Source: Nitrospirae bacterium MYbin3
GTDB taxonomy: Bacteria > Nitrospirota > Thermodesulfovibrionia > Thermodesulfovibrionales > Dissulfurispiraceae
Reading direction: 5' to 3'
Assembly: GCA_002753335.1 (NCBI GenBank)
Contig: PEAD01000003.1
Coordinates: forward strand, 124,001 to 183,080
Length of the DNA stretch: 59,080 nucleotides
In this document: in pieces, positions 1 through 59,080 of the stretch
Layout: every line of letters begins with the position of its first letter
How positions within the stretch are numbered: position 1 is the first letter of the stretch
Notes under the pieces: model-generated
What the model saw: the letters and a program-made list of their open reading frames with translations, nothing else
What the model was told of the DNA's origin: nothing
The model's database searches: none
Program-made: the position numbers and the translations under genes

Positions 1-1392
1 TCAGGCCGCGTTCATCCTGAAGATACTCCGAGATTTATGTCCGAATTAAGGGATGTGTTGTCCAAGGGCGGACATAGCCAGGAATACCGTTTTCTACACA
101 GCGACGGATCGTACCGCTGGATTCGTGACGATATGATACTTGCATGCGCTGAATCAGGCGAACCTGTTGAAATACTTGGGTCATGCATCGATATCACAGA
201 ACACAAAAAAATTGAAGAACAGCTCAGGCAGTCACAGAAAATGGAATCTATAGGAACGCTTGCAGGCGGCGTTGCACATGATTTCAATAATACACTGACA
301 GCAATTATAAGCTATGGCACGCTTGCAAAAAGGCGCATAGACAATGACGAGACAACCCTTGAGTATATAAACGAGATGCTTAATGGAGCAAAGCGTGCTG
401 CAGACCTGACGCAGAGCCTCCTTGCCTTCAGCAGAAAACAGATAATAAGCCCCAAGCTCCAGAACCTTAACAGCATAGTGGCCAATATGGAAAAGATGCT
501 GCGCAGGATTATAGGAGAAGACATAAAATTCAGAGCTGTTCTTGACAGCAGAGATATTAATGTAAAGGTTGATACGGCGCAGATAGATCAGGTGCTTCTG
601 AACCTTGTGACCAATGCCCGTGATGCTATGCCTGATGGCGGCGACCTTATTATAGAAACGAATATTGTGAATAACTGCTCCGAAGTGAATCTTTTAAAAA
701 GCTCAGGGATCTGTGCGGTGTTGAGCGTATCTGATACAGGCAGGGGCATTGACCAGCATGCAATAGATAATATCTTTGAACCATTTTTTACCACAAAGGA
801 GGTCGGCAAGGGCACCGGCCTTGGGTTGTCAATAGTTTACGGCATAGTAAAACAGCATGGCGGTGAGATAGCGGTTGAGAGCAAGATCGGCAAAGGCACA
901 ACTTTTAAAATATATCTGCCTTTAGTGGATGCTGAAGGTGATGAGGAAGAGTCCGAGGCTGATATGCAGGCTCCCTTGGGAAAGGGCGAGACGATTTTGT
1001 TGGCGGATGATGATGCCGGCGTCAGAAAGGTTGTAAATCTGCATCTTACGATGAGCGGGTATAAGGTTATAGAGGCAGAAAACGGTGAAGAAGCTGTATC
1101 TAAATATATCGGAAATTTTCTTGAAAACAAGGAATGGGTGGACCTTCTTCTCATAGATGTGATTATGCCTGTCAAAAACGGTAGGGATGCATACGAAGAG
1201 ATTAAGACGATCAATCCTGATATAAAGGCTATTTTTATGAGCGGCTATACCGACGATATAATTTCGCAAAAAGGGATAGTTCAGGGAGGCTTTAATTTTA
1301 TGTCAAAACCCCCTGACCACGATGAACTGCTGAGAAAGATAAGAACGGTATTGGACAGGCATGACACTGCGTGTACTGCCTTGGGAGCATAA
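1..1392 (+). CDS. Hybrid sensor histidine kinase (PAS/PAC-HisKA-HATPase-REC), 5'-truncated by the window edge
   Basis: Frame is open from base 1 (SGRVHPED, a PAS motif) before the ATG at 37. H-box GGVAHDFNN, N-box NLVTNARDAM, FEPFFTTK, GTGLGL and a C-terminal receiver (LLADDD...IDVIMP...MSGY...KP). Confidence 0.93.
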   Translation, partial: SGRVHPEDTPRFMSELRDVLSKGGHSQEYRFLHSDGSYRWIRDDMILACAESGEPVEILGSCIDITEHKKIEEQLRQSQKMESIGTLAGGVAHDFNNTLTAIISYGTLAKRRIDNDETTLEYINEMLNGAKRAADLTQSLLAFSRKQIISPKLQNLNSIVANMEKMLRRIIGEDIKFRAVLDSRDINVKVDTAQIDQVLLNLVTNARDAMPDGGDLIIETNIVNNCSEVNLLKSSGICAVLSVSDTGRGIDQHAIDNIFEPFFTTKEVGKGTGLGLSIVYGIVKQHGGEIAVESKIGKGTTFKIYLPLVDAEGDEEESEADMQAPLGKGETILLADDDAGVRKVVNLHLTMSGYKVIEAENGEEAVSKYIGNFLENKEWVDLLLIDVIMPVKNGRDAYEEIKTINPDIKAIFMSGYTDDIISQKGIVQGGFNFMSKPPDHDELLRKIRTVLDRHDTACTALGA

Positions 1393-1394
1393 AC

Positions 1395-4300
1395 TTGCAG
1401 ATTGCCGGTTATAAAATAAATAACAAAATTCAGGAAGACGCTCAAAGCATTATCTGCCGAGGTTATAGAGAATACGACAATAGGCCGGTGCTTTTTAAGA
1501 TCGGGAAAAAGCAGCACAGCAGCAATGTTTCTTCTGATGGCATTTATAAATCGTATGAACTTTCGAAGAATCTTGATATTGATGGAATCTTGAAGCCGTA
1601 TGCTGTTGAGTGGCAGAGCGGGGTATCAGCTCTTGTGCTTGAAGATTTCGACGGCAGGCTTTTAAAGAATGCTGTCTCTGATAAATTCTTTGATACAAAA
1701 TCATTTCTGAAAACAGCGATAAATTTGTGTGACGCGCTTTCTTCAATCCATAACCACGACATTATTCATGGCGTCATTAAATCCTCGAATATCTTCATTA
1801 ACCAGGATCTCGGCAATGTAAAGTTTGTTGACCTGGGCCTTGCGATGCTTTTTCAGCGCGGAACACAGATACCGCGCTCCTATTATCCTGTGCTTGGCAC
1901 TGCGGATTATGTGTCGCCCGAGCAGACCGGACGGGTTGACTATCTTGTGGACAGCCGCACAGACCTGTATTCTCTCGGCATAATCTTTTACGAAATGCTT
2001 ACCGGAAGGCTTCCTTTTCTTGCGCGCGATGTTCTCGAAATGATCTCGTGCCATATAGCAAAATTGCCGATTCCTCCTCATGAGCATAATAATGCGATAC
2101 CTGTTGTTCTTTCTGATATCGTCCTGAAGCTGCTCGCAAAATCACCTGATGAAAGGTATCAGAGCGCGTATGGATTGAAGTCTGATTTGAAGAAATGTCT
2201 TGATGATTTCGATAACCATCGAAATGTTGAAGCTTTTCCTTTAGGAAGATTGGACGCCTCAATCACCCTGCCGATTTCATCAAGGCTCTATGGTCGTGAA
2301 AACGAGCTTATGCTGCTTTCTGAGGCCTTTGACCGTTCGTGCAAAAAGCGGTCTGAGGTGATGCTTGTCGCCGGGTATTCCGGAATAGGCAAGTCTTTGC
2401 TGGTAAATGAACTTTATAAAGATGTAATTAAAACTGACGGATTCTTTATTTCGGGCAAGTTCGATCAGTATAAACGCAACATCCCTTACAGCGCATTGAT
2501 AGAGGCTTTTAACAGCCTAATTCAAAAGATACTGTCATCTGATGAAACTAAACTGAGATCATGGAAAGCCGGCATTGAAAAGGCGTTAGGCGCAGATGGA
2601 GCGATTATCACAGAAATTCTTCCTGATCTGGAGTTTGTTATAGGCAGGCAGCCGGCTGTTCAGCAGCTTCCGGCAAAGGAGGCGCAGTACAGGTTCCATC
2701 TGGTATTTAGAAAATTCATGTCTGTTTTTGCAACCAGCGAGCATCCATTGGCCCTGTTCCTTGATGACCTGCAATGGGCGGATGCCGCAACACTTAAACT
2801 GATCAAATACCTTACTGCTGACGCTCCATCCAAGGCGGTGCTTTTTATCGCTGCATACAGGGACAACGAGGTTTCTCCAGAGCATCCTGTCATAAAGAGC
2901 GTAATAGCGATGAAGGAGGCGGGGGCTGTTGTAAATACCATAGAACTGCAGCCTATAAAGACCGGAAGCATTAAAAAATTGCTTTCTGACACCTTAAATT
3001 GCGGCGAAGATAAAGTTGAATCCCTCTCCTCTCTCATAATGAATAAGACAGGCGGCAATCCCTATTTTCTGCACCAGTTTCTTAAGGCGCTTTATGCCAA
3101 GAAGCTTTTGGGTTTTGATTCCGATTCACGGCTCTGGACATGGAACGAAAATAAGATAAAAGAAATAGAAAGCACAGAAAATGTGCTCGAAATGATATTC
3201 GTCAGGATAAACGAACTTTCTACAGAAGCCCGTGAGTTTATCAGCATCGCATCCTGTATGGGCAATACATTCGATCTGCAGGTCCTCGCAGATATAAGGG
3301 ACAGATCCGAAGCAGAAACTTTTTCTGCTGTCTTTGAGTTAATAAATATGGGTCTTATAACATCAGGTCTTTTTTCAAGAAAAGGCACTATCAAGAACAT
3401 AACAGAAGCAAGCATTAGCAAAAAAAGCTTAGCGTTCAGATTTTCTCACGACCGCGTGCAGCAGGCCGCCTATACGCTGCTTCCAAAATCTAAACGGGCA
3501 GAGACTCATCTGAAGATAGCCAATTATATGATCGCTCACTCGGAAGAAGATGAGTTTGAGGACTCTATATTTGAGGTGGCAAACCAGTTTAATAACAGCA
3601 TCGACTTGATAACAGAACAGGACTATAAACATAAGGTCTCGAAGCTGTATCTTACCGCCGCGCTCAAGGCAAAGGCCGCAACCGCTTATGAACCTGCATT
3701 GAGGTACATAAAAACAGGCATGTTGTTGCTGCCGCCCGAAAGCTGGACAAGCGACTATGAGCTTACTTTTTTATTTCAGATAACGCGGGCAGAATGCGAA
3801 TACCTGAACGGCCATTTTGATGATTCCGATGCTGTGCTTTCGGATATTTTTAGGCATGCGCGCTCTAATCTCGATAATGCAAGGGCTTACGAGATAAAGA
3901 TCAATCTCTATAACAATCAGGACAGGATGAAAGATGCTGTTGAGATAGGGCTGGATGCGCTAAGGCTTTTCGGTATAGACCTGCCTGATAATCAGGAAGA
4001 TATAGGCAGAGCGCTTGAAGCGGAAGCTAACGAAGCGAAAGGTAATCTTTTAAATTACAAGATAGAGGACATTGTTGATCTTCCTCAAATGACCGATTCC
4101 GAAATGCAGACAGCTATTAGTATTCTTGTGATGCTCAGCCCGCCCGCATATCAGTACAATCCCGATTTGTGGGTATTGAGCGTGATAAAAATGTTCAATA
4201 TATCTATCAAGCATGGCAATTCACCGAAATCGTCATACGGCTATATGGCTTATGCAATAATTCTTGGTTCGGGCTTCGGAGATTACGAGTCTTCATACAG

Positions 4301-6707
4301 GATAGGGCTTATGGCATTGGAGCTGAACAAGCGCATCAACGAGGCAACATTAACCGCTAAGCTGCCTTTTCTTTTCGGTAATTTCGTTGCGCATTGGAGA
4401 GTGCATGGCAGGCATTCACAGGAGTATTTGTCGCAGGGATTCCGCTACGGTTCTGAATACGGCGATTTTTTGTATATGGGATATGCCGCCTTTCATCTTC
4501 TGAGGAACAGGCTGCTTTTAGGGGAAAATCTGGATGAGATTTATCAGGGCGCTGCAAAGACGCTAGATCTTCTTATAAGGTCAAAAGACCATAATACTGT
4601 TTCGTATGTAATAAATATGCAGCTTATAAAAAATCTGCAGGGATTCACAGCAAGCGCATACAGCCTGAGCGATGAGACTTTTGATGAGTCTAAGGTTTTA
4701 GAAGAAATAAGAAGCGGCAGCAATTTTACGACGCTCTGTTATTATCTTCTCGCCAAAGCGCAGATATTCTATCTTACCGGAAAGTATCAGGAAGCTATTA
4801 CCGCCGCTTCGGAGATGGAAGACAATATAAAGGCGATGATTGGAAAATTCGACCTCGGAGAGTTCTATATATACTATGCGCTTTCGATCACATCTCTTTA
4901 CGCTTCTGCTGACAGAAAAAAGCAGAAGGCATATTTTGAGAGGCTTAAGCAGATTAAAGATAAGCTCAGACTGTATGCGGATAATTGCCCTGATAACTTT
5001 AAGCATATCGAGCTTCTTGTTGATGCAGAGATGTCGGCGCTTAAGGTCGGAAAGCAAAAAACGATCAGTATGTACGAGTCTGCAATAGAGTTAGCGGTCA
5101 AGAACGGTTATCTTCATCATGCTGCAATGGTTTATGAGCGCGCTGCTTTGCATTCCGAAGCAGAAGGGATGAAAATAACTGCCGGACTATACAGGGATGA
5201 GGCGATCAAAGGCTACCGTAGGTGGGGAGCTCACTCAAAGGTTAGCGCGATGCAGGCATCAGGAGAAACTTCAGGAATAGTAAATGGCGGGGCAGTACAG
5301 ATGAATGCTGCAGAATTTTCGTTGTCTAATCTGGATCTGCTGACCGTTACAAAATCATTGAATGCCATTTCGAGCAGCATAGATATGAAGGATCTGATAA
5401 AAAAACTTATAGATATTACGATCGAGAATGTGGGGGCACAAAAAGGATCATTGCTGCTCAAAGATGAAAAAGATGAAAAAGATGAAAAAGATGAAAAAGA
5501 TGAAAAAGATGAAAAAGATGAAAAAGATGAAAAAGATGAAAAAGAATTTGTTTTGATTGCGGAATGGAGCGGAGATAAGAATTATACTGACCAGATGCCT
5601 TCCGGAAGGCTTGCTGAGCTTGTTCCTGAGTCGTTGATAAAATATACCGCAAGAACCGGACGCGGAATAATTCTGGATAAAACTCACAACAAGGAGCAGT
5701 TTAGCAAAGACCCGTACATAATAAAAAACAGCCCCAAGTCAGTTTTGTCCATGCCCTTAATCTATAACGAAAAACTGTTAGGTGTGCTTTATCTTGAGAA
5801 TAATCTTTTAGACAAAGCTTTCAGTCCTGAGCGCTTCTCTTTGCTTCAGGTTTTGTCAGTCCAGATAGCTGTTTCTCTTGAGAATGCCAGACTTTATACA
5901 AATTTAAAAGAGAGCGAATCTATCAGGCATACGCAGATGGAGCTTTCGCCGGATGGAATTCTTGTGGTTGATAAAAATGGCAGAATAATATTGACCAATG
6001 ACCGCTTTTTGGAAATGTGGGGCATCCCACCCGAGATATCAAAGCTTAAATCTGATGAAAAGTCTATTCAGTTTGTTTTGAATAAGGTGGTTAACCCAAA
6101 GGGATTTATAAAAAAAGTGAATCAACTATACGATAAAAAATCTGAGATGAGCACTGATGAGATAGAGCTTAAGGATGGCAGGATTTTTGAGCGCTATTCC
6201 GCGCCAATGGTGATCGCTGATGAAGAATATAATGGCAGAATCTGGTATTTCAGGGATGTAACAGAACGCAGGCGGGCAGAAAAAGATTTAGAGGAGACCA
6301 ACAGCGCGCTTAAGGTTCTGCTGAACCAAAGAGAAGGTGATAAGGTGGAGCTGGAGGAAAAGATAGCTTCAAACATAAAGCTTCTGATAATGCCGCATCT
6401 CGAAAAAGCAAAGAAAAGTTCTGACGGAAAAGACAGCTCAATTTATCTCAAGATACTTGAGTCGAATTTAAATGAAATGGTATCACCTTTCACCCAAAAG
6501 ATGTCTTCGGCTCAAGCAGGGCTGACCCCAAGAGAGATAGCTGTTGCCGGTATGATAAAGGATGGATATCAGGATAAAGATATTTCTGAAGTGCTAAAAG
6601 TATCTGTTGAAACGGTAAAAGCGCACAGGAAGAATATCAGGGAAAAGCTTGGAATTAAAGGGAAAAAGGTTAATCTCACCTCTTTTCTTGCGCAGATGTC
6701 AAAGTAG
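1395..6707 (+). CDS. Multidomain regulator: Ser/Thr kinase-like domain, P-loop ATPase, helical region, GAF, PAS, C-terminal LuxR HTH
   Basis: Kinase-fold motifs DLG, GTADYVSPEQTGR, DLYSLG; Walker A GYSGIGKS; Walker B LFLDDLQWAD; GAF (LGVLYLEN...ENARLY); PAS; LuxR tail LTPREIAVA...TVKAHRKNIREKLG. TTG at 1395 after GGGAG is preferred to the GTG at 1371. Confidence 0.88.
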   Translation: MQIAGYKINNKIQEDAQSIICRGYREYDNRPVLFKIGKKQHSSNVSSDGIYKSYELSKNLDIDGILKPYAVEWQSGVSALVLEDFDGRLLKNAVSDKFFDTKSFLKTAINLCDALSSIHNHDIIHGVIKSSNIFINQDLGNVKFVDLGLAMLFQRGTQIPRSYYPVLGTADYVSPEQTGRVDYLVDSRTDLYSLGIIFYEMLTGRLPFLARDVLEMISCHIAKLPIPPHEHNNAIPVVLSDIVLKLLAKSPDERYQSAYGLKSDLKKCLDDFDNHRNVEAFPLGRLDASITLPISSRLYGRENELMLLSEAFDRSCKKRSEVMLVAGYSGIGKSLLVNELYKDVIKTDGFFISGKFDQYKRNIPYSALIEAFNSLIQKILSSDETKLRSWKAGIEKALGADGAIITEILPDLEFVIGRQPAVQQLPAKEAQYRFHLVFRKFMSVFATSEHPLALFLDDLQWADAATLKLIKYLTADAPSKAVLFIAAYRDNEVSPEHPVIKSVIAMKEAGAVVNTIELQPIKTGSIKKLLSDTLNCGEDKVESLSSLIMNKTGGNPYFLHQFLKALYAKKLLGFDSDSRLWTWNENKIKEIESTENVLEMIFVRINELSTEAREFISIASCMGNTFDLQVLADIRDRSEAETFSAVFELINMGLITSGLFSRKGTIKNITEASISKKSLAFRFSHDRVQQAAYTLLPKSKRAETHLKIANYMIAHSEEDEFEDSIFEVANQFNNSIDLITEQDYKHKVSKLYLTAALKAKAATAYEPALRYIKTGMLLLPPESWTSDYELTFLFQITRAECEYLNGHFDDSDAVLSDIFRHARSNLDNARAYEIKINLYNNQDRMKDAVEIGLDALRLFGIDLPDNQEDIGRALEAEANEAKGNLLNYKIEDIVDLPQMTDSEMQTAISILVMLSPPAYQYNPDLWVLSVIKMFNISIKHGNSPKSSYGYMAYAIILGSGFGDYESSYRIGLMALELNKRINEATLTAKLPFLFGNFVAHWRVHGRHSQEYLSQGFRYGSEYGDFLYMGYAAFHLLRNRLLLGENLDEIYQGAAKTLDLLIRSKDHNTVSYVINMQLIKNLQGFTASAYSLSDETFDESKVLEEIRSGSNFTTLCYYLLAKAQIFYLTGKYQEAITAASEMEDNIKAMIGKFDLGEFYIYYALSITSLYASADRKKQKAYFERLKQIKDKLRLYADNCPDNFKHIELLVDAEMSALKVGKQKTISMYESAIELAVKNGYLHHAAMVYERAALHSEAEGMKITAGLYRDEAIKGYRRWGAHSKVSAMQASGETSGIVNGGAVQMNAAEFSLSNLDLLTVTKSLNAISSSIDMKDLIKKLIDITIENVGAQKGSLLLKDEKDEKDEKDEKDEKDEKDEKDEKDEKEFVLIAEWSGDKNYTDQMPSGRLAELVPESLIKYTARTGRGIILDKTHNKEQFSKDPYIIKNSPKSVLSMPLIYNEKLLGVLYLENNLLDKAFSPERFSLLQVLSVQIAVSLENARLYTNLKESESIRHTQMELSPDGILVVDKNGRIILTNDRFLEMWGIPPEISKLKSDEKSIQFVLNKVVNPKGFIKKVNQLYDKKSEMSTDEIELKDGRIFERYSAPMVIADEEYNGRIWYFRDVTERRRAEKDLEETNSALKVLLNQREGDKVELEEKIASNIKLLIMPHLEKAKKSSDGKDSSIYLKILESNLNEMVSPFTQKMSSAQAGLTPREIAVAGMIKDGYQDKDISEVLKVSVETVKAHRKNIREKLGIKGKKVNLTSFLAQMSK
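5460..5545 (+). repeat. Perfect 9-bp tandem repeat (AAAGATGAA)x9 plus a partial unit, in frame, encoding (KDE)9
   Basis: Read directly from the sequence; the translation shows KDE nine times inside the GAF domain. Confidence 0.97.
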
Positions 6708-6817
6708 TTATTTAGGCTAACCATTTAGTCCCCAAATTTTTATTCTTGTAAATTAGCCCGCATGTTATTAATATTACTATGTGTTTTTATTTGTTAATCA
6801 AGGAGGTTTCTCCATAT

Positions 6818-7066
6818 ATGAAAACTATCAGGATTAACGAGGCGTTGGTTTTGTTGTTCGAGAATATTCAGGCGGTCTTAGGTGAATCTGCAAACATATT
6901 GGGGAAAGATCAGATTTCTGAAAAGCAAAGAAGAGAGATGATAAGCTGCTTTCTTAAGCTTCAAGAGAATCTCGACAAGGTAAAAGATTGCATTTCAAGT
7001 ATCGAGATAGCGGCATCCGCAAAACCTGATTTGCCTAATGACGTTATAACTTATGGAAAGAACTAA
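6818..7066 (+). CDS. Small hypothetical protein (82 aa)
   Basis: ATG at 6818 preceded by AGGAGG (6801-6806); no family recognised. Confidence 0.6.
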   Translation: MKTIRINEALVLLFENIQAVLGESANILGKDQISEKQRREMISCFLKLQENLDKVKDCISSIEIAASAKPDLPNDVITYGKN

Positions 7067-7126
7067 AAATAATAAATTTTGAAGCCGGGCTTTAGTTCCG
7101 GCAAATTTAATTATCGGGGGAAGAAA

Positions 7127-7402
7127 ATGACAAAGGCAGAAATGATCGAGAAGGCAGCAAAAGATAGCGGTATGACTAAGGCTGCTGCTGCAAAGGCTAT
7201 TGATTCGGTGTTTAGCCAGATAGCCGCCAATTTGAAAAAGGGAAAGTCTGTAATGCTGTCAGGCTTCGGCACCTTCAGGATCACAAAGAGAAAAGCGAGA
7301 AATGGGAGAAATCCGAGAAACGGCGCTGCCATTAAAATAGCTGCGAGCAAGACCGTAAAATTCAGCGCTTCCGGCCTGCTGAAAAAAACATTAAACAAAT
7401 AA
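7127..7402 (+). CDS. hup: DNA-binding protein HU
   Basis: MTKAEMIE...GFGTF...ARNGRNPRNG...VKFSAS, the HU/IHF signature; ATG at 7127. Confidence 0.93.
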   Translation: MTKAEMIEKAAKDSGMTKAAAAKAIDSVFSQIAANLKKGKSVMLSGFGTFRITKRKARNGRNPRNGAAIKIAASKTVKFSASGLLKKTLNK

Positions 7403-7454
7403 GCGTCGGAAGCATTTGCGGTGAAGAGTATAAAAATTAAGCCCTTTCCCCGCT

Positions 7455-7500
7455 GCAGGCAGCGGATGCAGTTATTGTCCGTTGCCTGCGCTTTCTTCTT
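7455..7500 (+). terminator. Probable intrinsic terminator downstream of hup
   Basis: Stem GCAGGCAGCGGA (7455-7466) / TCCGTTGCCTGC (7478-7489) with one G-U pair, followed by a T-rich tract. Confidence 0.6.
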
Positions 7501-7526
7501 CTGCACAGGCCTGCCGGAGGTGATAG

Positions 7527-10106
7527 ATGCCGTTTACATTTAAGCATAACACTACGCAAAACCTGATAAGGATTGTGGCTATAGTGACGGTTTTGTCGCT
7601 CGTTGCGTTGCCTGCCTATGTTTTCTGGTTTTTATATCCTTCGTTCGTAGAATACATAACAGAAGAAACCGAGCATGAGACCGTAAGCATCGCAAACCAT
7701 ATAGCGCTGGAGCTTATTCCCCCCAAAGCAGAAATAAATAAAATATTTTTCCCGGACGAAAGAATAAAGCAGTACCAGAAAGACTTTAACATAAAAAAAA
7801 TGAGGGTTTTTCTGCCTGATGGCCTGCTGGTTTACTCGACTAATCCCAAAGAGATCGGGACCCGCAATAAGGCGGACTATTTTCAATCAGTGGTTGCAAA
7901 AGGGCAGGTATTTTCAAAGGTGGTCAAAAAAAATATGCCGACCTATTCCGGAGGCCTAGCAGCTACCGATATTGTTGAAACGTATGTGCCGATTATAAGA
8001 GAAGAAAAGTTCATAGGCGCGTTTGAGATTTATTATGATTTCAAAGAGAGGAAAGCGGGGCTGGATAGGTTGATAGCATATTCTTATACCGCCGTCTTTG
8101 CGATTATCTGCGCTATTCTTGCGGTCTTATTTGTCTTGCTGCAGCATGCCCGCAGGATAGAAAAAGAGCGGAGCCGTATGGAAGAGGCAAATAAGGAGCT
8201 GGGGCTTGAAATACAGGAGCGGAGAAAGTTAGAGGCGATAATAACCGAATCAAAAAATGACTGGGAATATACATTCAACGCTATTGCTGACGCGGTGACA
8301 ATACATGGTGCGGATTATAGCATCATAAGGGCCAACAAGGCCGCTGAGGTGATGTTTAAAATCTCCCCTGAAGTCAGGTCTCCCAAATGCTATGAACTTC
8401 TGCACAATGTGGCGTGTCCGGTTGCCGGTTGTCTGGGAGCGGAGGCGATGCGAACCAGTAAGCCGTGCCAAAGAGAGATATATGAAGATAGGCTCAATAA
8501 ATTTTTTGAAATTTCTGCATATCCTAAATTCGACAATTTTGGCAGGATTCAGGGGTTTGTTCATATCATAAGAGACATAACCGAATTTAAGAATGCCCAG
8601 ACAAAGCTTATTAAGGCTTATATGACCACAAAGGAAATTACCGATTATGCTCCGTTTGGAATTTATGTTGTTGCATCGGATGGACAGATAGAGTATGTGA
8701 ACAACGCAATGCTCGATATATCAGGTACCACAGAAGAGTCGTTTAAGTCGATGAACATATTCAATCTGCCATCATATTCAGGAACATCGCTTGTAGAAAA
8801 TATACAAGCCGGACTTAATGGTGAAAGCTTTAAACTTGAGAATCTGAAATTCACCTCTTATTTCGGCAGAAAGACTACGATACGCAATTTTACCGGAATC
8901 CCTATAGATGAGGGCGGCAATAAAAAGCTTCTTGTGATAGTTGAGGATATTACCGAGCGCTCCAAACTGACTGCACAGCTTTTTCAGTCGCAGAAGATGG
9001 AGGTGCTCGGCAGGCTGGCCGGAGGTGTTGCCCATGACTTCAACAATATTCTGACCGGAATATCCGGATATGCCGATCTGGAGAGAAATAAACTAATAGG
9101 TATTAGCAGAGACACAAAATATCTTGACAATATAAGGGAGTTGACAGATAAAGCGGCTAAGCTTACCAAGAACCTACTGTCATTCAGCAGAAAAAAAGAG
9201 ATAGAGATGTCGGTGATAGATTTGTTAGTTGTTGTCACGGGTTTTGAGAAGATGATAGAGCGCATAATAGGATCTGATATCAAGATGAAAATACATATGC
9301 CGGACTCTCCTATTAATATTATGGGGGATGCTGGGCAGATAGAGCAGGTGCTTATGAACCTTGCAACCAATGCCCGTGACGCTATGCCGGGCGGAGGGTT
9401 GATCAGTATAACAGTTGATAAAGTCAAACTTGCCGAAAGCTCTAGTCTGAAAAAAAACATGGCGAATCAAAATTGTGTTCTTATAACTTTCAGCGACAGC
9501 GGTACGGGAATTGACAAGGAATCGGCAGCACAAATATTCGAACCATTTTTCACAACAAAAGAAGAGGGCAAAGGAACAGGGCTTGGGCTTTCGATCGTTT
9601 ATGGCATCGTAAAACAGCACAACGGTGTTATTGATGTTTACAGCGAGCCCGGGCAGGGAACCACATTCAAGATATATCTGCCTTTGACAGAGAATTCAAC
9701 AAAAAAGGAAACCGCGGGGAGGGTTATGCTGCCTGTGAACGGCAACGGGAAGACAGTTCTGTTGGCGGATGACGATCCACATGTGAGGAATGTATTGCGA
9801 TGCGCTCTCGAAACAGCCTCTTTCAATGTTATAGAGGCTGAAGATGGGGATGAGGCGGTTCATCTTTTTGTCAGAAGGCAGGAGGAGATCACGATTTTTC
9901 TGTCTGATGTGATGATGCCAAAGAAGAACGGATTTGAAGCGCATACCGAGATAAAAAAAATTAACCCCAAAATCAAAACCATGTTTATAAGCGGCTACTC
10001 ACCAGATTTGGTAAAGCATAAAATGATTGCTGAAGATAACTGCAGGGTCTTGATGAAGCCTGTTTCTCCGATAGATCTGCTTAAACATATAGGTGAAATG
10101 CTGTAG
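7527..10106 (+). CDS. Membrane-bound hybrid histidine kinase (2 TM, extracytoplasmic domain, 2 PAS, HisKA, HATPase, REC)
   Basis: Two hydrophobic segments, GGVAHDFNN, NARDAM, GTGLGL and a receiver (LLADDD...SDVMMP...KP). Confidence 0.92.
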   Translation: MPFTFKHNTTQNLIRIVAIVTVLSLVALPAYVFWFLYPSFVEYITEETEHETVSIANHIALELIPPKAEINKIFFPDERIKQYQKDFNIKKMRVFLPDGLLVYSTNPKEIGTRNKADYFQSVVAKGQVFSKVVKKNMPTYSGGLAATDIVETYVPIIREEKFIGAFEIYYDFKERKAGLDRLIAYSYTAVFAIICAILAVLFVLLQHARRIEKERSRMEEANKELGLEIQERRKLEAIITESKNDWEYTFNAIADAVTIHGADYSIIRANKAAEVMFKISPEVRSPKCYELLHNVACPVAGCLGAEAMRTSKPCQREIYEDRLNKFFEISAYPKFDNFGRIQGFVHIIRDITEFKNAQTKLIKAYMTTKEITDYAPFGIYVVASDGQIEYVNNAMLDISGTTEESFKSMNIFNLPSYSGTSLVENIQAGLNGESFKLENLKFTSYFGRKTTIRNFTGIPIDEGGNKKLLVIVEDITERSKLTAQLFQSQKMEVLGRLAGGVAHDFNNILTGISGYADLERNKLIGISRDTKYLDNIRELTDKAAKLTKNLLSFSRKKEIEMSVIDLLVVVTGFEKMIERIIGSDIKMKIHMPDSPINIMGDAGQIEQVLMNLATNARDAMPGGGLISITVDKVKLAESSSLKKNMANQNCVLITFSDSGTGIDKESAAQIFEPFFTTKEEGKGTGLGLSIVYGIVKQHNGVIDVYSEPGQGTTFKIYLPLTENSTKKETAGRVMLPVNGNGKTVLLADDDPHVRNVLRCALETASFNVIEAEDGDEAVHLFVRRQEEITIFLSDVMMPKKNGFEAHTEIKKINPKIKTMFISGYSPDLVKHKMIAEDNCRVLMKPVSPIDLLKHIGEML

Positions 10107-10149
10107 AGAATGGTGTGATAGAAAATCAAATTGCTTTCTGGGAGGGGTA

Positions 10150-11760
10150 ATGAAAGTAACAATTGTTGGGAAAATGGCTGTTTTGTTCGGGGTTTTGATT
10201 TCGGCATTTATAGGTTTTTGTATCTTCATTAATTTTGGAATGACCGAATTCAAAGAGGATCTTCAGCATTATTCGTATGTTCAGAAAGAGATAAAGCTTG
10301 CCAAGGAAATGCAGCTAAGGACGGCCAATGTCTGGCAGTTCTTTACTGACGCATCTTTGACCAAAGACAAGAAAGTCATAGACGAGGAAGCAAAGCCTAA
10401 TTATGTTGCTGCCCAAAAAGTGATAGACAGGATAATCGACATGGAAAAGGATGACAAAGCCCATATAGAGAATCTTAAAAAGATAAAAGTCGAACTTGAC
10501 CATGTCTGGAATGTCGGCAACAAGATGGTGGATGCCTATATTGCTGACTGGAATAAAGGCAATGCTGTAATGGATGAGTTTGACAAGGCTGCCGAGAAGC
10601 TTATTAATGACGTAAATGCTTATACCGAGAATGAAGACCTTGCAGGGGAAACTGCCCTGTCCGAAATGTTCGGCATGGTCTCAAAATATTCAAAAATTGC
10701 TTTATCAATACTGGTATTGACCATTATTGGCGGAGGAGTGGGCGGCTATATTGTATGGGGCTTGAGAAACAACGTAACAAGGCCTGTTGAAGAGCTGTCA
10801 AAGGCTGCCGAGAGAATTGCTGCCGGAGACCTTAGCGTGACGATAACCCATAAGAGTGAAGATGAAATCGGCCTATTGGCAAAGAGCATGATTGGGATGG
10901 TCGAAAACTTGAGACAGCTTATAAGAGAGCTTACTGAATCATCAAGCACTTTGGCGTCAGCAAGCCATGAATTGAGCGCAACGGCACATCAGCTGGAGAG
11001 GGGAACAAACGAGCAGACCGGACGGTCGGAGCAGATCGCCACGTCCGTGACCGAAATGACCCAGACATCGATTGATATAGCAAAGAATGCCACCAATATT
11101 GCGGGGTCGGCAGAAAGCCTCTCCAAGATAGCGACTGCAGGCGCACAGATAGTCAATCAGTCTATAGAGGGAGTGAAGGAGATTTCTTCAACGGTTGATG
11201 CCTCGGCAAAACATATCAGCGGGCTCGGCGATATGTCAAAGCAGATAGGTGAAATAGTCAATGTGATAAAAGACATTGCTGACCAGACGAACCTGCTTGC
11301 ACTGAATGCTGCCATTGAGGCTGCGCGTGCAGGAGAGCAGGGGCGCGGGTTTGCGGTTGTGGCGGATGAGGTTAGAAAACTGGCCGAAAGGACAGGAAAG
11401 GCCACATCTGAAATAAGCGAGATGATAGGGGCTATTCAGACAGAGGTGAACAATGCGGTCGGCTCAATGGATACAGCCTCGCTGAAGGTCAGCAAGGGTG
11501 TTGATGATGTTACCAAGGCAGGGAATGCCCTTCGGGATATCGTGAATAGTGTTGGCGAACTCCAGTCTATGGTGCACCAAATAGCCACGGCTACTGAAGA
11601 GATGTCTGCCGTTGCAGATGCCATACAGACGGATATTGATTCGGTTTCCGGAGTTTGTCATGAAACATCGGCCTGTTCCTCACAGATGGCCGAATCTGCC
11701 GATAATCTTGCAAAGATTTCTTCAAGCCTGCAGCAGTCGGCATCAAAGTTCAGGGTTTGA
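10150..11760 (+). CDS. Methyl-accepting chemotaxis protein (helical sensor domain, HAMP, signalling domain)
   Basis: IADQTNLLALNAAIEAARAGEQGRGFAVVADEVRKLA; HAMP (IAAGDL...DEIGLLA). ATG at 10150 after GGAGG. Confidence 0.95.
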   Translation: MKVTIVGKMAVLFGVLISAFIGFCIFINFGMTEFKEDLQHYSYVQKEIKLAKEMQLRTANVWQFFTDASLTKDKKVIDEEAKPNYVAAQKVIDRIIDMEKDDKAHIENLKKIKVELDHVWNVGNKMVDAYIADWNKGNAVMDEFDKAAEKLINDVNAYTENEDLAGETALSEMFGMVSKYSKIALSILVLTIIGGGVGGYIVWGLRNNVTRPVEELSKAAERIAAGDLSVTITHKSEDEIGLLAKSMIGMVENLRQLIRELTESSSTLASASHELSATAHQLERGTNEQTGRSEQIATSVTEMTQTSIDIAKNATNIAGSAESLSKIATAGAQIVNQSIEGVKEISSTVDASAKHISGLGDMSKQIGEIVNVIKDIADQTNLLALNAAIEAARAGEQGRGFAVVADEVRKLAERTGKATSEISEMIGAIQTEVNNAVGSMDTASLKVSKGVDDVTKAGNALRDIVNSVGELQSMVHQIATATEEMSAVADAIQTDIDSVSGVCHETSACSSQMAESADNLAKISSSLQQSASKFRV

Positions 11761-12782
11761 TAGCATTGCAAAATAACGGATTCAATCAACTGCCTGATCA
11801 TCTGCAAAACGAAGCCTACCTTAGAGGTGTGCTTCTTGACAGCTTTTCCTGCGCGGCGCTGGTTTTAAAAAAACATACACGCGAGATAGTTGAGTGCAAC
11901 CGGTATGCGAAGCAACTGGGGGCTGAGGTGGGCAGGGCCTGTTTCGAATCTCTCTTTAAAGCTGACAGACCGTGCCATTTCTGCAGGGCCGATGCTGTTT
12001 GGGAAACCTCCGAAAGACAGGATATTGAAGTGGAAAATGCCGGAAAATCCTGGCGCTGCATATGGATCCCTTTTTCGGACGACCTGTTTTTGCACTATCT
12101 TTCTGATATTGCTGAGCGCAAAAAACATGAGGAGCAGATCATATCTGCCCTTACTGAGAAGGAGATGCTTCTGCACGAAATGTCCCACCGGGTCAAGAAT
12201 AATCTTCAGGTGCTGACGAGTGTTATGGGTTTGCAGGCTAATGTATCAAAAAATGATGAGGCAAACAACATTCTTAAAGAAGCACAGAACAGAATCAGGT
12301 CGATGGCTGTTGTCCATGAGATGCTTTATAAGACGAAGAATCTGTCCTATCTTAATTGCGGTGACTACATACATAAACTTGCAAAAACTTTGCTGCAGGC
12401 AGAAAAGGGTGAAACAGCTTATAAAATAAGAACGGTGTTCAATTTGCAGGAAGTCATGCTTAGTGTGGACAGGGCCACTTTGTTGGGGCTGATCTTTAAC
12501 GAACTTATAACAAATGTCCTGAAATATGCTTTCTCTGCGGATAGGGACCGCGAGCTGAAAATAGATTTAACAAAAGATGGCAATACCTGTACTCTGTCTG
12601 TAAAGGACAACGGGGTTGGTCTTCCGCAAGGGTTCGATCACCGAAATACAGGAACATTGGGATTAACCTTAGTGTCCGGATTGGTTAAGCAGCTTAAGGG
12701 GGAATTCAAAATGAGCTCCGATAATGGAACCAAGGCCGTAGTCACTTTCAAGCTGTCAGAGAAAGACGGAGATCTAAACTGA
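11757..12782 (+). CDS. PAS-containing HisKA_2-type sensor histidine kinase
   Basis: EMSHRVKNNLQ H-box, NELITNVLKYAF, DNGVG, TLGLTLV. Confidence 0.88.
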   Translation: MIALQNNGFNQLPDHLQNEAYLRGVLLDSFSCAALVLKKHTREIVECNRYAKQLGAEVGRACFESLFKADRPCHFCRADAVWETSERQDIEVENAGKSWRCIWIPFSDDLFLHYLSDIAERKKHEEQIISALTEKEMLLHEMSHRVKNNLQVLTSVMGLQANVSKNDEANNILKEAQNRIRSMAVVHEMLYKTKNLSYLNCGDYIHKLAKTLLQAEKGETAYKIRTVFNLQEVMLSVDRATLLGLIFNELITNVLKYAFSADRDRELKIDLTKDGNTCTLSVKDNGVGLPQGFDHRNTGTLGLTLVSGLVKQLKGEFKMSSDNGTKAVVTFKLSEKDGDLN

Positions 12783-12821
12783 AAAACAAAATTCTCGCAT
12801 TCCTAATGCCAGTTGTAAATA

Positions 12822-14942
12822 ATGCAAACTGAAAATTCATTAAGCTTATGGTCTGTGGTCAAGAACAGCAGGATTTCGCTGGCGTTATGGGCTATTCTTG
12901 TTCTCTTAATGTTCTGGTATGAAGTTTATAGTTGTGGCGAAAAGGCCCATGAAAGCATATTTTTGGTTTATTGGATAGTGGGAGCAGTTTTTATAGTAAT
13001 CCACACTCGGCGCGAAATGAAGAAGAACATAGACTTAATCCGGAGCGAAGATAAATTCAGGATACTGTTTGAGCGCAGCATGGATGCTGTGCTTCTTTTG
13101 GATGAAGACAAATTTGTTGAGTGCAATCCTGCTGCGCTGAGCATGATGCATTGCACCAAGCCTGAATTGCTTGTAGCCCATCCATGGGAGCTTTCTCCTC
13201 CTGAGCAGCCTGATGGCAGGCCCAGTTCAGAAAAAGCTATAGAGATGATAGATATCGCCCATGAACGCGGAGGCCATAGATTTGAATGGATACACCGGCG
13301 CATGGACGGAAAGGATTTTCCGGTGGAAGTTACACTGGTGCCGATTCCCTTGGATCATGGCCGCAAAGTGCTTTTTACCACGTGGCGTGATATTACTGAG
13401 CGCAAAAAGGCTGAAGAAGCGTTAAAGCATAGAGAAGAGATGTACCGCAACCTGTCCAGCCAGTTCAATGCTCTTCTTGACGCTATTCCTGACAGCATTA
13501 GCCTGATCTCTCCAGATTACAAGGTGCTCTGGGCAAACCGGACCGCGGCCGAAAGGGTAGGCAGAAAGCCTGATGATATAGAAGGACAATCATGTTATGG
13601 ATTATGGTTCAATGAAAAAGCTCCTTGTGAGGAATGTCCGATCAGGGACAGCATCCAGTCGGGTAAACTTTCCGAAAGACATGTGGTAAGGAATAACAGG
13701 AGATTTGATGTAAGGGCTGTGCCGGCACTAGGGGCTGACGGGGTGGTCAATGTGATAAGGGTGGCGAGGGATGTCACGGAGCATAGCAAACTTGAAGACC
13801 AGCTTAGGCAGTCGCAGAAGATGGAGTCTGTCGGCACTCTTGCGGGCGGCATCGCCCATGATTTTAATAATATAATCACAGCAATCATCGGTTATGGGTA
13901 TATGGTGCAGAAGAAGCTCAAAGATGATCCTGCAACCCAGGAGTTTGTTGAAGAGATAATTGACGGAGCAACGCGTGCTGCTGAACTGACGCGCGGCCTG
14001 CTTACATTCAGCAGAAAGCAGTTAATAAATCTTCAGTACCACAATCTTAACTGCATAGTCAGCAATATGGAAAAGATGCTGCGCAGAATTATAGGAGAGG
14101 ACATAGCATTTGAAACTGTTATTGGGGATAAAGATATCATGGTCAGGATTGATGCAGCGCAGATAGACCAGCTGTTGATGAACCTTGCAACCAATGCGCG
14201 TGATGCTATGCCTAACGGAGGACATCTTATAATAAAAGCTGAGGTTGTAGCTATTGACAGCAGTTATGCTGAAGCCCATCTTTTCGCAGGTGTCGGCGAT
14301 TATGCCTTGTTGGCAGTATCAGATACCGGCATCGGCATGGACGCTGAAACTAGGGAAAGGATTTTTGAACCTTTCTTTACCACAAAGGAGGTTGGCAAAG
14401 GCACCGGACTTGGATTGGCAATGGCTTACGGAATAATCAAGCAGCATAACGGCAATATTCATGTGTACAGCGAGCCTGGCATAGGAACTACATTCAAGAT
14501 ATATCTGCCAATGGCCCCTTTGGAGAAGCAGGAGTCAGCTACTAAGCATGTGTCATATGCTCCTAAGGGCAGGGGTGAAACTATACTGATAGCTGAGGAT
14601 GATTCTCATGTAAGGAGTGTTGTCAGTCTTTACCTTAAACAAGCCGGGTACAACACAATAGAGGTCGAAAATGGCGAGGAAGCGATAAGTAAGTTTAAGG
14701 AGAATGCCGAGAAGGTGGCTGTTCTGGTTTTGGATGTGATAATGCCTGTAAAGAATGGCAGGGCGGCTACCGATGAGATAAAGAAAATAAAGCCTGACAT
14801 AAAGGTGATATACATGAGCGGCTACACGGATGATATCATAACGAAAAAAGGCATGCTGGAAGATGGATTTGATTTTATCTCAAAGCCCATAAACTCTGAG
14901 ATCATGCTGACAAAGATTAGAGAGGTTTTGGACAGGCCATAG
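12822..14942 (+). CDS. Hybrid histidine kinase (TM, 2 PAS, HisKA, HATPase, REC)
   Basis: GGIAHDFNN, NARDAM, GTGLGL; receiver (IAEDD...LDVIMP...MSGY...KP). Confidence 0.93.
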   Translation: MQTENSLSLWSVVKNSRISLALWAILVLLMFWYEVYSCGEKAHESIFLVYWIVGAVFIVIHTRREMKKNIDLIRSEDKFRILFERSMDAVLLLDEDKFVECNPAALSMMHCTKPELLVAHPWELSPPEQPDGRPSSEKAIEMIDIAHERGGHRFEWIHRRMDGKDFPVEVTLVPIPLDHGRKVLFTTWRDITERKKAEEALKHREEMYRNLSSQFNALLDAIPDSISLISPDYKVLWANRTAAERVGRKPDDIEGQSCYGLWFNEKAPCEECPIRDSIQSGKLSERHVVRNNRRFDVRAVPALGADGVVNVIRVARDVTEHSKLEDQLRQSQKMESVGTLAGGIAHDFNNIITAIIGYGYMVQKKLKDDPATQEFVEEIIDGATRAAELTRGLLTFSRKQLINLQYHNLNCIVSNMEKMLRRIIGEDIAFETVIGDKDIMVRIDAAQIDQLLMNLATNARDAMPNGGHLIIKAEVVAIDSSYAEAHLFAGVGDYALLAVSDTGIGMDAETRERIFEPFFTTKEVGKGTGLGLAMAYGIIKQHNGNIHVYSEPGIGTTFKIYLPMAPLEKQESATKHVSYAPKGRGETILIAEDDSHVRSVVSLYLKQAGYNTIEVENGEEAISKFKENAEKVAVLVLDVIMPVKNGRAATDEIKKIKPDIKVIYMSGYTDDIITKKGMLEDGFDFISKPINSEIMLTKIREVLDRP

Positions 14943-15047
14943 CAGTATCGCCTCCCGTCTTAATCCATTTCTGACTAAAAATATTATTTACCGATAATTA
15001 ACACATCTTTACGAAAAAATTTCCTCTTAATCGACTATGATATATAT

Positions 15048-16994
15048 ATGGTTAAAAAACGCATCTTGGTGGTTGAAGACGAATGCATAACCTCAATGTC
15101 TATAGAGTCCAATCTGGTGAAGGCCGGATATGAGGTGGCTGCAGTAGTTACAAAGGGCGAAGATGCGGTGCGCATAGCTTTTGAACTGCATCCCGATCTT
15201 ATACTGATGGATATTTCGCTTGAAGGCCATATGAGCGGGATAGATGCGGCTGATGAGATACGGAGCGCCTGCGAAGATATACCGATTGTATACATGACCG
15301 CCCATACTGATTCAGAGACGATTGGACGAGCCAAGAGAACAGAACCCTTCGGATATCTTACCAAGCCGTTGAACATGAATACCCTGATGAGCACAATAGA
15401 AGTGGCTCTTTACAAAGGAGAGGCTGATGCTCAGCGCAGGAAGGCAGAAAAGGCGTTGAGCGAGAGAGATGAATTAATAAAAAACATTCTCGAAAGCATT
15501 GATGAGGGATTTATAATCATAGATCGGGATTTCAGGATTATTTCGGTAAACAAGGCCTATGCGAACATGGTGAGAATGCCGATAGATGATATCATCGGGC
15601 GGCATTGTTATGAGATATCACACCATTCAAATAAACCCTGCTATGAAAACGGATCTGAACATCCCTGTACGGTAAAACAGGTTTTCGATACCGGAGAGCA
15701 AAGCAGGTCGATACACACACATTACGATGAAAAAGAGAACCCTGTTTATGTTGAGACAAAGGCGTATCCTCTATCTCTAGACAGAAAGGGCAAAGTTACA
15801 AAAGCGATAGAGATAGTCATCAATATTACAGAAAAGCAGAAGCTCGAAGCCCAGCTGCGTCAGGCTCAGAAGATGGAAGGCATTGGACAGCTGGCCGGAG
15901 GCATCGCCCATGACTTCAACAACATCTTGACCGCCATTATTGGCTACGGCAACATCGCTCTGATGAAAATGGCTGAGGACGAGCCCCAGCGCTTGAATAT
16001 AGAACAGATGCTTGATGCGGCCGACCGTGCAGCTCATCTTACGAAGGACCTTTTGCTGTTCAGCAGAAAACAGATCAGTGAGAGTAAGCCGGTAGATCTG
16101 AACATTGTTATCAAGACGGTAGAGAAGTTTCTGAAGCGGGTCATAGGTGAGGATGTTGTATACCGGTCATCACTAACCAATGCAGCAATGACTATACTGG
16201 GCGATGCCCACCAGCTTGAGCAGGTGCTGATGAATCTTGCGACTAATGCTCGTGATGCGATGTCAATGAGCGGAGGAGATTTAACTGTTACTACTGAACA
16301 GGTGGTCTTTGATAAAAAATTCGTCAAGCTGCATGGTTATGGCAAAACCGGCAGGTATGCCATGGTTACCGTATCTGATACAGGCAAGGGCATGGATGAA
16401 GATACAAGGCAGAAAATATTCGAACCGTTTTATACAACGAAAGAGGCTGGGAAAGGCACCGGGCTTGGACTTGCGGTGGTTTATGGCATTGTCAAACAGC
16501 ATGGGGGATATATCAATGTTTACAGCGAACCCGGCAGTGGCACAACATTCAGGATATATTTTCCGCTTATTGCATCTGAAGAAGCCGAGGAGAAGGTAAA
16601 GGTAATTGAGGACCGGCCTGAGGGAGGCACAGAAACGATTCTTGTTGCTGAGGATGAGGGGCCTGTCAGAGATATAACCGTAACGATTCTGAGGGAGTTT
16701 GGATATAACATTATTACGGCTGTTGATGGTGAGGAGGCGGTTAATAAATACAGGGAGCATAAGGGCGATGTGCATATGCTTTTGTTTGACCTCATCATGC
16801 CTAAGAAGAGCGGCAAAGAGGCGTATGATGAAATCAGGAAGCTGAAGCCGGATATAAAGATACTTTTTGTGAGCGGCTATTCGCCTGATGTTGTAAGGGC
16901 AAAGGCATCCCTTGAAGACTATACCACAATACTCTATAAGCCTCTGGCGCCTATTGCGCTGCTGAAAAATGTGCGAAGCATTCTGGACAAATAA
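15048..16994 (+). CDS. Hybrid kinase (REC-PAS-HisKA-HATPase-REC)
   Basis: N-terminal receiver (ILVVEDE...LMDI...KP), PAS, GGIAHDFNN, second receiver at the C-terminus. Confidence 0.93.
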   Translation: MVKKRILVVEDECITSMSIESNLVKAGYEVAAVVTKGEDAVRIAFELHPDLILMDISLEGHMSGIDAADEIRSACEDIPIVYMTAHTDSETIGRAKRTEPFGYLTKPLNMNTLMSTIEVALYKGEADAQRRKAEKALSERDELIKNILESIDEGFIIIDRDFRIISVNKAYANMVRMPIDDIIGRHCYEISHHSNKPCYENGSEHPCTVKQVFDTGEQSRSIHTHYDEKENPVYVETKAYPLSLDRKGKVTKAIEIVINITEKQKLEAQLRQAQKMEGIGQLAGGIAHDFNNILTAIIGYGNIALMKMAEDEPQRLNIEQMLDAADRAAHLTKDLLLFSRKQISESKPVDLNIVIKTVEKFLKRVIGEDVVYRSSLTNAAMTILGDAHQLEQVLMNLATNARDAMSMSGGDLTVTTEQVVFDKKFVKLHGYGKTGRYAMVTVSDTGKGMDEDTRQKIFEPFYTTKEAGKGTGLGLAVVYGIVKQHGGYINVYSEPGSGTTFRIYFPLIASEEAEEKVKVIEDRPEGGTETILVAEDEGPVRDITVTILREFGYNIITAVDGEEAVNKYREHKGDVHMLLFDLIMPKKSGKEAYDEIRKLKPDIKILFVSGYSPDVVRAKASLEDYTTILYKPLAPIALLKNVRSILDK

Positions 16995-17097
16995 AGTCTT
17001 ATAAAATAGCTGCTGACAAATCGAAAACTACAGTCGTTTTTTCCTGAGGAATCTGAGTAATCCACTGCTTGACATTTTAAATAGGCAATCAAAAAAT

Positions 17098-17130
17098 TCT
17101 TAATATGGAATTAGAGCTTCCATATTAAGA
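17098..17130. promoter_or_regulatory. Perfect 13-bp inverted repeat, candidate operator, just upstream of the ATPase remnant
   Basis: TCTTAATATGGAA-N7-TTCCATATTAAGA; a TTGACA lies at 17069-17074. Confidence 0.5.
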
Positions 17131-17136
17131 CCTAAA

Positions 17137-17391
17137 ATGGAAACAATAAGGCGAAAATTCAAAATCGAAAAGCAGAGTTTTTTTCTGCTTGGTCCTAGGG
17201 GAACAGGGAAATCAACCCTGATTAAAGGGCTTTTCCCAAGTGCCGTATATTTGGATCTTCTATTGCCTGACACATTTAGATCATATAACTACCCTGAGGC
17301 AAAAAAGATATTGCTTTATCGTGGTAAGGAACGACTTGTAAAAGATGGCATTTTAATTGAACCGTGTGAAGATTTTTTGATGAGATTGTGA
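17137..17391 (+). pseudogene. Internally deleted remnant of an AAA_14/DUF4143-type ATP-binding protein
   Basis: Walker A (LLGPRGTGKST) with no Walker B, joined directly to a tail (YPEAKKILLYRGKERL...PCEDFL) resembling the extreme C-terminus of this roughly 380-400-aa family. Confidence 0.7.
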
Positions 17392-17392
17392 T

Positions 17393-18148
17393 TTATACGT
17401 AGTTTTTCAGCCTCTCGATGCTTTTCATAACCCTCTCGGGATTATGTGCCTCAATGGTGTATATGCAGTCAATCCCTTCTATTTCGGAAAAGAATTTTTT
17501 AAAATCGAAGCTGCCGTCCCCGATAGACAGGTGCTGATCAAAACTTTTGTCGTTATCATGGAGATGGAGTTCAAAGAAATATTTTTTCAGTGAAGACAGC
17601 CATTCAGCGAGCGGTACTTTTGAAAACAGGTTGAAATGGCCGGTATCGAAGCATATTCCAAAGTTGGCAGAAGCCATCTCTTCAACCAGCATTTTTAGGT
17701 TTGACGGCTCTTCTTCGAATATGTTTTCGATTGCGATTTTTACGCCGATGCTTTCTGCTCGCGCATTGAGCGGCTTCCATGTCTCGATGCTTTTTTCGAG
17801 CCATAGCTTCATATTCAGGGCGTATTTCCATTTTTCATAACCCGGATGAAATACAATGCATTTGGGCTTCAGGATTTCTGCTGCATCCAGAACTTGATTG
17901 AAGCGGTGTATGGTTGCGGCCCTGACGCCTGAATCCACAGCGCCCGGCGAAAGGTCGAAGAATGGCGCATGGAATGATAAAGACGGCGAATGGACAAGGC
18001 TGCTTTTAAGTTTGTCTAAATATTTGTTCGAAAGGCTGTCGAGGGAATCGCCGCTGAAATATATTTCGAGGTCAATGCGGTTTTCGATAATAAAATTCAA
18101 GTAGTCGCCTATTTTTTCATAAGGCACATGGACATGTGGTTTAATCAT
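17393..18148 (-). CDS. Sugar phosphate isomerase/epimerase (AP endonuclease 2 TIM-barrel) family protein
   Basis: SFHAPF, VFHPG, IAIENI, CFDTGH, LHLHDN...DQHL, TIEAH. The ATG at 18148 overlaps the upstream stop; the longer ORF start lies inside the neighbouring gene. Confidence 0.88.
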   Translation of the reverse strand: MIKPHVHVPYEKIGDYLNFIIENRIDLEIYFSGDSLDSLSNKYLDKLKSSLVHSPSLSFHAPFFDLSPGAVDSGVRAATIHRFNQVLDAAEILKPKCIVFHPGYEKWKYALNMKLWLEKSIETWKPLNARAESIGVKIAIENIFEEEPSNLKMLVEEMASANFGICFDTGHFNLFSKVPLAEWLSSLKKYFFELHLHDNDKSFDQHLSIGDGSFDFKKFFSEIEGIDCIYTIEAHNPERVMKSIERLKNYV

Positions 18149-18467
18149 TTTGTTTAGTGGATGTTGTCTCTTTGGTGGTTTTTGACTCTGAAGATGATTC
18201 TGTTTTCGATTCGCTTTTTGTTTCTGTCGAGGTTTCGGTTTTTTTGTCGCCCGAACTAGCATCTGTTTTGTCTGTAGTTTTGTTCTTGTTTGAAGCGTAG
18301 TCGGTAACATACCAGCCGCTTCCTTTCAGGACAAAAGAGGTGTTCGATATAAGCTTTTTCATGTCGCCCCCGCATTCCGCGCAGGTCGTGATAGGCTCGT
18401 CGCTGAATTTCTGCATTACTTCAATGGCCTTGCGGCATTTTTGGCATTCGTACTCGTATATCGGCAT
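18141..18467 (-). CDS. FmdB-family zinc-ribbon protein
   Basis: MPIYEYECQKC...CAECGG...FVLKGSGWYVTDY, then an S/T/K/E-rich tail. Confidence 0.9.
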   Translation of the reverse strand: MPIYEYECQKCRKAIEVMQKFSDEPITTCAECGGDMKKLISNTSFVLKGSGWYVTDYASNKNKTTDKTDASSGDKKTETSTETKSESKTESSSESKTTKETTSTKQND

Positions 18468-18492
18468 ATTTACCTCCTATGTAACAACCTTT

Positions 18493-18557
18493 AATATAAT
18501 AAAGCCCTGATATTTTGGTCAATATTATTGACATTTACCTGAAAAAGCTGTTTTAAT
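18493..18557. promoter_or_regulatory. Back-to-back sigma-70-like promoters for rplU (+) and the FmdB-family gene (-)
   Basis: Plus strand TTGACA (18528-18533) and TGnTTTAAT (18549-18557). Minus strand TTGACC (18522-18517) and TATATT (18498-18493). Confidence 0.5.
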
Positions 18558-18588
18558 ATTAATTCCTAATTTTGATGGAGGTGATTGT

Positions 18589-18903
18589 ATGTACGCAGTA
18601 GTTGAGACGGCAGGAAAGCAGATGAGGGTTGCTGCTGGAGATAAGGTGGTACTTGAGGGCAAAATCGGTGTTGATAGGGGAGAATTCCTTATAGATAAGG
18701 TCATAGCCATTGCTGATGGAGAGAATGTAAAATTCGGCGCTCCATACATCGCAGGCGCAAGCGTCAAGTCCGAGATAATCGGAAGGGGCAGGCTTCCCAA
18801 GGTTGTTGTTCTTAAGCACAAGGCCAAGAAGGCGACCAAGAAGATGACCGGACACAAGCAGCACACCACTACGCTGCAGATTAAAGAAATAATCGGAGGT
18901 TAA
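18589..18903 (+). CDS. rplU: 50S ribosomal protein L21
   Basis: [14 protein letters not shown]...GHKQ; GGAGG RBS; rplU-rpmA-obg order. Confidence 0.93.
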
Positions 18904-18905
18904 TC

Positions 18906-19184
18906 ATGGCACATAAAAAAGGAGTTGGAAGCTCAAGGAACGGACGCGATAGCGAGTCCCAACGGCTTGGTGTAAAAAGATTTGGCGGGCAGGTTGTGCG
19001 TGCAGGCAACATACTTGTAAGACAGCGCGGCACAAAGTTCCATCCCGGCAGCAATGTAGGCATAGGTTCTGATGACACACTCTTCGCGCTGATTGACGGC
19101 GTGGTAACCTTCGAGAGAAAGGACAGGACACGCAAGAAGATCAGCGTGTATCCGGCTCCGCAGGCACAGCACGCAGCAGCTTAG
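18906..19184 (+). CDS. rpmA: 50S ribosomal protein L27
   Basis: [24 protein letters not shown]...[10 protein letters not shown]. Confidence 0.98.
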
Positions 19185-19190
19185 GTTTAA

Positions 19191-21352
<2,162 letters not shown>

Positions 21353-21371
21353 GGAATTTTTCCTTTAACGC

Positions 21372-23894
21372 ATGATCAACAAAATAAGTTTTTTAAAAAA
21401 TCTAACACTGAAAACCAAAATCACCTGTATGGTTTTAATGTTGTTTTTATCAAGCATCTGGCTGCTGACATTTTTTATTTCGAAGCGTGTGGAACAGGAA
21501 ATGACCGCACAGATGGAACAGCAGCAGTTCTCAACCGTTTCATACATAGCTGACAGCATTGAGGGACAGGTTAAGCTGCGTCTCAATTCTCTGTCATCAG
21601 TTGCCGACATTATTACTCCGGAACTAATAGCAACCCCCGGAAAACTAAGGGAGTTCCTGCGTCTCAAGCCTATATTGAGAACCCTGTTTCAAACCGGTGT
21701 TGTCGTGATTTTGCCGGATGGCAGAGGAATTGCCGATTATCCTGTATTACCGGGGCGTACAGGTGCATTGTTTTCGGAACTCGAGTATTTCAAGGATGTT
21801 ATGGAGACCGGAAGACCGGCTGTGGGAAAACCACGGATTGGCAGATTTTCGAAAGAACCTGTCATCGGTTTTGCGGTACCTGTTAAGACCTCATCAGGCA
21901 AGATTATAGCTGTGTTGACAGGTTATACACTGCTGACCGACCCTACGCTGCTTGGATCATATAAAAACTTTGCACAGAAAGACTTTGCGGACATTCTCAC
22001 TTTGGTATCTCCTAAACACAAGCTGATTATCACAGGAACCGATCCAACTCGAATGCTTACCCCAACGCCAAATACCGGAGTTAATCCTCTGTTCGATAGG
22101 TTTATGTCCGGGTTTGAAGGTTCAGGGGTTGCTGTTAATTCAAGAGGTGTCAAATTGCTGTTGTCCGCAAAACAGATACCGACTCCGGGCTGGTTTGTCC
22201 GTATGGGGCTGCCTACAGATATAACTTTTGCGGCTATTCGCTCGACAAAGAACTGGGCATATGCAATAGCCTTTGGCATGTCACTGTTAAGTTCACTGTT
22301 TGCATGGCTCTTGATCAGACAAACAATGCGTCCGCTCTATGATGCAAGCACTCTCATAGAGGATATTACGGATGGTAAGACGCCGCAACAGAATATCCCT
22401 GTTAGTCAAGATGATGAAATTGGTCAGTTGATAAGGATTTTCAATAAGCATTTTAATTACCGCATGGGAGTAGAGGAAAAGCTGAATCAGTCGATGTCTC
22501 TGCTAAATGCAACTCTTGAATCAACTACTGACGGGATACTGGTTGTTGATAATGCCGGTGCAATTACCAGCTTCAATGAGCGGTTTGTAGCTTTATGGAG
22601 GATACCAAAGGCAATTATCGACACACATGATGACAAACAGGCTCTGGAGTTTGTGTTGAACCAGTTGAAGGATCCGAACCAGTTTATAGACAAGGTTAAA
22701 GAGCTGTATGCAAACCCAGAGGCAAGCAGTTTTGATGTGTTGGAATTTAAAGATGAGCGAATATTTGAACGGTACTCCATGCCTCAAAAAGTGGATGGAA
22801 AGACTATTGGCAGAGTCTGGAGTTTCCACAATATAACCGAAAGAAAGAAGATAGAAAAAAATCTTCTGGACAGCGAGGAGCGTTTCCGGTTGGCTATGGC
22901 CGGAGCAAATGACGGGCTCTGGGACTGGAACCTGCTGACTAACCATGTGTATTATTCCCCTCGCTGGAAGTCGATGCTGGGATATGCTGAAGATGAACTG
23001 GAAAGCCATATTGATACCTGGAAAAGTGTGGTGCATCCCGACGACATGGAACCCACGCTGTCTTTAGTCAGCGATTTTCTTGAGGGGCGAGCTGTTAAAT
23101 ATGAAATAGAGTTTCGTCTGCGGCATAAAGACGGTCAATATCTTAATATCCTTTCTCGGGCAACAGTGGTGCGTGCAGATGATGGAAAGCCATTGCGTCT
23201 GGTTGGAACGCATGTTGACATTACAGAGCGCAAAAAGGCTGAACAACAGATCACACAGTCGCTTAAAGAGAAAGAGATTCTTCTCAGAGAGCTTTACCAC
23301 AGGACAAAAAACAATATGCAGGTCATCATCAGCCTCCTTAGACTTCAATCCATTAATATCGATGATAAAAAAACTTTGCAGATATTGGAAGATACAAAAA
23401 GCAGGATACAGGCAATGGCCTTGGTCCATGAGAAGCTGTATAAAGCCAAGAATTTGTCCCGGGTCATTTTAGGTGAATATATCAAAGACCTTGCCAACGC
23501 CCTGATGCAAAGCCATAATCCCGACATGGAGCAGATCTCGCTTCATGTTGACGTTGAGAATATCGGGGTATCCATAGATACAATAACGCCCTTGGGGTTG
23601 GCTATAAATGAACTAATGATCAACGCTCTGAAATATGCATTCCCGAACAATAGAAAGGGAGAAATAATAATAAGAGCCGGTTTCAAGGAAGATAAAATAA
23701 TAGAACTTACCTTCAGTGACAACGGAATCGGAAGCCACCCCAAGGTTAATATAGAAAAATCTGAATCTTTAGGTTTAAAGATTGTACATGCTCTCATTGT
23801 ATTGCAGATTAAGGGAACATTGGAAATGATAGTCCAAAACGGGACCATATTTATAATAAGGTTTAAAGATAAGGATATTCTGGAGGGGATTTAA
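21372..23894 (+). CDS. Sensor histidine kinase (Cache, HAMP, 2 PAS, HisKA_2, HATPase)
   Basis: Two TM segments, YFKDVMETG Cache-like motif, DEIGQL HAMP, DGLWDWN/HPDD PAS, ELYHRTKNNMQ. Confidence 0.9.
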   Translation: MINKISFLKNLTLKTKITCMVLMLFLSSIWLLTFFISKRVEQEMTAQMEQQQFSTVSYIADSIEGQVKLRLNSLSSVADIITPELIATPGKLREFLRLKPILRTLFQTGVVVILPDGRGIADYPVLPGRTGALFSELEYFKDVMETGRPAVGKPRIGRFSKEPVIGFAVPVKTSSGKIIAVLTGYTLLTDPTLLGSYKNFAQKDFADILTLVSPKHKLIITGTDPTRMLTPTPNTGVNPLFDRFMSGFEGSGVAVNSRGVKLLLSAKQIPTPGWFVRMGLPTDITFAAIRSTKNWAYAIAFGMSLLSSLFAWLLIRQTMRPLYDASTLIEDITDGKTPQQNIPVSQDDEIGQLIRIFNKHFNYRMGVEEKLNQSMSLLNATLESTTDGILVVDNAGAITSFNERFVALWRIPKAIIDTHDDKQALEFVLNQLKDPNQFIDKVKELYANPEASSFDVLEFKDERIFERYSMPQKVDGKTIGRVWSFHNITERKKIEKNLLDSEERFRLAMAGANDGLWDWNLLTNHVYYSPRWKSMLGYAEDELESHIDTWKSVVHPDDMEPTLSLVSDFLEGRAVKYEIEFRLRHKDGQYLNILSRATVVRADDGKPLRLVGTHVDITERKKAEQQITQSLKEKEILLRELYHRTKNNMQVIISLLRLQSINIDDKKTLQILEDTKSRIQAMALVHEKLYKAKNLSRVILGEYIKDLANALMQSHNPDMEQISLHVDVENIGVSIDTITPLGLAINELMINALKYAFPNNRKGEIIIRAGFKEDKIIELTFSDNGIGSHPKVNIEKSESLGLKIVHALIVLQIKGTLEMIVQNGTIFIIRFKDKDILEGI

Positions 23895-23897
23895 GGC

Positions 23898-24266
23898 ATG
23901 AACCAAGGCAAGATATTGATTGTGGAAGATGAGATAATTTCGGCGCTTGATCTGCAGGGCATTCTCGAAAGGGCAGGCTATGAAACAGCAAAAATCGCAA
24001 CAACCGGAGAGGAAGCGGTTGAACTGGCCGCCAAAGAAAAGCCTGATGTGGTGCTTATGGATATACATATAGAAGGGAAGATGGATGGAATTCAGGCCGC
24101 TGAGAAGATAAGTATGGCATTAGGGATGCCGATAATATTCATGACAGGATACAGCGACGAAAATATGATAAAAAAAGCCCAAGCTATAAACCCATATGCG
24201 ATTTTGAATAAGCCTCTGGAACTTGGGGTATTGAAATCAACCATCAAGTCGGCGATTGAAAGATAG
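23898..24266 (+). CDS. Single-domain response regulator
   Basis: ILIVEDE...LMDI...MTG...KP. Confidence 0.92.
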   Translation: MNQGKILIVEDEIISALDLQGILERAGYETAKIATTGEEAVELAAKEKPDVVLMDIHIEGKMDGIQAAEKISMALGMPIIFMTGYSDENMIKKAQAINPYAILNKPLELGVLKSTIKSAIER

Positions 24267-24279
24267 AAAGACTTCTCTT

Positions 24280-24987
24280 TTATTCTAACAGGTTTTGAAT
24301 TATGGCCAGAGATGCTATTGCCGCTGTGTCAGCTTTTAATATGCGTTTGCCGAGAGTAGTTCTTATGAGGCCATGTTTTTCGGCTTCAAGCACTTCATAT
24401 ACGCTGAACCCGCCTTCGGGGCCGATAACAATGTAGAGTTCATTTGCTGAAAATCCAGAAAGGTTTTTTTGTATCGGGGCTCCGCCTTGTTCCCAGAATA
24501 TCAGGCCGGTCAATTTCTCGGATTCGTTAAGAAAGTCACTCAATAGTTTAGGCTCAGAAACCTCGGGTATGTAAGCCCTGCCGCACTGCTCGGCAGCCTC
24601 TTCAGCTATCTTGTTCCAGCGCGGGGTTTTGCGTGTATCCTTTACCAGGCAGCGCTCAGAAATTAGAGGTATGATTTTTTTGACTCCGAGCTCAACAGCT
24701 TTCTGAATGACCATGTCCATTTTGCTGCCTTTGAGTATGGCTTGGCACAAAACAATGCTGATTGCTGATTCACTATCATTGGGAAGTTCTGATTTAATTA
24801 AAATGGATACATCTTTTTTCAGTATTGATGTTATTTCTGCATCGTAGGCTTTGCCTTTGCCGTTTATTACTGTTAAATAATCGCCGACAGCGCAGCGCAT
24901 AACCGAAGTTAGATAATGTGACTTTTCCTGGTCGAGGGTTATCGCAGAGTTAAGGCTGATTTTGTCGAGCGGAACGTAGATTCTCAA
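24280..24987 (-). CDS. rsmE: 16S rRNA m3U1498 methyltransferase
   Basis: QKAVELGV, EAAEQCGR, IGPEGGFS, LGKRILKADTA; located downstream of dnaJ. Confidence 0.93.
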   Translation of the reverse strand: MRIYVPLDKISLNSAITLDQEKSHYLTSVMRCAVGDYLTVINGKGKAYDAEITSILKKDVSILIKSELPNDSESAISIVLCQAILKGSKMDMVIQKAVELGVKKIIPLISERCLVKDTRKTPRWNKIAEEAAEQCGRAYIPEVSEPKLLSDFLNESEKLTGLIFWEQGGAPIQKNLSGFSANELYIVIGPEGGFSVYEVLEAEKHGLIRTTLGKRILKADTAAIASLAIIQNLLE

Positions 24988-24990
24988 TGT

Positions 24991-26100
24991 TCAGGCAGAG
25001 AAAAGATCTTTTAGCTTGCTTTTAAAGCCTTTTCCGTATTCGGGGTTGTCGTCGCCGCTGATGCGTGCAAACTCTTCGAGCAGCTCTTTTTGCCTTGGCG
25101 TAAGTTTCTTAGGCACATCTATATAGACGGTAACTATTTGGTCCCCGCGGTGATGGCTTCCCAGCTTCGGTATGCCCCTGCCTTTTACATGAAAGGTCTT
25201 GCCTGAAGGTGTGCCGGCCGGAATCTTTATTTTTGTGCTGCCGTCCAACGTATCCACTTCGATTTCTCCGCCGAACACAGCCTTGTGAAACTGTATCGGC
25301 GCCTGACAATAGATGTCCAGACCGTCGCGAACAAAGAACCTGTGCTCATCAACCGACAGTACGACATATAGGTCTCCTGCCGGGCCTCCGTGGCTTCCGA
25401 AATCACCTTCACCGCTTACCCTTAGGCGCGAGTTGTTGTCAACGCCTGCAGGAATTTTAAGAGAGATCTCTTTCTGCACTTTCACCTTGCCGCTGCCTTT
25501 GCAGTCTTTGCAGGGGTGGGTTATAACCTTGCCTGCGCCGTTGCATTTGCCGCAGGTTTTTGCAACGCTGAAAAATCCCTGCTGGAAGCGCACCTGTCCC
25601 GAGCCTTTGCAGTTGGGACAGGTGGCAGGTGTTTTGTCCGGCTCTGAGCCTGAGCCTTTGCAGGGTTCACAGGTCTGCCACTTTGGGATGGTAATATTTT
25701 TTTCAGCTCCGAACGCCGCCTCTTCAAGGCTGATGTTCATGTTGTAGCGGAGGTCTGAGCCTTTAGTGGTGCGGCTTTTATTGAATCCACCGAAACCGCC
25801 GAAGAAGTCATCGAAGATATTTTCGAATATGTCACCGAAGCCTGCTCCACCAGCACCGAATCCGCCCGCTCCTGCGCCTCCAAAGCCGTTGGCAGTGCCA
25901 AACCGATCATAATGCGCACGCTTGGCCTCATCAGAGAGGCATGTATAGGCCTCGTTTATCTCTTTGAACTTTTCTTCGGACTCTTTATCTCCTAAATTTC
26001 TGTCCGGATGATATTTGAGGGCAAGCTGCCGGAATGCCTTTTTCAGCTCTTCCTGTGAGGCATCCCGGCTTACTCCTAAAATGCTGTAATAATCGCTCAT
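24991..26100 (-). CDS. dnaJ: Chaperone DnaJ
   Basis: J domain HPD, G/F-rich region, four CxxCxGxG repeats. Confidence 0.98.
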
Positions 26101-28038
26101 CTACTGCTTTTTCTTGTCAACATCTTCAAATTCTGCTTCAACAACATCCTCTTCAGGAGATTTTTTTGCTGAATTACATGCCGCGCCTGAGCCCGCACAT
26201 CCTCCTGCGTCAGCACCGGCAGCCTGTTCCTGTGTGGCTTTGTAGATATGTTCTGCCAGCTTGTGAGAAACCTTTGAGAGCTCTTCTGTGGCCGACTTTA
26301 TTTCGTTTGCATCGCTGCTGCTGTCTTTAGCTTTTTTGCATCTTTCGAGCGCAGCCTCTATATCCTTCTTCTCTCCTTCAGAAACCTTGTCTCCGTAATC
26401 TTTCAGAGATTTTTCGACCGAATATATCAGTGTGTCGGCATGGTTGCGCGCTTCGATAAGCTCTTTTTTCTTTTTGTCCTCATCAGCGTGGGTTTCTGCA
26501 TCACGCACCATCTTCTTTATCTCGTCTTCGCTGAGGCCGCTTGATGCGGTTATCCTTATCGACTGCTCCTTGCCTGTTCCCATGTCTTTTGCTGAAACGT
26601 GCAGTATGCCGTTGGCATCGATGTCAAAGGTGACCTCAATCTGAGGTACTCCTCTAGGTGCAGGCGGGATGCCGACAAGCTCGAAGTTGCCGAGGAGCTT
26701 GTTGTCATTGGCCATTTCCCTCTCACCCTGATGTATCTTGATAGTCACGGCCGGCTGGTTGTCGGATGCGGTCGAGAATACCTGAGAGTTTTTCGTAGGT
26801 ATTGTTGTGTTTCTGTTGATTATCTTTGTGAATACGCCGCCGAGCGTTTCGATGCCGAGCGAAAGCGGGGTAACATCAAGCAGCAGCACCTCTTTTACGT
26901 CGCCTTTAAGCACCGCAGCCTGTATTGCCGCGCCTACAGCCACCACCTCGTCAGGGTTCACGCTTCTGTTAGGCTCTTTGCCAAAATAGTTCTGAACCAC
27001 CTGCTGAACCTTGGGAGTCCTTATCTGACCGCCTACGAGTATTACTTCGTCGATGTTCGATGCTCCAAGCCCCGAATCAGAAATCGCTTTTTTGCAAGGG
27101 TCGATGGTTCTATTTACAAGGTCATCGGTAAGCTGTTCAAACTTTGATCTCGAAAGTTTCATCAGCATATGTTTAGGTCCTGTTGCGTCCGCAGTTATGA
27201 ACGGCAGGTTTATCTCTGTCTCTGACGCTGTGGAAAGCTCTATTTTTGCTCTTTCTGCAGCTTCTTTGAGCCTCTGCAAAGACATCTTATCGTTCTTGAG
27301 GTCAATGCCCTGCTCTTTTTTGAACTCGTCTATCAGCAGGTCCATTATCTTTAGGTCAAAGTCGTCGCCGCCGAGATATGTATCGCCGTTTGTGGCCTTT
27401 ACCTCGATTACGCCTTCGCCTATTTCGAGCACCGAAACATCGAATGTGCCTCCACCCAAATCATATACAACAACCTTTTCCTCTTTCTTCTTGTCGAGGC
27501 CGTAAGCCAGAGCTGCTGCGGTAGGCTCATTTATGATCCTTAGAACATTGAGGCCGGCTATCTTGCCTGCGTCTTTTGTTGCCTGCCTCTGGCTGTCGTC
27601 AAAATATGCAGGCACCGTAATTACGGCCTCTGTAACCGGCTCGCCGAGATAGTCTTCGGCCGACTGTTTCAGTTTTTGCAGTATCATTGCAGAAACTTCT
27701 GGAGGAGAATAGCGCTTGCCGCGTATCTCAACATGAGCATCGTTGTTGTCTGCTGATACTATGTGATAAGGCAGCCGTTTTTTCGCATGATCCACTTCAG
27801 GCGTATTGTATTTTCTGCCCATAAGCCTTTTAATCGAAAATATCGTGTTCTCGGGGTTTGTTATCGACTGGCGTTTTGCGATCTGCCCTACCAGTCTTTC
27901 TCCCTTGTCTGTAATTGCGACTACCGACGGAGTTGTCCTTGTTCCTTCCTGATTAGGGATGACAACCGGCTCGCCGCCTACCACCACAGCAACCACCGAG
28001 TTGGTGGTGCCTAAATCTATTCCTATCGCTTTTCCCAT
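26101..28038 (-). CDS. dnaK: Chaperone DnaK
   Basis: [36 protein letters not shown]. Confidence 0.99.
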
Positions 28039-28067
28039 GATAAAACCTCCTGTATTTTTGGTTTAGT

Positions 28068-28607
28068 TTATTCGCTGTTATTTTCTGATGTTCTTTTGCT
28101 GACAGTTACAAGCGTTGCCCTGAGCACTTTTTCTTTGTACATATAGCCTTTTCTAAGCTCCTGAACCACCATATTCTCATCCATGTCGTTTCTCTCCACC
28201 TGCGACATTGCGTGATGCACCGAGGGATCGAAGGCTTTCCCTGCTGCCTCGATCTGCGTCAATCCGAATTTTTCGAGGGTTCTGTTCATCTCTCTCAATG
28301 TGTTCTCCACCCCTTTGGCAAGAGCGCTCAATGCTTCTGAATTGCCTGTTGAGGAGTGCTGGAGAGCCATGTCTAGGCTGTCCATGACAGGCAAGAGTTC
28401 ATAAACTATAGACTCATTTGCATATTTGAGAACTTCATCTTTGTCTTTTAATGCCTTTCTCCTGTAGTTTTCAAACTCTGCGTAGAGCCTCAGATGCTTG
28501 TCCTTGTATTCGTCGCGCTCTGCACGAAGAGTGTCGCATGTCTCTTGCTGTGTTTCGGTAGCTGCTGCTGTTTCATCAATTTCTGTTGTCTGTGTGCTAT
28601 CTTCCAT
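28068..28607 (-). CDS. grpE: Nucleotide exchange factor GrpE
   Basis: RLYAEFENYRR, FDPSVHHAM, GY...VLRAT.V.V. Confidence 0.96.
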   Translation of the reverse strand: MEDSTQTTEIDETAAATETQQETCDTLRAERDEYKDKHLRLYAEFENYRRKALKDKDEVLKYANESIVYELLPVMDSLDMALQHSSTGNSEALSALAKGVENTLREMNRTLEKFGLTQIEAAGKAFDPSVHHAMSQVERNDMDENMVVQELRKGYMYKEKVLRATLVTVSKRTSENNSE

Positions 28608-28622
28608 TATCGCACCTCCTTC

Positions 28623-29666
28623 TCAGCCTTTGAGTGTTTTGCTTATGCAGCCTGCAACGGTTTCGACCATGAATATCGCCTTGGAATAATCCATGCGGGT
28701 GGGGCCGATGAGCGCAATCAGTCCAATGTTTCTGTCACCCTCTTTGTAAGGCGAGGTTACTATGCTGAGATTTTTTAGTTCAGTCACAGGGTTTTCATCG
28801 CCTATCATGACCTGAACGCCCTCGTTGTCCGAAAGCGCATCAAGCAGCCTCAAAATCGTGTGTTTGTCTTTTATCGCTTTTGATATTTCTTTAATCCTTG
28901 AAATGTCAGAAAAATCGGGCAGGTTCATCACATCATGCAGCCCCGAGAAGTAGATGTCACTCTCAGAAAATGACAATATTTCTTCGCATAGCGTTATGGC
29001 TCGTGATATCAACTTGTCCCACAGCATCTTGTCCGCTTTCATTCTGCCTATCAGAACGCTCTTGATATCGTCTATGGTGCGGCCTGCGTATTCGTTGTTA
29101 AGATATTCTGCGATTCGGTTCAGATCATCCTGAGAAAGCGAGGGGTCCGATTTTATGATCTTGTGCTTCATTACGCCTTCATCGGTCAGTATTATGGCCA
29201 CAACATGATCGCTCTTGTATTTCATAAAATCGATTCTGGTGAAATGCGATTTTTCGGGTTTAGGCGGAAGTGCTACGCCCACATAATTCGACATGGATGA
29301 AAGAGTATTGGACACCTCAGAGAACATGCCTGTAATGTCGTTCTTTATTTCATCCAGCTTTCTTGAAAAATTGTCTATGAATGCGGTCTCTATGCCGCTT
29401 GTATTGATTTTTCTGTCCTGCCCCAGAAGCGAGTTTACATAAAACCTGTACCCTTTGTCTGTAGGCACCCGACCTGCGGATGTGTGTGGCTGACTCAGAA
29501 ATCCCATGTCTTCAAGATCCGCCATGATATTTCGTATTGTGGCGGGCGAGAAGCCAAAAGAATATTTCTTGGTCACGAACCTGGACCCCACCGGATCAGG
29601 CTTGTTTATGTAACTTTGTATTATGGCGTAAAGTATCTGTTTGCTTCGTTCATCAAGGGGGTCCAT
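28623..29666 (-). CDS. hrcA: Heat-inducible transcription repressor HrcA
   Basis: PVGSR...SPATIRNIMADLE...QPHTSAGRVPTDKGYRFYV; IGPTRMDY. Confidence 0.97.
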   Translation of the reverse strand: MDPLDERSKQILYAIIQSYINKPDPVGSRFVTKKYSFGFSPATIRNIMADLEDMGFLSQPHTSAGRVPTDKGYRFYVNSLLGQDRKINTSGIETAFIDNFSRKLDEIKNDITGMFSEVSNTLSSMSNYVGVALPPKPEKSHFTRIDFMKYKSDHVVAIILTDEGVMKHKIIKSDPSLSQDDLNRIAEYLNNEYAGRTIDDIKSVLIGRMKADKMLWDKLISRAITLCEEILSFSESDIYFSGLHDVMNLPDFSDISRIKEISKAIKDKHTILRLLDALSDNEGVQVMIGDENPVTELKNLSIVTSPYKEGDRNIGLIALIGPTRMDYSKAIFMVETVAGCISKTLKG

Positions 29667-29670
29667 GACG

Positions 29671-29697
29671 TTAGCACTCTCCTTGTTCGAGTGCTAA
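29671..29697 (-). promoter_or_regulatory. CIRCE element (HrcA operator)
   Basis: Exact consensus TTAGCACTC-N9-GAGTGCTAA ending 4 nt before the hrcA start; minus-strand TTGACA at 29728-29723. Confidence 0.97.
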
Positions 29698-29769
29698 TAA
29701 TTTAACAAGTATTCGGCAGGGCTGTCAAGCAGGATATTTAACAGATTGATTTTAAAAGGCTTTTGAGAG

Positions 29770-30606
29770 CTACCAGTTCAGTTTTCTCTGCATCAGTTTT
29801 TCGTACATTTTAGGCGGCATGAACGCCTGCTGATGGATTTCGTCGCTGTAATATCTGGTGTCAACCTTGAATTCACGCCTCATTTTGCGCATGTCATGCT
29901 TTTTGGAGGCTGCCGAAAATGTCCACCAGTTTCCGGCATATGTGGCGATGTTGGCTGTGTAGAGGTCCACAGTAGGGAATATAAGCTTCATCGCCTCCTG
30001 CACCTCTATTACCATGTCTTTGTGAAAATGCAGGGATTCAGAAAGCGTTACCAGCATTCCCTCATCGGTTAAGCAGTCTTTTACAGACTTGAAGAACTCT
30101 ACTGTGAAAAGGCTTTTTGCGAAGCCCACAATGTCGGTCGAGTCAACTATCACAACGTCAATGTCGCCGTCACGGCCCTTCACGAACTCCGCTCCGTCCA
30201 TGCATTTTATCTCTACACGCTTATCATCCACACCGCAGGCTACCGATGGGAAATATTTTTTCGATACGTTTATGACCTCTTCGTCTATCTCGATGAAATA
30301 GACCTTCTCAACGCTGTCATGGCGCAGCACTTCCCTTACTGTGCCGCCGTCACCGCCTCCGATTACGATCACGTTTTTCGGATTAGGGTGAGCATGCATC
30401 ACCGGATGTACAAGCATCTCATGGTAGAAAAGCTCATCCCTTTCCGTAATCTGAACCACACCGTCAAGTATAAGCATCTTGCCGAAGTGTTTGTTCTCTA
30501 TCACCATAATATCCTGAAAAGTGCTGCTGCTTTTATGCAGGACGTTTTCCACTTCATAGACATACTGTATAGGCGCATAAGGGTCTTTCTCGAAAAATTT
30601 GATCAT
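29770..30606 (-). CDS. speE: Polyamine aminopropyltransferase (spermidine synthase)
   Basis: LDGVVQ...YHEM, IGGGDGG, EIDEEV, DVVIVDSTD. Confidence 0.93.
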   Translation of the reverse strand: MIKFFEKDPYAPIQYVYEVENVLHKSSSTFQDIMVIENKHFGKMLILDGVVQITERDELFYHEMLVHPVMHAHPNPKNVIVIGGGDGGTVREVLRHDSVEKVYFIEIDEEVINVSKKYFPSVACGVDDKRVEIKCMDGAEFVKGRDGDIDVVIVDSTDIVGFAKSLFTVEFFKSVKDCLTDEGMLVTLSESLHFHKDMVIEVQEAMKLIFPTVDLYTANIATYAGNWWTFSAASKKHDMRKMRREFKVDTRYYSDEIHQQAFMPPKMYEKLMQRKLNW

Positions 30607-30621
30607 AACTCCTCCTAATCT

Positions 30622-31755
30622 TTATATCAAAATTGTCTTGGGTATCGAAAAGCCGTTGAACTCCGAGGCGTAAGAAATGGTATATGCCCCGCTCGAAAGT
30701 ATCAATATTCGGTTGCCCAACTCAGGTTCTGGCAGCAGGACATCTTTATCAATTACATCGAAGCTGTCGCAGCTCGGGCCGGAGATGGTCCATTTCATCG
30801 GATCGTTTCTGCTGCCAACAACGTATGTGTATTTGATTCCGCCAATGCTTTCCATCAGGCCGTTGAAAACTCCTACATCAATATGGAGCCAGTTCTCGTC
30901 TCCGCGTTTTGTTTTTCCGATAACGGTCGAGACGAATATTCCTGCATCGCCTACAACTGCTCGTCCAGGTTCGATAAACACCTCGACATCATCAGAAAAC
31001 TTCTGCTTCAGGGCCTTGTTTATTTTTTTCTCTATGGTTTCGATGTCAGCAACATTTTTTGTGTATCTGATAGGGTAGCCGCCGCCGATATTCAGTATTT
31101 TGAGAGATATGCCTTTTTGTGAAAGACTTTCCCAAAGCTCTCTTGCCTTATCAATCGCGGTGTTCCAGTTATAAACATTGTTGCATTGCGAGCCTACATG
31201 AAAGGTTATTCCAACAGGGTCGAGGCCTTTATCTTTCGCATAGATTAGCAGCTGCTCCGCCTCTTCCATCTCGACCCCGAACTTCTTGCTCAGAGGCCAT
31301 TCGCTGCCCTCGTTAGGCACGGTCAGCCTGATATAAACTTTGCAGCCGGGCGCATACTTTGCCAGCTTGTCAACCTCAGCTATCGAATCGAAGGCATAGT
31401 AACTAACTCCATAATCAACCGCGTGTTCAAGAAATCTGAAGGTTTTGACCGGATTGCTGGTGATTATTTTTTCTGGAGGAACGTTCAGTGTTGAGAGCAG
31501 CGCGAGTTCTCCCTCTGAGGCTATCTCAAAGCCTGTGCCTAGAGAATGCATGAGTTTTATGACAGAGATGTCAGGGTTTGCCTTTACAGCATAAAAGACC
31601 TTCGAGTTTCTGATACCTTTCCCTATAAGCGAAACCTTGTCAGCTACCATCTGACTGTCCATAAGGAGGTAAGGCGGCGACTCATCGCTGAGCGCGATGT
31701 AGTTAAGCACCTTGTTCCAAGTCTCTTTGCTTATGAATCCTGAAGGCAGTTCCAA
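30622..31755 (-). CDS. Fold-type III PLP ornithine/lysine decarboxylase
   Basis: FYAVKAN (PLP lysine), SKKFG, FHVGSQ, NIGGG, EPGR, GPSCDSFD, GAYT; TTG start after AAGGAG. Confidence 0.9.
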   Translation of the reverse strand: MELPSGFISKETWNKVLNYIALSDESPPYLLMDSQMVADKVSLIGKGIRNSKVFYAVKANPDISVIKLMHSLGTGFEIASEGELALLSTLNVPPEKIITSNPVKTFRFLEHAVDYGVSYYAFDSIAEVDKLAKYAPGCKVYIRLTVPNEGSEWPLSKKFGVEMEEAEQLLIYAKDKGLDPVGITFHVGSQCNNVYNWNTAIDKARELWESLSQKGISLKILNIGGGYPIRYTKNVADIETIEKKINKALKQKFSDDVEVFIEPGRAVVGDAGIFVSTVIGKTKRGDENWLHIDVGVFNGLMESIGGIKYTYVVGSRNDPMKWTISGPSCDSFDVIDKDVLLPEPELGNRILILSSGAYTISYASEFNGFSIPKTILI

Positions 31756-31882
31756 TATATTATCTCCTTAAAAAAATCAGATGAAAATTATACAACATGT
31801 GGAGCTTTAAAATCATTCGCCGAATTTCTATAGTTGCATATTACTATTTGAAGAAAAAGAACTATCCGGTTAACATATACAA

Positions 31883-33004
31883 ATGGATGCGATGGATAAA
31901 CTTAAAATTCTTTCGCAGGATTCACAGTATGATCTTGCCTGCGCTTGCGGCACGGGCAAGGATGACCGAAGGCACAGAGGACTTGACGGGAAGTGGCTTT
32001 ATCCAGTGTCTTTGCCTCAGGGCGGATATTCGGTTTTATTGAAGACTCTTATGTCGAATGCGTGTTCCAATGACTGCAAATACTGTCCCTTGCGTTCAGA
32101 AAGCAATGTGCAGCGCTGCACGCTTCAGCCGGAAGAGACCGTAAATATCTTTATGGAATATGCGCGAAAGAAAATAGTTTTCGGGCTTTTTCTGAGCTCA
32201 GGCGTAATCGGCAGTCCTGACAATACTATGGACAGGCTTAATGCCGTAGCTAGGATACTCAGATACAAACACGATTATAGGGGATACATTCATCTAAAAG
32301 TTATTCCGGGCGCTTCAGATGCCGCGATTGAGGATTCTATTTCCTTATCAAATGCGGTTTCCCTTAATATCGAGACGCCCGGCAAGAAACGCTTTGAGCT
32401 CCTTTCGTCAAAGAAAAACTACATTGACGATATTATAAGGCCGCTTAAGCTTATGGCAAAGCTTACAGGTCAGGGCATGAAGCGCTCAAAGGTGAAATGC
32501 ACCACACAGTTTATTGTGGGCGCTTCGGACGAGACCGACTCCGAAATTATACGCTACATGCTTAGCTTGTATAACCGCCTAAAATTTCAGCGTGTCTATT
32601 TTTCTGCCTATCAAAAAGGATTGGGCCATCCGGATATACCCGGAGAAAGGATGTTTCAGCTATCGCCTGACAAAATGTTTATGCGTGAACACCGGTTGTA
32701 TCAAGCAGACTTTCTTGTGAGGAGATATGGTTTTTTGCAGGACGATATTATATTGGACGGCTCGGGGAATTTGAGCCTCGATAAAGATCCTAAAGAAATA
32801 TGGGCAGACAGGCATCCTGAGTTCTTTCCTGTACTTGTCAACAAGGCCGAAAAAGAAGACCTGCTTAAAGTTCCCGGATTGGGACCGCAAACAGCGGATA
32901 CGATTTTGAAACAGAGGCGTTGCCGTAAAATAAGCAGTTTCAGCGATATGGGACTAAAGGGCAGAAGGCTTGAAAAGGCCAATAAATATGTAATTTTTGA
33001 GTGA
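31883..33004 (+). CDS. Putative DNA modification/repair radical SAM protein (TIGR03916-like) with C-terminal HhH
   Basis: SQYDLAC, LLKTLMSNACSNDCKYC (CX3CX2C), GLFLSSG, YIHLKVIPGA, REHRLYQADFL, VPGLG. Confidence 0.88.
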   Translation: MDAMDKLKILSQDSQYDLACACGTGKDDRRHRGLDGKWLYPVSLPQGGYSVLLKTLMSNACSNDCKYCPLRSESNVQRCTLQPEETVNIFMEYARKKIVFGLFLSSGVIGSPDNTMDRLNAVARILRYKHDYRGYIHLKVIPGASDAAIEDSISLSNAVSLNIETPGKKRFELLSSKKNYIDDIIRPLKLMAKLTGQGMKRSKVKCTTQFIVGASDETDSEIIRYMLSLYNRLKFQRVYFSAYQKGLGHPDIPGERMFQLSPDKMFMREHRLYQADFLVRRYGFLQDDIILDGSGNLSLDKDPKEIWADRHPEFFPVLVNKAEKEDLLKVPGLGPQTADTILKQRRCRKISSFSDMGLKGRRLEKANKYVIFE

Positions 33005-33131
33005 CTCCCGAATTGTTTTCGGATTTGTTGTTTGTTTATAATTAAAATTCTATGACCTCACGCTCAGCCATTTCAAAAATGAATTCGACAAGCTGAAGCA
33101 TTAGTTCGTATAATTACAGGTTATTTTGATC

Positions 33132-33204
33132 GCCGCCTTAGCTCAGTTGGTAGAGCAATTGATTCGTAATCAATAGGTCGTCGGTTCGACTCCGATAGGC
33201 GGCT
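33132..33204 (+). tRNA. tRNA-Thr (anticodon CGT), CCA not encoded
   Basis: Acceptor stem GCCGCCT/AGGCGGC, D arm GCTC/GAGC, anticodon arm ATTGA-TTCGTAA-TCAAT, T loop TTCGACT. Confidence 0.96.
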
Positions 33205-33224
33205 TTTCTTTTCAGTATAACAGG

Positions 33225-34298
33225 TCAGTCTTTTTTCAATTCGTAAATCTTAAAGAACTCCGGAGCTATCGATAGGAAGGCTTCAAGGATTTCTGGATCA
33301 AAGTGTTCTGGTTTTGTTCTTCCATCTCCTTCTGCCAATATCTTTATAACCTCTTCGTGGGTCATAGATTTTTTGTAAGGTCTGCGGCATATCAATGCAT
33401 CATACTGGTCGCATATAATCACTATTCTGGATTCTATAGGTATCTCTTCTCTTTGTTTGCCCAGAGGATATCCTGAACCATCCCATCTTTCGTGGTGGTT
33501 CAATGCGATGGAAGCGGCCATCTGAATATGAGGGAAGGAGGAGTTTTCGAACATTCTTCCGCCTATGACCGTATGCTGTTTCATGGTCTCAAACTCCTCT
33601 TTTGTGAGGCCGGAGGGCTTAAGAAGAATGCTGTCAGGAATGCCTATCTTACCTATGTCATGCATAGGACTTGTGAATGTTATGGTCTGGACAAAATCTG
33701 CTGACATGCCGAGTTTCTTTGAAAGCAGCTCAGAATACATGCCTATGCGCGTTATGTGGTGGCCTGTGTCTGTATCTCTGTATTCTGCTACGGTAAGCAG
33801 TCTTTGCATAAGCTCGTTGCTCATGTTTTTCAGCATCGCCATAGCATCAGCAAGTTCTTTAGTGCGTTTTTTTACCATGTCTTCCAAAATCTTTTTTTGC
33901 TGTTTTTCCATTTTTATCAGTGTGCCGTACTTGACAGCTTTTTTTATCGCATGGATAAGCTGCACCGCGTTGTATGGCTTAATGATAAAGTCGAATGCGC
34001 CTTTGCGCAGGGCATCCACAGCAGTTTCAAGATCGGCGTACGCTGTCATAAGGATAACCGGCATGTCAGGGTACATGTTATGGATTTTCCCGAGCAGTTC
34101 TGTGCCGGTTACTTCAGGCATTTTGATGTCAGATATCACGGTATCTATTTCATTGCGGGATAAGAAGTTTATGGCCTCTGTAGATTTGTTGCATTCCAGA
34201 GTAGCGAATCCCATTTCTTTTAAGATTTACGATGTGGATTCAAGAACAAATTTATCATCATCAACTATCAGTACTGTGCTCTTTTTTTCTTCCTGCAT
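33225..34298 (-). pseudogene. REC-HD-GYP cyclic-di-GMP phosphodiesterase (RpfG-like) with an in-frame TAA at codon 24
   Basis: ATG at 34298 gives MQEEKKSTVLIVDDDKFVLESTS*ILKEMGF, with TAA at 34229-34227. Downstream [18 protein letters not shown] and RPYK are intact. Confidence 0.8.
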
Positions 34299-34419
34299 TT
34301 TAAAATCTGCTCCGGGATTTTGAATTCTTATTTTATAAACAAGGCACAATAGAGCTGTTCGTACTGTTATAATAAAGAAATTATTGACTTTAAACAAGCA
34401 CTGGGAGCAAATAGGACAG

Positions 34420-34641
34420 TTGGGTAATCAGGATGAAAAGCAGGTATTCAGGCAGTTGTTGGAGGCGAGCAGTGTTGGCATTCATCTTGTATTGTCAACA
34501 TTTGTGGGGCTGGCGATAGGGTATGGCCTCGACAAGCTTTTTAATACTTCCCCGTACCTTACGGTCTTTTTTCTTTTTGTTGGTATAGTGGCAGGATTTA
34601 TGGAGCTTGTGAAAATCGCTAAAAAACAGGGCAGAAATTGA
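34420..34641 (+). CDS. atpZ: AtpZ/AtpI (ATPase gene 1) family membrane protein
   Basis: VGIHLVLSTFVGLAIGYGLDKLFNTSPY...GIVAGF; start uncertain (TTG at 34384 or 34420). Confidence 0.85.
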   Translation: MGNQDEKQVFRQLLEASSVGIHLVLSTFVGLAIGYGLDKLFNTSPYLTVFFLFVGIVAGFMELVKIAKKQGRN

Positions 34642-34652
34642 GCGGATAGAAA

Positions 34653-35031
34653 ATGAAAGAAATGATAAGTGTAATAAACAGGCAGTCGGCCTTTATTGTT
34701 TTGCCTTTGGCCGTTGTATCTTTTTTTGTATTTGAGTGGCGTTTTGCTTTGAGCGTTATTATTGGAGGTTTAATAGGCGCTTTGAATTTCAAAGGCCTAT
34801 GCTGGAGCGTGAACAGTCTTTTGGGTATAGAAAAGGCCGAGACCAAGATGATGTTTCTTAGCTTTATCAGGCTGTTTATAATATTCTCAGTTCTTGTGAC
34901 GCTTGCGGCCTTGGGGATACTGAAGGCCGCAGGGCTTCTTGTAGGTTTTACGGTTGTGTTCATAATAATCGTTAAAGAAGGTTTGTTGAAATCAATAAGA
35001 GATGCTAAAAAACAAGATTCTGGCGGCCTTG

Positions 35032-35039
<8 letters not shown>
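34653..35039 (+). CDS. atpI: ATP synthase subunit I-like membrane protein
   Basis: Four hydrophobic segments, GGLIGALNF and IRLFII pattern; follows atpZ. Confidence 0.75.
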
Positions 35040-36842
<1,803 letters not shown>

Positions 36843-36909
36843 AACATAGCTCTGAACGAAAGAGACTTATCCCTATTTCTGAATGGTGTAATTTAGAAAA
36901 TAGCCGCTC

Positions 36910-38721
36910 TTATTTTTGCGGCTTCGGTCTTTTGTTCGATTCGAGAACTCTTTTTCTTAGTCTTATAGATTGAGGAGTTATCTCGACAAGTTCATCCTCT
37001 TTAATAAATTCGAGCGCCTGCTCAAGATTCATTAACTTGGGCGGAATTAACTGAATGAGGTCATCCGAGCCTGAAGCGCGCATATTTGTGAGCTTCTTCT
37101 CTTTGGTTACATTCACATCAAGGTCATTCTCGCGTGAGTTTTCTCCTATTATCATTCCTTCATAGACCTGAATGTTTTCTGGAATAATCAGTGTTCCTCG
37201 CGGCTGCAGATGAAAAAGCGCATACGGGGTTGTCCTTCCTGCCCTGTCTGCAACAAGCGCTCCGGTCTGTCTTTTTGACATAGGGCCGCACCACGGCTCG
37301 TATCCGTCAAAAAGGTGGTTAAGCAGGCCGGTACCTTTCGTGTCTGTAAGAAACTGTGTTCTGAATCCTATGAGTCCACGCGATGGTATCCTGAACTCAA
37401 GCCGCACCCTGCCGTGGCCGTTGTTCTGCATCTTCTGCATGCGGCCTTTTCTCATACCTATTTTCTGAGTGACAACGCCTACATAATCTTCAGGAACATC
37501 AATTACGAGTAGTTCGAACGGTTCGCTTAGAATCCCGTCTATGCTTTTGGTTATAGTTTCGGGCATCGAAACTGCCAACTCGTAGCCTTCGCGCCGCATC
37601 ATCTCTATAAGTATTGCCAGCTGAAGCTCGCCTCTGCCCATAACCTTAAAAGAGTCAGGATTATCGAAATCAACTTTGATAGCCACATTGTAAAGAAGCT
37701 CTTTTTCGAGCCGCTCCCTCAGATTTCGCGAAGTCACATATTTGCCTTCACGTCCAGAAAATGGCGATGTGTTTATGGAAAAGACCATAGAGATCGTAGG
37801 CTCATCAACCTTGATTCTCGGCAGAGGTCGCGGATCTTCTATGTCTGTGATAGTATCGCCGATATTGATCCCTTCTATTCCGGCAAGGGCTACGATTTCT
37901 CCAACAGACGCTTCTTTTACATCTACGCGATCCAGTCCCTGAAAAATATATAGGGAGGAAACCTTTGTTCTGATAGATTCACCGTTGATATTCACCATCG
38001 CTACTGTATCTCCGACCTTGACCGTGCCGGCAAAGATACGTCCGATAGCAAGTCTTCCTACGTAGTCGTTATAGTCTATATTAGTAACAAGGAGCTGAAG
38101 GACGTCTGTATTTCCCTCGGGCGGTTTAACTGTGTTGAGAATAATTTCGAATAAGGGACGCAATCCGTCCGCATCATCGTCCGGAGTGTCAGCATTCATT
38201 TTTGCGATGCCTTTTTTTGCATTTGTATAGATAATAGGAAACTCAAGCTGCTGCTCTGTTGCGTCAAGGTCTATAAACAGGTCATAAACCTCGTTCAGAA
38301 CTTCCTGTATCCTGGCATCGGCGCGATCTATTTTGTTTATTACCAGCACCGGAGGAAGACTGAGTTCAAGGGCTTTTTTTAATACAAACCTTGTTTGGGG
38401 AAGCGGGCCTTCGGATGCGTCAACCATAAGCAGGACGCCATCAACCATCTTTAAAGTTCGCTCAACTTCTCCGCCAAAGTCAGCGTGGCCGGGTGTATCA
38501 ACTATGTTTATCTTCACGCCGTTGTACTCGACAGCCGTGTTTTTTGCCATTATCGTTATCCCGCGCTCACGCTCAAGATCGATGTTGTCCATTACCCTTT
38601 CCTGGACGCGCTCGTTCGAGCGGAATATGCCGCCCTGCCTAAGCAACCCGTCAACCAGCGTTGTCTTGCCGTGGTCAACGTGGGCAATAATAGCTATGTT
38701 TCTAATGTCGTTTCTTTGCAT
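36910..38721 (-). CDS. typA: Translational GTPase TypA/BipA
   Basis: [40 protein letters not shown]. Confidence 0.98.
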
Positions 38722-38769
38722 GATACTCCTAAGGTATTTTTATTTTTGGGAGGAAAAGAGAAAAGAAAT

Positions 38770-39327
38770 TTATCTTCTAACCCAGAAGGTTTCTACAAGG
38801 CCAAATTTCCAAGCACCGTTTTCTTTGAACATTTTTAGTTTTGCCGGCTGTTGAGCTGTTTTGTATGTGACAATTATCTCAGCCTTATCGCTTCTAACAA
38901 AGCCAATCTCCCACTTGGACTGGCTCAAAACCATTTCTGGGTCGAATGCTGTAAGGAAGTTATACCAATAAGTAACACACAATTCTTTGCATTCAGAAAA
39001 GTTATCCTCAACATACTTTAATGTAAAATCTTTTCTGAACCCCGCTTTTTTTTCTTCTTTATAAACGTCCTTTAAAATAGTTTCTTTAGATTCAGTTGTC
39101 AAAAAATTCCATATTTCGATGTAATTCTTGCTTTCGGCTGCTGTAACAATAGAATTGTCTTTTTTTGATTTTTTCATTGCTACAAATGTATTTTCTGCAG
39201 TTTTTAGAACAGCATCTGTTTCCTGATTTAATTCAGCGCAAAGCGCATAATTTGCGGATATAAGCAAGAAAAAAATAACAGCAATGATTAATAAAAATGA
39301 TTGCTGTATTTTTGTTTGAAGTATCAT
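38770..39327 (-). CDS. Hypothetical exported protein
   Basis: Signal-peptide-like N-terminus from ATG 39327; ends KMFKENGAWKFGL. The longer ORF start lies inside a terminator hairpin. Confidence 0.7.
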   Translation of the reverse strand: MILQTKIQQSFLLIIAVIFFLLISANYALCAELNQETDAVLKTAENTFVAMKKSKKDNSIVTAAESKNYIEIWNFLTTESKETILKDVYKEEKKAGFRKDFTLKYVEDNFSECKELCVTYWYNFLTAFDPEMVLSQSKWEIGFVRSDKAEIIVTYKTAQQPAKLKMFKENGAWKFGLVETFWVRR

Positions 39328-39348
39328 TGATTTTGTGTAGTGGTAAGC

Positions 39349-39383
39349 AAAAAGGGGCAATGCCCAAAATGGCATTGCCCCTT
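39349..39383 (-). terminator. Intrinsic terminator after the Gly/Ala-rich gene
   Basis: Perfect 13-bp stem AAGGGGCAATGCC / GGCATTGCCCCTT with a 6-nt loop and a T run on the minus strand. Confidence 0.8.
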
Positions 39384-39395
39384 AAATCAATTGAT

Positions 39396-40046
39396 CTATG
39401 GAGCGGTGTGCTGCGTTGTGAATGTTGCTCCGTGTTTCGTTACGAACTGTGAATATAGATAGTTGTGGAATGCTGTCCAATTATTTGAATTGTTATACGT
39501 TGTATGTGCTTCACCTAATATATGATGCATAGTTGTTAAATCTAAAGAAGAACAAACATATTCGGCAACAGTAGTCAAGTTATTTCCAATTACTGCAGCA
39601 CCACCGCTTTGATCTGCTCCATAACTTGCAGTACCATAAACAGGCAAACAGTTAGTTGTTGTAGAAGAAGCAACACTTGTAGATGTTGTTCCGCCTGATG
39701 CTACAACCGCAACCGCAACTGCTGCTGCAACCGCAACTGCTGCTGCAATGGTTCCAGCACCAATTCCTGCTGCTGCTGCTGTTCCTGCTGCTGCGCCTGC
39801 TCCGGCTGCACCTGCTCCGGCTCCTGCAGCTCCACTTCCCGCACCGGCTCCAGCGCCTGATCCTGCTCCAGCACCACTTCCTGCACCGGCTCCACCACCT
39901 GATCCACCACTACCAGCACCTGCTGCGCTACCTTTTCCTGCTTCAGCGGCATATACCATTGTGGTATAGCCAGGCAACATAAAGGTACTCAGTACGAAGA
40001 TGCTGAAAAATACTAGAAAAATTCTTAAATCCAAAGTCTTTCTCAT
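39396..40046 (-). CDS. Exported Gly/Ala-rich low-complexity protein (YjbE/GfcA-like)
   Basis: AGGAGG RBS, signal peptide, GAGSGAG repeats, AAAVAVA hydrophobic stretch then TTSTS; directly downstream of yjbH. Confidence 0.7.
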   Translation of the reverse strand: MRKTLDLRIFLVFFSIFVLSTFMLPGYTTMVYAAEAGKGSAAGAGSGGSGGGAGAGSGAGAGSGAGAGAGSGAAGAGAGAAGAGAAAGTAAAAGIGAGTIAAAVAVAAAVAVAVVASGGTTSTSVASSTTTNCLPVYGTASYGADQSGGAAVIGNNLTTVAEYVCSSLDLTTMHHILGEAHTTYNNSNNWTAFHNYLYSQFVTKHGATFTTQHTAP

Positions 40047-40156
40047 AATAAAAACCTCCTTTTTTTTTCTATTAATTATTGCCTGATTTATATTTTAGAT
40101 GAAATCAAACTATATAAGTTATAAAGCAATAGATAGTCCTTTGTCAAGAGAAAAAA

Positions 40157-42193
40157 TTATTTATAAAGTATCCCACTATTTTTGTCTTTATTGATAAAGA
40201 CTTTAGTGTTTCTGTCTATGAAATCAAATAATGGGGTGAAATGGTCAATATCCTGTGCCACGTCTCGTGTCCATGGTGAAAGCTTATGCGGGAATACTGT
40301 TTTTGTATCCTTTCCTGACAAAAATCGGAGAGGTATTTTAAATTCAAAGCCTTTATCATGGTAGCCTCTGTTAACGGTATCTTCTGGTGGAAATACTGAC
40401 GTGTCTGTGAAACTATAAAATACAGAAAATTCTACCCCGTTGATGCTCTTTGATACTGTAACCCTCGTCCCCACATCACCAGCAAGGAATTTGCCATATT
40501 TGATAGCCAATGCACTCTCGGATTCTGGGAAATTGATTTTCGTATTTACAAAAGATGTTGAATAATGTTCCTTTGGATCATTTTTTTTCAGCTGCAACGG
40601 GTTGTCAGGGTCTCTTTTTTTTACGATGCTTGTGCTTAATCCTGCCAGTAATCTTCCGTCAAAAAATGGTTTTGCGATTTCAAGGTCAAGTCCTGCGTAT
40701 TCTAATTCAAGGATTCCAAATGCAAGCTTGGAATAAATCTGAGGTTCAAATCGGTTCATCTGCTGGAATAAAAATTTATCGAATACGAGTGTATCTAAAT
40801 AGTTCACGTAGTCTGAACGGACAGGGTTTGATAGAGGTTCGTTTTTTGTTGAGATGTCAGAGAGAGGGAAGAATCCAATGCCTCCTACTACCATTCCGCC
40901 ATCCCATATTTTGTAGCCAGCCCAACCAAGTGCGCCTAGCATGCCTTTGAAGAAGCCTGTTGGATCGTTAAGGTACAAAGAAAAATGGGGCTTGTAGCCG
41001 AACGCTAAATCACTTTCTTTCATTGTCCTTGTAAATTTTGGAACCGACAAATGCTCAGTTTCGAACTTTGATAGGTGGAAGAACTCTCCGGTGGTAAGCC
41101 TTCCATCTATATAATCGATAATATCAAAGCGTTTTGCATGGAATGAAAGAACCGGAAGATCGTTCTCTCTGAGTATTATTATTACGTCTTCGATCTCTTC
41201 AGGTATTATTGGGCCTATTTTTTTAAGGGCTATTAGCAACGCCTTCATGTTGTAAAAATATGTGGAGTTTGACATGCCTATATAGAGCGTTTTTCGATCG
41301 ACTTTTATTCCAATATCTCCTAAGCCTGAAAACAGCAGTGCGATTTCTATACGCTTAAGCCAGTCGCCGCCTTTGTAATCCTTTGCCTCAATGTACTCTG
41401 TATTAAAAATCGGAACCAGCGGTTTTCCTATCTCAAAAGGAATAGAGTAATGGACGCCGACTTTATCACCTCTTTGATAGCTGACTCCAACTTCAGCATC
41501 CTTAATAGGCTTCCATCTAGCCCCAAAGTTGTACTGCGAAGGAACAGGGGTATCGAAATATTTTCTACGCGCAGGGTCTTGTGTTTGATTATGGTACTGG
41601 ATAGGATTAAACTCAGCCATAAATGAATATTCTTTGGAAGGAGAGAACTGAACACCCCAGAAAAGCTGAGAATCTTTCATCCATGTTACTGGATCGCTCA
41701 TTATTTCTAGCTTCCATATTTCTCCCTCTGAGGACAGTGGCTTTCTTCCAAAGCGGCCGTTGCCGTAGCCTACCGTAAAATCAAAAGGATATATTTGTTT
41801 GCTGAACGAAAGATATTGTGATGCATAAAGTCTTGTTCCGTGCGGGTCCATTATACCAACAGAAAAGGCCGGCAGATACTTGCTTTCTTTAATAGCCTGA
41901 TATTTAAAATCAATAGCTTTGTCCTTGTAATCGCCGTAGTCATCCCCTGAGGTGAAGCCAGCAACACCAAGGATTTGCACTATCCTTCCGTTTATCTCCA
42001 AACTCTCAATCGGACTTATTGTTCCGTAATAGTATCTGTAGGGGCTTACCTGATCTATACCCAACCGGAACGTATGTTTTTTCATAACCCTTGCTGTTGG
42101 TATTTCCATTAAGCCGGTGCTGCCCCAGTTTGAAGGGCCTGTAAAAGGCTCATCTGCGGCGAAAGATGAAGTGGCGATGTATAAGACAAACAC
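40157..42193 (-). CDS. YjbH/GfcD-family outer-membrane protein
   Basis: GSTGLMEIPTAR, YKDKAIDFKY...ESKYLPA, GKFLAGDVG, DKGF...IP, PWTRDVAQ. The frame stays open to a possible CTG start at 42259 after GAGGGG. Confidence 0.85.
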   Translation of the reverse strand: MFVLYIATSSFAADEPFTGPSNWGSTGLMEIPTARVMKKHTFRLGIDQVSPYRYYYGTISPIESLEINGRIVQILGVAGFTSGDDYGDYKDKAIDFKYQAIKESKYLPAFSVGIMDPHGTRLYASQYLSFSKQIYPFDFTVGYGNGRFGRKPLSSEGEIWKLEIMSDPVTWMKDSQLFWGVQFSPSKEYSFMAEFNPIQYHNQTQDPARRKYFDTPVPSQYNFGARWKPIKDAEVGVSYQRGDKVGVHYSIPFEIGKPLVPIFNTEYIEAKDYKGGDWLKRIEIALLFSGLGDIGIKVDRKTLYIGMSNSTYFYNMKALLIALKKIGPIIPEEIEDVIIILRENDLPVLSFHAKRFDIIDYIDGRLTTGEFFHLSKFETEHLSVPKFTRTMKESDLAFGYKPHFSLYLNDPTGFFKGMLGALGWAGYKIWDGGMVVGGIGFFPLSDISTKNEPLSNPVRSDYVNYLDTLVFDKFLFQQMNRFEPQIYSKLAFGILELEYAGLDLEIAKPFFDGRLLAGLSTSIVKKRDPDNPLQLKKNDPKEHYSTSFVNTKINFPESESALAIKYGKFLAGDVGTRVTVSKSINGVEFSVFYSFTDTSVFPPEDTVNRGYHDKGFEFKIPLRFLSGKDTKTVFPHKLSPWTRDVAQDIDHFTPLFDFIDRNTKVFINKDKNSGILYK

Positions 42194-42388
42194 GAGAGAA
42201 TATATGATAAACTTGACCTGAGAATCCCGATGTTTTTTTTTGAATCTAAAAAAATCCAGTTTGTATTCCCCTCAAATTTAGTGAAATTGCCGACGTCTTA
42301 ACTCCTTAAATTGGCGTAAAAGCATGTATTATAAGGGGTGTACGGCAAAAGACACCTACGGTTTTTTAATCTGATATAATATAGGTAA

Positions 42389-43285
42389 ATGTTATTCTTA
42401 TTCAAGGAATCTGCGATAAAACCATACATTTTGAAAGCAGCAGTCCTCTTTTTCTGCATATTTTTTTCTGTATCTGATTGCATTTCAGAAGTCATCAGCT
42501 CTGACATAGAATATAAGATAGAACGCGGTGATTATGGCGATGCGATTGCCGGGAAGCTAGGCTTGAACTGGAGCTACATAGCAAGCCAGAACTCAATTGA
42601 TTACAACTCGCCGCTTGCTGTAGGGCAGCTGCTGAAAGTCCGTTTTTTGAGGATTGTTCCGGAAGACAAGCTTGATAATGGAATTATAATAAATATACCC
42701 GACAGGACTCTTTACAGATTTGAAAATGGCAAGCTCAAGGATTATTATTTTATTGCTGCCGGCAAACCCACATGGCCCACACCCACAGGGGAGTTTATCA
42801 TCACTACCAAGGCAAAAGACCCTGTATGGAGGGTTCCTCCTTCGATTCAGGAAGAGATGGAGGAAGAGGGCAAGGAGGTTGTGGAAGAAGTGCCTCCCGG
42901 GCCCGATAATCCGCTGGGTAAATATTGGATCCAGCTATCTATAACCGGTATAGGCCTTCATGGCACGAATGCGCCAGAAAGCATCTACAAGTTTGCAAGC
43001 CACGGCTGCATGCGCCTGATGCCTGAAGTGGCCGAGTTTTTCTACAAAGACATAGCTGTAGGCACCAAAGGCCGGATTATCTATAAACCGGTAAAACTTA
43101 CCAGGACCGATAAGGGCCGAGTGCTTATAGAGGTTTATCGCGATTTTTATAAAACAGGTTTTAATTATCAGGATGAAGTAATGCGGCTTCTTTCGAAGTT
43201 CAATGCGATGAGACTGGTGGACTGGAATAAGATAAATGAAGCTATTGCGAAAAAGGATGGAATCGTAAAAGATGTTACAAAATGA
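42389..43285 (+). CDS. L,D-transpeptidase (LysM-like + YkuD)
   Basis: IIINIP, PTPTG.F, GPDNPLG, GLHGTN...SHGCMRL with catalytic His/Cys. Confidence 0.93.
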   Translation: MLFLFKESAIKPYILKAAVLFFCIFFSVSDCISEVISSDIEYKIERGDYGDAIAGKLGLNWSYIASQNSIDYNSPLAVGQLLKVRFLRIVPEDKLDNGIIINIPDRTLYRFENGKLKDYYFIAAGKPTWPTPTGEFIITTKAKDPVWRVPPSIQEEMEEEGKEVVEEVPPGPDNPLGKYWIQLSITGIGLHGTNAPESIYKFASHGCMRLMPEVAEFFYKDIAVGTKGRIIYKPVKLTRTDKGRVLIEVYRDFYKTGFNYQDEVMRLLSKFNAMRLVDWNKINEAIAKKDGIVKDVTK

Positions 43286-43288
43286 CGA

Positions 43289-43924
43289 CTATCTTTTATA
43301 CAGAGGCTTGAAAGATTTTAAGATTTTTTCAAAGACTGCGTCGTACCTGTCTGTCGATTCTTTTGGGTATCTCAATCTCAAAACATAAAACCCTTCTTTT
43401 GCAGGCAAAGCAACAAAACGTTCAAACACAGGCCGCTTAGATGCTGTTGAATGACTTCTGAAGCTTGCTGTGGTTGGATCGTATGCAAGACCTTCGTAGT
43501 CGAATACTGTGCGCTCGAAGGTTTTCCCTTTTAGGGATGAGATGATAATATTTTTTACCGGAGAGTATTTTTCATCCTTGTCGCTCAGGCCTTTTATCGG
43601 CTTAGAAAAAGTTTGTATAAAATGAGCGTAATTTTTATACATAGTATTCCCTTTTGCATAGAAGTTAATCGAGATAGTTGCCGAGCCCTCGTCATTTTTC
43701 GTGAAAACTTTGGTTCCATAAATCCTGTTGAGGTCATTATTTAGAGATGGGTTTTCGTGTCTGCTCCATTTTTTTGGGATCAGGCAACTGAAGAAGCCTT
43801 TTGCAGATCTGTATTTTATAAATTCTATGTTGTCAAATATCTGATAGGCGTCAACAGTGCATATATTGCTGACGGTGGTGGCGATCAAAATAAATAGAAA
43901 AAATAAAAACTTTTTAGCAGTCAT
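43289..43924 (-). CDS. Hypothetical exported protein (possibly PsbP-like fold)
   Basis: Signal peptide, FSCLIPKKW near the N-terminus, ends FEKILKSFKP. The fold call is inference. Confidence 0.65.
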   Translation of the reverse strand: MTAKKFLFFLFILIATTVSNICTVDAYQIFDNIEFIKYRSAKGFFSCLIPKKWSRHENPSLNNDLNRIYGTKVFTKNDEGSATISINFYAKGNTMYKNYAHFIQTFSKPIKGLSDKDEKYSPVKNIIISSLKGKTFERTVFDYEGLAYDPTTASFRSHSTASKRPVFERFVALPAKEGFYVLRLRYPKESTDRYDAVFEKILKSFKPLYKR

Positions 43925-43986
43925 ATATAGTTGTTTTTAATATTATCATTTTTATCTGAATTCGTATGATTTGAGCATAATGGCAT

Positions 43987-44023
43987 GGGGAAAATTGCCC
44001 CGACATGTGTGGTAAAATTACCC
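43987..44023. promoter_or_regulatory. Tandem near-palindromic boxes, candidate upstream activator sites for a sigma-54 activator
   Basis: GGGAAAATTGCCC (43988-44000) and GGTAAAATTACCC (44011-44023), 23 bp apart, upstream of the -24/-12 promoter. Confidence 0.55.
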
Positions 44024-44076
44024 GTATGTTCTCGGCTTTATAACAGTATATGGTTGTTTTATCAGGATACTTTTTA

Positions 44077-44092
44077 TGGCACTAAAGTTGCA
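44077..44092 (+). promoter_or_regulatory. Sigma-54 (-24/-12) promoter
   Basis: TGGCAC-TAAAG-TTGCA matches the consensus TGGCAC-N5-TTGC(A/T). Confidence 0.85.
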
Positions 44093-44106
44093 TTTTCTGC
44101 CTACCT

Positions 44107-44520
44107 ATGGCCGAGGCAGTAAGAAAAATTCTTCTTTGCAGCCAGCATCCTATATTTATAAAAGGCGTTTATGGAGCGCTCAGTGATGCCGGATATCAAA
44201 TTGAAACGAGCGAACATCCTGCCGGTGCCGTAAGGTCTGTATTTGATTCTTATTATTCTGTAGTAATTATTGATTCCAGAGATATAGGCTTACAAGCCTC
44301 GGATGCTGCTATGATAATCAGGACCGTAAGGCCTGATATTCATGTTGTGTTAATCGGAAAGTCCATTGTTGCTGATGGGTTTTATTCTGTAGAAAATCCT
44401 GATGAGATAGAACGAATAAAAGAGATTGTATCAAACATCTCAATTTTACATATGAAAGAAGCAAATAAAGGAGGAGTTTATGAGCATGACGCCGAGAGAG
44501 ATTGTATTAAAAGCCTTTGA
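44107..44520 (+). CDS. Atypical receiver-like (CheY-fold) protein
   Basis: KILLCSQH...AGYQIE...VVIIDS...IRTVRPDIHVVLIG pattern; lacks the acidic DD pair; overlaps the next gene by 41 nt. Confidence 0.6.
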   Translation: MAEAVRKILLCSQHPIFIKGVYGALSDAGYQIETSEHPAGAVRSVFDSYYSVVIIDSRDIGLQASDAAMIIRTVRPDIHVVLIGKSIVADGFYSVENPDEIERIKEIVSNISILHMKEANKGGVYEHDAERDCIKSL

Positions 44521-45523
44521 GGGCGGAAAGCCCGAAAGGGTCCCTGTCACCCTTTTTGGTGGTGGGATGTGGTCTATAAAGGATTACGGAACCAGTTTTG
44601 AAGAGCTTTCCAATAATGTAGAAAAGATGGCTGATATGTGTATCGTGGAGGCAGAAAAGATTAAGAGCGACGTGGTGTATGTGGGGTCGGGTTTTAATAA
44701 TTTTCATATGATTGCGCTTGGTGAAAAGTTTGGGTGCGGCGTGAAATATCGGGAGATCGGCGCTCCTGATGTCACCTCTCATTTTGTAAATTCAGAGGAA
44801 GATCTTGCCAAGCTCGATATGGATGATATTCATAAACATCCTGTTGTTAAGACCGTGATGGACGCCACAAGACTGGTAAATCAAAAAATAGGCAAAAAGT
44901 ATCTTGTTACCATGACCTGCTGGGGCCCATTTACGTTGGCTGCCCGCCTGGTTGGTGAAGAAACATTTATGAAGGCAACATTTAAGAAGCCTGCCTTTGT
45001 CGAGAAGGCTGTAGATTTTTGCGCCGACCTTTTAATTAAGTTGTATGAACCATTGATTGCAGATGGCATGGAATGCATAAGCATAGCAGATCCGACCGCC
45101 TCTGGTGATTTAATAAACCCTAAACAGATGGGACGTTTTGCAGTGCCACCTTTAAAGAAGCTGAGCGACTGGGCCAAGTCGAAAAATGCCCATACAATAC
45201 TTCATATCTGCGGCAATACAGGTGACCGTCTTGAGCAGTTTATAGACACCGGCTGCAGCGTTATCTTTTTCGATCAGAAAGTTGATATAGCAAAGGCGCG
45301 AGACGTTCTTTTCGGCAAGATGTGTTTTGGAGGTAACGTTGCTCCTGTGCATGTTCTGTTGAACAAGACCGCAGCGGATGTAGAACAGGCCTGCAAAGAG
45401 GTTATAGAAATAGCCGGCAAGGATGGCGGCTTTATATTGGTTCCGGGCTGCGATATCCCACCTACAATAAGTTTTGAAAATATTAAGATGTTTCACGATG
45501 TTGCGTTGAACTGGAAATATTGA
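44480..45523 (+). CDS. MtaA/CmuA-family methylcobamide:thiol methyltransferase 1 (URO-D fold)
   Basis: PERVPV, GPFTLA, ADPTAS, Zn motif LHICG...PGCDIP, GNVAP; AAGGAGG RBS. Confidence 0.85.
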   Translation: MSMTPREIVLKAFEGGKPERVPVTLFGGGMWSIKDYGTSFEELSNNVEKMADMCIVEAEKIKSDVVYVGSGFNNFHMIALGEKFGCGVKYREIGAPDVTSHFVNSEEDLAKLDMDDIHKHPVVKTVMDATRLVNQKIGKKYLVTMTCWGPFTLAARLVGEETFMKATFKKPAFVEKAVDFCADLLIKLYEPLIADGMECISIADPTASGDLINPKQMGRFAVPPLKKLSDWAKSKNAHTILHICGNTGDRLEQFIDTGCSVIFFDQKVDIAKARDVLFGKMCFGGNVAPVHVLLNKTAADVEQACKEVIEIAGKDGGFILVPGCDIPPTISFENIKMFHDVALNWKY

Positions 45524-45587
45524 TCCCGAGGGGAGGTGAAGAGCAAGGGCAAAAGGGAGTCTATGACCCCGTGAGTGGGGAGGTAAA

Positions 45588-46094
45588 ATGGGACTTTTGG
45601 ATCGCATTAAAAATTTTCTGGCCGGAGAGCCGGACATTAAAGCAGAGGAGGAAAAGAGTATGGCGATGACTGCAGAACAAGTAAATGAGTACATGAAAGA
45701 GAAGTGCGGGTTTGTGCCGAGGATGTTTCAGATAATTAACACGGTAACACCTGATCCGGGCAAGACTTTTGCTGATTTTTATGCGAGTATCTTCGGCGAC
45801 GGCGCTCTTTCGAGGAAGCACAAAGAGCTTATGTTCATGGCGGGTGGAGTTGCTTACTGTTCACCGCGCTGCATAATTCATGTCATCCCTGCCGCCAATG
45901 CAGGAGCGACATGGAATGAGGTTTTTGAGGCTGCTGCTGTCGGAATGATACTGGGCGGCTTTGTTCCTGGCGGCCCCGGCATACCATACGCATTTGAGTA
46001 TGCTCTTAAGTGCCTCGATATATTCGATAAGTACAAAAAAGGCGAGAAGTGGGAATATCTTCCATCTCCTAAATTCGACCACGGCGTATTCTAA
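45588..46094 (+). CDS. Carboxymuconolactone decarboxylase/AhpD-like family protein
   Basis: GFVPRMF, DGALSRKHKELM, CSPRCIIH, AGATWNEVFEA...GG. Confidence 0.8.
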   Translation: MGLLDRIKNFLAGEPDIKAEEEKSMAMTAEQVNEYMKEKCGFVPRMFQIINTVTPDPGKTFADFYASIFGDGALSRKHKELMFMAGGVAYCSPRCIIHVIPAANAGATWNEVFEAAAVGMILGGFVPGGPGIPYAFEYALKCLDIFDKYKKGEKWEYLPSPKFDHGVF

Positions 46095-46233
46095 GGACAG
46101 GGAAAAAGCGTGTGCCGGATTAGTTCGGTGCACGCCCCAAAATAAAAGGGGCAGCGCCTCATGCAAAGGCAACTGCCCGTGAGAATAAGATACAAAAATA
46201 TTTTAGCATAAGTTAATGATGAAAGGAGATAGA

Positions 46234-47193
46234 ATGTTCAGTTTTCAGAAAGAACAAAAGGTTTTCAACTTTAGCGGCATTCCGGTCGGCGGCCAGCCGG
46301 GCGAAAACCCGCCGCTTATGATAGCCTCGCTTTTTCACAATAAAGACAGCGTAAGCAAGACCGACCGCAAGGGCAATTTTGATCGTGAGGGAACAAAGGC
46401 GATGCTTGCGAAGATGGAGGAACTGTCCGAGGCTACAGGTGTGCCTGCGATGGTTGCGATGGTTGCCAACAGCCCTGAAGAAGCCAAGACATATATTGAT
46501 TTTTATCTGGAATCCACCAAAATGCCTTTTGGCATAGATATGTGGGTGGCTGAGCAGCGTGCCAGGGCGACCGAGTATGTGGCGCAGCTTGGGGTGCAGG
46601 ACAAATTTCTTTACAACAGCATCACCCCTTGGGATAAGGATATCAAGGGACAGGTTCAAAGGCTGAAGGACTTGGGAATAAAGCATGTTGTGATACAGGC
46701 TTTTGATGATAAAGACCAGTCTCCTGCTGGAAGAGTAACTTCGCTCGAATCTATCATGTCTCAGGGCGCCGATTCATTTGAGACGATAATTGTGGATACC
46801 TCGGTTATGAACATGCCGTCAACCTCATTTTCTCTTGTAGCCAATAGGATGATAAAAGAGAAGTATGGTCTGCCCTGCGGAGGCGCATATTCAAACGGCA
46901 CTCACATGTGGGGCGAGATTAAGCAGAAATGGGGACTCGACGGGTTCAAGGCTATGGATGCTGTTGTTCAGGGAATGGGTTCTGCGCTTTGGTCCGATTT
47001 TAACTTCTGCGGTCCGGCGATTACGGCTCCGCGCGTTTTCCCTGCAGTTGCCAGCGCTCACATTCTGCTATCAACGCTTGTATATGACGAAACAGGAAAT
47101 ATTTATGACAATCCAAACCTGCCTATCAGAAAACATTTTGCCGACTTCATAACAAAAATGCAGGAAGGCGGCGGCAGGAAAAAAGCCAAATAA
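46234..47193 (+). CDS. MtrH-family methylcorrinoid:pterin (THF/H4MPT) methyltransferase
   Basis: MFSFQKEQKVF...VGGQPGENP, LYNSI, IKEKYGLPCGGA.SN, resembling MtrH/MtgA. ATG at 46234 after AAGGAG. Confidence 0.85.
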   Translation: MFSFQKEQKVFNFSGIPVGGQPGENPPLMIASLFHNKDSVSKTDRKGNFDREGTKAMLAKMEELSEATGVPAMVAMVANSPEEAKTYIDFYLESTKMPFGIDMWVAEQRARATEYVAQLGVQDKFLYNSITPWDKDIKGQVQRLKDLGIKHVVIQAFDDKDQSPAGRVTSLESIMSQGADSFETIIVDTSVMNMPSTSFSLVANRMIKEKYGLPCGGAYSNGTHMWGEIKQKWGLDGFKAMDAVVQGMGSALWSDFNFCGPAITAPRVFPAVASAHILLSTLVYDETGNIYDNPNLPIRKHFADFITKMQEGGGRKKAK

Positions 47194-47213
47194 CGAAAGG
47201 AGAATTTCATTCG

Positions 47214-48242
47214 ATGAATTCAAGAGAAAGGGTTTTAAAGGTTTTTAAGGGAGAGCAGGTTGACCGTGTTCCATGTTTCAGCGGTATGGGCAATATAACG
47301 GAGGCAGCAATAAACCAGCTGGGATATAAATTTGCGGGCATCCATCTTGACGCAAAAATGATGGCAGAGACCGCAGCATCAACATACAAGATGTTCGGCC
47401 TTGAGTGCGGCGTAGTTCCTGTAGATCTTTGTGTAGAGGCCGAGGCGCTCGGCTGTGTAATCAATGTCTATCCGCAGGCCGAAGGCATACTCTATCCCAC
47501 CATAAAAGAAAAGCTTATACACAACGAAGGCGAGATGGATTCGGTAAATATTCCGGCTGACCTTGGATCAAGGGGCAGAGTGCCTCTGCTGATGGAGGCT
47601 ATTAAACTGATGAAGGCTGACATAGGCAGCGATGTTGCTGTCGGCTCTTATGTATTGGGTCCATTTACTTTGGCTGGGCAGATAATGGAGCTTAATGACC
47701 TTCTTAAGCTGTCATTTAAAAAAGCGGACAAAGTGGCTAAACTGCTCGACCTTATGGCTGACGCCATAATAGTAGTGGCAAAAGAGTATGAGAAGGCCGG
47801 CATTGATTACATCACAGTGCGAGAGATGGGCGCCACTTCTGATGTTCTCAGCCCGAGGGTATTTAAAAACCTGATAATGCCTCCGCTCCAAAAGATAAGC
47901 AAGGAGCTTAAGGTGTTTTCGGTGCTTCATATCTGCGGCAAGACCAACGATATAGTTATTCCTATGGCCGAGGCCGGATATACGGCTATCAGTGTAGAGC
48001 AGAAGAACGATGTTGCAGAGACGAGGAAAAAACTTGGCCCCGGAGCGATTATTTTCGGAAACTACGATCCCTACAATGTCCTTGTTTCTGGCACCGAAGA
48101 TCTTGTGAGGAGTACCATGCGAAAATGCATAGACGATGGAGTGAGTGCGATATGGCCAGGCTGCGATATATGGCCTACTGTTCCACCCCAGAACATGAAG
48201 GCTATGATGGATGAAACCATAAAATACGGAGGTAAAAGCTAA
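47214..48242 (+). CDS. MtaA/CmuA-family methylcobamide:CoM methyltransferase 2
   Basis: VDRVP, PVDLCVEAEALGC, GRVP, GPFTLAG, LSPRVF, LHICG...PGCDI, GNYDP. Confidence 0.88.
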   Translation: MNSRERVLKVFKGEQVDRVPCFSGMGNITEAAINQLGYKFAGIHLDAKMMAETAASTYKMFGLECGVVPVDLCVEAEALGCVINVYPQAEGILYPTIKEKLIHNEGEMDSVNIPADLGSRGRVPLLMEAIKLMKADIGSDVAVGSYVLGPFTLAGQIMELNDLLKLSFKKADKVAKLLDLMADAIIVVAKEYEKAGIDYITVREMGATSDVLSPRVFKNLIMPPLQKISKELKVFSVLHICGKTNDIVIPMAEAGYTAISVEQKNDVAETRKKLGPGAIIFGNYDPYNVLVSGTEDLVRSTMRKCIDDGVSAIWPGCDIWPTVPPQNMKAMMDETIKYGGKS

Positions 48243-48925
48243 TGGCAGACGACGCAAAGAAAAAAGAGATTTACGAAAAACTCAGAAACGGTGTTATCCA
48301 GTATGACGAAGACGCCTGCAAGGAAGGAGCGCAGGAGGCTATAGACGCCGGTCTTGATGCGAATGAGGCTATATTTGACGGCCTTGTTTCGGGTATGGAA
48401 GAGGTGGGCAGGCTGTTTGAGGCACAGGAATATTTTGTTCCCGAAATACTGATGTGTGCCGACGCGCTCTACGCAGGGCTTGATATTCTGAAGCCGCACT
48501 GCAAGCAGATGGACCTTGGCGTAAAAGGCTCGGTGGTTATTGGAACTGTTGAAGGCGATGTGCATGATATAGGAAAGAACCTTGTTAAGATGATGTTTGA
48601 TGTTGCAGGATTTAATGTTTATGACTTGGGCAGGGATGTTCCGCTCGACAAGTTTGTTGAAGAACAGCTGAAGACCGATTCAGAACTCGTCTGCCTTTCT
48701 GCAATGATGACCACTTCTATGGTCGGTATGCCTAAGGTTATCGAGAAGATAAAAGAGAAAAACCCAAACTGCATGATAATGATCGGCGGCGCGCCTACAT
48801 CAAAGGAGCTTGCTGACAAATGGGGTGCTGACGGCTATGCCGAAGACGCAAGCAATGCGCTGAAAGAGGCTATTAAAATGGTGGCTTTCCTCAAGAAACT
48901 GAGGGACGAGAAGCTGAAAAAATAA
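48242..48925 (+). CDS. Methyltransferase cognate corrinoid protein (MtaC/MttC-like)
   Basis: Cap domain (GMEEVG.LFE..EYFVPE) and B12 motif GDVHDIGKN...LSAMMTT...IGGAP...GADGY. Confidence 0.95.
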   Translation: MADDAKKKEIYEKLRNGVIQYDEDACKEGAQEAIDAGLDANEAIFDGLVSGMEEVGRLFEAQEYFVPEILMCADALYAGLDILKPHCKQMDLGVKGSVVIGTVEGDVHDIGKNLVKMMFDVAGFNVYDLGRDVPLDKFVEEQLKTDSELVCLSAMMTTSMVGMPKVIEKIKEKNPNCMIMIGGAPTSKELADKWGADGYAEDASNALKEAIKMVAFLKKLRDEKLKK

Positions 48926-48929
48926 AACA

Positions 48930-49589
48930 TTGGTTGATGCTGCCCCGCTCAAACAACTGCTCAAGAAAGAAGGAGCGGCCCTTGTCGGCATAGGCGATAT
49001 CTCAAAGGCTCTGCCGCGTGAGATAAGGCATCTGAACCGAGGTGTTGCTATTGCTGTGAATCGTGGGTTGAACAAAGACAGCATAGATCTTTTGTGCGGG
49101 CTTCAGAGAAGTGCTGAGGACTGGATAAGAGAGTTGGGCTTTAAAAATCTATCAATCCCTCCTGACTCGGACAGGCGAACAGGGAAGCTGATAACAAGGC
49201 TTTATAAACTGTTCTGCCATAAGACGGCAGCAACCTGTTCAGGGCTTGGATGGATAGGCAAAAACGGTCTCATAATCAACAGCCGCTACGGCTCACAACT
49301 GTCTTGGGCAACTGTGCTTACCGATGCGCCGCTGAAAACGGATAAGGCTATAACCGACTCTGAATGCGGTGATTGCGAACTCTGTGTTAAGCATTGCCCA
49401 TCAGGGGCTTTAAAAGGCGGCAAATGGTCTCTGTCAGATCCATTAAAGCAGATGGTTTATTACGACAGATGCAAGGCATTAAAGAGCAACAGGCAAAGGT
49501 TTGACGAAAAGCCCAACTGCGGGCTGTGCGTTACTATCTGCCCTTATTCAAGGAAGAGCAGGAAAAAATCTATGAAGGAAAAAATATAG
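48930..49589 (+). CDS. QueG/reductive dehalogenase-like 2x[4Fe-4S] protein
   Basis: HKTAATCSGLGWIGKNGL, TVLTDAP, CGDCELCVKHCP, CGLCVTICP. Confidence 0.8.
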   Translation: MVDAAPLKQLLKKEGAALVGIGDISKALPREIRHLNRGVAIAVNRGLNKDSIDLLCGLQRSAEDWIRELGFKNLSIPPDSDRRTGKLITRLYKLFCHKTAATCSGLGWIGKNGLIINSRYGSQLSWATVLTDAPLKTDKAITDSECGDCELCVKHCPSGALKGGKWSLSDPLKQMVYYDRCKALKSNRQRFDEKPNCGLCVTICPYSRKSRKKSMKEKI

Positions 49590-49601
49590 GAGGATTTATA
49601 G

Positions 49602-51593
49602 ATGGCGCAAAAATTCAAGGTGATATTTCAGCCTGCAGGCAGGCGGGGAGAGATAGAAGAAGGCACAACAATACTTAAGGCGGCGCAGCAGTTAGGCGTT
49701 GACCTCGAAGCGCTTTGCGGAGACAAGAAGGTCTGCGGCAAATGCAAGGTCAGGATAGAGGAGGGATATTTTGAAAAGGACAATCTTGAGTCGGGCATGG
49801 CGCATATCACGCCGCTTGAGCCCACAACTGATGAGCTTAAGCATATCAAGCCCGAAGACGGTCCGGGCATAAGGCTGGCCTGCTCCTGCGAGATACACGG
49901 CGACCTGAAAGTTTTTGTGCCTGAACGTTCCAGAGCAGGAAAGCAGGTGGTGCGTAAAGCGGCCAAAGATATTATTATCGCTCTCGACCCGGCAGTCAAA
50001 AAATACACGCTGACGCTCACGCCGCCTACTCTGCATGACATGACCACCGGGGATTACGAGCGAATTGCAGCTGCTATGGAAAAGGACTACGGACTGAAGG
50101 GCCTTAAATTCGACTACTTGACGCTTAGGAGCACGCAGGATGCCTTGCGGGAAGGCGAATGGACGATTACCGTAACTGTATGGATGGACAAAGAGATAGT
50201 GAAGGTTGAGCCCGGACATGTGGATGTCTGCTACGGCCTTGCTGTAGATGTAGGCACAACCACCTGTGTAGGCTATCTTTGCGATCTTAGTACAGGCAAG
50301 GTTATCAACACTGAATCGATGATGAACCCTCAGGTGCCTTACGGAGAAGATGTAATGTCGCGCATAACTTATGCGATGACCAACCCGGAAGGGCTCAAAA
50401 CCATGCAGGACGCCATTATAACCGGCTTGAACGAAATAATAGACAAAGTAGTAAGCGAGGTAAGGAAAGACGGAGCAAATCCCGGATATTCTATTGACGA
50501 TCTGACGATAGTCTTTAATACCGCGATGCACCATATCTTTCTCGGCATGAATCCGACATATATAGGCCGTTCACCCTTCATACCTGCGGTGCAGCAATCT
50601 CTCGACATTAAAGCCCGTGATTTAGGGCTGCGCATCAATCCCGGTTCCTACATTCATGTGCTTCCTATAGAAGCCGGCTTTGTGGGTGCAGACAATGTGG
50701 GTGTTTTGATAGCTCAGGAGCCGTATAATCAGGACGAGAATGTTCTGATTATTGACATAGGAACCAATGGAGAACTTCTGCTCGGAAATAAAAATAGGGT
50801 TTGCTCTACATCATGCGCTACAGGACCGGCGTTTGAAGGCGCGCAGATAAAGTTCGGCATGAGGGCTGCGCCGGGCGCTATAGAAAAAGTGAAAATAGAT
50901 TACGAGACAAAAGAGCCTAAATATAAGGTTATCGGCAAGGCGGACTGGCACACTCATATTGAAGGTAAGATTAATGCCAAAGGCATATGCGGTTCGGCCA
51001 TAATTGATGTGATTGCAGAGATGTGCAAGGCAGGCATAATCGACAAGACCGGCAAGTTCGTTATGGATATTGGCACGAACAGGGTCAGAAAAGATGCTGA
51101 AGGTAAGCCTGAATATGTGCTTGCATGGGCTGAAGAAACCTCTATAAATGCTGACATAACGGTTACGCAGGGCGATGTCAGGGCGCTTCAGTTGGCCAAA
51201 GGCGCGCTGTACTGCGGCGCAAAGCTTATGATGAAAAAGATGGGCATAGAAAAACTGGACAGGGTTGAGCTTGCAGGCGCCTTCGGCAGCCATATTGACA
51301 GGGAGGCATCTTTGACGCTGGGCATGTTCCCTGATGTTCCGATCGACAAGGTTGTTGTTGTCGGAAATGCTGCTGGTGACGGCGCCCGGATGGCTCTTCT
51401 GAACAAAGGCAAGAGGATTGAGGCGGATGAACGCGCACGCTGGGTCGAGTTTGTGGAGATCGCAACAGACCCGACATTTGAGAAAGAATTCATGCAGGCT
51501 ATGCACATTCCGCACATGAAGGACAAATATCCGAACCTAAAGGCGCTGCTCGAGGAGCAAAAGGCGCCGATGGCGGCCAATATCAAGGGTTAG
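49602..51593 (+). CDS. ATP-dependent reductive activator of corrinoid proteins (RACo/RamA-like, ASKHA + 2Fe-2S)
   Basis: N-terminal C...CGKC...RLAC; DVGTTT, GEDVMSRI, GFVGAD, DIGTNGE, CATGPAFEG, GICGS, AGAFG, GNAA. Confidence 0.92.
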   Translation: MAQKFKVIFQPAGRRGEIEEGTTILKAAQQLGVDLEALCGDKKVCGKCKVRIEEGYFEKDNLESGMAHITPLEPTTDELKHIKPEDGPGIRLACSCEIHGDLKVFVPERSRAGKQVVRKAAKDIIIALDPAVKKYTLTLTPPTLHDMTTGDYERIAAAMEKDYGLKGLKFDYLTLRSTQDALREGEWTITVTVWMDKEIVKVEPGHVDVCYGLAVDVGTTTCVGYLCDLSTGKVINTESMMNPQVPYGEDVMSRITYAMTNPEGLKTMQDAIITGLNEIIDKVVSEVRKDGANPGYSIDDLTIVFNTAMHHIFLGMNPTYIGRSPFIPAVQQSLDIKARDLGLRINPGSYIHVLPIEAGFVGADNVGVLIAQEPYNQDENVLIIDIGTNGELLLGNKNRVCSTSCATGPAFEGAQIKFGMRAAPGAIEKVKIDYETKEPKYKVIGKADWHTHIEGKINAKGICGSAIIDVIAEMCKAGIIDKTGKFVMDIGTNRVRKDAEGKPEYVLAWAEETSINADITVTQGDVRALQLAKGALYCGAKLMMKKMGIEKLDRVELAGAFGSHIDREASLTLGMFPDVPIDKVVVVGNAAGDGARMALLNKGKRIEADERARWVEFVEIATDPTFEKEFMQAMHIPHMKDKYPNLKALLEEQKAPMAANIKG

Positions 51594-51914
51594 ATGACGA
51601 AGGTCAGAATAAATCCGGGAGCCTGCGGGCTCCCGGCTGTCGTAGAGATAGAGAAGAAGGACTCAAAGACTTACGCTCTTAAGGTCACCTCCGAATGCCC
51701 GATGGTAGAAAAATTGGGAGCGGAGGTTCCGGAGCTTACGATGATGGATGCTTTTAAAAGATTTCAGGACAATCCTGTTTATTCAAAAGGTGCGATATGT
51801 CTGAAGCATGTTGCCTGTCCTGTACCGTCCGGAATATTGAAGGCGCTGGAGGTTGAGGCTGGGCTGAATGTGCCGAAGGACGCAAGTATAGTATTTGAAA
51901 AGAAATTAGGTTAA
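51594..51914 (+). CDS. Small Cys-containing protein (DUF6951-like)
   Basis: INPGACG, SECPMV, CLKHVACPVPSGILKALEVEAGL. Confidence 0.7.
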   Translation: MTKVRINPGACGLPAVVEIEKKDSKTYALKVTSECPMVEKLGAEVPELTMMDAFKRFQDNPVYSKGAICLKHVACPVPSGILKALEVEAGLNVPKDASIVFEKKLG

Positions 51915-51923
51915 ACTGGGAAG

Positions 51924-52622
51924 GTGAATCTGACCGGCATTATCCTGACATCCGCTTTATATATTGCGCTGCTTTTTTTTATTGGTGGAGTAATAGGACG
52001 TCTTATTATTTACTCAGAAGTTTCTACCGCAAATGGGACGCATAGTTTAAAGCGCCGTCCTCTATTTTTTTCGAGGATGTCGTCTATATTTTCGGAACTG
52101 TTTTTGCTTAAAAGGCTTATGAAGGCCAATCCTTTGCTTTGGGTCGGAGAGTGGCTGTTTCACATCTCTTTTGCTTTTGTTCTTTTGAGGCATCTGCGTT
52201 ATTTTATTGAGCCTGCGCCTGCGTGGCTTTTCGATTTCGATGTGTTTGGAATTATTTCGGGATTCATGCTTTTTTCCTCTCTGGTCTTTATTCTTGCGGT
52301 TAAGATGTTTATTGAAAGGGCTTATTTTTCTTCGTATAATTTTTCTTTGCTCGCACTGCTTGTTTTTATCAGCGTGACAGGGCTTTTGATGAACATGATT
52401 CTTAAAACCGATCTTGTCGAGATAAAGTTTTTCGCGATGGGAATAGCAACTTTTACGCCTCAGTCTTTACCAGTCAGCAGTATCTTTTTTACTCATTTTT
52501 TCTCCTTTATTATTTTTATTTTGCTTTTGCCTAGCCATATTTTTACTGCTCCAATAACTATATTAGAAGCCTTCAGGCGAGATGAAGATATTAAGACGAT
52601 AATGCATGATGAAAAAAAATAA
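51924..52622 (+). CDS. NarI/DsrM-like membrane cytochrome b
   Basis: About five TM segments; WLFH-x9-HLRYF as in DsrM/HmeC; second His pair TH...SH. Confidence 0.75.
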   Translation: MNLTGIILTSALYIALLFFIGGVIGRLIIYSEVSTANGTHSLKRRPLFFSRMSSIFSELFLLKRLMKANPLLWVGEWLFHISFAFVLLRHLRYFIEPAPAWLFDFDVFGIISGFMLFSSLVFILAVKMFIERAYFSSYNFSLLALLVFISVTGLLMNMILKTDLVEIKFFAMGIATFTPQSLPVSSIFFTHFFSFIIFILLLPSHIFTAPITILEAFRRDEDIKTIMHDEKK

Positions 52623-53826
52623 CTCTTTCACGAAAGACCTTTCGGCGCAGCAGCGCATCGAGATTGATGCCTGCACACAGTGCGGCGAATGCCTGAAATG
52701 CTGCCCTGTTCAGGAGGTTACCGGCAAACCAAAAATATCACCTCCCGAAAAAATGCGCATGTTCAGAGAGTTTATCAAAGCCACAGATGGCATGAAATCA
52801 AGGCTTTTCGGGCAGTCGGAGATTGATAAAGAACTTCTTGAGGATTTTACCAAAGCTGTTTATGAATGCACAGTCTGCGGAGCCTGCGGCGAAGCCTGCA
52901 CTGTTGGAATACACACGCAGAGGCTCTGGCCGATGCTGCGCAGGGAAATGGTCAAGAGGGGTTTGGGGCCGCTAGGTGTTCAGACAAAGATGCAGGAGGT
53001 CATAACGAACACAGGCAACCCGTACAACAAGCCTGCTTCTGAGCGCTTCAGTCCTTGGTTTCCTGCGCATGTTAGCGTTGAGGAAAAAGCGGAGATAGCC
53101 TACTACGCAGGATGCACAGGTGTTTATGAGGCGCAGCCTATGGTCAAAGGAGATGTGCTGATCTTAGGCGCATCGGGCGTTCCGTTTACAATGCTGCCAC
53201 CTGAAGATGAGGTCTGCTGCGGCTTTCCGTTGTTTATCACCGGCCAGCACGATATGCTGGAAGGACTTGTGAAAAGGCTCGTTGACGCTTACGCTGTGAG
53301 AGGAGTGAAGACACTGGTCTGCTCCTGCCCCTGCTGCGTGAATATCATGGCGAGGGACTGGCCTGCTTTTTACGGCAAGGAACTGCCTTTCAAAATACGC
53401 CACATATCACAGTTTACTATTGATGCGCTGAATAGCGGCGCATTGCGCTTTAAGAGAGAGTTGAACGAGCGCCTAATTTACCATGACCCTTGCTATCTCT
53501 CCAGAGGTGTCGGAGTCATAGAAGAACCGAGGTCTGTGCTGCGGAGCATCCCGGGGGTTGAGCTTGTTGAGTTCGAGCGCCATGGCATGGATTCAAGGTG
53601 CTGCGGCTCCGGAGGCGCGGCAAGAAAGGTCTTTCATGACAACGCCATAGCCATGGGAAGGCTTGCAATAGATGAGGCTGTGGCAAAAAAGGCTGACAGG
53701 CTTATACTTGCATGTCCTGCCTGCTATGCTAAAGTTAATGAAGCTATGTCTGACCACGATAAAAAGATAAAGATCACTGATATAATGGAACTTGCAGCAG
53801 AAATGATTGATTGCGGGGAGAGATGA
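52606..53826 (+). CDS. HdrD-like Fe-S oxidoreductase (2x[4Fe-4S] + 2 CCG domains)
   Basis: CTQCGECLKCCP, CTVCGACGEAC, GNP, YYAGC, EVCCG, CPCC, YHDPC, RCCG, CPAC. Confidence 0.88.
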   Translation: MMKKNNSFTKDLSAQQRIEIDACTQCGECLKCCPVQEVTGKPKISPPEKMRMFREFIKATDGMKSRLFGQSEIDKELLEDFTKAVYECTVCGACGEACTVGIHTQRLWPMLRREMVKRGLGPLGVQTKMQEVITNTGNPYNKPASERFSPWFPAHVSVEEKAEIAYYAGCTGVYEAQPMVKGDVLILGASGVPFTMLPPEDEVCCGFPLFITGQHDMLEGLVKRLVDAYAVRGVKTLVCSCPCCVNIMARDWPAFYGKELPFKIRHISQFTIDALNSGALRFKRELNERLIYHDPCYLSRGVGVIEEPRSVLRSIPGVELVEFERHGMDSRCCGSGGAARKVFHDNAIAMGRLAIDEAVAKKADRLILACPACYAKVNEAMSDHDKKIKITDIMELAAEMIDCGER

Positions 53827-55085
53827 GCCATTTCAACATAAGATGCAGAGCGTGCGGAAAGAGTTTAGAACATGTTTACTGCGCTTTTTGCGAACACTGC
53901 AAAGATGCTCTTCTCGTAACCGAATACCACGACAAACTATTTTCCGAAAAAGATTCAGCCGGTATCTGGAAATACAACTGGCTTCCTGTGCATTTATCCA
54001 GCTTTGAACAACCCGGTCCGGTGGTTTATAAATCAGAAGAGCTTGCGGACGAACTCGAACTGAGAAATCTTTATATAGTCTTCAACGGGTATTGGCCCGA
54101 AAGAGGTGCGTTTATAGAAACCTGCACCTTCAAGGAATTTGAGGCTGCTGTGGTTTTGCAGAACGCAATCGACAACGGAATCGAAGGCCTGACAGTGGCG
54201 TCTGCCGGAAACACCGCAAGGGCATTTGCTCATCTCTCTTCAATCTCAGGCTTCCCTGTTCTTATAGTAGTGCCGAGGATGTGCCTTTCTGAAATGTGGT
54301 ATCTCGAAAGCCATACGGGGATTTCTACTTTTGTTGTGGGTGACGGCGACTATTCTAATGCTATAGATGTGGCAAAGAGGATTGCTATGGCATCTGGTAT
54401 GCCGTTTGAAGGAGGCACCAAGAATATTGCCAAGAGGGACGGGCTTGGCATTGTGATGCTTGAGGCTGTATCGAAAATAGGCAGGCTTCCGGACCACTAT
54501 TTTCAGGCTGTCGGTAGCGGAGCCGGAGCTGTCGGCGTATGGGAAATGTGCGAAAGGTTTTTGAGGGACGGACGCTTCGGTTCCAGTTTTCCGCAGATGC
54601 ATCTTGCCCAAAACGCGCCTTTTGCTCCTATGGTCAAGGCTTGGCTGAAGGGCAGCCGCAGTCTGTTTGCAGAAGATTTAAGACCTGAACTTATAGGCGA
54701 AATTTCTACAAGGGTTCTTTCAAGCAGGTATCCCGCCTACAGCGTTAAGGGCGGTGTTTATGACGCGCTTACCGCGACAAACGGAATGACCTACGGTATA
54801 AGGAACGAGGATGTATTTGTTGCACAGAATATATTTCACGCTGCCGAGGGGATAGATGTTGTGCCTGCCGCAGGCGTTGCTGTCGCAGCGCTGATGAGCG
54901 CAGTGAATTCTGGAGCTGTTCGCAAAAACGATACTATCCTGCTTAATATAACCGGCGGCGGAGAGAAGCATTTCAAAGACAAGAACAAGGCCCATATGCT
55001 CTCCGAGCCTGTTTTCGTGTCAAAAGACATTACCGATGATGATATGGAGAAACTGCTATGCGATACCCTGAAAAAGAACTCATAG
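53823..55085 (+). CDS. Cysteate synthase (threonine-synthase-related PLP enzyme, Methanosarcina type)
   Basis: FNGYWPERGA, TCTFKEFEA, ASAGNTARAF, EGGTKNIAKRDG, PDHYFQAVGSG, AQNAPF, LNITGGG; ATGA overlap with the upstream stop. Confidence 0.87.
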   Translation: MSHFNIRCRACGKSLEHVYCAFCEHCKDALLVTEYHDKLFSEKDSAGIWKYNWLPVHLSSFEQPGPVVYKSEELADELELRNLYIVFNGYWPERGAFIETCTFKEFEAAVVLQNAIDNGIEGLTVASAGNTARAFAHLSSISGFPVLIVVPRMCLSEMWYLESHTGISTFVVGDGDYSNAIDVAKRIAMASGMPFEGGTKNIAKRDGLGIVMLEAVSKIGRLPDHYFQAVGSGAGAVGVWEMCERFLRDGRFGSSFPQMHLAQNAPFAPMVKAWLKGSRSLFAEDLRPELIGEISTRVLSSRYPAYSVKGGVYDALTATNGMTYGIRNEDVFVAQNIFHAAEGIDVVPAAGVAVAALMSAVNSGAVRKNDTILLNITGGGEKHFKDKNKAHMLSEPVFVSKDITDDDMEKLLCDTLKKNS

Positions 55086-56200
55086 GCATTCTTCAGGCGG
55101 CAGGCGTTGATTTCACCTGCTCGCTTCCGTGCGAGAAGATCAAGATTCTACTCGAAATGATTCAGGATAATTTTACCCATATCCCTCTTACGAGAGAAGA
55201 GGAGGGGGTGGGGATATGCGCTGGGGCTGCTCTTTCTGGACGTAAACCCGCAATGTTTGTGCAGAGTTCGGGCATCGGCAATATGATCAATGCCTTGCTT
55301 TCGTTGACCGGATTTTATGAGCTGCCGCTTGCTATCTTTGTAAGCCAGCGCGGCATTTATAAAGAAAAGATAGCTGCCCAGTTTCCGATGGGAAGGAATC
55401 TAACAGGGATTTTAGAGGGAGCGAAAATAGGTTATACGCTTATTCACAGGCGTGTGGATTTCAAAGTCATAAAGAGAAAACTGGACTCGATTTATAAGTT
55501 CGGAAAGATTCATGTTTTTTTAATTAGTCCTGCCGTATGGGAAAATTCTGAGGCGATAAGCAAAGGCATATCGGTTCAGCCGCATGAGAGAAGAACAGGC
55601 TTGGACAGTTTTCCCTGCACGCTGCATCCTGTTTCTCCGCCTGCCTTTACGCGTTATGAACTGCTTGGGGGCATAGCTCCATTTCTGTCTTCAAAAGTTG
55701 TTGTATGCAACTTGGGTTTTCCTGCAAAGGAAGTTTATGAGATTAAGCATCAGCCGTCTAATTTTTATATGCTCGGCAGCATGGGGCTTGCGACCTCGAT
55801 CGGCCTCGGCATAAGTCTGACAACAAAAAGAGAAGTTGTGGTTATAGATGGCGACGGCAGTATCCTTATGAACCCAGGAGGATTGGCAACCGCAGCTTAC
55901 AGCAATCCCCAAAACCTTACTATTATTGCGATCGACAACGGGGCTTACGGTTCAACCGGAAGCCAGCCTACGCTTGCCGGTTCATGCGTTGACTTGGAGC
56001 TTCTGGCTAAAGGCTTTGGGATAAGCAACACCATAAAAGTTTCTAAAATGAAGCAGCTCTCTGATGCTCTGAAAAAACATAAGCACGGGCTGTTTTTTGT
56101 CCATGCCCTCGCTATTCCGGGCAACCGTGATGTTCCGAATATACCTATAACTCACATCGAGATCAAAAAATCAGTCCAGAAATTTCTGAGTAAAAAGTAA
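55058..56200 (+). CDS. comDE: Sulfopyruvate decarboxylase, fused alpha/beta subunits
   Basis: ComD half: SLPCE, TREEEGVGICAG, QSSGIGNMINALLSL. ComE half: NLGFPAKE, NFYMLGSMG, TPP motif GDGS...DNG, YGSTG.QPT. Confidence 0.9.
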   Translation: MRYPEKELIGILQAAGVDFTCSLPCEKIKILLEMIQDNFTHIPLTREEEGVGICAGAALSGRKPAMFVQSSGIGNMINALLSLTGFYELPLAIFVSQRGIYKEKIAAQFPMGRNLTGILEGAKIGYTLIHRRVDFKVIKRKLDSIYKFGKIHVFLISPAVWENSEAISKGISVQPHERRTGLDSFPCTLHPVSPPAFTRYELLGGIAPFLSSKVVVCNLGFPAKEVYEIKHQPSNFYMLGSMGLATSIGLGISLTTKREVVVIDGDGSILMNPGGLATAAYSNPQNLTIIAIDNGAYGSTGSQPTLAGSCVDLELLAKGFGISNTIKVSKMKQLSDALKKHKHGLFFVHALAIPGNRDVPNIPITHIEIKKSVQKFLSKK

Positions 56201-56245
56201 CGGCTTCGTTGAATAGATTCTTTTTTGCATGTTAGTATTAAGCAA

Positions 56246-56944
56246 ATGCGTATAACTCTTATAATTGCTTTGTTGCTTCTAGGTTTCTCCACGGTCAGCG
56301 GCGAGATATTTAAATACCAGTCTGACGAGGGAGTTGCATATTTTACCAATGCTGCAGTGGGAAACAAGGACAGGCCTGCTGCCGGAGAGTCCAAGTCCTC
56401 GGCCGTAAGGATTAACCCCAAACAGTATGCGGCTTTAAACAAAAGTTTTTTTCATGACATAGCGGAAGAGAAGGCACGGGAGCATAATATTGATCCTGAA
56501 CTGGTTAAGGCTGTGATAAAGGCAGAATCCAACTGGAATCCTGTTGCGGTGTCGAGGAAAGGCGCGCGCGGTCTTATGCAGCTGATGCCTTCAACAGCGG
56601 CTGATTTAGGTGTTTTAAATTCTTTTAATCCTGAAGAGAATATAGACGGCGGTATAAGGTATCTGAAGTATCTGCTTGAACGCTTCAACGGCAACCTTAT
56701 GCTTGCGCTTGCAGCTTATAATGCCGGGCCTAATCTTGTTGACAGGATAAAGAGCGTTCCGGCAATACCAGAAACAGTTTCTTATGTTCGGCGGATTATC
56801 AGGGATTATTCTGGCAGCGGTTATGGCAGCCGGTCTGCTATGACTGCGGTGAAAGGCTCTAACGGAGACAGGATACACAAGATAGTCAACAAAGACGGAA
56901 CGATACTTCTCACAAATACATACGCAGGAAAGCAAGAACTCTAA
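56246..56944 (+). CDS. Soluble lytic transglycosylase (SLT domain)
   Basis: AVIKAESN, GARGLMQLMP, AAYNAG, ETVSYV; N-terminal signal sequence. Confidence 0.92.
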   Translation: MRITLIIALLLLGFSTVSGEIFKYQSDEGVAYFTNAAVGNKDRPAAGESKSSAVRINPKQYAALNKSFFHDIAEEKAREHNIDPELVKAVIKAESNWNPVAVSRKGARGLMQLMPSTAADLGVLNSFNPEENIDGGIRYLKYLLERFNGNLMLALAAYNAGPNLVDRIKSVPAIPETVSYVRRIIRDYSGSGYGSRSAMTAVKGSNGDRIHKIVNKDGTILLTNTYAGKQEL

Positions 56945-56945
56945 G

Positions 56946-57932
56946 ATGCCTGTTGATCAGCAGTCTATTGTTGATGAGATACTGAGGCTCAAGAGCGAAA
57001 GAAACGCCGTAATCATTGCCCACAACTACCAGCGCGACGAAGTTCAGGACATTGCCGACCATACAGGCGATTCCCTTGAGCTGTCACGCATTGCCTCCGA
57101 AATCGACTGCTCTGTCATAGTTTTTTGCGGAGTGCATTTTATGGCAGAGAGCGCTTCAATATTATCACCGCAAAAAACGGTTCTTTTGCCTGAGTTGACT
57201 GCCGGATGTCCTATGGCGGACATGGTTCAGGTTAAGGGCATGCGTGAGGTGAAGAAAACATTTCAGGGTTATGAGGCGCAGCCTGTGTTTGCTTTTTCTC
57301 ACGAGTTTTCCCTTTTGGATATGAAGGCTGAACACCCGGGAGTTCCTGTTGTAGCGTATGTGAACACAACCGCTGAGGTGAAGGCTCACAGCGATATCTG
57401 CTGCACCTCTGCGAATGTGGTTAAGATTATAGAATCGCTGCCGGGTGATACCGTAATCTGCATACCTGATAAAAACCTTTCTGCATGGGCCGCTAAAAAC
57501 ACTAAAAAGAAAGTTATCGCATGGGACGGTTTCTGCCATGTGCATGACCGCATTACGGTCAAGGATGTTGAGAAAGCTAGAGCCGAACATCCAGACGCGC
57601 TTTTGATGGCGCATCCTGAATGCAGGATAGAAGTGCTTGAAGCTGCGGACCATGTTACAAGCACTTCAGGTATGCTCAGATTTGCGAAGGTATCCGATGC
57701 AAAAGAGTTTGTGGTCGGAACAGAAGTTGGGTTGATGCACCGGTTGAGAAAAGAAAATCCGGACAAGATTTTTCATGCCCTAAGAAACGATATGGTCTGT
57801 CCAAATATGAAAAAGACTACATTGAACAGCATCTATCTTGCGCTTAAAGAGATGAATCCGGTTGTTAAAGTTCCGGAAGATATAAGAGTTCAGGCAAAGA
57901 AGTCTCTCGACAGGATGCTGGCAGTCAAGTAG
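56946..57932 (+). CDS. nadA: Quinolinate synthase
   Basis: AHNYQ, GDSLELS, FCGVHFMAE, GCPMA, YVNT, CHVH, AHPEC, CPNMK. Confidence 0.96.
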   Translation: MPVDQQSIVDEILRLKSERNAVIIAHNYQRDEVQDIADHTGDSLELSRIASEIDCSVIVFCGVHFMAESASILSPQKTVLLPELTAGCPMADMVQVKGMREVKKTFQGYEAQPVFAFSHEFSLLDMKAEHPGVPVVAYVNTTAEVKAHSDICCTSANVVKIIESLPGDTVICIPDKNLSAWAAKNTKKKVIAWDGFCHVHDRITVKDVEKARAEHPDALLMAHPECRIEVLEAADHVTSTSGMLRFAKVSDAKEFVVGTEVGLMHRLRKENPDKIFHALRNDMVCPNMKKTTLNSIYLALKEMNPVVKVPEDIRVQAKKSLDRMLAVK

Positions 57933-59059
57933 TGTCTTTTCTCTCCGAAAAAATTCTTCAAAAAATAAAAAGCAGCGGGCCGATAAGTTTCGAGTCGTTT
58001 ATGGAAATGGCGCTATATTATCCTGAGCTTGGCTACTATTCAAGGCCTGGGGCTGTAGTAGGTCGGTCAGGCGATTTTTATACATCTGCACATCTGCACA
58101 AACTTTTTGGAGCAATGCTCGGAAAACAGATGATAGAAATGTGGATACATCTGGGGCAGCCCAAAATTTTTAACATAGTCGAGATGGGCGCGGGCATGGG
58201 TCTTTTGGCAAAGGACATGCTCGATTATCTTAAGGCTCACGAAATCTTTGACCGTCTGAAATACAGCATAGTAGAGATTAGCCCTACTTTAAGACAAAAA
58301 CAGGCAGAGACTCTTGCTGAATATCAGGATAAGATTCTATGGTTTGACCGTATCGAATCGCTGCATGATTTTGAAGGCTGTCTGTTTTCGAATGAACTGC
58401 TTGATGCCTTTCCTGTTAGGCTTGTTCAGATGGATGATGGTGTATTCAAGGAGGTAATGGTTTCTGAAGAAGGTGGAACTTTTCGCGAAACCCTTGCTCC
58501 CTGCGATGATGATACTCAGAAATATATAGACAGATTTTTTTTGCAGGATGGAGAAACCTTCCATGATGGCTACAGGACAGAAATCAACCTGGGTGTGAAA
58601 GAATGGCTCGAAACCTTGAGCAGAAAGCTTTTGCGAGGTTTCGTGATGACTATAGATTACGGTTATCCGGTTTGGGACTATTACAGTCAGCGACGCAACA
58701 GAGGAACGCTTCTCTGCTATCACAGGCACAGGGTCAATGAAAAACCTTATCAGAATATAGGGGAGCAGGACATCACCGCGCATATCAATTTCTCTTCGTT
58801 AAAGGTCTGGGGTGAAGCTCTGGAATTGAAGACTATCGGTTTTTGTCCTCAGGGCACCTATCTCGTCTCTCTCGGACTGGATGAGGCTATAAAGGAATTT
58901 TACGGAGAAGAGCCTGCAACCGGACTGCTTTTGAATCTGAAAGCTCTTATTTTGCCTGAAGGAATGGGTATGAGTCATAAAGTGATGATTCAGTATAAGG
59001 GTGAGAGGATACCGCCTCTAAGGGGCTTTTCTTTTCGCAACGAAGCAGACAGGCTTTAG
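57932..59059 (+). CDS. MidA/NDUFAF7-family SAM-dependent methyltransferase
   Basis: FMEMALY...GYY, GDFYTS, EMGAG.G, SNELLDAFP, IDYG, QDITAHINF. Confidence 0.92.
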   Translation: MSFLSEKILQKIKSSGPISFESFMEMALYYPELGYYSRPGAVVGRSGDFYTSAHLHKLFGAMLGKQMIEMWIHLGQPKIFNIVEMGAGMGLLAKDMLDYLKAHEIFDRLKYSIVEISPTLRQKQAETLAEYQDKILWFDRIESLHDFEGCLFSNELLDAFPVRLVQMDDGVFKEVMVSEEGGTFRETLAPCDDDTQKYIDRFFLQDGETFHDGYRTEINLGVKEWLETLSRKLLRGFVMTIDYGYPVWDYYSQRRNRGTLLCYHRHRVNEKPYQNIGEQDITAHINFSSLKVWGEALELKTIGFCPQGTYLVSLGLDEAIKEFYGEEPATGLLLNLKALILPEGMGMSHKVMIQYKGERIPPLRGFSFRNEADRL

Positions 59060-59080
59060 CATTTTATCAAAAAAAAAGAG

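Follow-up and report, generated by a model that had tools for sequence, protein, structure and literature searches.

In a Nitrospirota bacterium we identified a 13-gene run in which corrinoid methyltransferases, a membrane redox pair and archaeal-type genes for making the coenzyme M (CoM) precursor follow a single sigma-54 promoter. The gene content, gene order, joint inheritance and catalytic motifs can be read directly from the genomes, and the bacterium likely makes and methylates CoM, which is chiefly known as a cofactor of methanogens. We infer that the genes encode a soluble methyl hub linking folate, corrinoid and CoM, which handles methyl-sulfur compounds and connects to the membrane through an HdrDE-like pair, and give this picture, with its product, substrate and direction, an even chance of being right. 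The initial annotation had proposed that the bacterium makes CoM or a related thiol, shuttles methyl groups between thiol, corrinoid and folate, and recycles the disulfide through the membrane; the underlying observation was confirmed and the interpretation partly supported overall.

The window, the whole stretch of DNA analysed, comprises 59,080 nucleotides of contig PEAD01000003.1 from a genome (G000) that is 93.7% complete. An ORF check placed all 13 genes on the plus strand between 44107 and 56200 (Table 1); at 10 of the 12 junctions the genes overlap or stand no more than 20 nt apart, and the remaining two are separated by 64 and 121 nt. Family calls agreed with the gene list proposed earlier, with weak receiver matches only for the first gene, which opens the run in many relatives (27-82% identity) and is missing in some. 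The predicted sigma-54 site, TGGCACTAAAGTTGC, is present ahead of the run and kept in relatives: TGGC-N7-TTGC was found upstream in 29/42 scored loci, where shuffled sequence would be expected to give 0.77 (four loci were dropped for short flanks, one was counted twice and one was mis-sliced), and sigma-54 activator genes adjoin copies of the operon in several relatives. Of the bacterial flanks noted earlier, hrcA (in an hrcA-grpE-dnaK set), yjbH, L,D-transpeptidase and SLT were borne out, and the contig is not an archaeal/bacterial chimera, as the same-genus genome G001 shares neighbours at both ends. The 3' end of the operon is undefined, because slt, nadA and a SAM methyltransferase gene continue close behind it (gaps of 24, 1 and -1 nt).

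Table 1. Promoter and genes of the run, in window positions, with the basis of each assignment.
Feature	Position	Strand	Basis
Sigma-54 -24/-12 promoter consensus	44077..44091	+	TGGCACTAAAGTTGC
Degenerate receiver-like protein	44107..44520	+	weak NCBIfam receiver matches only
MtaA1, UroD-fold Zn thiol methyltransferase	44480..45523	+	PF01208
CMD/AhpD-like protein, C91-x3-C95-x2-H98	45588..46094	+	PF02627
MtrH-family pterin:corrinoid methyltransferase	46216..47193	+	NF002142, 319 bits vs cut-off 287
MtaA2, methylcobamide:thiol methyltransferase	47214..48242	+	PRK06252, 260.7 vs 244
Corrinoid protein, DxHxxG motif	48242..48925	+	PF02310+PF02607
QueG/RdhA-like 2x[4Fe-4S] protein	48930..49589	+	PF13484
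RACo/AcsV-type ATP-dependent corrinoid reductive activase	49602..51593	+	PF14574, PF17651, PF17650, PF00111
DUF6951 protein	51594..51914	+	PF22263
NarI/DsrM/HdrE-like membrane cytochrome b	51924..52622	+	DsrM model, 56 bits vs 300
HdrD-like FeS protein	52606..53826	+	PF02754 x2
Cysteate synthase, Methanosarcina MA3297 type	53811..55085	+	TIGR03844, 468 bits vs cut-off 325
Fused sulfopyruvate decarboxylase ComDE	55058..56200	+	ComD model, 179 vs 148 (pass)

Both MtaA-like enzymes carry an invariant His-x-Cys...Cys set in a UroD fold, with H242/C244/C324 of MtaA1 kept in 37/37 aligned sequences and H239/C241/C317 of MtaA2 in 42/42; such a zinc set is a mark of sulfur and selenium methyltransferases (PMC10418091). 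MtaA2 clears the subfamily model and falls under the MtaA and MtbA equivalog cut-offs, and its nearest PDB match by both sequence and fold is Methanosarcina mazei MtaA (4AY7/4AY8; TM 0.91-0.92). The zinc ligands and this closeness to M. mazei MtaA support a thiol as methyl acceptor, which we predict to be CoM. The MtaA pocket residues Arg70 and Gln29 (numbering of PMC13618148) are absent from MtaA2; compared with MtaA, the arginine of MtaA2 has shifted from position 70 to the site where MtaA has Ala201, and R203 of MtaA2 is invariant (36/36). MtaA1 scores under every NCBIfam cut-off and forms, with its archaeal orthologue, a separate clade in the tree; its predicted substrate is a small, uncharged thiol or methyl sulfide. 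The MtrH-like protein, which occurs once as a natural fusion with MtaA2 (P0362), scores under the MtrH and MtgA equivalogs and has the PDB relatives 8Z9U and 6SJ8, the latter a folate methyltransferase; it is predicted to use H4folate as its pterin.

The corrinoid protein scores 212 against 215 for TIGR02370, and no second protein of this kind was found in the host genome. A corrinoid activase is present as first proposed, though not of the RamA type (AcsV model 474 bits versus RamA 117). The QueG-like protein, whose PDB matches are QueG and PceA, keeps its eight cysteines in 41-43 of 43 sequences. The CMD/AhpD-like protein (C95 and H98 in 41/41, C91 in 36/41; top PDB match AhpD 5DIK) is predicted to be a thiol/disulfide partner, and the small DUF6951 protein (C11, C35, H72 and C75 in 45/45) is predicted to bind metal.

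The Hdr-like module has the motifs of HdrDE and reaches no family cut-off. The HdrD-like protein contains two ferredoxin motifs and two full five-cysteine CCG motifs, the ten CCG cysteines of which are kept in 42/42 sequences; its top NCBIfam match is TfrB (190 bits versus 385; DsrK 96 versus 400), and its top PDB sequence match is described as an 'iron-sulfur-binding reductase'. The cytochrome b keeps four histidines in 33/33 sequences, and its DsrM-like call comes from a weak NCBIfam match.

Among 14 control genomes, the cysteate synthase model matched only Methanosarcina acetivorans. ComDE, a TPP enzyme by family call, is 5 bits short of the ComE cut-off (216.6 versus 221.5) and far under that of the phosphonopyruvate decarboxylase model (201 versus 312.5). 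MMP16/ComF (TIGR03287) was over cut-off in 0/61 genomes and its back-up L-ASST (PF01837) was not found in the host genome (0/1); thus, no known route arrives at CoM. In M. acetivorans, the cysteate aminotransferase step is carried out by a non-specific enzyme, and MMP16 has a back-up that is possibly non-orthologous or uncatalysed (PMC12068725). A candidate for the last step is an unlinked protein of the sulfonate-binding SsuA/THI5 fold (G000:C61:2231-3130), which has no signal peptide and co-occurs with the com genes; in archaeal relatives, an SsuA/THI5-fold gene occupies the place after comDE.

We searched 401 Nitrospirota genomes and found cysteate synthase in 71, the MtrH-like protein in 75 and the HdrD-like protein in 69, nearly always together: 69 genomes have both cysteate synthase and MtrH, two only cysteate synthase, six only MtrH and 324 neither, and all three markers occur in 64 of the 78 genomes having any, counts that are taken over related genomes and are not independent samples. 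Cysteate synthase and MtrH lie on one contig and strand in 51/69 genomes, and 18/20 fetched loci from the phylum hold both modules in one run; synteny between the com and the methyltransferase genes is upheld in relatives. Both modules are retained on separate stretches in G011, G041 and G053, and where the run is split in G001 and G308 the cytochrome b-HdrD pair remains with cys-comDE. Three genomes of genus g107 and G034 (88% complete) keep the methyltransferase module and yielded no cysteate synthase or comDE, and no HdrD orthologue was found in 5/71 cysteate-synthase genomes. Conservation is highest in the methyltransferase module (mean p-distance 0.22-0.26 versus 0.31-0.41), and the correlation of comDE pairwise distances with the mtaA2 and mtrH distances is only modest (0.34-0.35). 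Additional genes include folD within the run in eight loci (two partial), metF just upstream in five, an NMT1/SsuA-type importer with a signal peptide inside the run in five and a chemoreceptor in five. The idea of a purely bacterial system did not hold, since the same gene set was found in two archaeal genomes negative for mcrA; in G447 it runs as a single block.

A whole-genome check of the host, which the initial annotation had called for, found acsB (acetyl-CoA synthase), dsrAB, folD and metF and no mcrA (0/1). The methanol MT-I protein MtaB was not found in 61 genomes, nor the trimethylamine MT-I protein MttB in the host (0/1), leaving the substrate-side role to an MtaA-like enzyme; methylotrophic methanogenesis was rejected on the same three results.

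Parts of the operon resemble several known systems. As in the type 2 (phosphoserine) CoM cluster of M. acetivorans (cs MA3297, comDE MA3298, MMP16 MA3299), cysteate synthase adjoins a fused ComDE and the curated models are passed or nearly so; unlike that cluster, no MMP16, L-ASST or mcrA was found here, and the com pair ends a methyltransferase operon in a bacterium. Zinc His-Cys-Cys enzymes, a corrinoid protein and an activase are shared with the MtaA, MtbA, MtsA and MtpA systems of Methanosarcina, and the cytochrome b with a two-CCG protein recalls its HdrDE, but MtaB, MttB and MCR were not found in the searches above and a soluble MtrH-like folate arm replaces the Na+-pumping Mtr. The type 1 mlp clusters of Kountz and Balskus, found in non-methanogens and proposed to perform sulfur or selenium methyl chemistry, likewise combine several MtaA-like proteins with a corrinoid protein plus an activase of the Ram/RACE kind, and the operon agrees with one quoted defining feature of them; their definition, however, requires that no folate methylase lie within 20 kb, whereas an MtrH-family gene lies inside this run, and the text of that paper does not mention nitrospir, cysteate, comD or sulfopyruvate (PMC10418091). 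The cmuBCA, mec and cdm systems also join an MtaA/CmuA-like protein to corrinoid and folate methyltransferase functions with folD nearby. The cmu region we fetched had cmuA, a cmuC-like gene and folD and no com or Hdr genes, and an orthologue of CmuA was rejected: CmuA fuses the MtaA-like and corrinoid domains that are separate genes here, is 24% identical to MtaA2 and falls outside both MtaA clades. Xanthobacter autotrophicus Py2 XcbA-E is also a bacterial CoM pathway, but it uses unrelated enzymes and a PEP-based route for aerobic epoxide carboxylation, and, apart from a ComA homologue, the genes of the archaeal pathway are absent from that genome (PMC9457059).

In the mechanism that we favour, CoM or a close sulfonate thiol would act as methyl carrier while methyl-sulfur compounds are stripped and their methyl groups passed to folate. 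Sulfoacetaldehyde would arise through cysteate synthase, a general aminotransferase and ComDE; sulfur would then be added, and the candidates for that step are the cytoplasmic SsuA/THI5-fold protein, the QueG-like protein or uncatalysed chemistry. The single corrinoid protein, held as Co(I) by RACo, would be a three-way hub serving H4folate through the MtrH-like enzyme, CoM through MtaA2 and a small thiol such as methanethiol through MtaA1, and methyl-H4folate would enter the Wood-Ljungdahl pathway's methyl branch. The HdrDE-like pair may exchange electrons between the quinone pool and the CoM thiol/disulfide (a homodisulfide, or a mixed one that includes the cysteine of CMD), and this exchange could drive methyl transfer from sulfur to folate, which would otherwise run uphill. 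We regard it as probable that the cell makes a CoM-like thiol and methylates it and, if it does, catabolic use of methyl-sulfur substrates would be a reasonably good bet. Against this reading, MtaA1 and MtrH alone would suffice for methyl-sulfide demethylation with one corrinoid protein, so the need for CoM is unexplained. Further points against it are the missing MMP16/ComF and L-ASST, the genomes with the module and no com pair, those with no HdrD orthologue, the absence of Arg70 and Gln29 from MtaA2, the modest comDE correlation and the known non-disulfide roles of CCG proteins.

Transfer in the opposite direction, in which Wood-Ljungdahl methyl-H4folate methylates CoM and then sulfide or homocysteine to give methanethiol (a sulfide sink) or methionine, would be favoured energetically, as CoM receives a methyl group from a methyl-pterin in a downhill step (about -30 kJ/mol for H4MPT) and an ion pump is unnecessary. 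The host has no detectable MetH or MetE domain, and acsB is present in 19/19 genomes with the module. We nevertheless judge this direction unlikely: MetH was found in 1/61 and MetE in 3/61 genomes, most of the 42 operon-less genomes also lack both, so another route must exist there, and the importers and chemoreceptors in the run together with sigma-54 control suit an external substrate. Quite unlikely, in our view, is a sulfonate product other than CoM (e.g., isethionate, sulfoacetate, taurine or another sulfonated thiol), with methyltransferases that act on another thiol, for instance the CMD cysteine. The missing ComF and L-ASST, the altered MtaA2 pocket and the four genomes with the module and no com pair fit such a product, but domain calls within the run gave no aldehyde reductase, dehydrogenase or aminotransferase family, co-inheritance with the thiol methyltransferases is near perfect in bacteria and archaea, and M. 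acetivorans itself backs up MMP16 (PMC12068725).

Alternatively, methyl halides or methylated selenium compounds could be the substrate, on the model of the cmu, mec and cdm systems or the type 1 mlp clusters, with CoM as a trap or side acceptor. The set here, with two MtaA-like proteins, an MtrH-like protein and a corrinoid protein alongside folD and metF, resembles cmuBCA, in which CmuB is MtrH-like, and the mec cassette. The His-Cys-Cys set suits selenium as well (PMC10418091). Yet the distance of CmuA (a long branch in the tree) from MtaA2, a CdmB without zinc (PMC13222342), the lack of a folate methylase that defines type 1 clusters, and sources that, in the parts available, mention no com or Hdr-like genes for the cmu, mec, cdm or mlp clusters make such a substrate very improbable. 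CoM might also buffer redox state much as glutathione does, with the HdrDE-like pair recharging it and the methyltransferases only rescuing methylated CoM; the pairing of cytochrome b-HdrD with cys-comDE in split runs, the AhpD-like CMD protein and the protection from oxidative stress reported for comDE overexpression in methanogens, in the part of the source available (PMC12713407), fit this role. Because the methyltransferase module is the most conserved and first behind the promoter, and folD, metF and chemoreceptor inserts indicate C1 flux, we consider it highly unlikely.

Our literature searches found no description of this operon, and where bacterial CoM use has been characterised, it serves the aerobic metabolism of alkenes and follows an unrelated pathway (PMC9457059). 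The operon would place the archaeal CoM route and methyl-CoM chemistry in 71/401 (about one-sixth) Nitrospirota genomes without methane formation, supplies a candidate for the last step of CoM synthesis, and cautions that metagenomic mtaA, comDE and hdrD matches do not mark methanogens. A bolder and somewhat unlikely extension is that MCR-less bacteria and archaea share a full CoM methyl cycle, in which a new enzyme of solute-binding-protein fold finishes CoM, a soluble folate-to-CoM methyltransferase replaces the ion-pumping Mtr and an energy-conserving membrane Hdr-like complex oxidises the CoM thiol. If true, this would be the route by which sulfate reducers oxidise methyl sulfides anaerobically, missing so far, as well as the 'alternate fate' that methyl-CoM meets in archaea that are not methanogens. 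The fate of methyl-CoM in mcr-less Hydrothermarchaeota was left open by Carr et al. 2019 (PMC6775978); with the same gene set in such mcr-less archaeal genomes, it becomes testable with a few purified enzymes.

The 13 open reading frames of the initial annotation were all recovered on the plus strand, with 10 of the 12 junctions between them overlapping or spanning 20 nt or less and the remaining two gaps measuring 64 and 121 nt. The gene names agreed with Pfam and NCBIfam calls; the activase is of the RACo/AcsV type and not RamA. The claimed sigma-54 promoter is present as a consensus match, of which the host genome (G000) has 26 in all, and TGGC-N7-TTGC precedes the run in 29 of the 42 loci scored, versus 0.77 expected; for this count four loci with short flanks were dropped, one was counted twice, and one was mis-sliced. 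Gene content, linkage, and motifs of the operon are directly observed.

Downstream of the operon come slt, nadA, and a SAM methyltransferase gene, with spacings of 24, 1, and -1 nt; the transcript thus has no defined end, and read-through into these genes is possible. Scans for terminators and sigma-70 promoters returned sites no more numerous than in shuffled sequence. Among the loci fetched, these three neighbors are shared only with the same-genus genome G001. The contig also holds up as non-chimeric: G001 has the same genes on both the upstream and the downstream side, and the block recurs amid differing neighbors elsewhere, which rules out a chimera or binning artifact.

Features of the operon region and related loci
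Feature	Location	Strand	Remarks
216-aa ORF	window 39396-40046	-	Contains an extended low-complexity segment of Gly/Ala/Ser; lies immediately 3' of yjbH
Sigma-54 consensus	window 44077-44091		
Operon (13 genes)	window 44107-56200	+	Receiver-like, MtaA1, CMD, MtrH-like, MtaA2, corrinoid protein, QueG-like, RACo, DUF6951, cytochrome b, HdrD-like, cysteate synthase, ComDE
slt-nadA-SAM methyltransferase	window 56225-59059	+	Abut the operon; no clear terminator in between
RACo paralogue	G000:C50:94532-96529		
RACo paralogue	G000:C41:77450-78925		
CobW-type GTPase	G000:C34:13330-14214		Unlinked; shares 58% identity with the GTPase that many relatives encode divergently to the operon; may be a zinc or cobalt chaperone
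Third MtaA-like protein	G000:C62:49463-50482		Unlinked; groups with MtaA1
SsuA-fold protein	G000:C61:2231-3130 (L148)		Unlinked
~200-aa ORF	L106:17062-17664		No Pfam match; opposite strand, just 3' of comDE in several loci
Match to ~200-aa ORF	G000:C14:35225-35833		Unlinked; 41% match

Cysteate synthase orthologues occur in 18 of 61 near relatives and MtrH orthologues in 19, including all 18. In one 401-genome sample of the phylum, cysteate synthase was found in 71, the MtrH orthologue in 75, and the HdrD orthologue in 69; cysteate synthase and MtrH occur together in 69 genomes, alone in 2 and 6, respectively, and neither in 324. In 51 of the 69, mtrH lies no more than 16 kb upstream of cysteate synthase, with the two genes sharing a contig and strand, and the methyltransferase and com modules form one run in 18 of 20 fetched phylum loci, bearing out their proposed synteny in relatives. 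Four of the eight mismatch genomes (G090, G225, G267, and G275) stop at contig edges, and a fifth (G272) carries the genes in frameshifted form; true exceptions comprise three genus-g107 genomes, in which radical-SAM and SAM-methyltransferase genes come after the methyltransferase module, and G034 from the 61-genome set. In the g107 loci L124, L126, and L127, radical-SAM, SAM methyltransferase, and B12 radical-SAM genes stand where the Hdr-like and com genes would. Occurrence is patchy within families (e.g., 7 of 36 genomes in the host's own), and no P value is given because related genomes are not independent. Distance matrices for six operon genes over 29 loci gave correlations of 0.34 to 0.72. 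One metagenome-assembled genome (MAG), G188 (C16 and C40), carries two copies each of the cysteate synthase, MtrH-like, and HdrD-like genes. In another genome, G006, comDE was not detected 3' of cysteate synthase in the fetched stretch (L025), an ABC importer is inserted 5' of it, and no cytoplasmic SsuA-fold protein was found in the genome; G006 has possibly switched from synthesis to import.

Two archaeal MAGs of unstated completeness, labeled Hydrothermarchaeota and Methanobacteriota, together hold counterparts of the operon genes, with identities of 52% for MtaA2, 45 to 46% for MtaA1, 60% for CMD, 40% for the MtrH-like protein, 58% for RACo, 63% for the corrinoid protein, and 37 to 38% for the HdrD-like protein; cysteate synthase-comDE is also present, and neither mcrA nor MMP16, the known last enzyme of CoM synthesis, was found in either MAG. 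Genome G447 carries mtaA2-corrinoid-RACo-mtrH-cys-comDE as a single run. Passages of Carr et al. 2019 (PMC6775978) describe Hydrothermarchaeota mtrH without mcr and an alternate fate of methyl-CoM as possible there.

Cysteate synthase scored above its curated cutoff (468 versus 325 bits), ComD passed its model (179 versus 148 bits), and ComE missed by 5 bits. MtaA2 exceeded the methylcobalamin:CoM methyltransferase subfamily cutoff (260.7 versus 244) and reached no equivalog, the MtrH-like protein passed only a broad subfamily, and the cytochrome b and HdrD-like proteins passed none. H242/C244/C324 of MtaA1 are conserved in 37/37 orthologues and H239/C241/C317 of MtaA2 in 42/42, a His-Cys-Cys ligand set typical of S/Se methyltransferases according to passages of Kountz and Balskus (PMC10418091). 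The predicted MtaA2 model (pLDDT 90.8) best matched Methanosarcina mazei MtaA (TM 0.91 to 0.92), whose pocket is lined by T28, Q29, R70, L75, Q94, and A201 in the portion of PMC13618148 describing it. On alignment, R70 becomes V67 and A201 becomes R203 in MtaA2, and R203 is invariant (36/36); an anion-binding arginine thus appears to have been relocated, on the assumption that R70 binds the sulfonate; open text gave no sulfonate-binding residues for MtaA. In MtaA1 neither position is occupied by arginine, in keeping with a neutral substrate. The HdrD-like protein retains two ferredoxin motifs plus the full complement of ten CCG cysteines; also conserved are four histidines in the cytochrome b, C95/H98 in the CMD protein, and C11/C35/H72/C75 in DUF6951. 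A quick-method tree was built from 49 rows, made up of local sequences and a selection chosen by hand from the 150 representatives, with CmuC excluded and CmuA and HemE as the only named references. In it, MtaA1 and MtaA2 formed distinct clades, each joined by its archaeal orthologue, and CmuA fell outside them on a long branch. Besides the host's third, unlinked MtaA-like gene, others with a comparable level of identity sit just 3' of comDE in G249 and G090, oppositely oriented to it. A natural fusion protein (P0362) joins an MtrH-like domain (46% identical to the operon's) to MtaA2 (55%), which links the latter to the folate arm.

In relatives, genes located within or next to the run include folD (8 loci, 2 partial), metF (5), an ABC importer whose NMT1/SsuA-type binding protein carries a signal peptide (5), a chemoreceptor gene (5), and a CobW-type GTPase in divergent orientation (9, Pfam-confirmed). 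Sigma-54 activators accompanied by sensor kinases also occur, as do a second Hdr-like pair and isolated genes of DsrE-like or OsmC-like type. These accessory genes are indicative of C1 flux through folate and of a small molecule that is sensed and imported. The host genome, 93.7% complete, carries acsB within a cooS-acsBCDE-like run (read from ORF starts), dsrAB, folD, and metF. Only one MtaC-type corrinoid protein was found in it, although it has two RACo paralogues beyond the operon's; mcrA, MttB, and L-ASST, the MMP16 back-up, were not found in it.

From these data we infer the product, substrates, direction, and disulfide partner of the operon. We consider the chances about even that it encodes a three-way methyl hub, in which three arms would serve one corrinoid protein, the MtrH-like enzyme acting for H4folate, MtaA2 for CoM, and MtaA1 for a small thiol, with CoM made by the cell itself, an HdrDE-like pair as the link to the membrane, and oxidation of methyl-sulfur compounds through the Wood-Ljungdahl methyl branch as its main work. 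The weakest point is that MtaA1 together with MtrH could suffice to strip the methyl group from a methyl sulfide, with no need for CoM. A proposed reason for its involvement is that the Hdr-like pair would remove the freed thiol and so pull a methyl transfer that is uphill by about 30 kJ/mol.

Operation in the reverse direction, methionine supply included, would accord with our failure to find MetH and MetE domains in G000 (core methionine synthase families as covered in passages of PMC7857596), but the MetH homocysteine and MetE catalytic domains are both missing in 57 of 61 genomes of the order alike, and we consider this direction unlikely; a general methionine synthase role is weakened, and the pattern suggests an unrecognized methionine synthase in this order. 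That the product is a sulfonate other than CoM seems rather unlikely, a halomethane or selenium substrate is quite improbable, and a role as a redox buffer is very doubtful. Use of methanol or trimethylamine was rejected, as no substrate-specific methyltransferase (MT-I) for either was found, MtaB being detected in 0/61 genomes and MttB not in G000.

If the hub makes its own CoM, the known enzyme for the last step was not found. In Methanosarcina acetivorans, MMP16 is the main CoM synthase and a back-up exists, for which passages of PMC12068725 do not exclude a non-orthologous or uncatalyzed route. MMP16 scored above cutoff in 0/61 genomes and in 0/7 archaeal-side genomes, with one 144-bit partial match in G424. 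A candidate is the SsuA-fold protein, annotated as an ABC binding protein and lacking a signal peptide, which is present in 17 of 18 cysteate-synthase genomes versus 0 of 43 others, has four invariant histidines in its N-terminal half, and matches the folds of TauA, SsuA, a Zn-bound binding protein, and the enzyme THI5. Among 81 relatives of genome G416, all 14 SsuA-fold matches adjoin com genes (13 directly 3' of comDE and one divergent beside cysteate synthase); among 51 loci of at least 6 kb, comDE was found in 23 and a permease like the one reference in 1. Strict replacement of MMP16 is not supported: on metagenome contigs the gene also adjoins methanogenesis marker 8 and mfnA, which places it in probable methanogens as well, and its product may have a general role in CoM-linked binding or channeling.

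By analogy, the operon would work like the CoM methyl-transfer and HdrDE set of Methanosarcina, but it is not a member, having no MCR, MT-I, or ComF. It falls outside the definition of type 1 mlp clusters, is not an orthologue set of the cmu system (CmuA orthology of the MtaA-like enzymes was rejected by sequence comparison and by tree position outside both clades), and has no enzyme family in common with the Xcb route as described in passages of PMC9457059. No description of it was found in the open literature, nor in passages of PMC13222342, PMC8906906, PMC11631310, PMC9635834, PMC8065059, and bioRxiv 10.64898/2026.04.28.721461; supplementary pathway tables of MAG papers may list these genes. 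The operon, not found in print, is real and is conserved across a phylum and in archaea without mcr.

Follow-up and report, generated by a model that had tools for sequence, protein, structure and literature searches.

Genes of the cysteate synthase and ComDE families close a conserved methyltransferase–HdrED operon in Nitrospirota

By analyzing a stretch of 59,080 nucleotides from the genome of Nitrospirae bacterium MYbin3 (the window) we could show that genes of the cysteate synthase (cs) and fused sulfopyruvate decarboxylase (comDE) families form the 3′ end of a 13-gene operon. Rather than standing alone, the pair terminates a conserved methyltransferase–HdrED operon, which points to a likely use for its product. 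We suggest, with a rough probability of 0.58, that both enzymes make coenzyme M (CoM) or a close two-carbon sulfonate thiol and that the enzymes of the operon use this thiol as a methyl carrier.

Results

Organization of the operon

The following features were assigned:
44077–44091, plus strand: sigma-54 (−24/−12) promoter-like site ahead of the operon (promoter motif scan)
44107–44520, plus strand: small receiver-like protein, first gene (weak response-regulator matches; also the conserved first gene in relatives)
44480–45523, plus strand: MtaA-like methyltransferase 1, UroD family, with an H-x-C...C zinc-thiolate motif in the sequence and its homologues (TIGR01463, 199 bits, under cut-off)
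45588–46094, plus strand: CMD/AhpD-like protein with a C-x3-C motif (PF02627; 67% identity to a Hydrothermarchaeota copy)
46216–47193, plus strand: MtrH/MtgA-family methyltransferase, predicted corrinoid-to-folate step (PRK00979, 319 bits, cut-off 287)
47214–48242, plus strand: MtaA-like methyltransferase 2, H-x-C...C (PRK06252, the methylcobalamin:CoM methyltransferase subfamily model, 261 bits, cut-off 244; MtaA equivalog failed)
48242–48925, plus strand: methyltransferase cognate corrinoid protein (TIGR02370, 212 bits; PF02310 and PF02607)
48930–49589, plus strand: QueG/reductive-dehalogenase-like 4Fe-4S protein (profile searches)
49602–51593, plus strand: RACo-type ATP-dependent corrinoid activase (PF14574, PF17651, PF17650, PF00111)
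51594–51914, plus strand: DUF6951 protein (PF22263)
51924–52622, plus strand: HdrE/DsrM-like membrane subunit (weak match to NF038037)
52606–53826, plus strand: HdrD-like Fe-S protein with two CCG domains (PF02754 twice, Fer4_8)
53823–55085, plus strand: cysteate synthase family (PLP; Lys104 in TFKE; TIGR03844, identity to MA3297, match to PDB 9K3C)
55058–56200, plus strand: fused ComDE family (ThDP; profile models and tree)
Contig C61 of the same genome, 2231–3130: cytoplasmic SsuA-fold protein, on another contig than the operon

The last four genes of the operon overlap: hdrE, hdrD, cs, and comDE are spaced by −17, −4, and −28 nt, the cs start being joined to the hdrD stop in the sequence ATGA. 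The promoter-like site is the sole match without mismatch among 15 sigma-54 matches in the window, and such a site lies 15–17 nt upstream of the first gene in four of seven homologous loci (background 1.5% per 300 nt). The operon is probably sigma-54-driven. In locus L072 a kinase/activator pair adjoins the operon, and in L023, L025, and L026 a chemoreceptor gene is inserted within it; together with the sigma-54 site this suggests that an external substrate induces the operon. A gene of ∼500 codons inserted before hdrE in relatives was considered as ComF and rejected, as it encodes a chemoreceptor or a second HdrED.

Both MtaA-like proteins score under the MtaA/MtbA equivalog cut-offs and both retain the H-x-C...C set. 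This set is linked to sulfur and selenium methyltransferases, and MtaA-like His-Cys-Cys enzymes also methylate sulfide or selenide (PMC10418091).

Identity of the cs and comDE products

An earlier note on this DNA had described adjacent, overlapping genes with cysteate-synthase-specific motifs and a single-chain ComD–ComE, and had proposed trees against MA3297/MA3298, threonine synthase (ThrC), and phosphonopyruvate decarboxylases (AepY) as a check. The observation stood. The cs frame encodes 420 residues counted from ATG, with the motifs NGYWPERGA at residue 88, TCTFKEFEA at residue 100, and EGGTKNIAKRDG at residue 196. It passes TIGR03844 (468 bits, cut-off 324.9), the best threonine synthase model giving 96 bits; it shares 45% identity with MA3297 across 406 residues, with the Lys104 region aligned, and it matches PDB 9K3C at E 7e-92 compared to 3e-13 for threonine synthases. 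The product is confirmed as a member of the cysteate synthase family, and is predicted to convert phosphoserine and sulfite to cysteate.

The comDE frame, which shares 28 nt with cs, carries ComD and ComE on one chain of 380 residues, including the ThDP motif DGDGS...N. It passes the ComD model TIGR03845 (179, cut-off 148), lies marginally under the ComE model TIGR03846 (216.6, cut-off 221.5), and fails the phosphonopyruvate decarboxylase model TIGR03297 (201, cut-off 312.5). Identity is 42–47% to methanogen-type ComDE, with which it groups in the tree, and 27–29% to AepY. Thus, its assignment as fused ComDE is confirmed by family, and sulfopyruvate decarboxylation is predicted. Although the superfamilies are common to both pairs and TIGR03297 does give 201 bits, we reject the reading of the pair as a threonine synthase paralogue plus a phosphonopyruvate decarboxylase as extremely improbable, because both models score far under their cut-offs, ThrC and AepY fall apart from the genes in both trees (support 100/100), threonine synthase paralogues occur elsewhere (22–23% identity), and profile searches found no PEP mutase gene in the 13-gene operon.

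Distribution and archaeal relatives

About a fifth of the sampled Nitrospirota genomes (58 of 301) contain cs. Among 30 loci hdrD lies directly 5′ of cs in 26 and comDE directly 3′ in 28; in genomes G298, G029, G006, and G011 the methyltransferase genes lie, in part or entirely, away from the pair. An orthologue of the second MtaA-like protein is found in 59 of 61 cs-positive genomes and in none of 19 cs-negative relatives, where this and the other co-occurrence counts come from kin and are not independent tests. On the contrary, acsB (52/61 and 19/19) and dsrA (58/61 and 17/19) are background common to cs-positive and cs-negative genomes. The host genome, 93.7% complete, itself carries Dsr and Wood–Ljungdahl genes, and McrA was not found in it.

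The earlier note called the enzymes Methanosarcina-type and inferred a link between archaea and bacteria. The label holds for the family, and the link is borne out; nevertheless, in both trees the closest archaeal relatives are not Methanosarcina but non-methanogenic Hydrothermarchaeota, although a ComDE topology uniting Nitrospirota and Methanosarcinales-like sequences in one clade is not rejected (p-AU 0.22). Nearly the whole module is found again in one Hydrothermarchaeota locus, L097, at 37–67% identity. A recent transfer is unlikely, as the Nitrospirota copies form one clade spanning classes and the G + C content (cs 48%, comDE 46%) is compared to 44% for the genome. In the cs tree seven of eight cysteate synthases without comDE form a separate clade, with which L194 sits, and the eighth is a long-branch row among methanogen rows.

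The missing ComF and a candidate for the last step

As the earlier note had stated, profile searches detect neither an aminotransferase nor a recognizable ComF (COG1900) gene within the cluster. Its proposal of transamination in trans agrees with an aspartate-aminotransferase-like gene on another contig (C61:7011–8207; best model 484, cut-off 617), whose role with cysteate is putative. No COG1900/ComF gene was detected in the 93.7%-complete genome, where TIGR03287 gave only ferredoxin-segment matches and PF01837 none. An assembly gap was rejected as the cause, since none of the 58 cs-positive Nitrospirota genomes has the gene. As ComF is absent from the whole lineage sample and not only from the cluster, CoM as the product is something that we infer. 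The last step of thiol synthesis is predicted from these genomes to use another protein.

The candidate is the SsuA-fold protein, which without a signal peptide is present in 57 of 58 cs-positive compared to 5 of 243 cs-negative Nitrospirota genomes, and in 13 of 13 cs-positive compared to 0 of 18 cs-negative Hydrothermarchaeota (ignoring one 29% paralogue). Only one of these 13 archaeal genomes has COG1900. In 11 of 13 archaeal loci the ssuA-like gene lies directly 3′ of comDE, the slot which a DUF39 gene occupies in most Methanosarcina-like loci. A tblastn search of this genome with a flavin-binding-like 137-residue protein encoded next to the archaeal gene gave no match. Of 120 homologues of the SsuA-fold protein, 116 have the first motif beginning at most 12 residues from the N-terminus, so that a signal peptide is absent. 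The predicted structure matches TauA best, followed by SsuA, the zinc-bound 3UN6, and the enzyme Thi5. Cys254 is present in 119 of the 120 homologues; the copy of this genome has Trp at this position and is devoid of the C-terminal HP..DHY tail. We know of no catalytic precedent for aldehyde thiolation in the SsuA fold, and the protein may only bind a sulfonate. The CoM transporter of Methanosarcina acetivorans binds CoM by means of an SsuA protein as subunit (PMC12068725).

Discussion

The genes present outline how the pathway might be realized. SerA and an adjacent class V aminotransferase would supply phosphoserine, and dissimilatory sulfur metabolism the sulfite. Given the chemistry of the M. 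acetivorans enzymes, cysteate synthase would form cysteate, a housekeeping aminotransferase sulfopyruvate, and ComDE sulfoacetaldehyde. The thiol would then be installed without ComF, most likely via the SsuA-fold protein as catalyst or product binder and with sulfide and perhaps electrons from HdrD, as co-occurrence suggests. In the operon itself one MtaA-like enzyme might load the thiol with methyl groups that come from a compound of the methanethiol or dimethyl sulfide type and are carried by the corrinoid protein, and the second one together with the MtrH-like enzyme might pass them to tetrahydrofolate and the Wood–Ljungdahl pathway. RACo would keep the cobalt active and HdrED would couple thiol/disulfide interconversion to the membrane quinone pool. 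CoM reportedly serves as methyl acceptor in a bacterium in a study of MecE/MecB/MecC, which would be a precedent for this use.

We consider it probable that the pathway yields CoM or a close thiol and that the methyltransferases use it. The full inward direction from a methyl-sulfur compound to folate is tentative and on balance doubtful. Passing a methyl group from a thioether to folate requires energy (about +30 kJ/mol in the Mtr reaction), and the operon encodes none of the Mtr subunits that pump ions. This counts against the main reading, as does the absence of ComF, the gene defining the last step, from the genome and from 58 cs-positive Nitrospirota. The MtaA-like scores under cut-off, the Trp and the missing tail of the SsuA-fold copy, and the genomes in which the pair lies apart from the methyltransferase genes likewise speak against it. 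More speculative still, and rather improbable, is a single module common to sulfite-reducing Nitrospirota and Hydrothermarchaeota across the two domains. In it a second CoM synthase independent of COG1900, an SsuA-fold enzyme of the cytoplasm that probably binds zinc, would serve an MCR-free entry of methyl-CoM into anaerobic methyl-sulfur oxidation, pulled by an HdrED-linked thiol/disulfide cycle.

A variant which has the first half of the pathway in common with our reading lets the methyl groups flow outward, from methyl-tetrahydrofolate via the corrinoid protein and CoM to sulfide, with methanethiol or dimethyl sulfide given off to dispose of electrons or sulfide. A soluble MtrH–corrinoid–MtaA chain runs downhill in this direction, as is established for methanogens. 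In addition, no MCR was found in the genome to consume methyl-CoM, and an alternate fate of methyl-CoM has already been suggested for Hydrothermarchaeota (PMC6775978). Nevertheless, we hold this variant to be unlikely, as sigma-54 and two-component control and the inserted chemoreceptors better match the uptake of an outside substrate, and Dsr would be the better electron sink in these cells.

With about the same small likelihood sulfoacetaldehyde could be turned into another sulfonate (isethionate, taurine, sulfoacetate, or one yet to be named) that is bound by the SsuA-fold protein, while some other thiol, or sulfide, serves the methyltransferases. The lineage-wide lack of a ComF-family gene and the taurine-binding TauA as top structural match would fit, and generic dehydrogenases or aminotransferases could complete such a route. 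However, no suitable reductase or aminotransferase gene accompanies the operon and Xsc is under cut-off. A motif scan, which divergent members can escape, gave BioF as the sole protein with the AOS motif and no cysteate acyltransferase for sulfonolipid (capnine). Moreover, this reading would leave unexplained why thiol methyltransferases and HdrD are so tightly linked to the pair in two domains.

Less probable again is that CoM mainly buffers the redox state as a low-molecular-weight thiol, which HdrED and the AhpD-like protein recycle, and that the methyltransferases mend or clear thiol that has become methylated. In favor of this, no gene is coupled to cs more tightly than hdrD, which stays beside it where the methyltransferases lie elsewhere (L076, L099), and overexpression of comDE reportedly gives oxidative protection (PMC12713407). 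But the five proteins of a B12 system, including an ATP-dependent activase, show near-perfect co-occurrence, and such a set would be costly for repair.

Comparison with known systems

Three routes to CoM are described, and the phosphoserine route is placed in methanogens only (PMC12068725, PMC9457059). A search of the literature found no description of an operon like this one. Neither cysteate synthase nor ComDE alone is new in bacteria: the Bacteroidota have the sulfonolipid cysteate synthase Cys/CapA (PMC11211663) and roseobacters have ComDE, each family occurring singly; the roseobacter ComDE is split and lies without cs in the regions examined, whereas it is fused and joined to cs here. 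Xanthobacter autotrophicus Py2 is likewise a bacterium with CoM, as is predicted for the host here, but its XcbA-E route starts from PEP, uses unrelated enzymes, and serves epoxide metabolism (PMC9457059).

The type 1 mlp clusters of Kountz and Balskus (PMC10418091) resemble the operon in having at least two MtaA-like His-Cys-Cys methyltransferases, a corrinoid protein, and an activase, with non-methanogenic anaerobes as hosts. They are defined by having no folate methylase within 20 kb, whereas an MtrH-family gene, whose folate specificity we infer, lies in the operon here; the text does not mention cysteate, ComD, MtrH, or Nitrospir.

The phosphoserine-dependent ("type 2") pathway of M. acetivorans comprises cs (MA3297), comDE (MA3298), and MMP16/ComF (MA3299), and deletion strains of cs, comDE, and MMP16 are conditional CoM auxotrophs (PMC12068725). 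As there, cs and a fused comDE are present and adjacent, and no aminotransferase gene lies in the cluster. In contrast to M. acetivorans, the host is a bacterium in which neither MCR nor a COG1900 gene (ComF/MMP16) was found, the pair is joined to methyltransferase and HdrED genes, and a signal-less SsuA-fold gene co-occurs instead. If a methanogen-type route in 58 of 301 Nitrospirota is tied to methyl transfer in hosts that lack MCR, CoM would gain a physiological role not described before. The operon could also be a source of genes for the anaerobic turnover of methyl sulfides in soils, aquifers, and sediments, and the SsuA-fold protein is a concrete candidate for a second enzyme of the long-obscure aldehyde-to-thiol step. 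Most similar are the uncharacterized cs–comDE–ssuA-like loci of Ca. Hydrothermarchaeota, the nearest archaeal relatives, which have the same accessory genes in a different order and in which the ssuA-like gene adjoins comDE, whereas it lies on another contig here.

Identity of the enzyme pair

The earlier note named two overlapping genes of the window as cysteate synthase (cs) and a fused sulfopyruvate decarboxylase (comDE), and both names proved right. The cysteate synthase motifs which it quoted are present in the open reading frames, which overlap by 28 nt on contig C37 of the MYbin3 genome (G000; 2.93 Mb, 93.7% complete). The features are:

44077–44091, perfect sigma-54 motif ahead of the operon
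44107, start of the 13-gene same-strand run
53823–55085, cs, cysteate synthase
55058–56200, comDE, fused sulfopyruvate decarboxylase

The cs product scores 468 against TIGR03844 (cut-off 324.9) and is 45% identical across 406 residues to MA3297 of Methanosarcina acetivorans (P0380, Q8TKU7). Its E value is 7e-92 with the cysteate synthase structure 9K3C, compared with 3e-13 for the best threonine synthase. Its closest relatives belong to records titled Nitrospirae or Thermodesulfovibrionales, with up to 89% identity, and public databases already label Nitrospirota proteins cysteate synthase and sulfopyruvate decarboxylase. ComDE passes the ComD model and falls 5 bits short of the ComE model. 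Phosphonopyruvate decarboxylase (AepY) can be dismissed for ComDE, as that model is missed by 111 bits and AepY stands apart on a long branch in the tree which the earlier note had proposed.

Operon structure and probable control

Both genes form the end of the 13-gene run, in which gaps do not exceed 121 nt. Genes 1–7 encode a receiver-like protein, MtaA-like methyltransferase 1 (MtaA1), a CMD/AhpD-like protein, an MtrH-like protein, MtaA-like methyltransferase 2 (MtaA2), a corrinoid protein and a QueG-like Fe-S protein; genes 8–13 encode RACo, DUF6951, HdrE-like and HdrD-like proteins, cysteate synthase and ComDE. A lytic transglycosylase gene and nadA lie closely downstream, an arrangement conserved only in a same-genus relative. 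Among 30 Nitrospirota loci, one of which stops at a contig end and some of which possibly come from the same genomes, hdrD directly precedes cs in 26 and comDE directly follows it in 28. At locus L007 (G006) the gene after cs encodes a chemoreceptor rather than ComDE.

One-mismatch matches to the sigma-54 motif number 15 in the window, within chance (mean 10). Ahead of the first gene the motif is found at 15–17 nt in four of seven homologous loci, against a background of 1.5%.

Several loci carry further genes. A gene for a soluble-looking chemoreceptor with an MCP signal domain is inserted in the operon at L023, L025 and L026 (in the RACo–hdrE gap) and at L081; where the former three have the chemoreceptor, a further HdrE/HdrD-like gene occupies the site in L029 and L030. 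Histidine kinase, sigma-54 activator and CobW-type GTPase genes adjoin the operon (L072:4250–9807, L067:14098–17520, L074:5172–7133), those of L072 sitting between the operon and an ssuA-like gene. At L027, L029 and L034 several operon genes are in pieces, probably through sequencing frameshifts. In the window, an open reading frame with a long Gly/Ala/Ser low-complexity stretch (39396–40046) lies upstream of an outer-membrane gene which we take to be YjbH-like.

Distribution and metabolic background

In the phylum Nitrospirota cs occurs in 58 of 301 genomes (55 above the cut-off), and in a set of 41 near relatives it occurs in 12; it is patchy within the family of the window and common in f22, a family of another class. 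For co-occurrence, 61 cs-positive genomes were compared with 19 of 29 cs-negative near relatives, picked for high completeness. The MtaA2 orthologue is found in 59/61 versus 0/19, both missing genomes being less than 70% complete, acsB in 52/61 versus 19/19 and dsrA in 58/61 versus 17/19. As MtaA2 is split by cs status and acsB and dsrA occur in both sets, the sulfonate genes track the methyltransferase module, and the Dsr and Wood–Ljungdahl genes are the background on which this combined module occurs. MYbin3 carries dsrABD, cooS/acsBCDE, MetF, SerA with an adjoining class V aminotransferase, and an AspAT-like gene. McrA was not found in this genome, and Xsc gave only a match below the cut-off.

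Nearly the whole module is also present at one locus of Hydrothermarchaeota. One stretch of genome G332 (L097) encodes DUF6951, MtaA1 (47%), HdrD (42%), an HdrE-like protein, CMD (67%), MtaA2 (54%), corrinoid protein (63%), RACo (56%), MtrH (38%), cs (47%), comDE (53%) and an SsuA-fold protein. Partial versions occur in G326, G331, G320, G342 and G324, and five further loci have cs–comDE–ssuA-like alone. PMC6775978 describes mtrH and methyltransferases without mcr in this phylum and proposes that methyl-CoM may have a different fate there.

Phylogeny

In the ComDE tree (32 rows, IQ-TREE, LG+G4) support is 97/99 for Nitrospirota, 96/92 for Nitrospirota with Hydrothermarchaeota and 100/98 for Methanosarcinales-like sequences; the AU test does not reject a clade of Nitrospirota and Methanosarcinales-like sequences (p 0.22). 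In the cs tree (43 rows) Nitrospirota (100/100) join Hydrothermarchaeota, Ca. Hecatella and Nitrospinota with a support of 94/96, which is slightly below the starred level, and 7 of 8 comDE-less rows and both Streptomyces rows fall outside this group. A FastTree run placed Nitrospirota sister to all archaeal rows. From both trees, one old acquisition in Nitrospirota, shared with non-methanogenic archaea, would therefore fit best. The link between archaea and bacteria proposed in the earlier note is supported; its Methanosarcina type holds for the family, the nearest archaeal relatives in both trees being Hydrothermarchaeota, with the AU result as qualification.

The Nitrospinota enzymes P0231, P0198 and P0361 nest among Hydrothermarchaeota sequences, apart from Nitrospirota, so that bacteria may have acquired the enzyme a second time. 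A cysteate synthase is likewise encoded by Ca. Hecatella orcuttiae. Those of Streptomyces plasmids (L115, L116; 38–40% identity) lie within peptide-antibiotic clusters, with NRPS and dpg genes in L115 and type III PKS and MbtH in L116.

The last step of the pathway

PMC12068725 identifies MMP16 (ComF, COG1900) as the main CoM synthase, for which L-ASST and sulfide provide a back-up, and attributes the transamination to a non-specific enzyme. COG1900 (PF01837) was not found in MYbin3; it was detected in 10 of the 301 Nitrospirota genomes, all of them cs-negative, and among 31 Hydrothermarchaeota genomes in 1/13 cs-positive and 4/18 others. In most Methanosarcina-like metagenome loci with comDE a DUF39 gene follows on the opposite strand; an SsuA-like gene was seen in none of 80 Methanosarcina-like loci.

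An SsuA-family gene immediately follows comDE in the archaeal loci L032 (titled Ca. Hydrothermarchaeota) and L033. Its MYbin3 orthologue (46%) lies outside the window at C61:2231–3130 (L049:1501–2400). Orthologues occur in 57/58 cs-positive versus 5/243 cs-negative Nitrospirota, all five being f22 drafts, and the gene is often just past either operon end. In Hydrothermarchaeota the 13 genomes with cs are the same 13 with the orthologue, plus one 29% paralogue; of 13 loci, 11 have the gene directly after comDE, one has it in divergent orientation to cs, and one is cut off by the end of its contig. The protein has no signal peptide, as its sequence begins at the first motif. His13, Cys71, His76, Glu78, His118, Asp144 and His213 are invariant in 22/22 rows; His13, His76, Glu78 and His118 align with identical residues of 3UN6, a zinc-bound structure according to its title. 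The predicted structure (pLDDT 88.7) matches TauA, 3UN6, SsuA and Thi5. We regard this protein as a candidate for the last step; a synthase and a binder are equally compatible with the co-occurrence. A further point against it is that the MYbin3 copy has TGG (Trp) at Cys254, which is Cys in 119/120 homologues, and its C-terminal tail is missing, pointing to either decay or sequence error.

In Hydrothermarchaeota a conserved gene of 137 aa, judged by eye to be flavin-binding-like, lies convergent to the ssuA-like gene (L101:7920–8333, with homologues at L032, L033, L103 and L105–L108); a search of MYbin3 gave no matches.

Proposed mechanism and comparison with the type 2 pathway

By analogy with known chemistry, phosphoserine and sulfite would successively yield cysteate, sulfopyruvate and sulfoacetaldehyde. 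The last of these would probably be thiolated to CoM or a close thiol, to be used by the two His-Cys-Cys methyltransferases with the corrinoid protein and the MtrH-family folate methylase (compare PMC10418091), and HdrED would perform thiol/disulfide cycling. The probable sigma-54 control and the chemoreceptor genes lead us to favour inward methyl flux, with a methyl-sulfur compound as substrate. Methyl flux outward is a real rival and thermodynamically easier.

Among the papers listed by full-text literature searches, none has a title or abstract opening that describes cs–comDE or CoM synthesis for Nitrospirota or Hydrothermarchaeota; novelty may also depend on the genome tables in PMC12068725 and PMC9635834. 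The word cysteate is absent from the main text of PMC10203281, PMC11033732, PMC8906906, PMC9635834 and PMC10418091.

Compared with the type 2 (phosphoserine-dependent archaeal) CoM pathway, the window system appears alike up to sulfoacetaldehyde and differs in that ComF is absent. The cs–comDE feature is thus best filed as a variant of the type 2 pathway.
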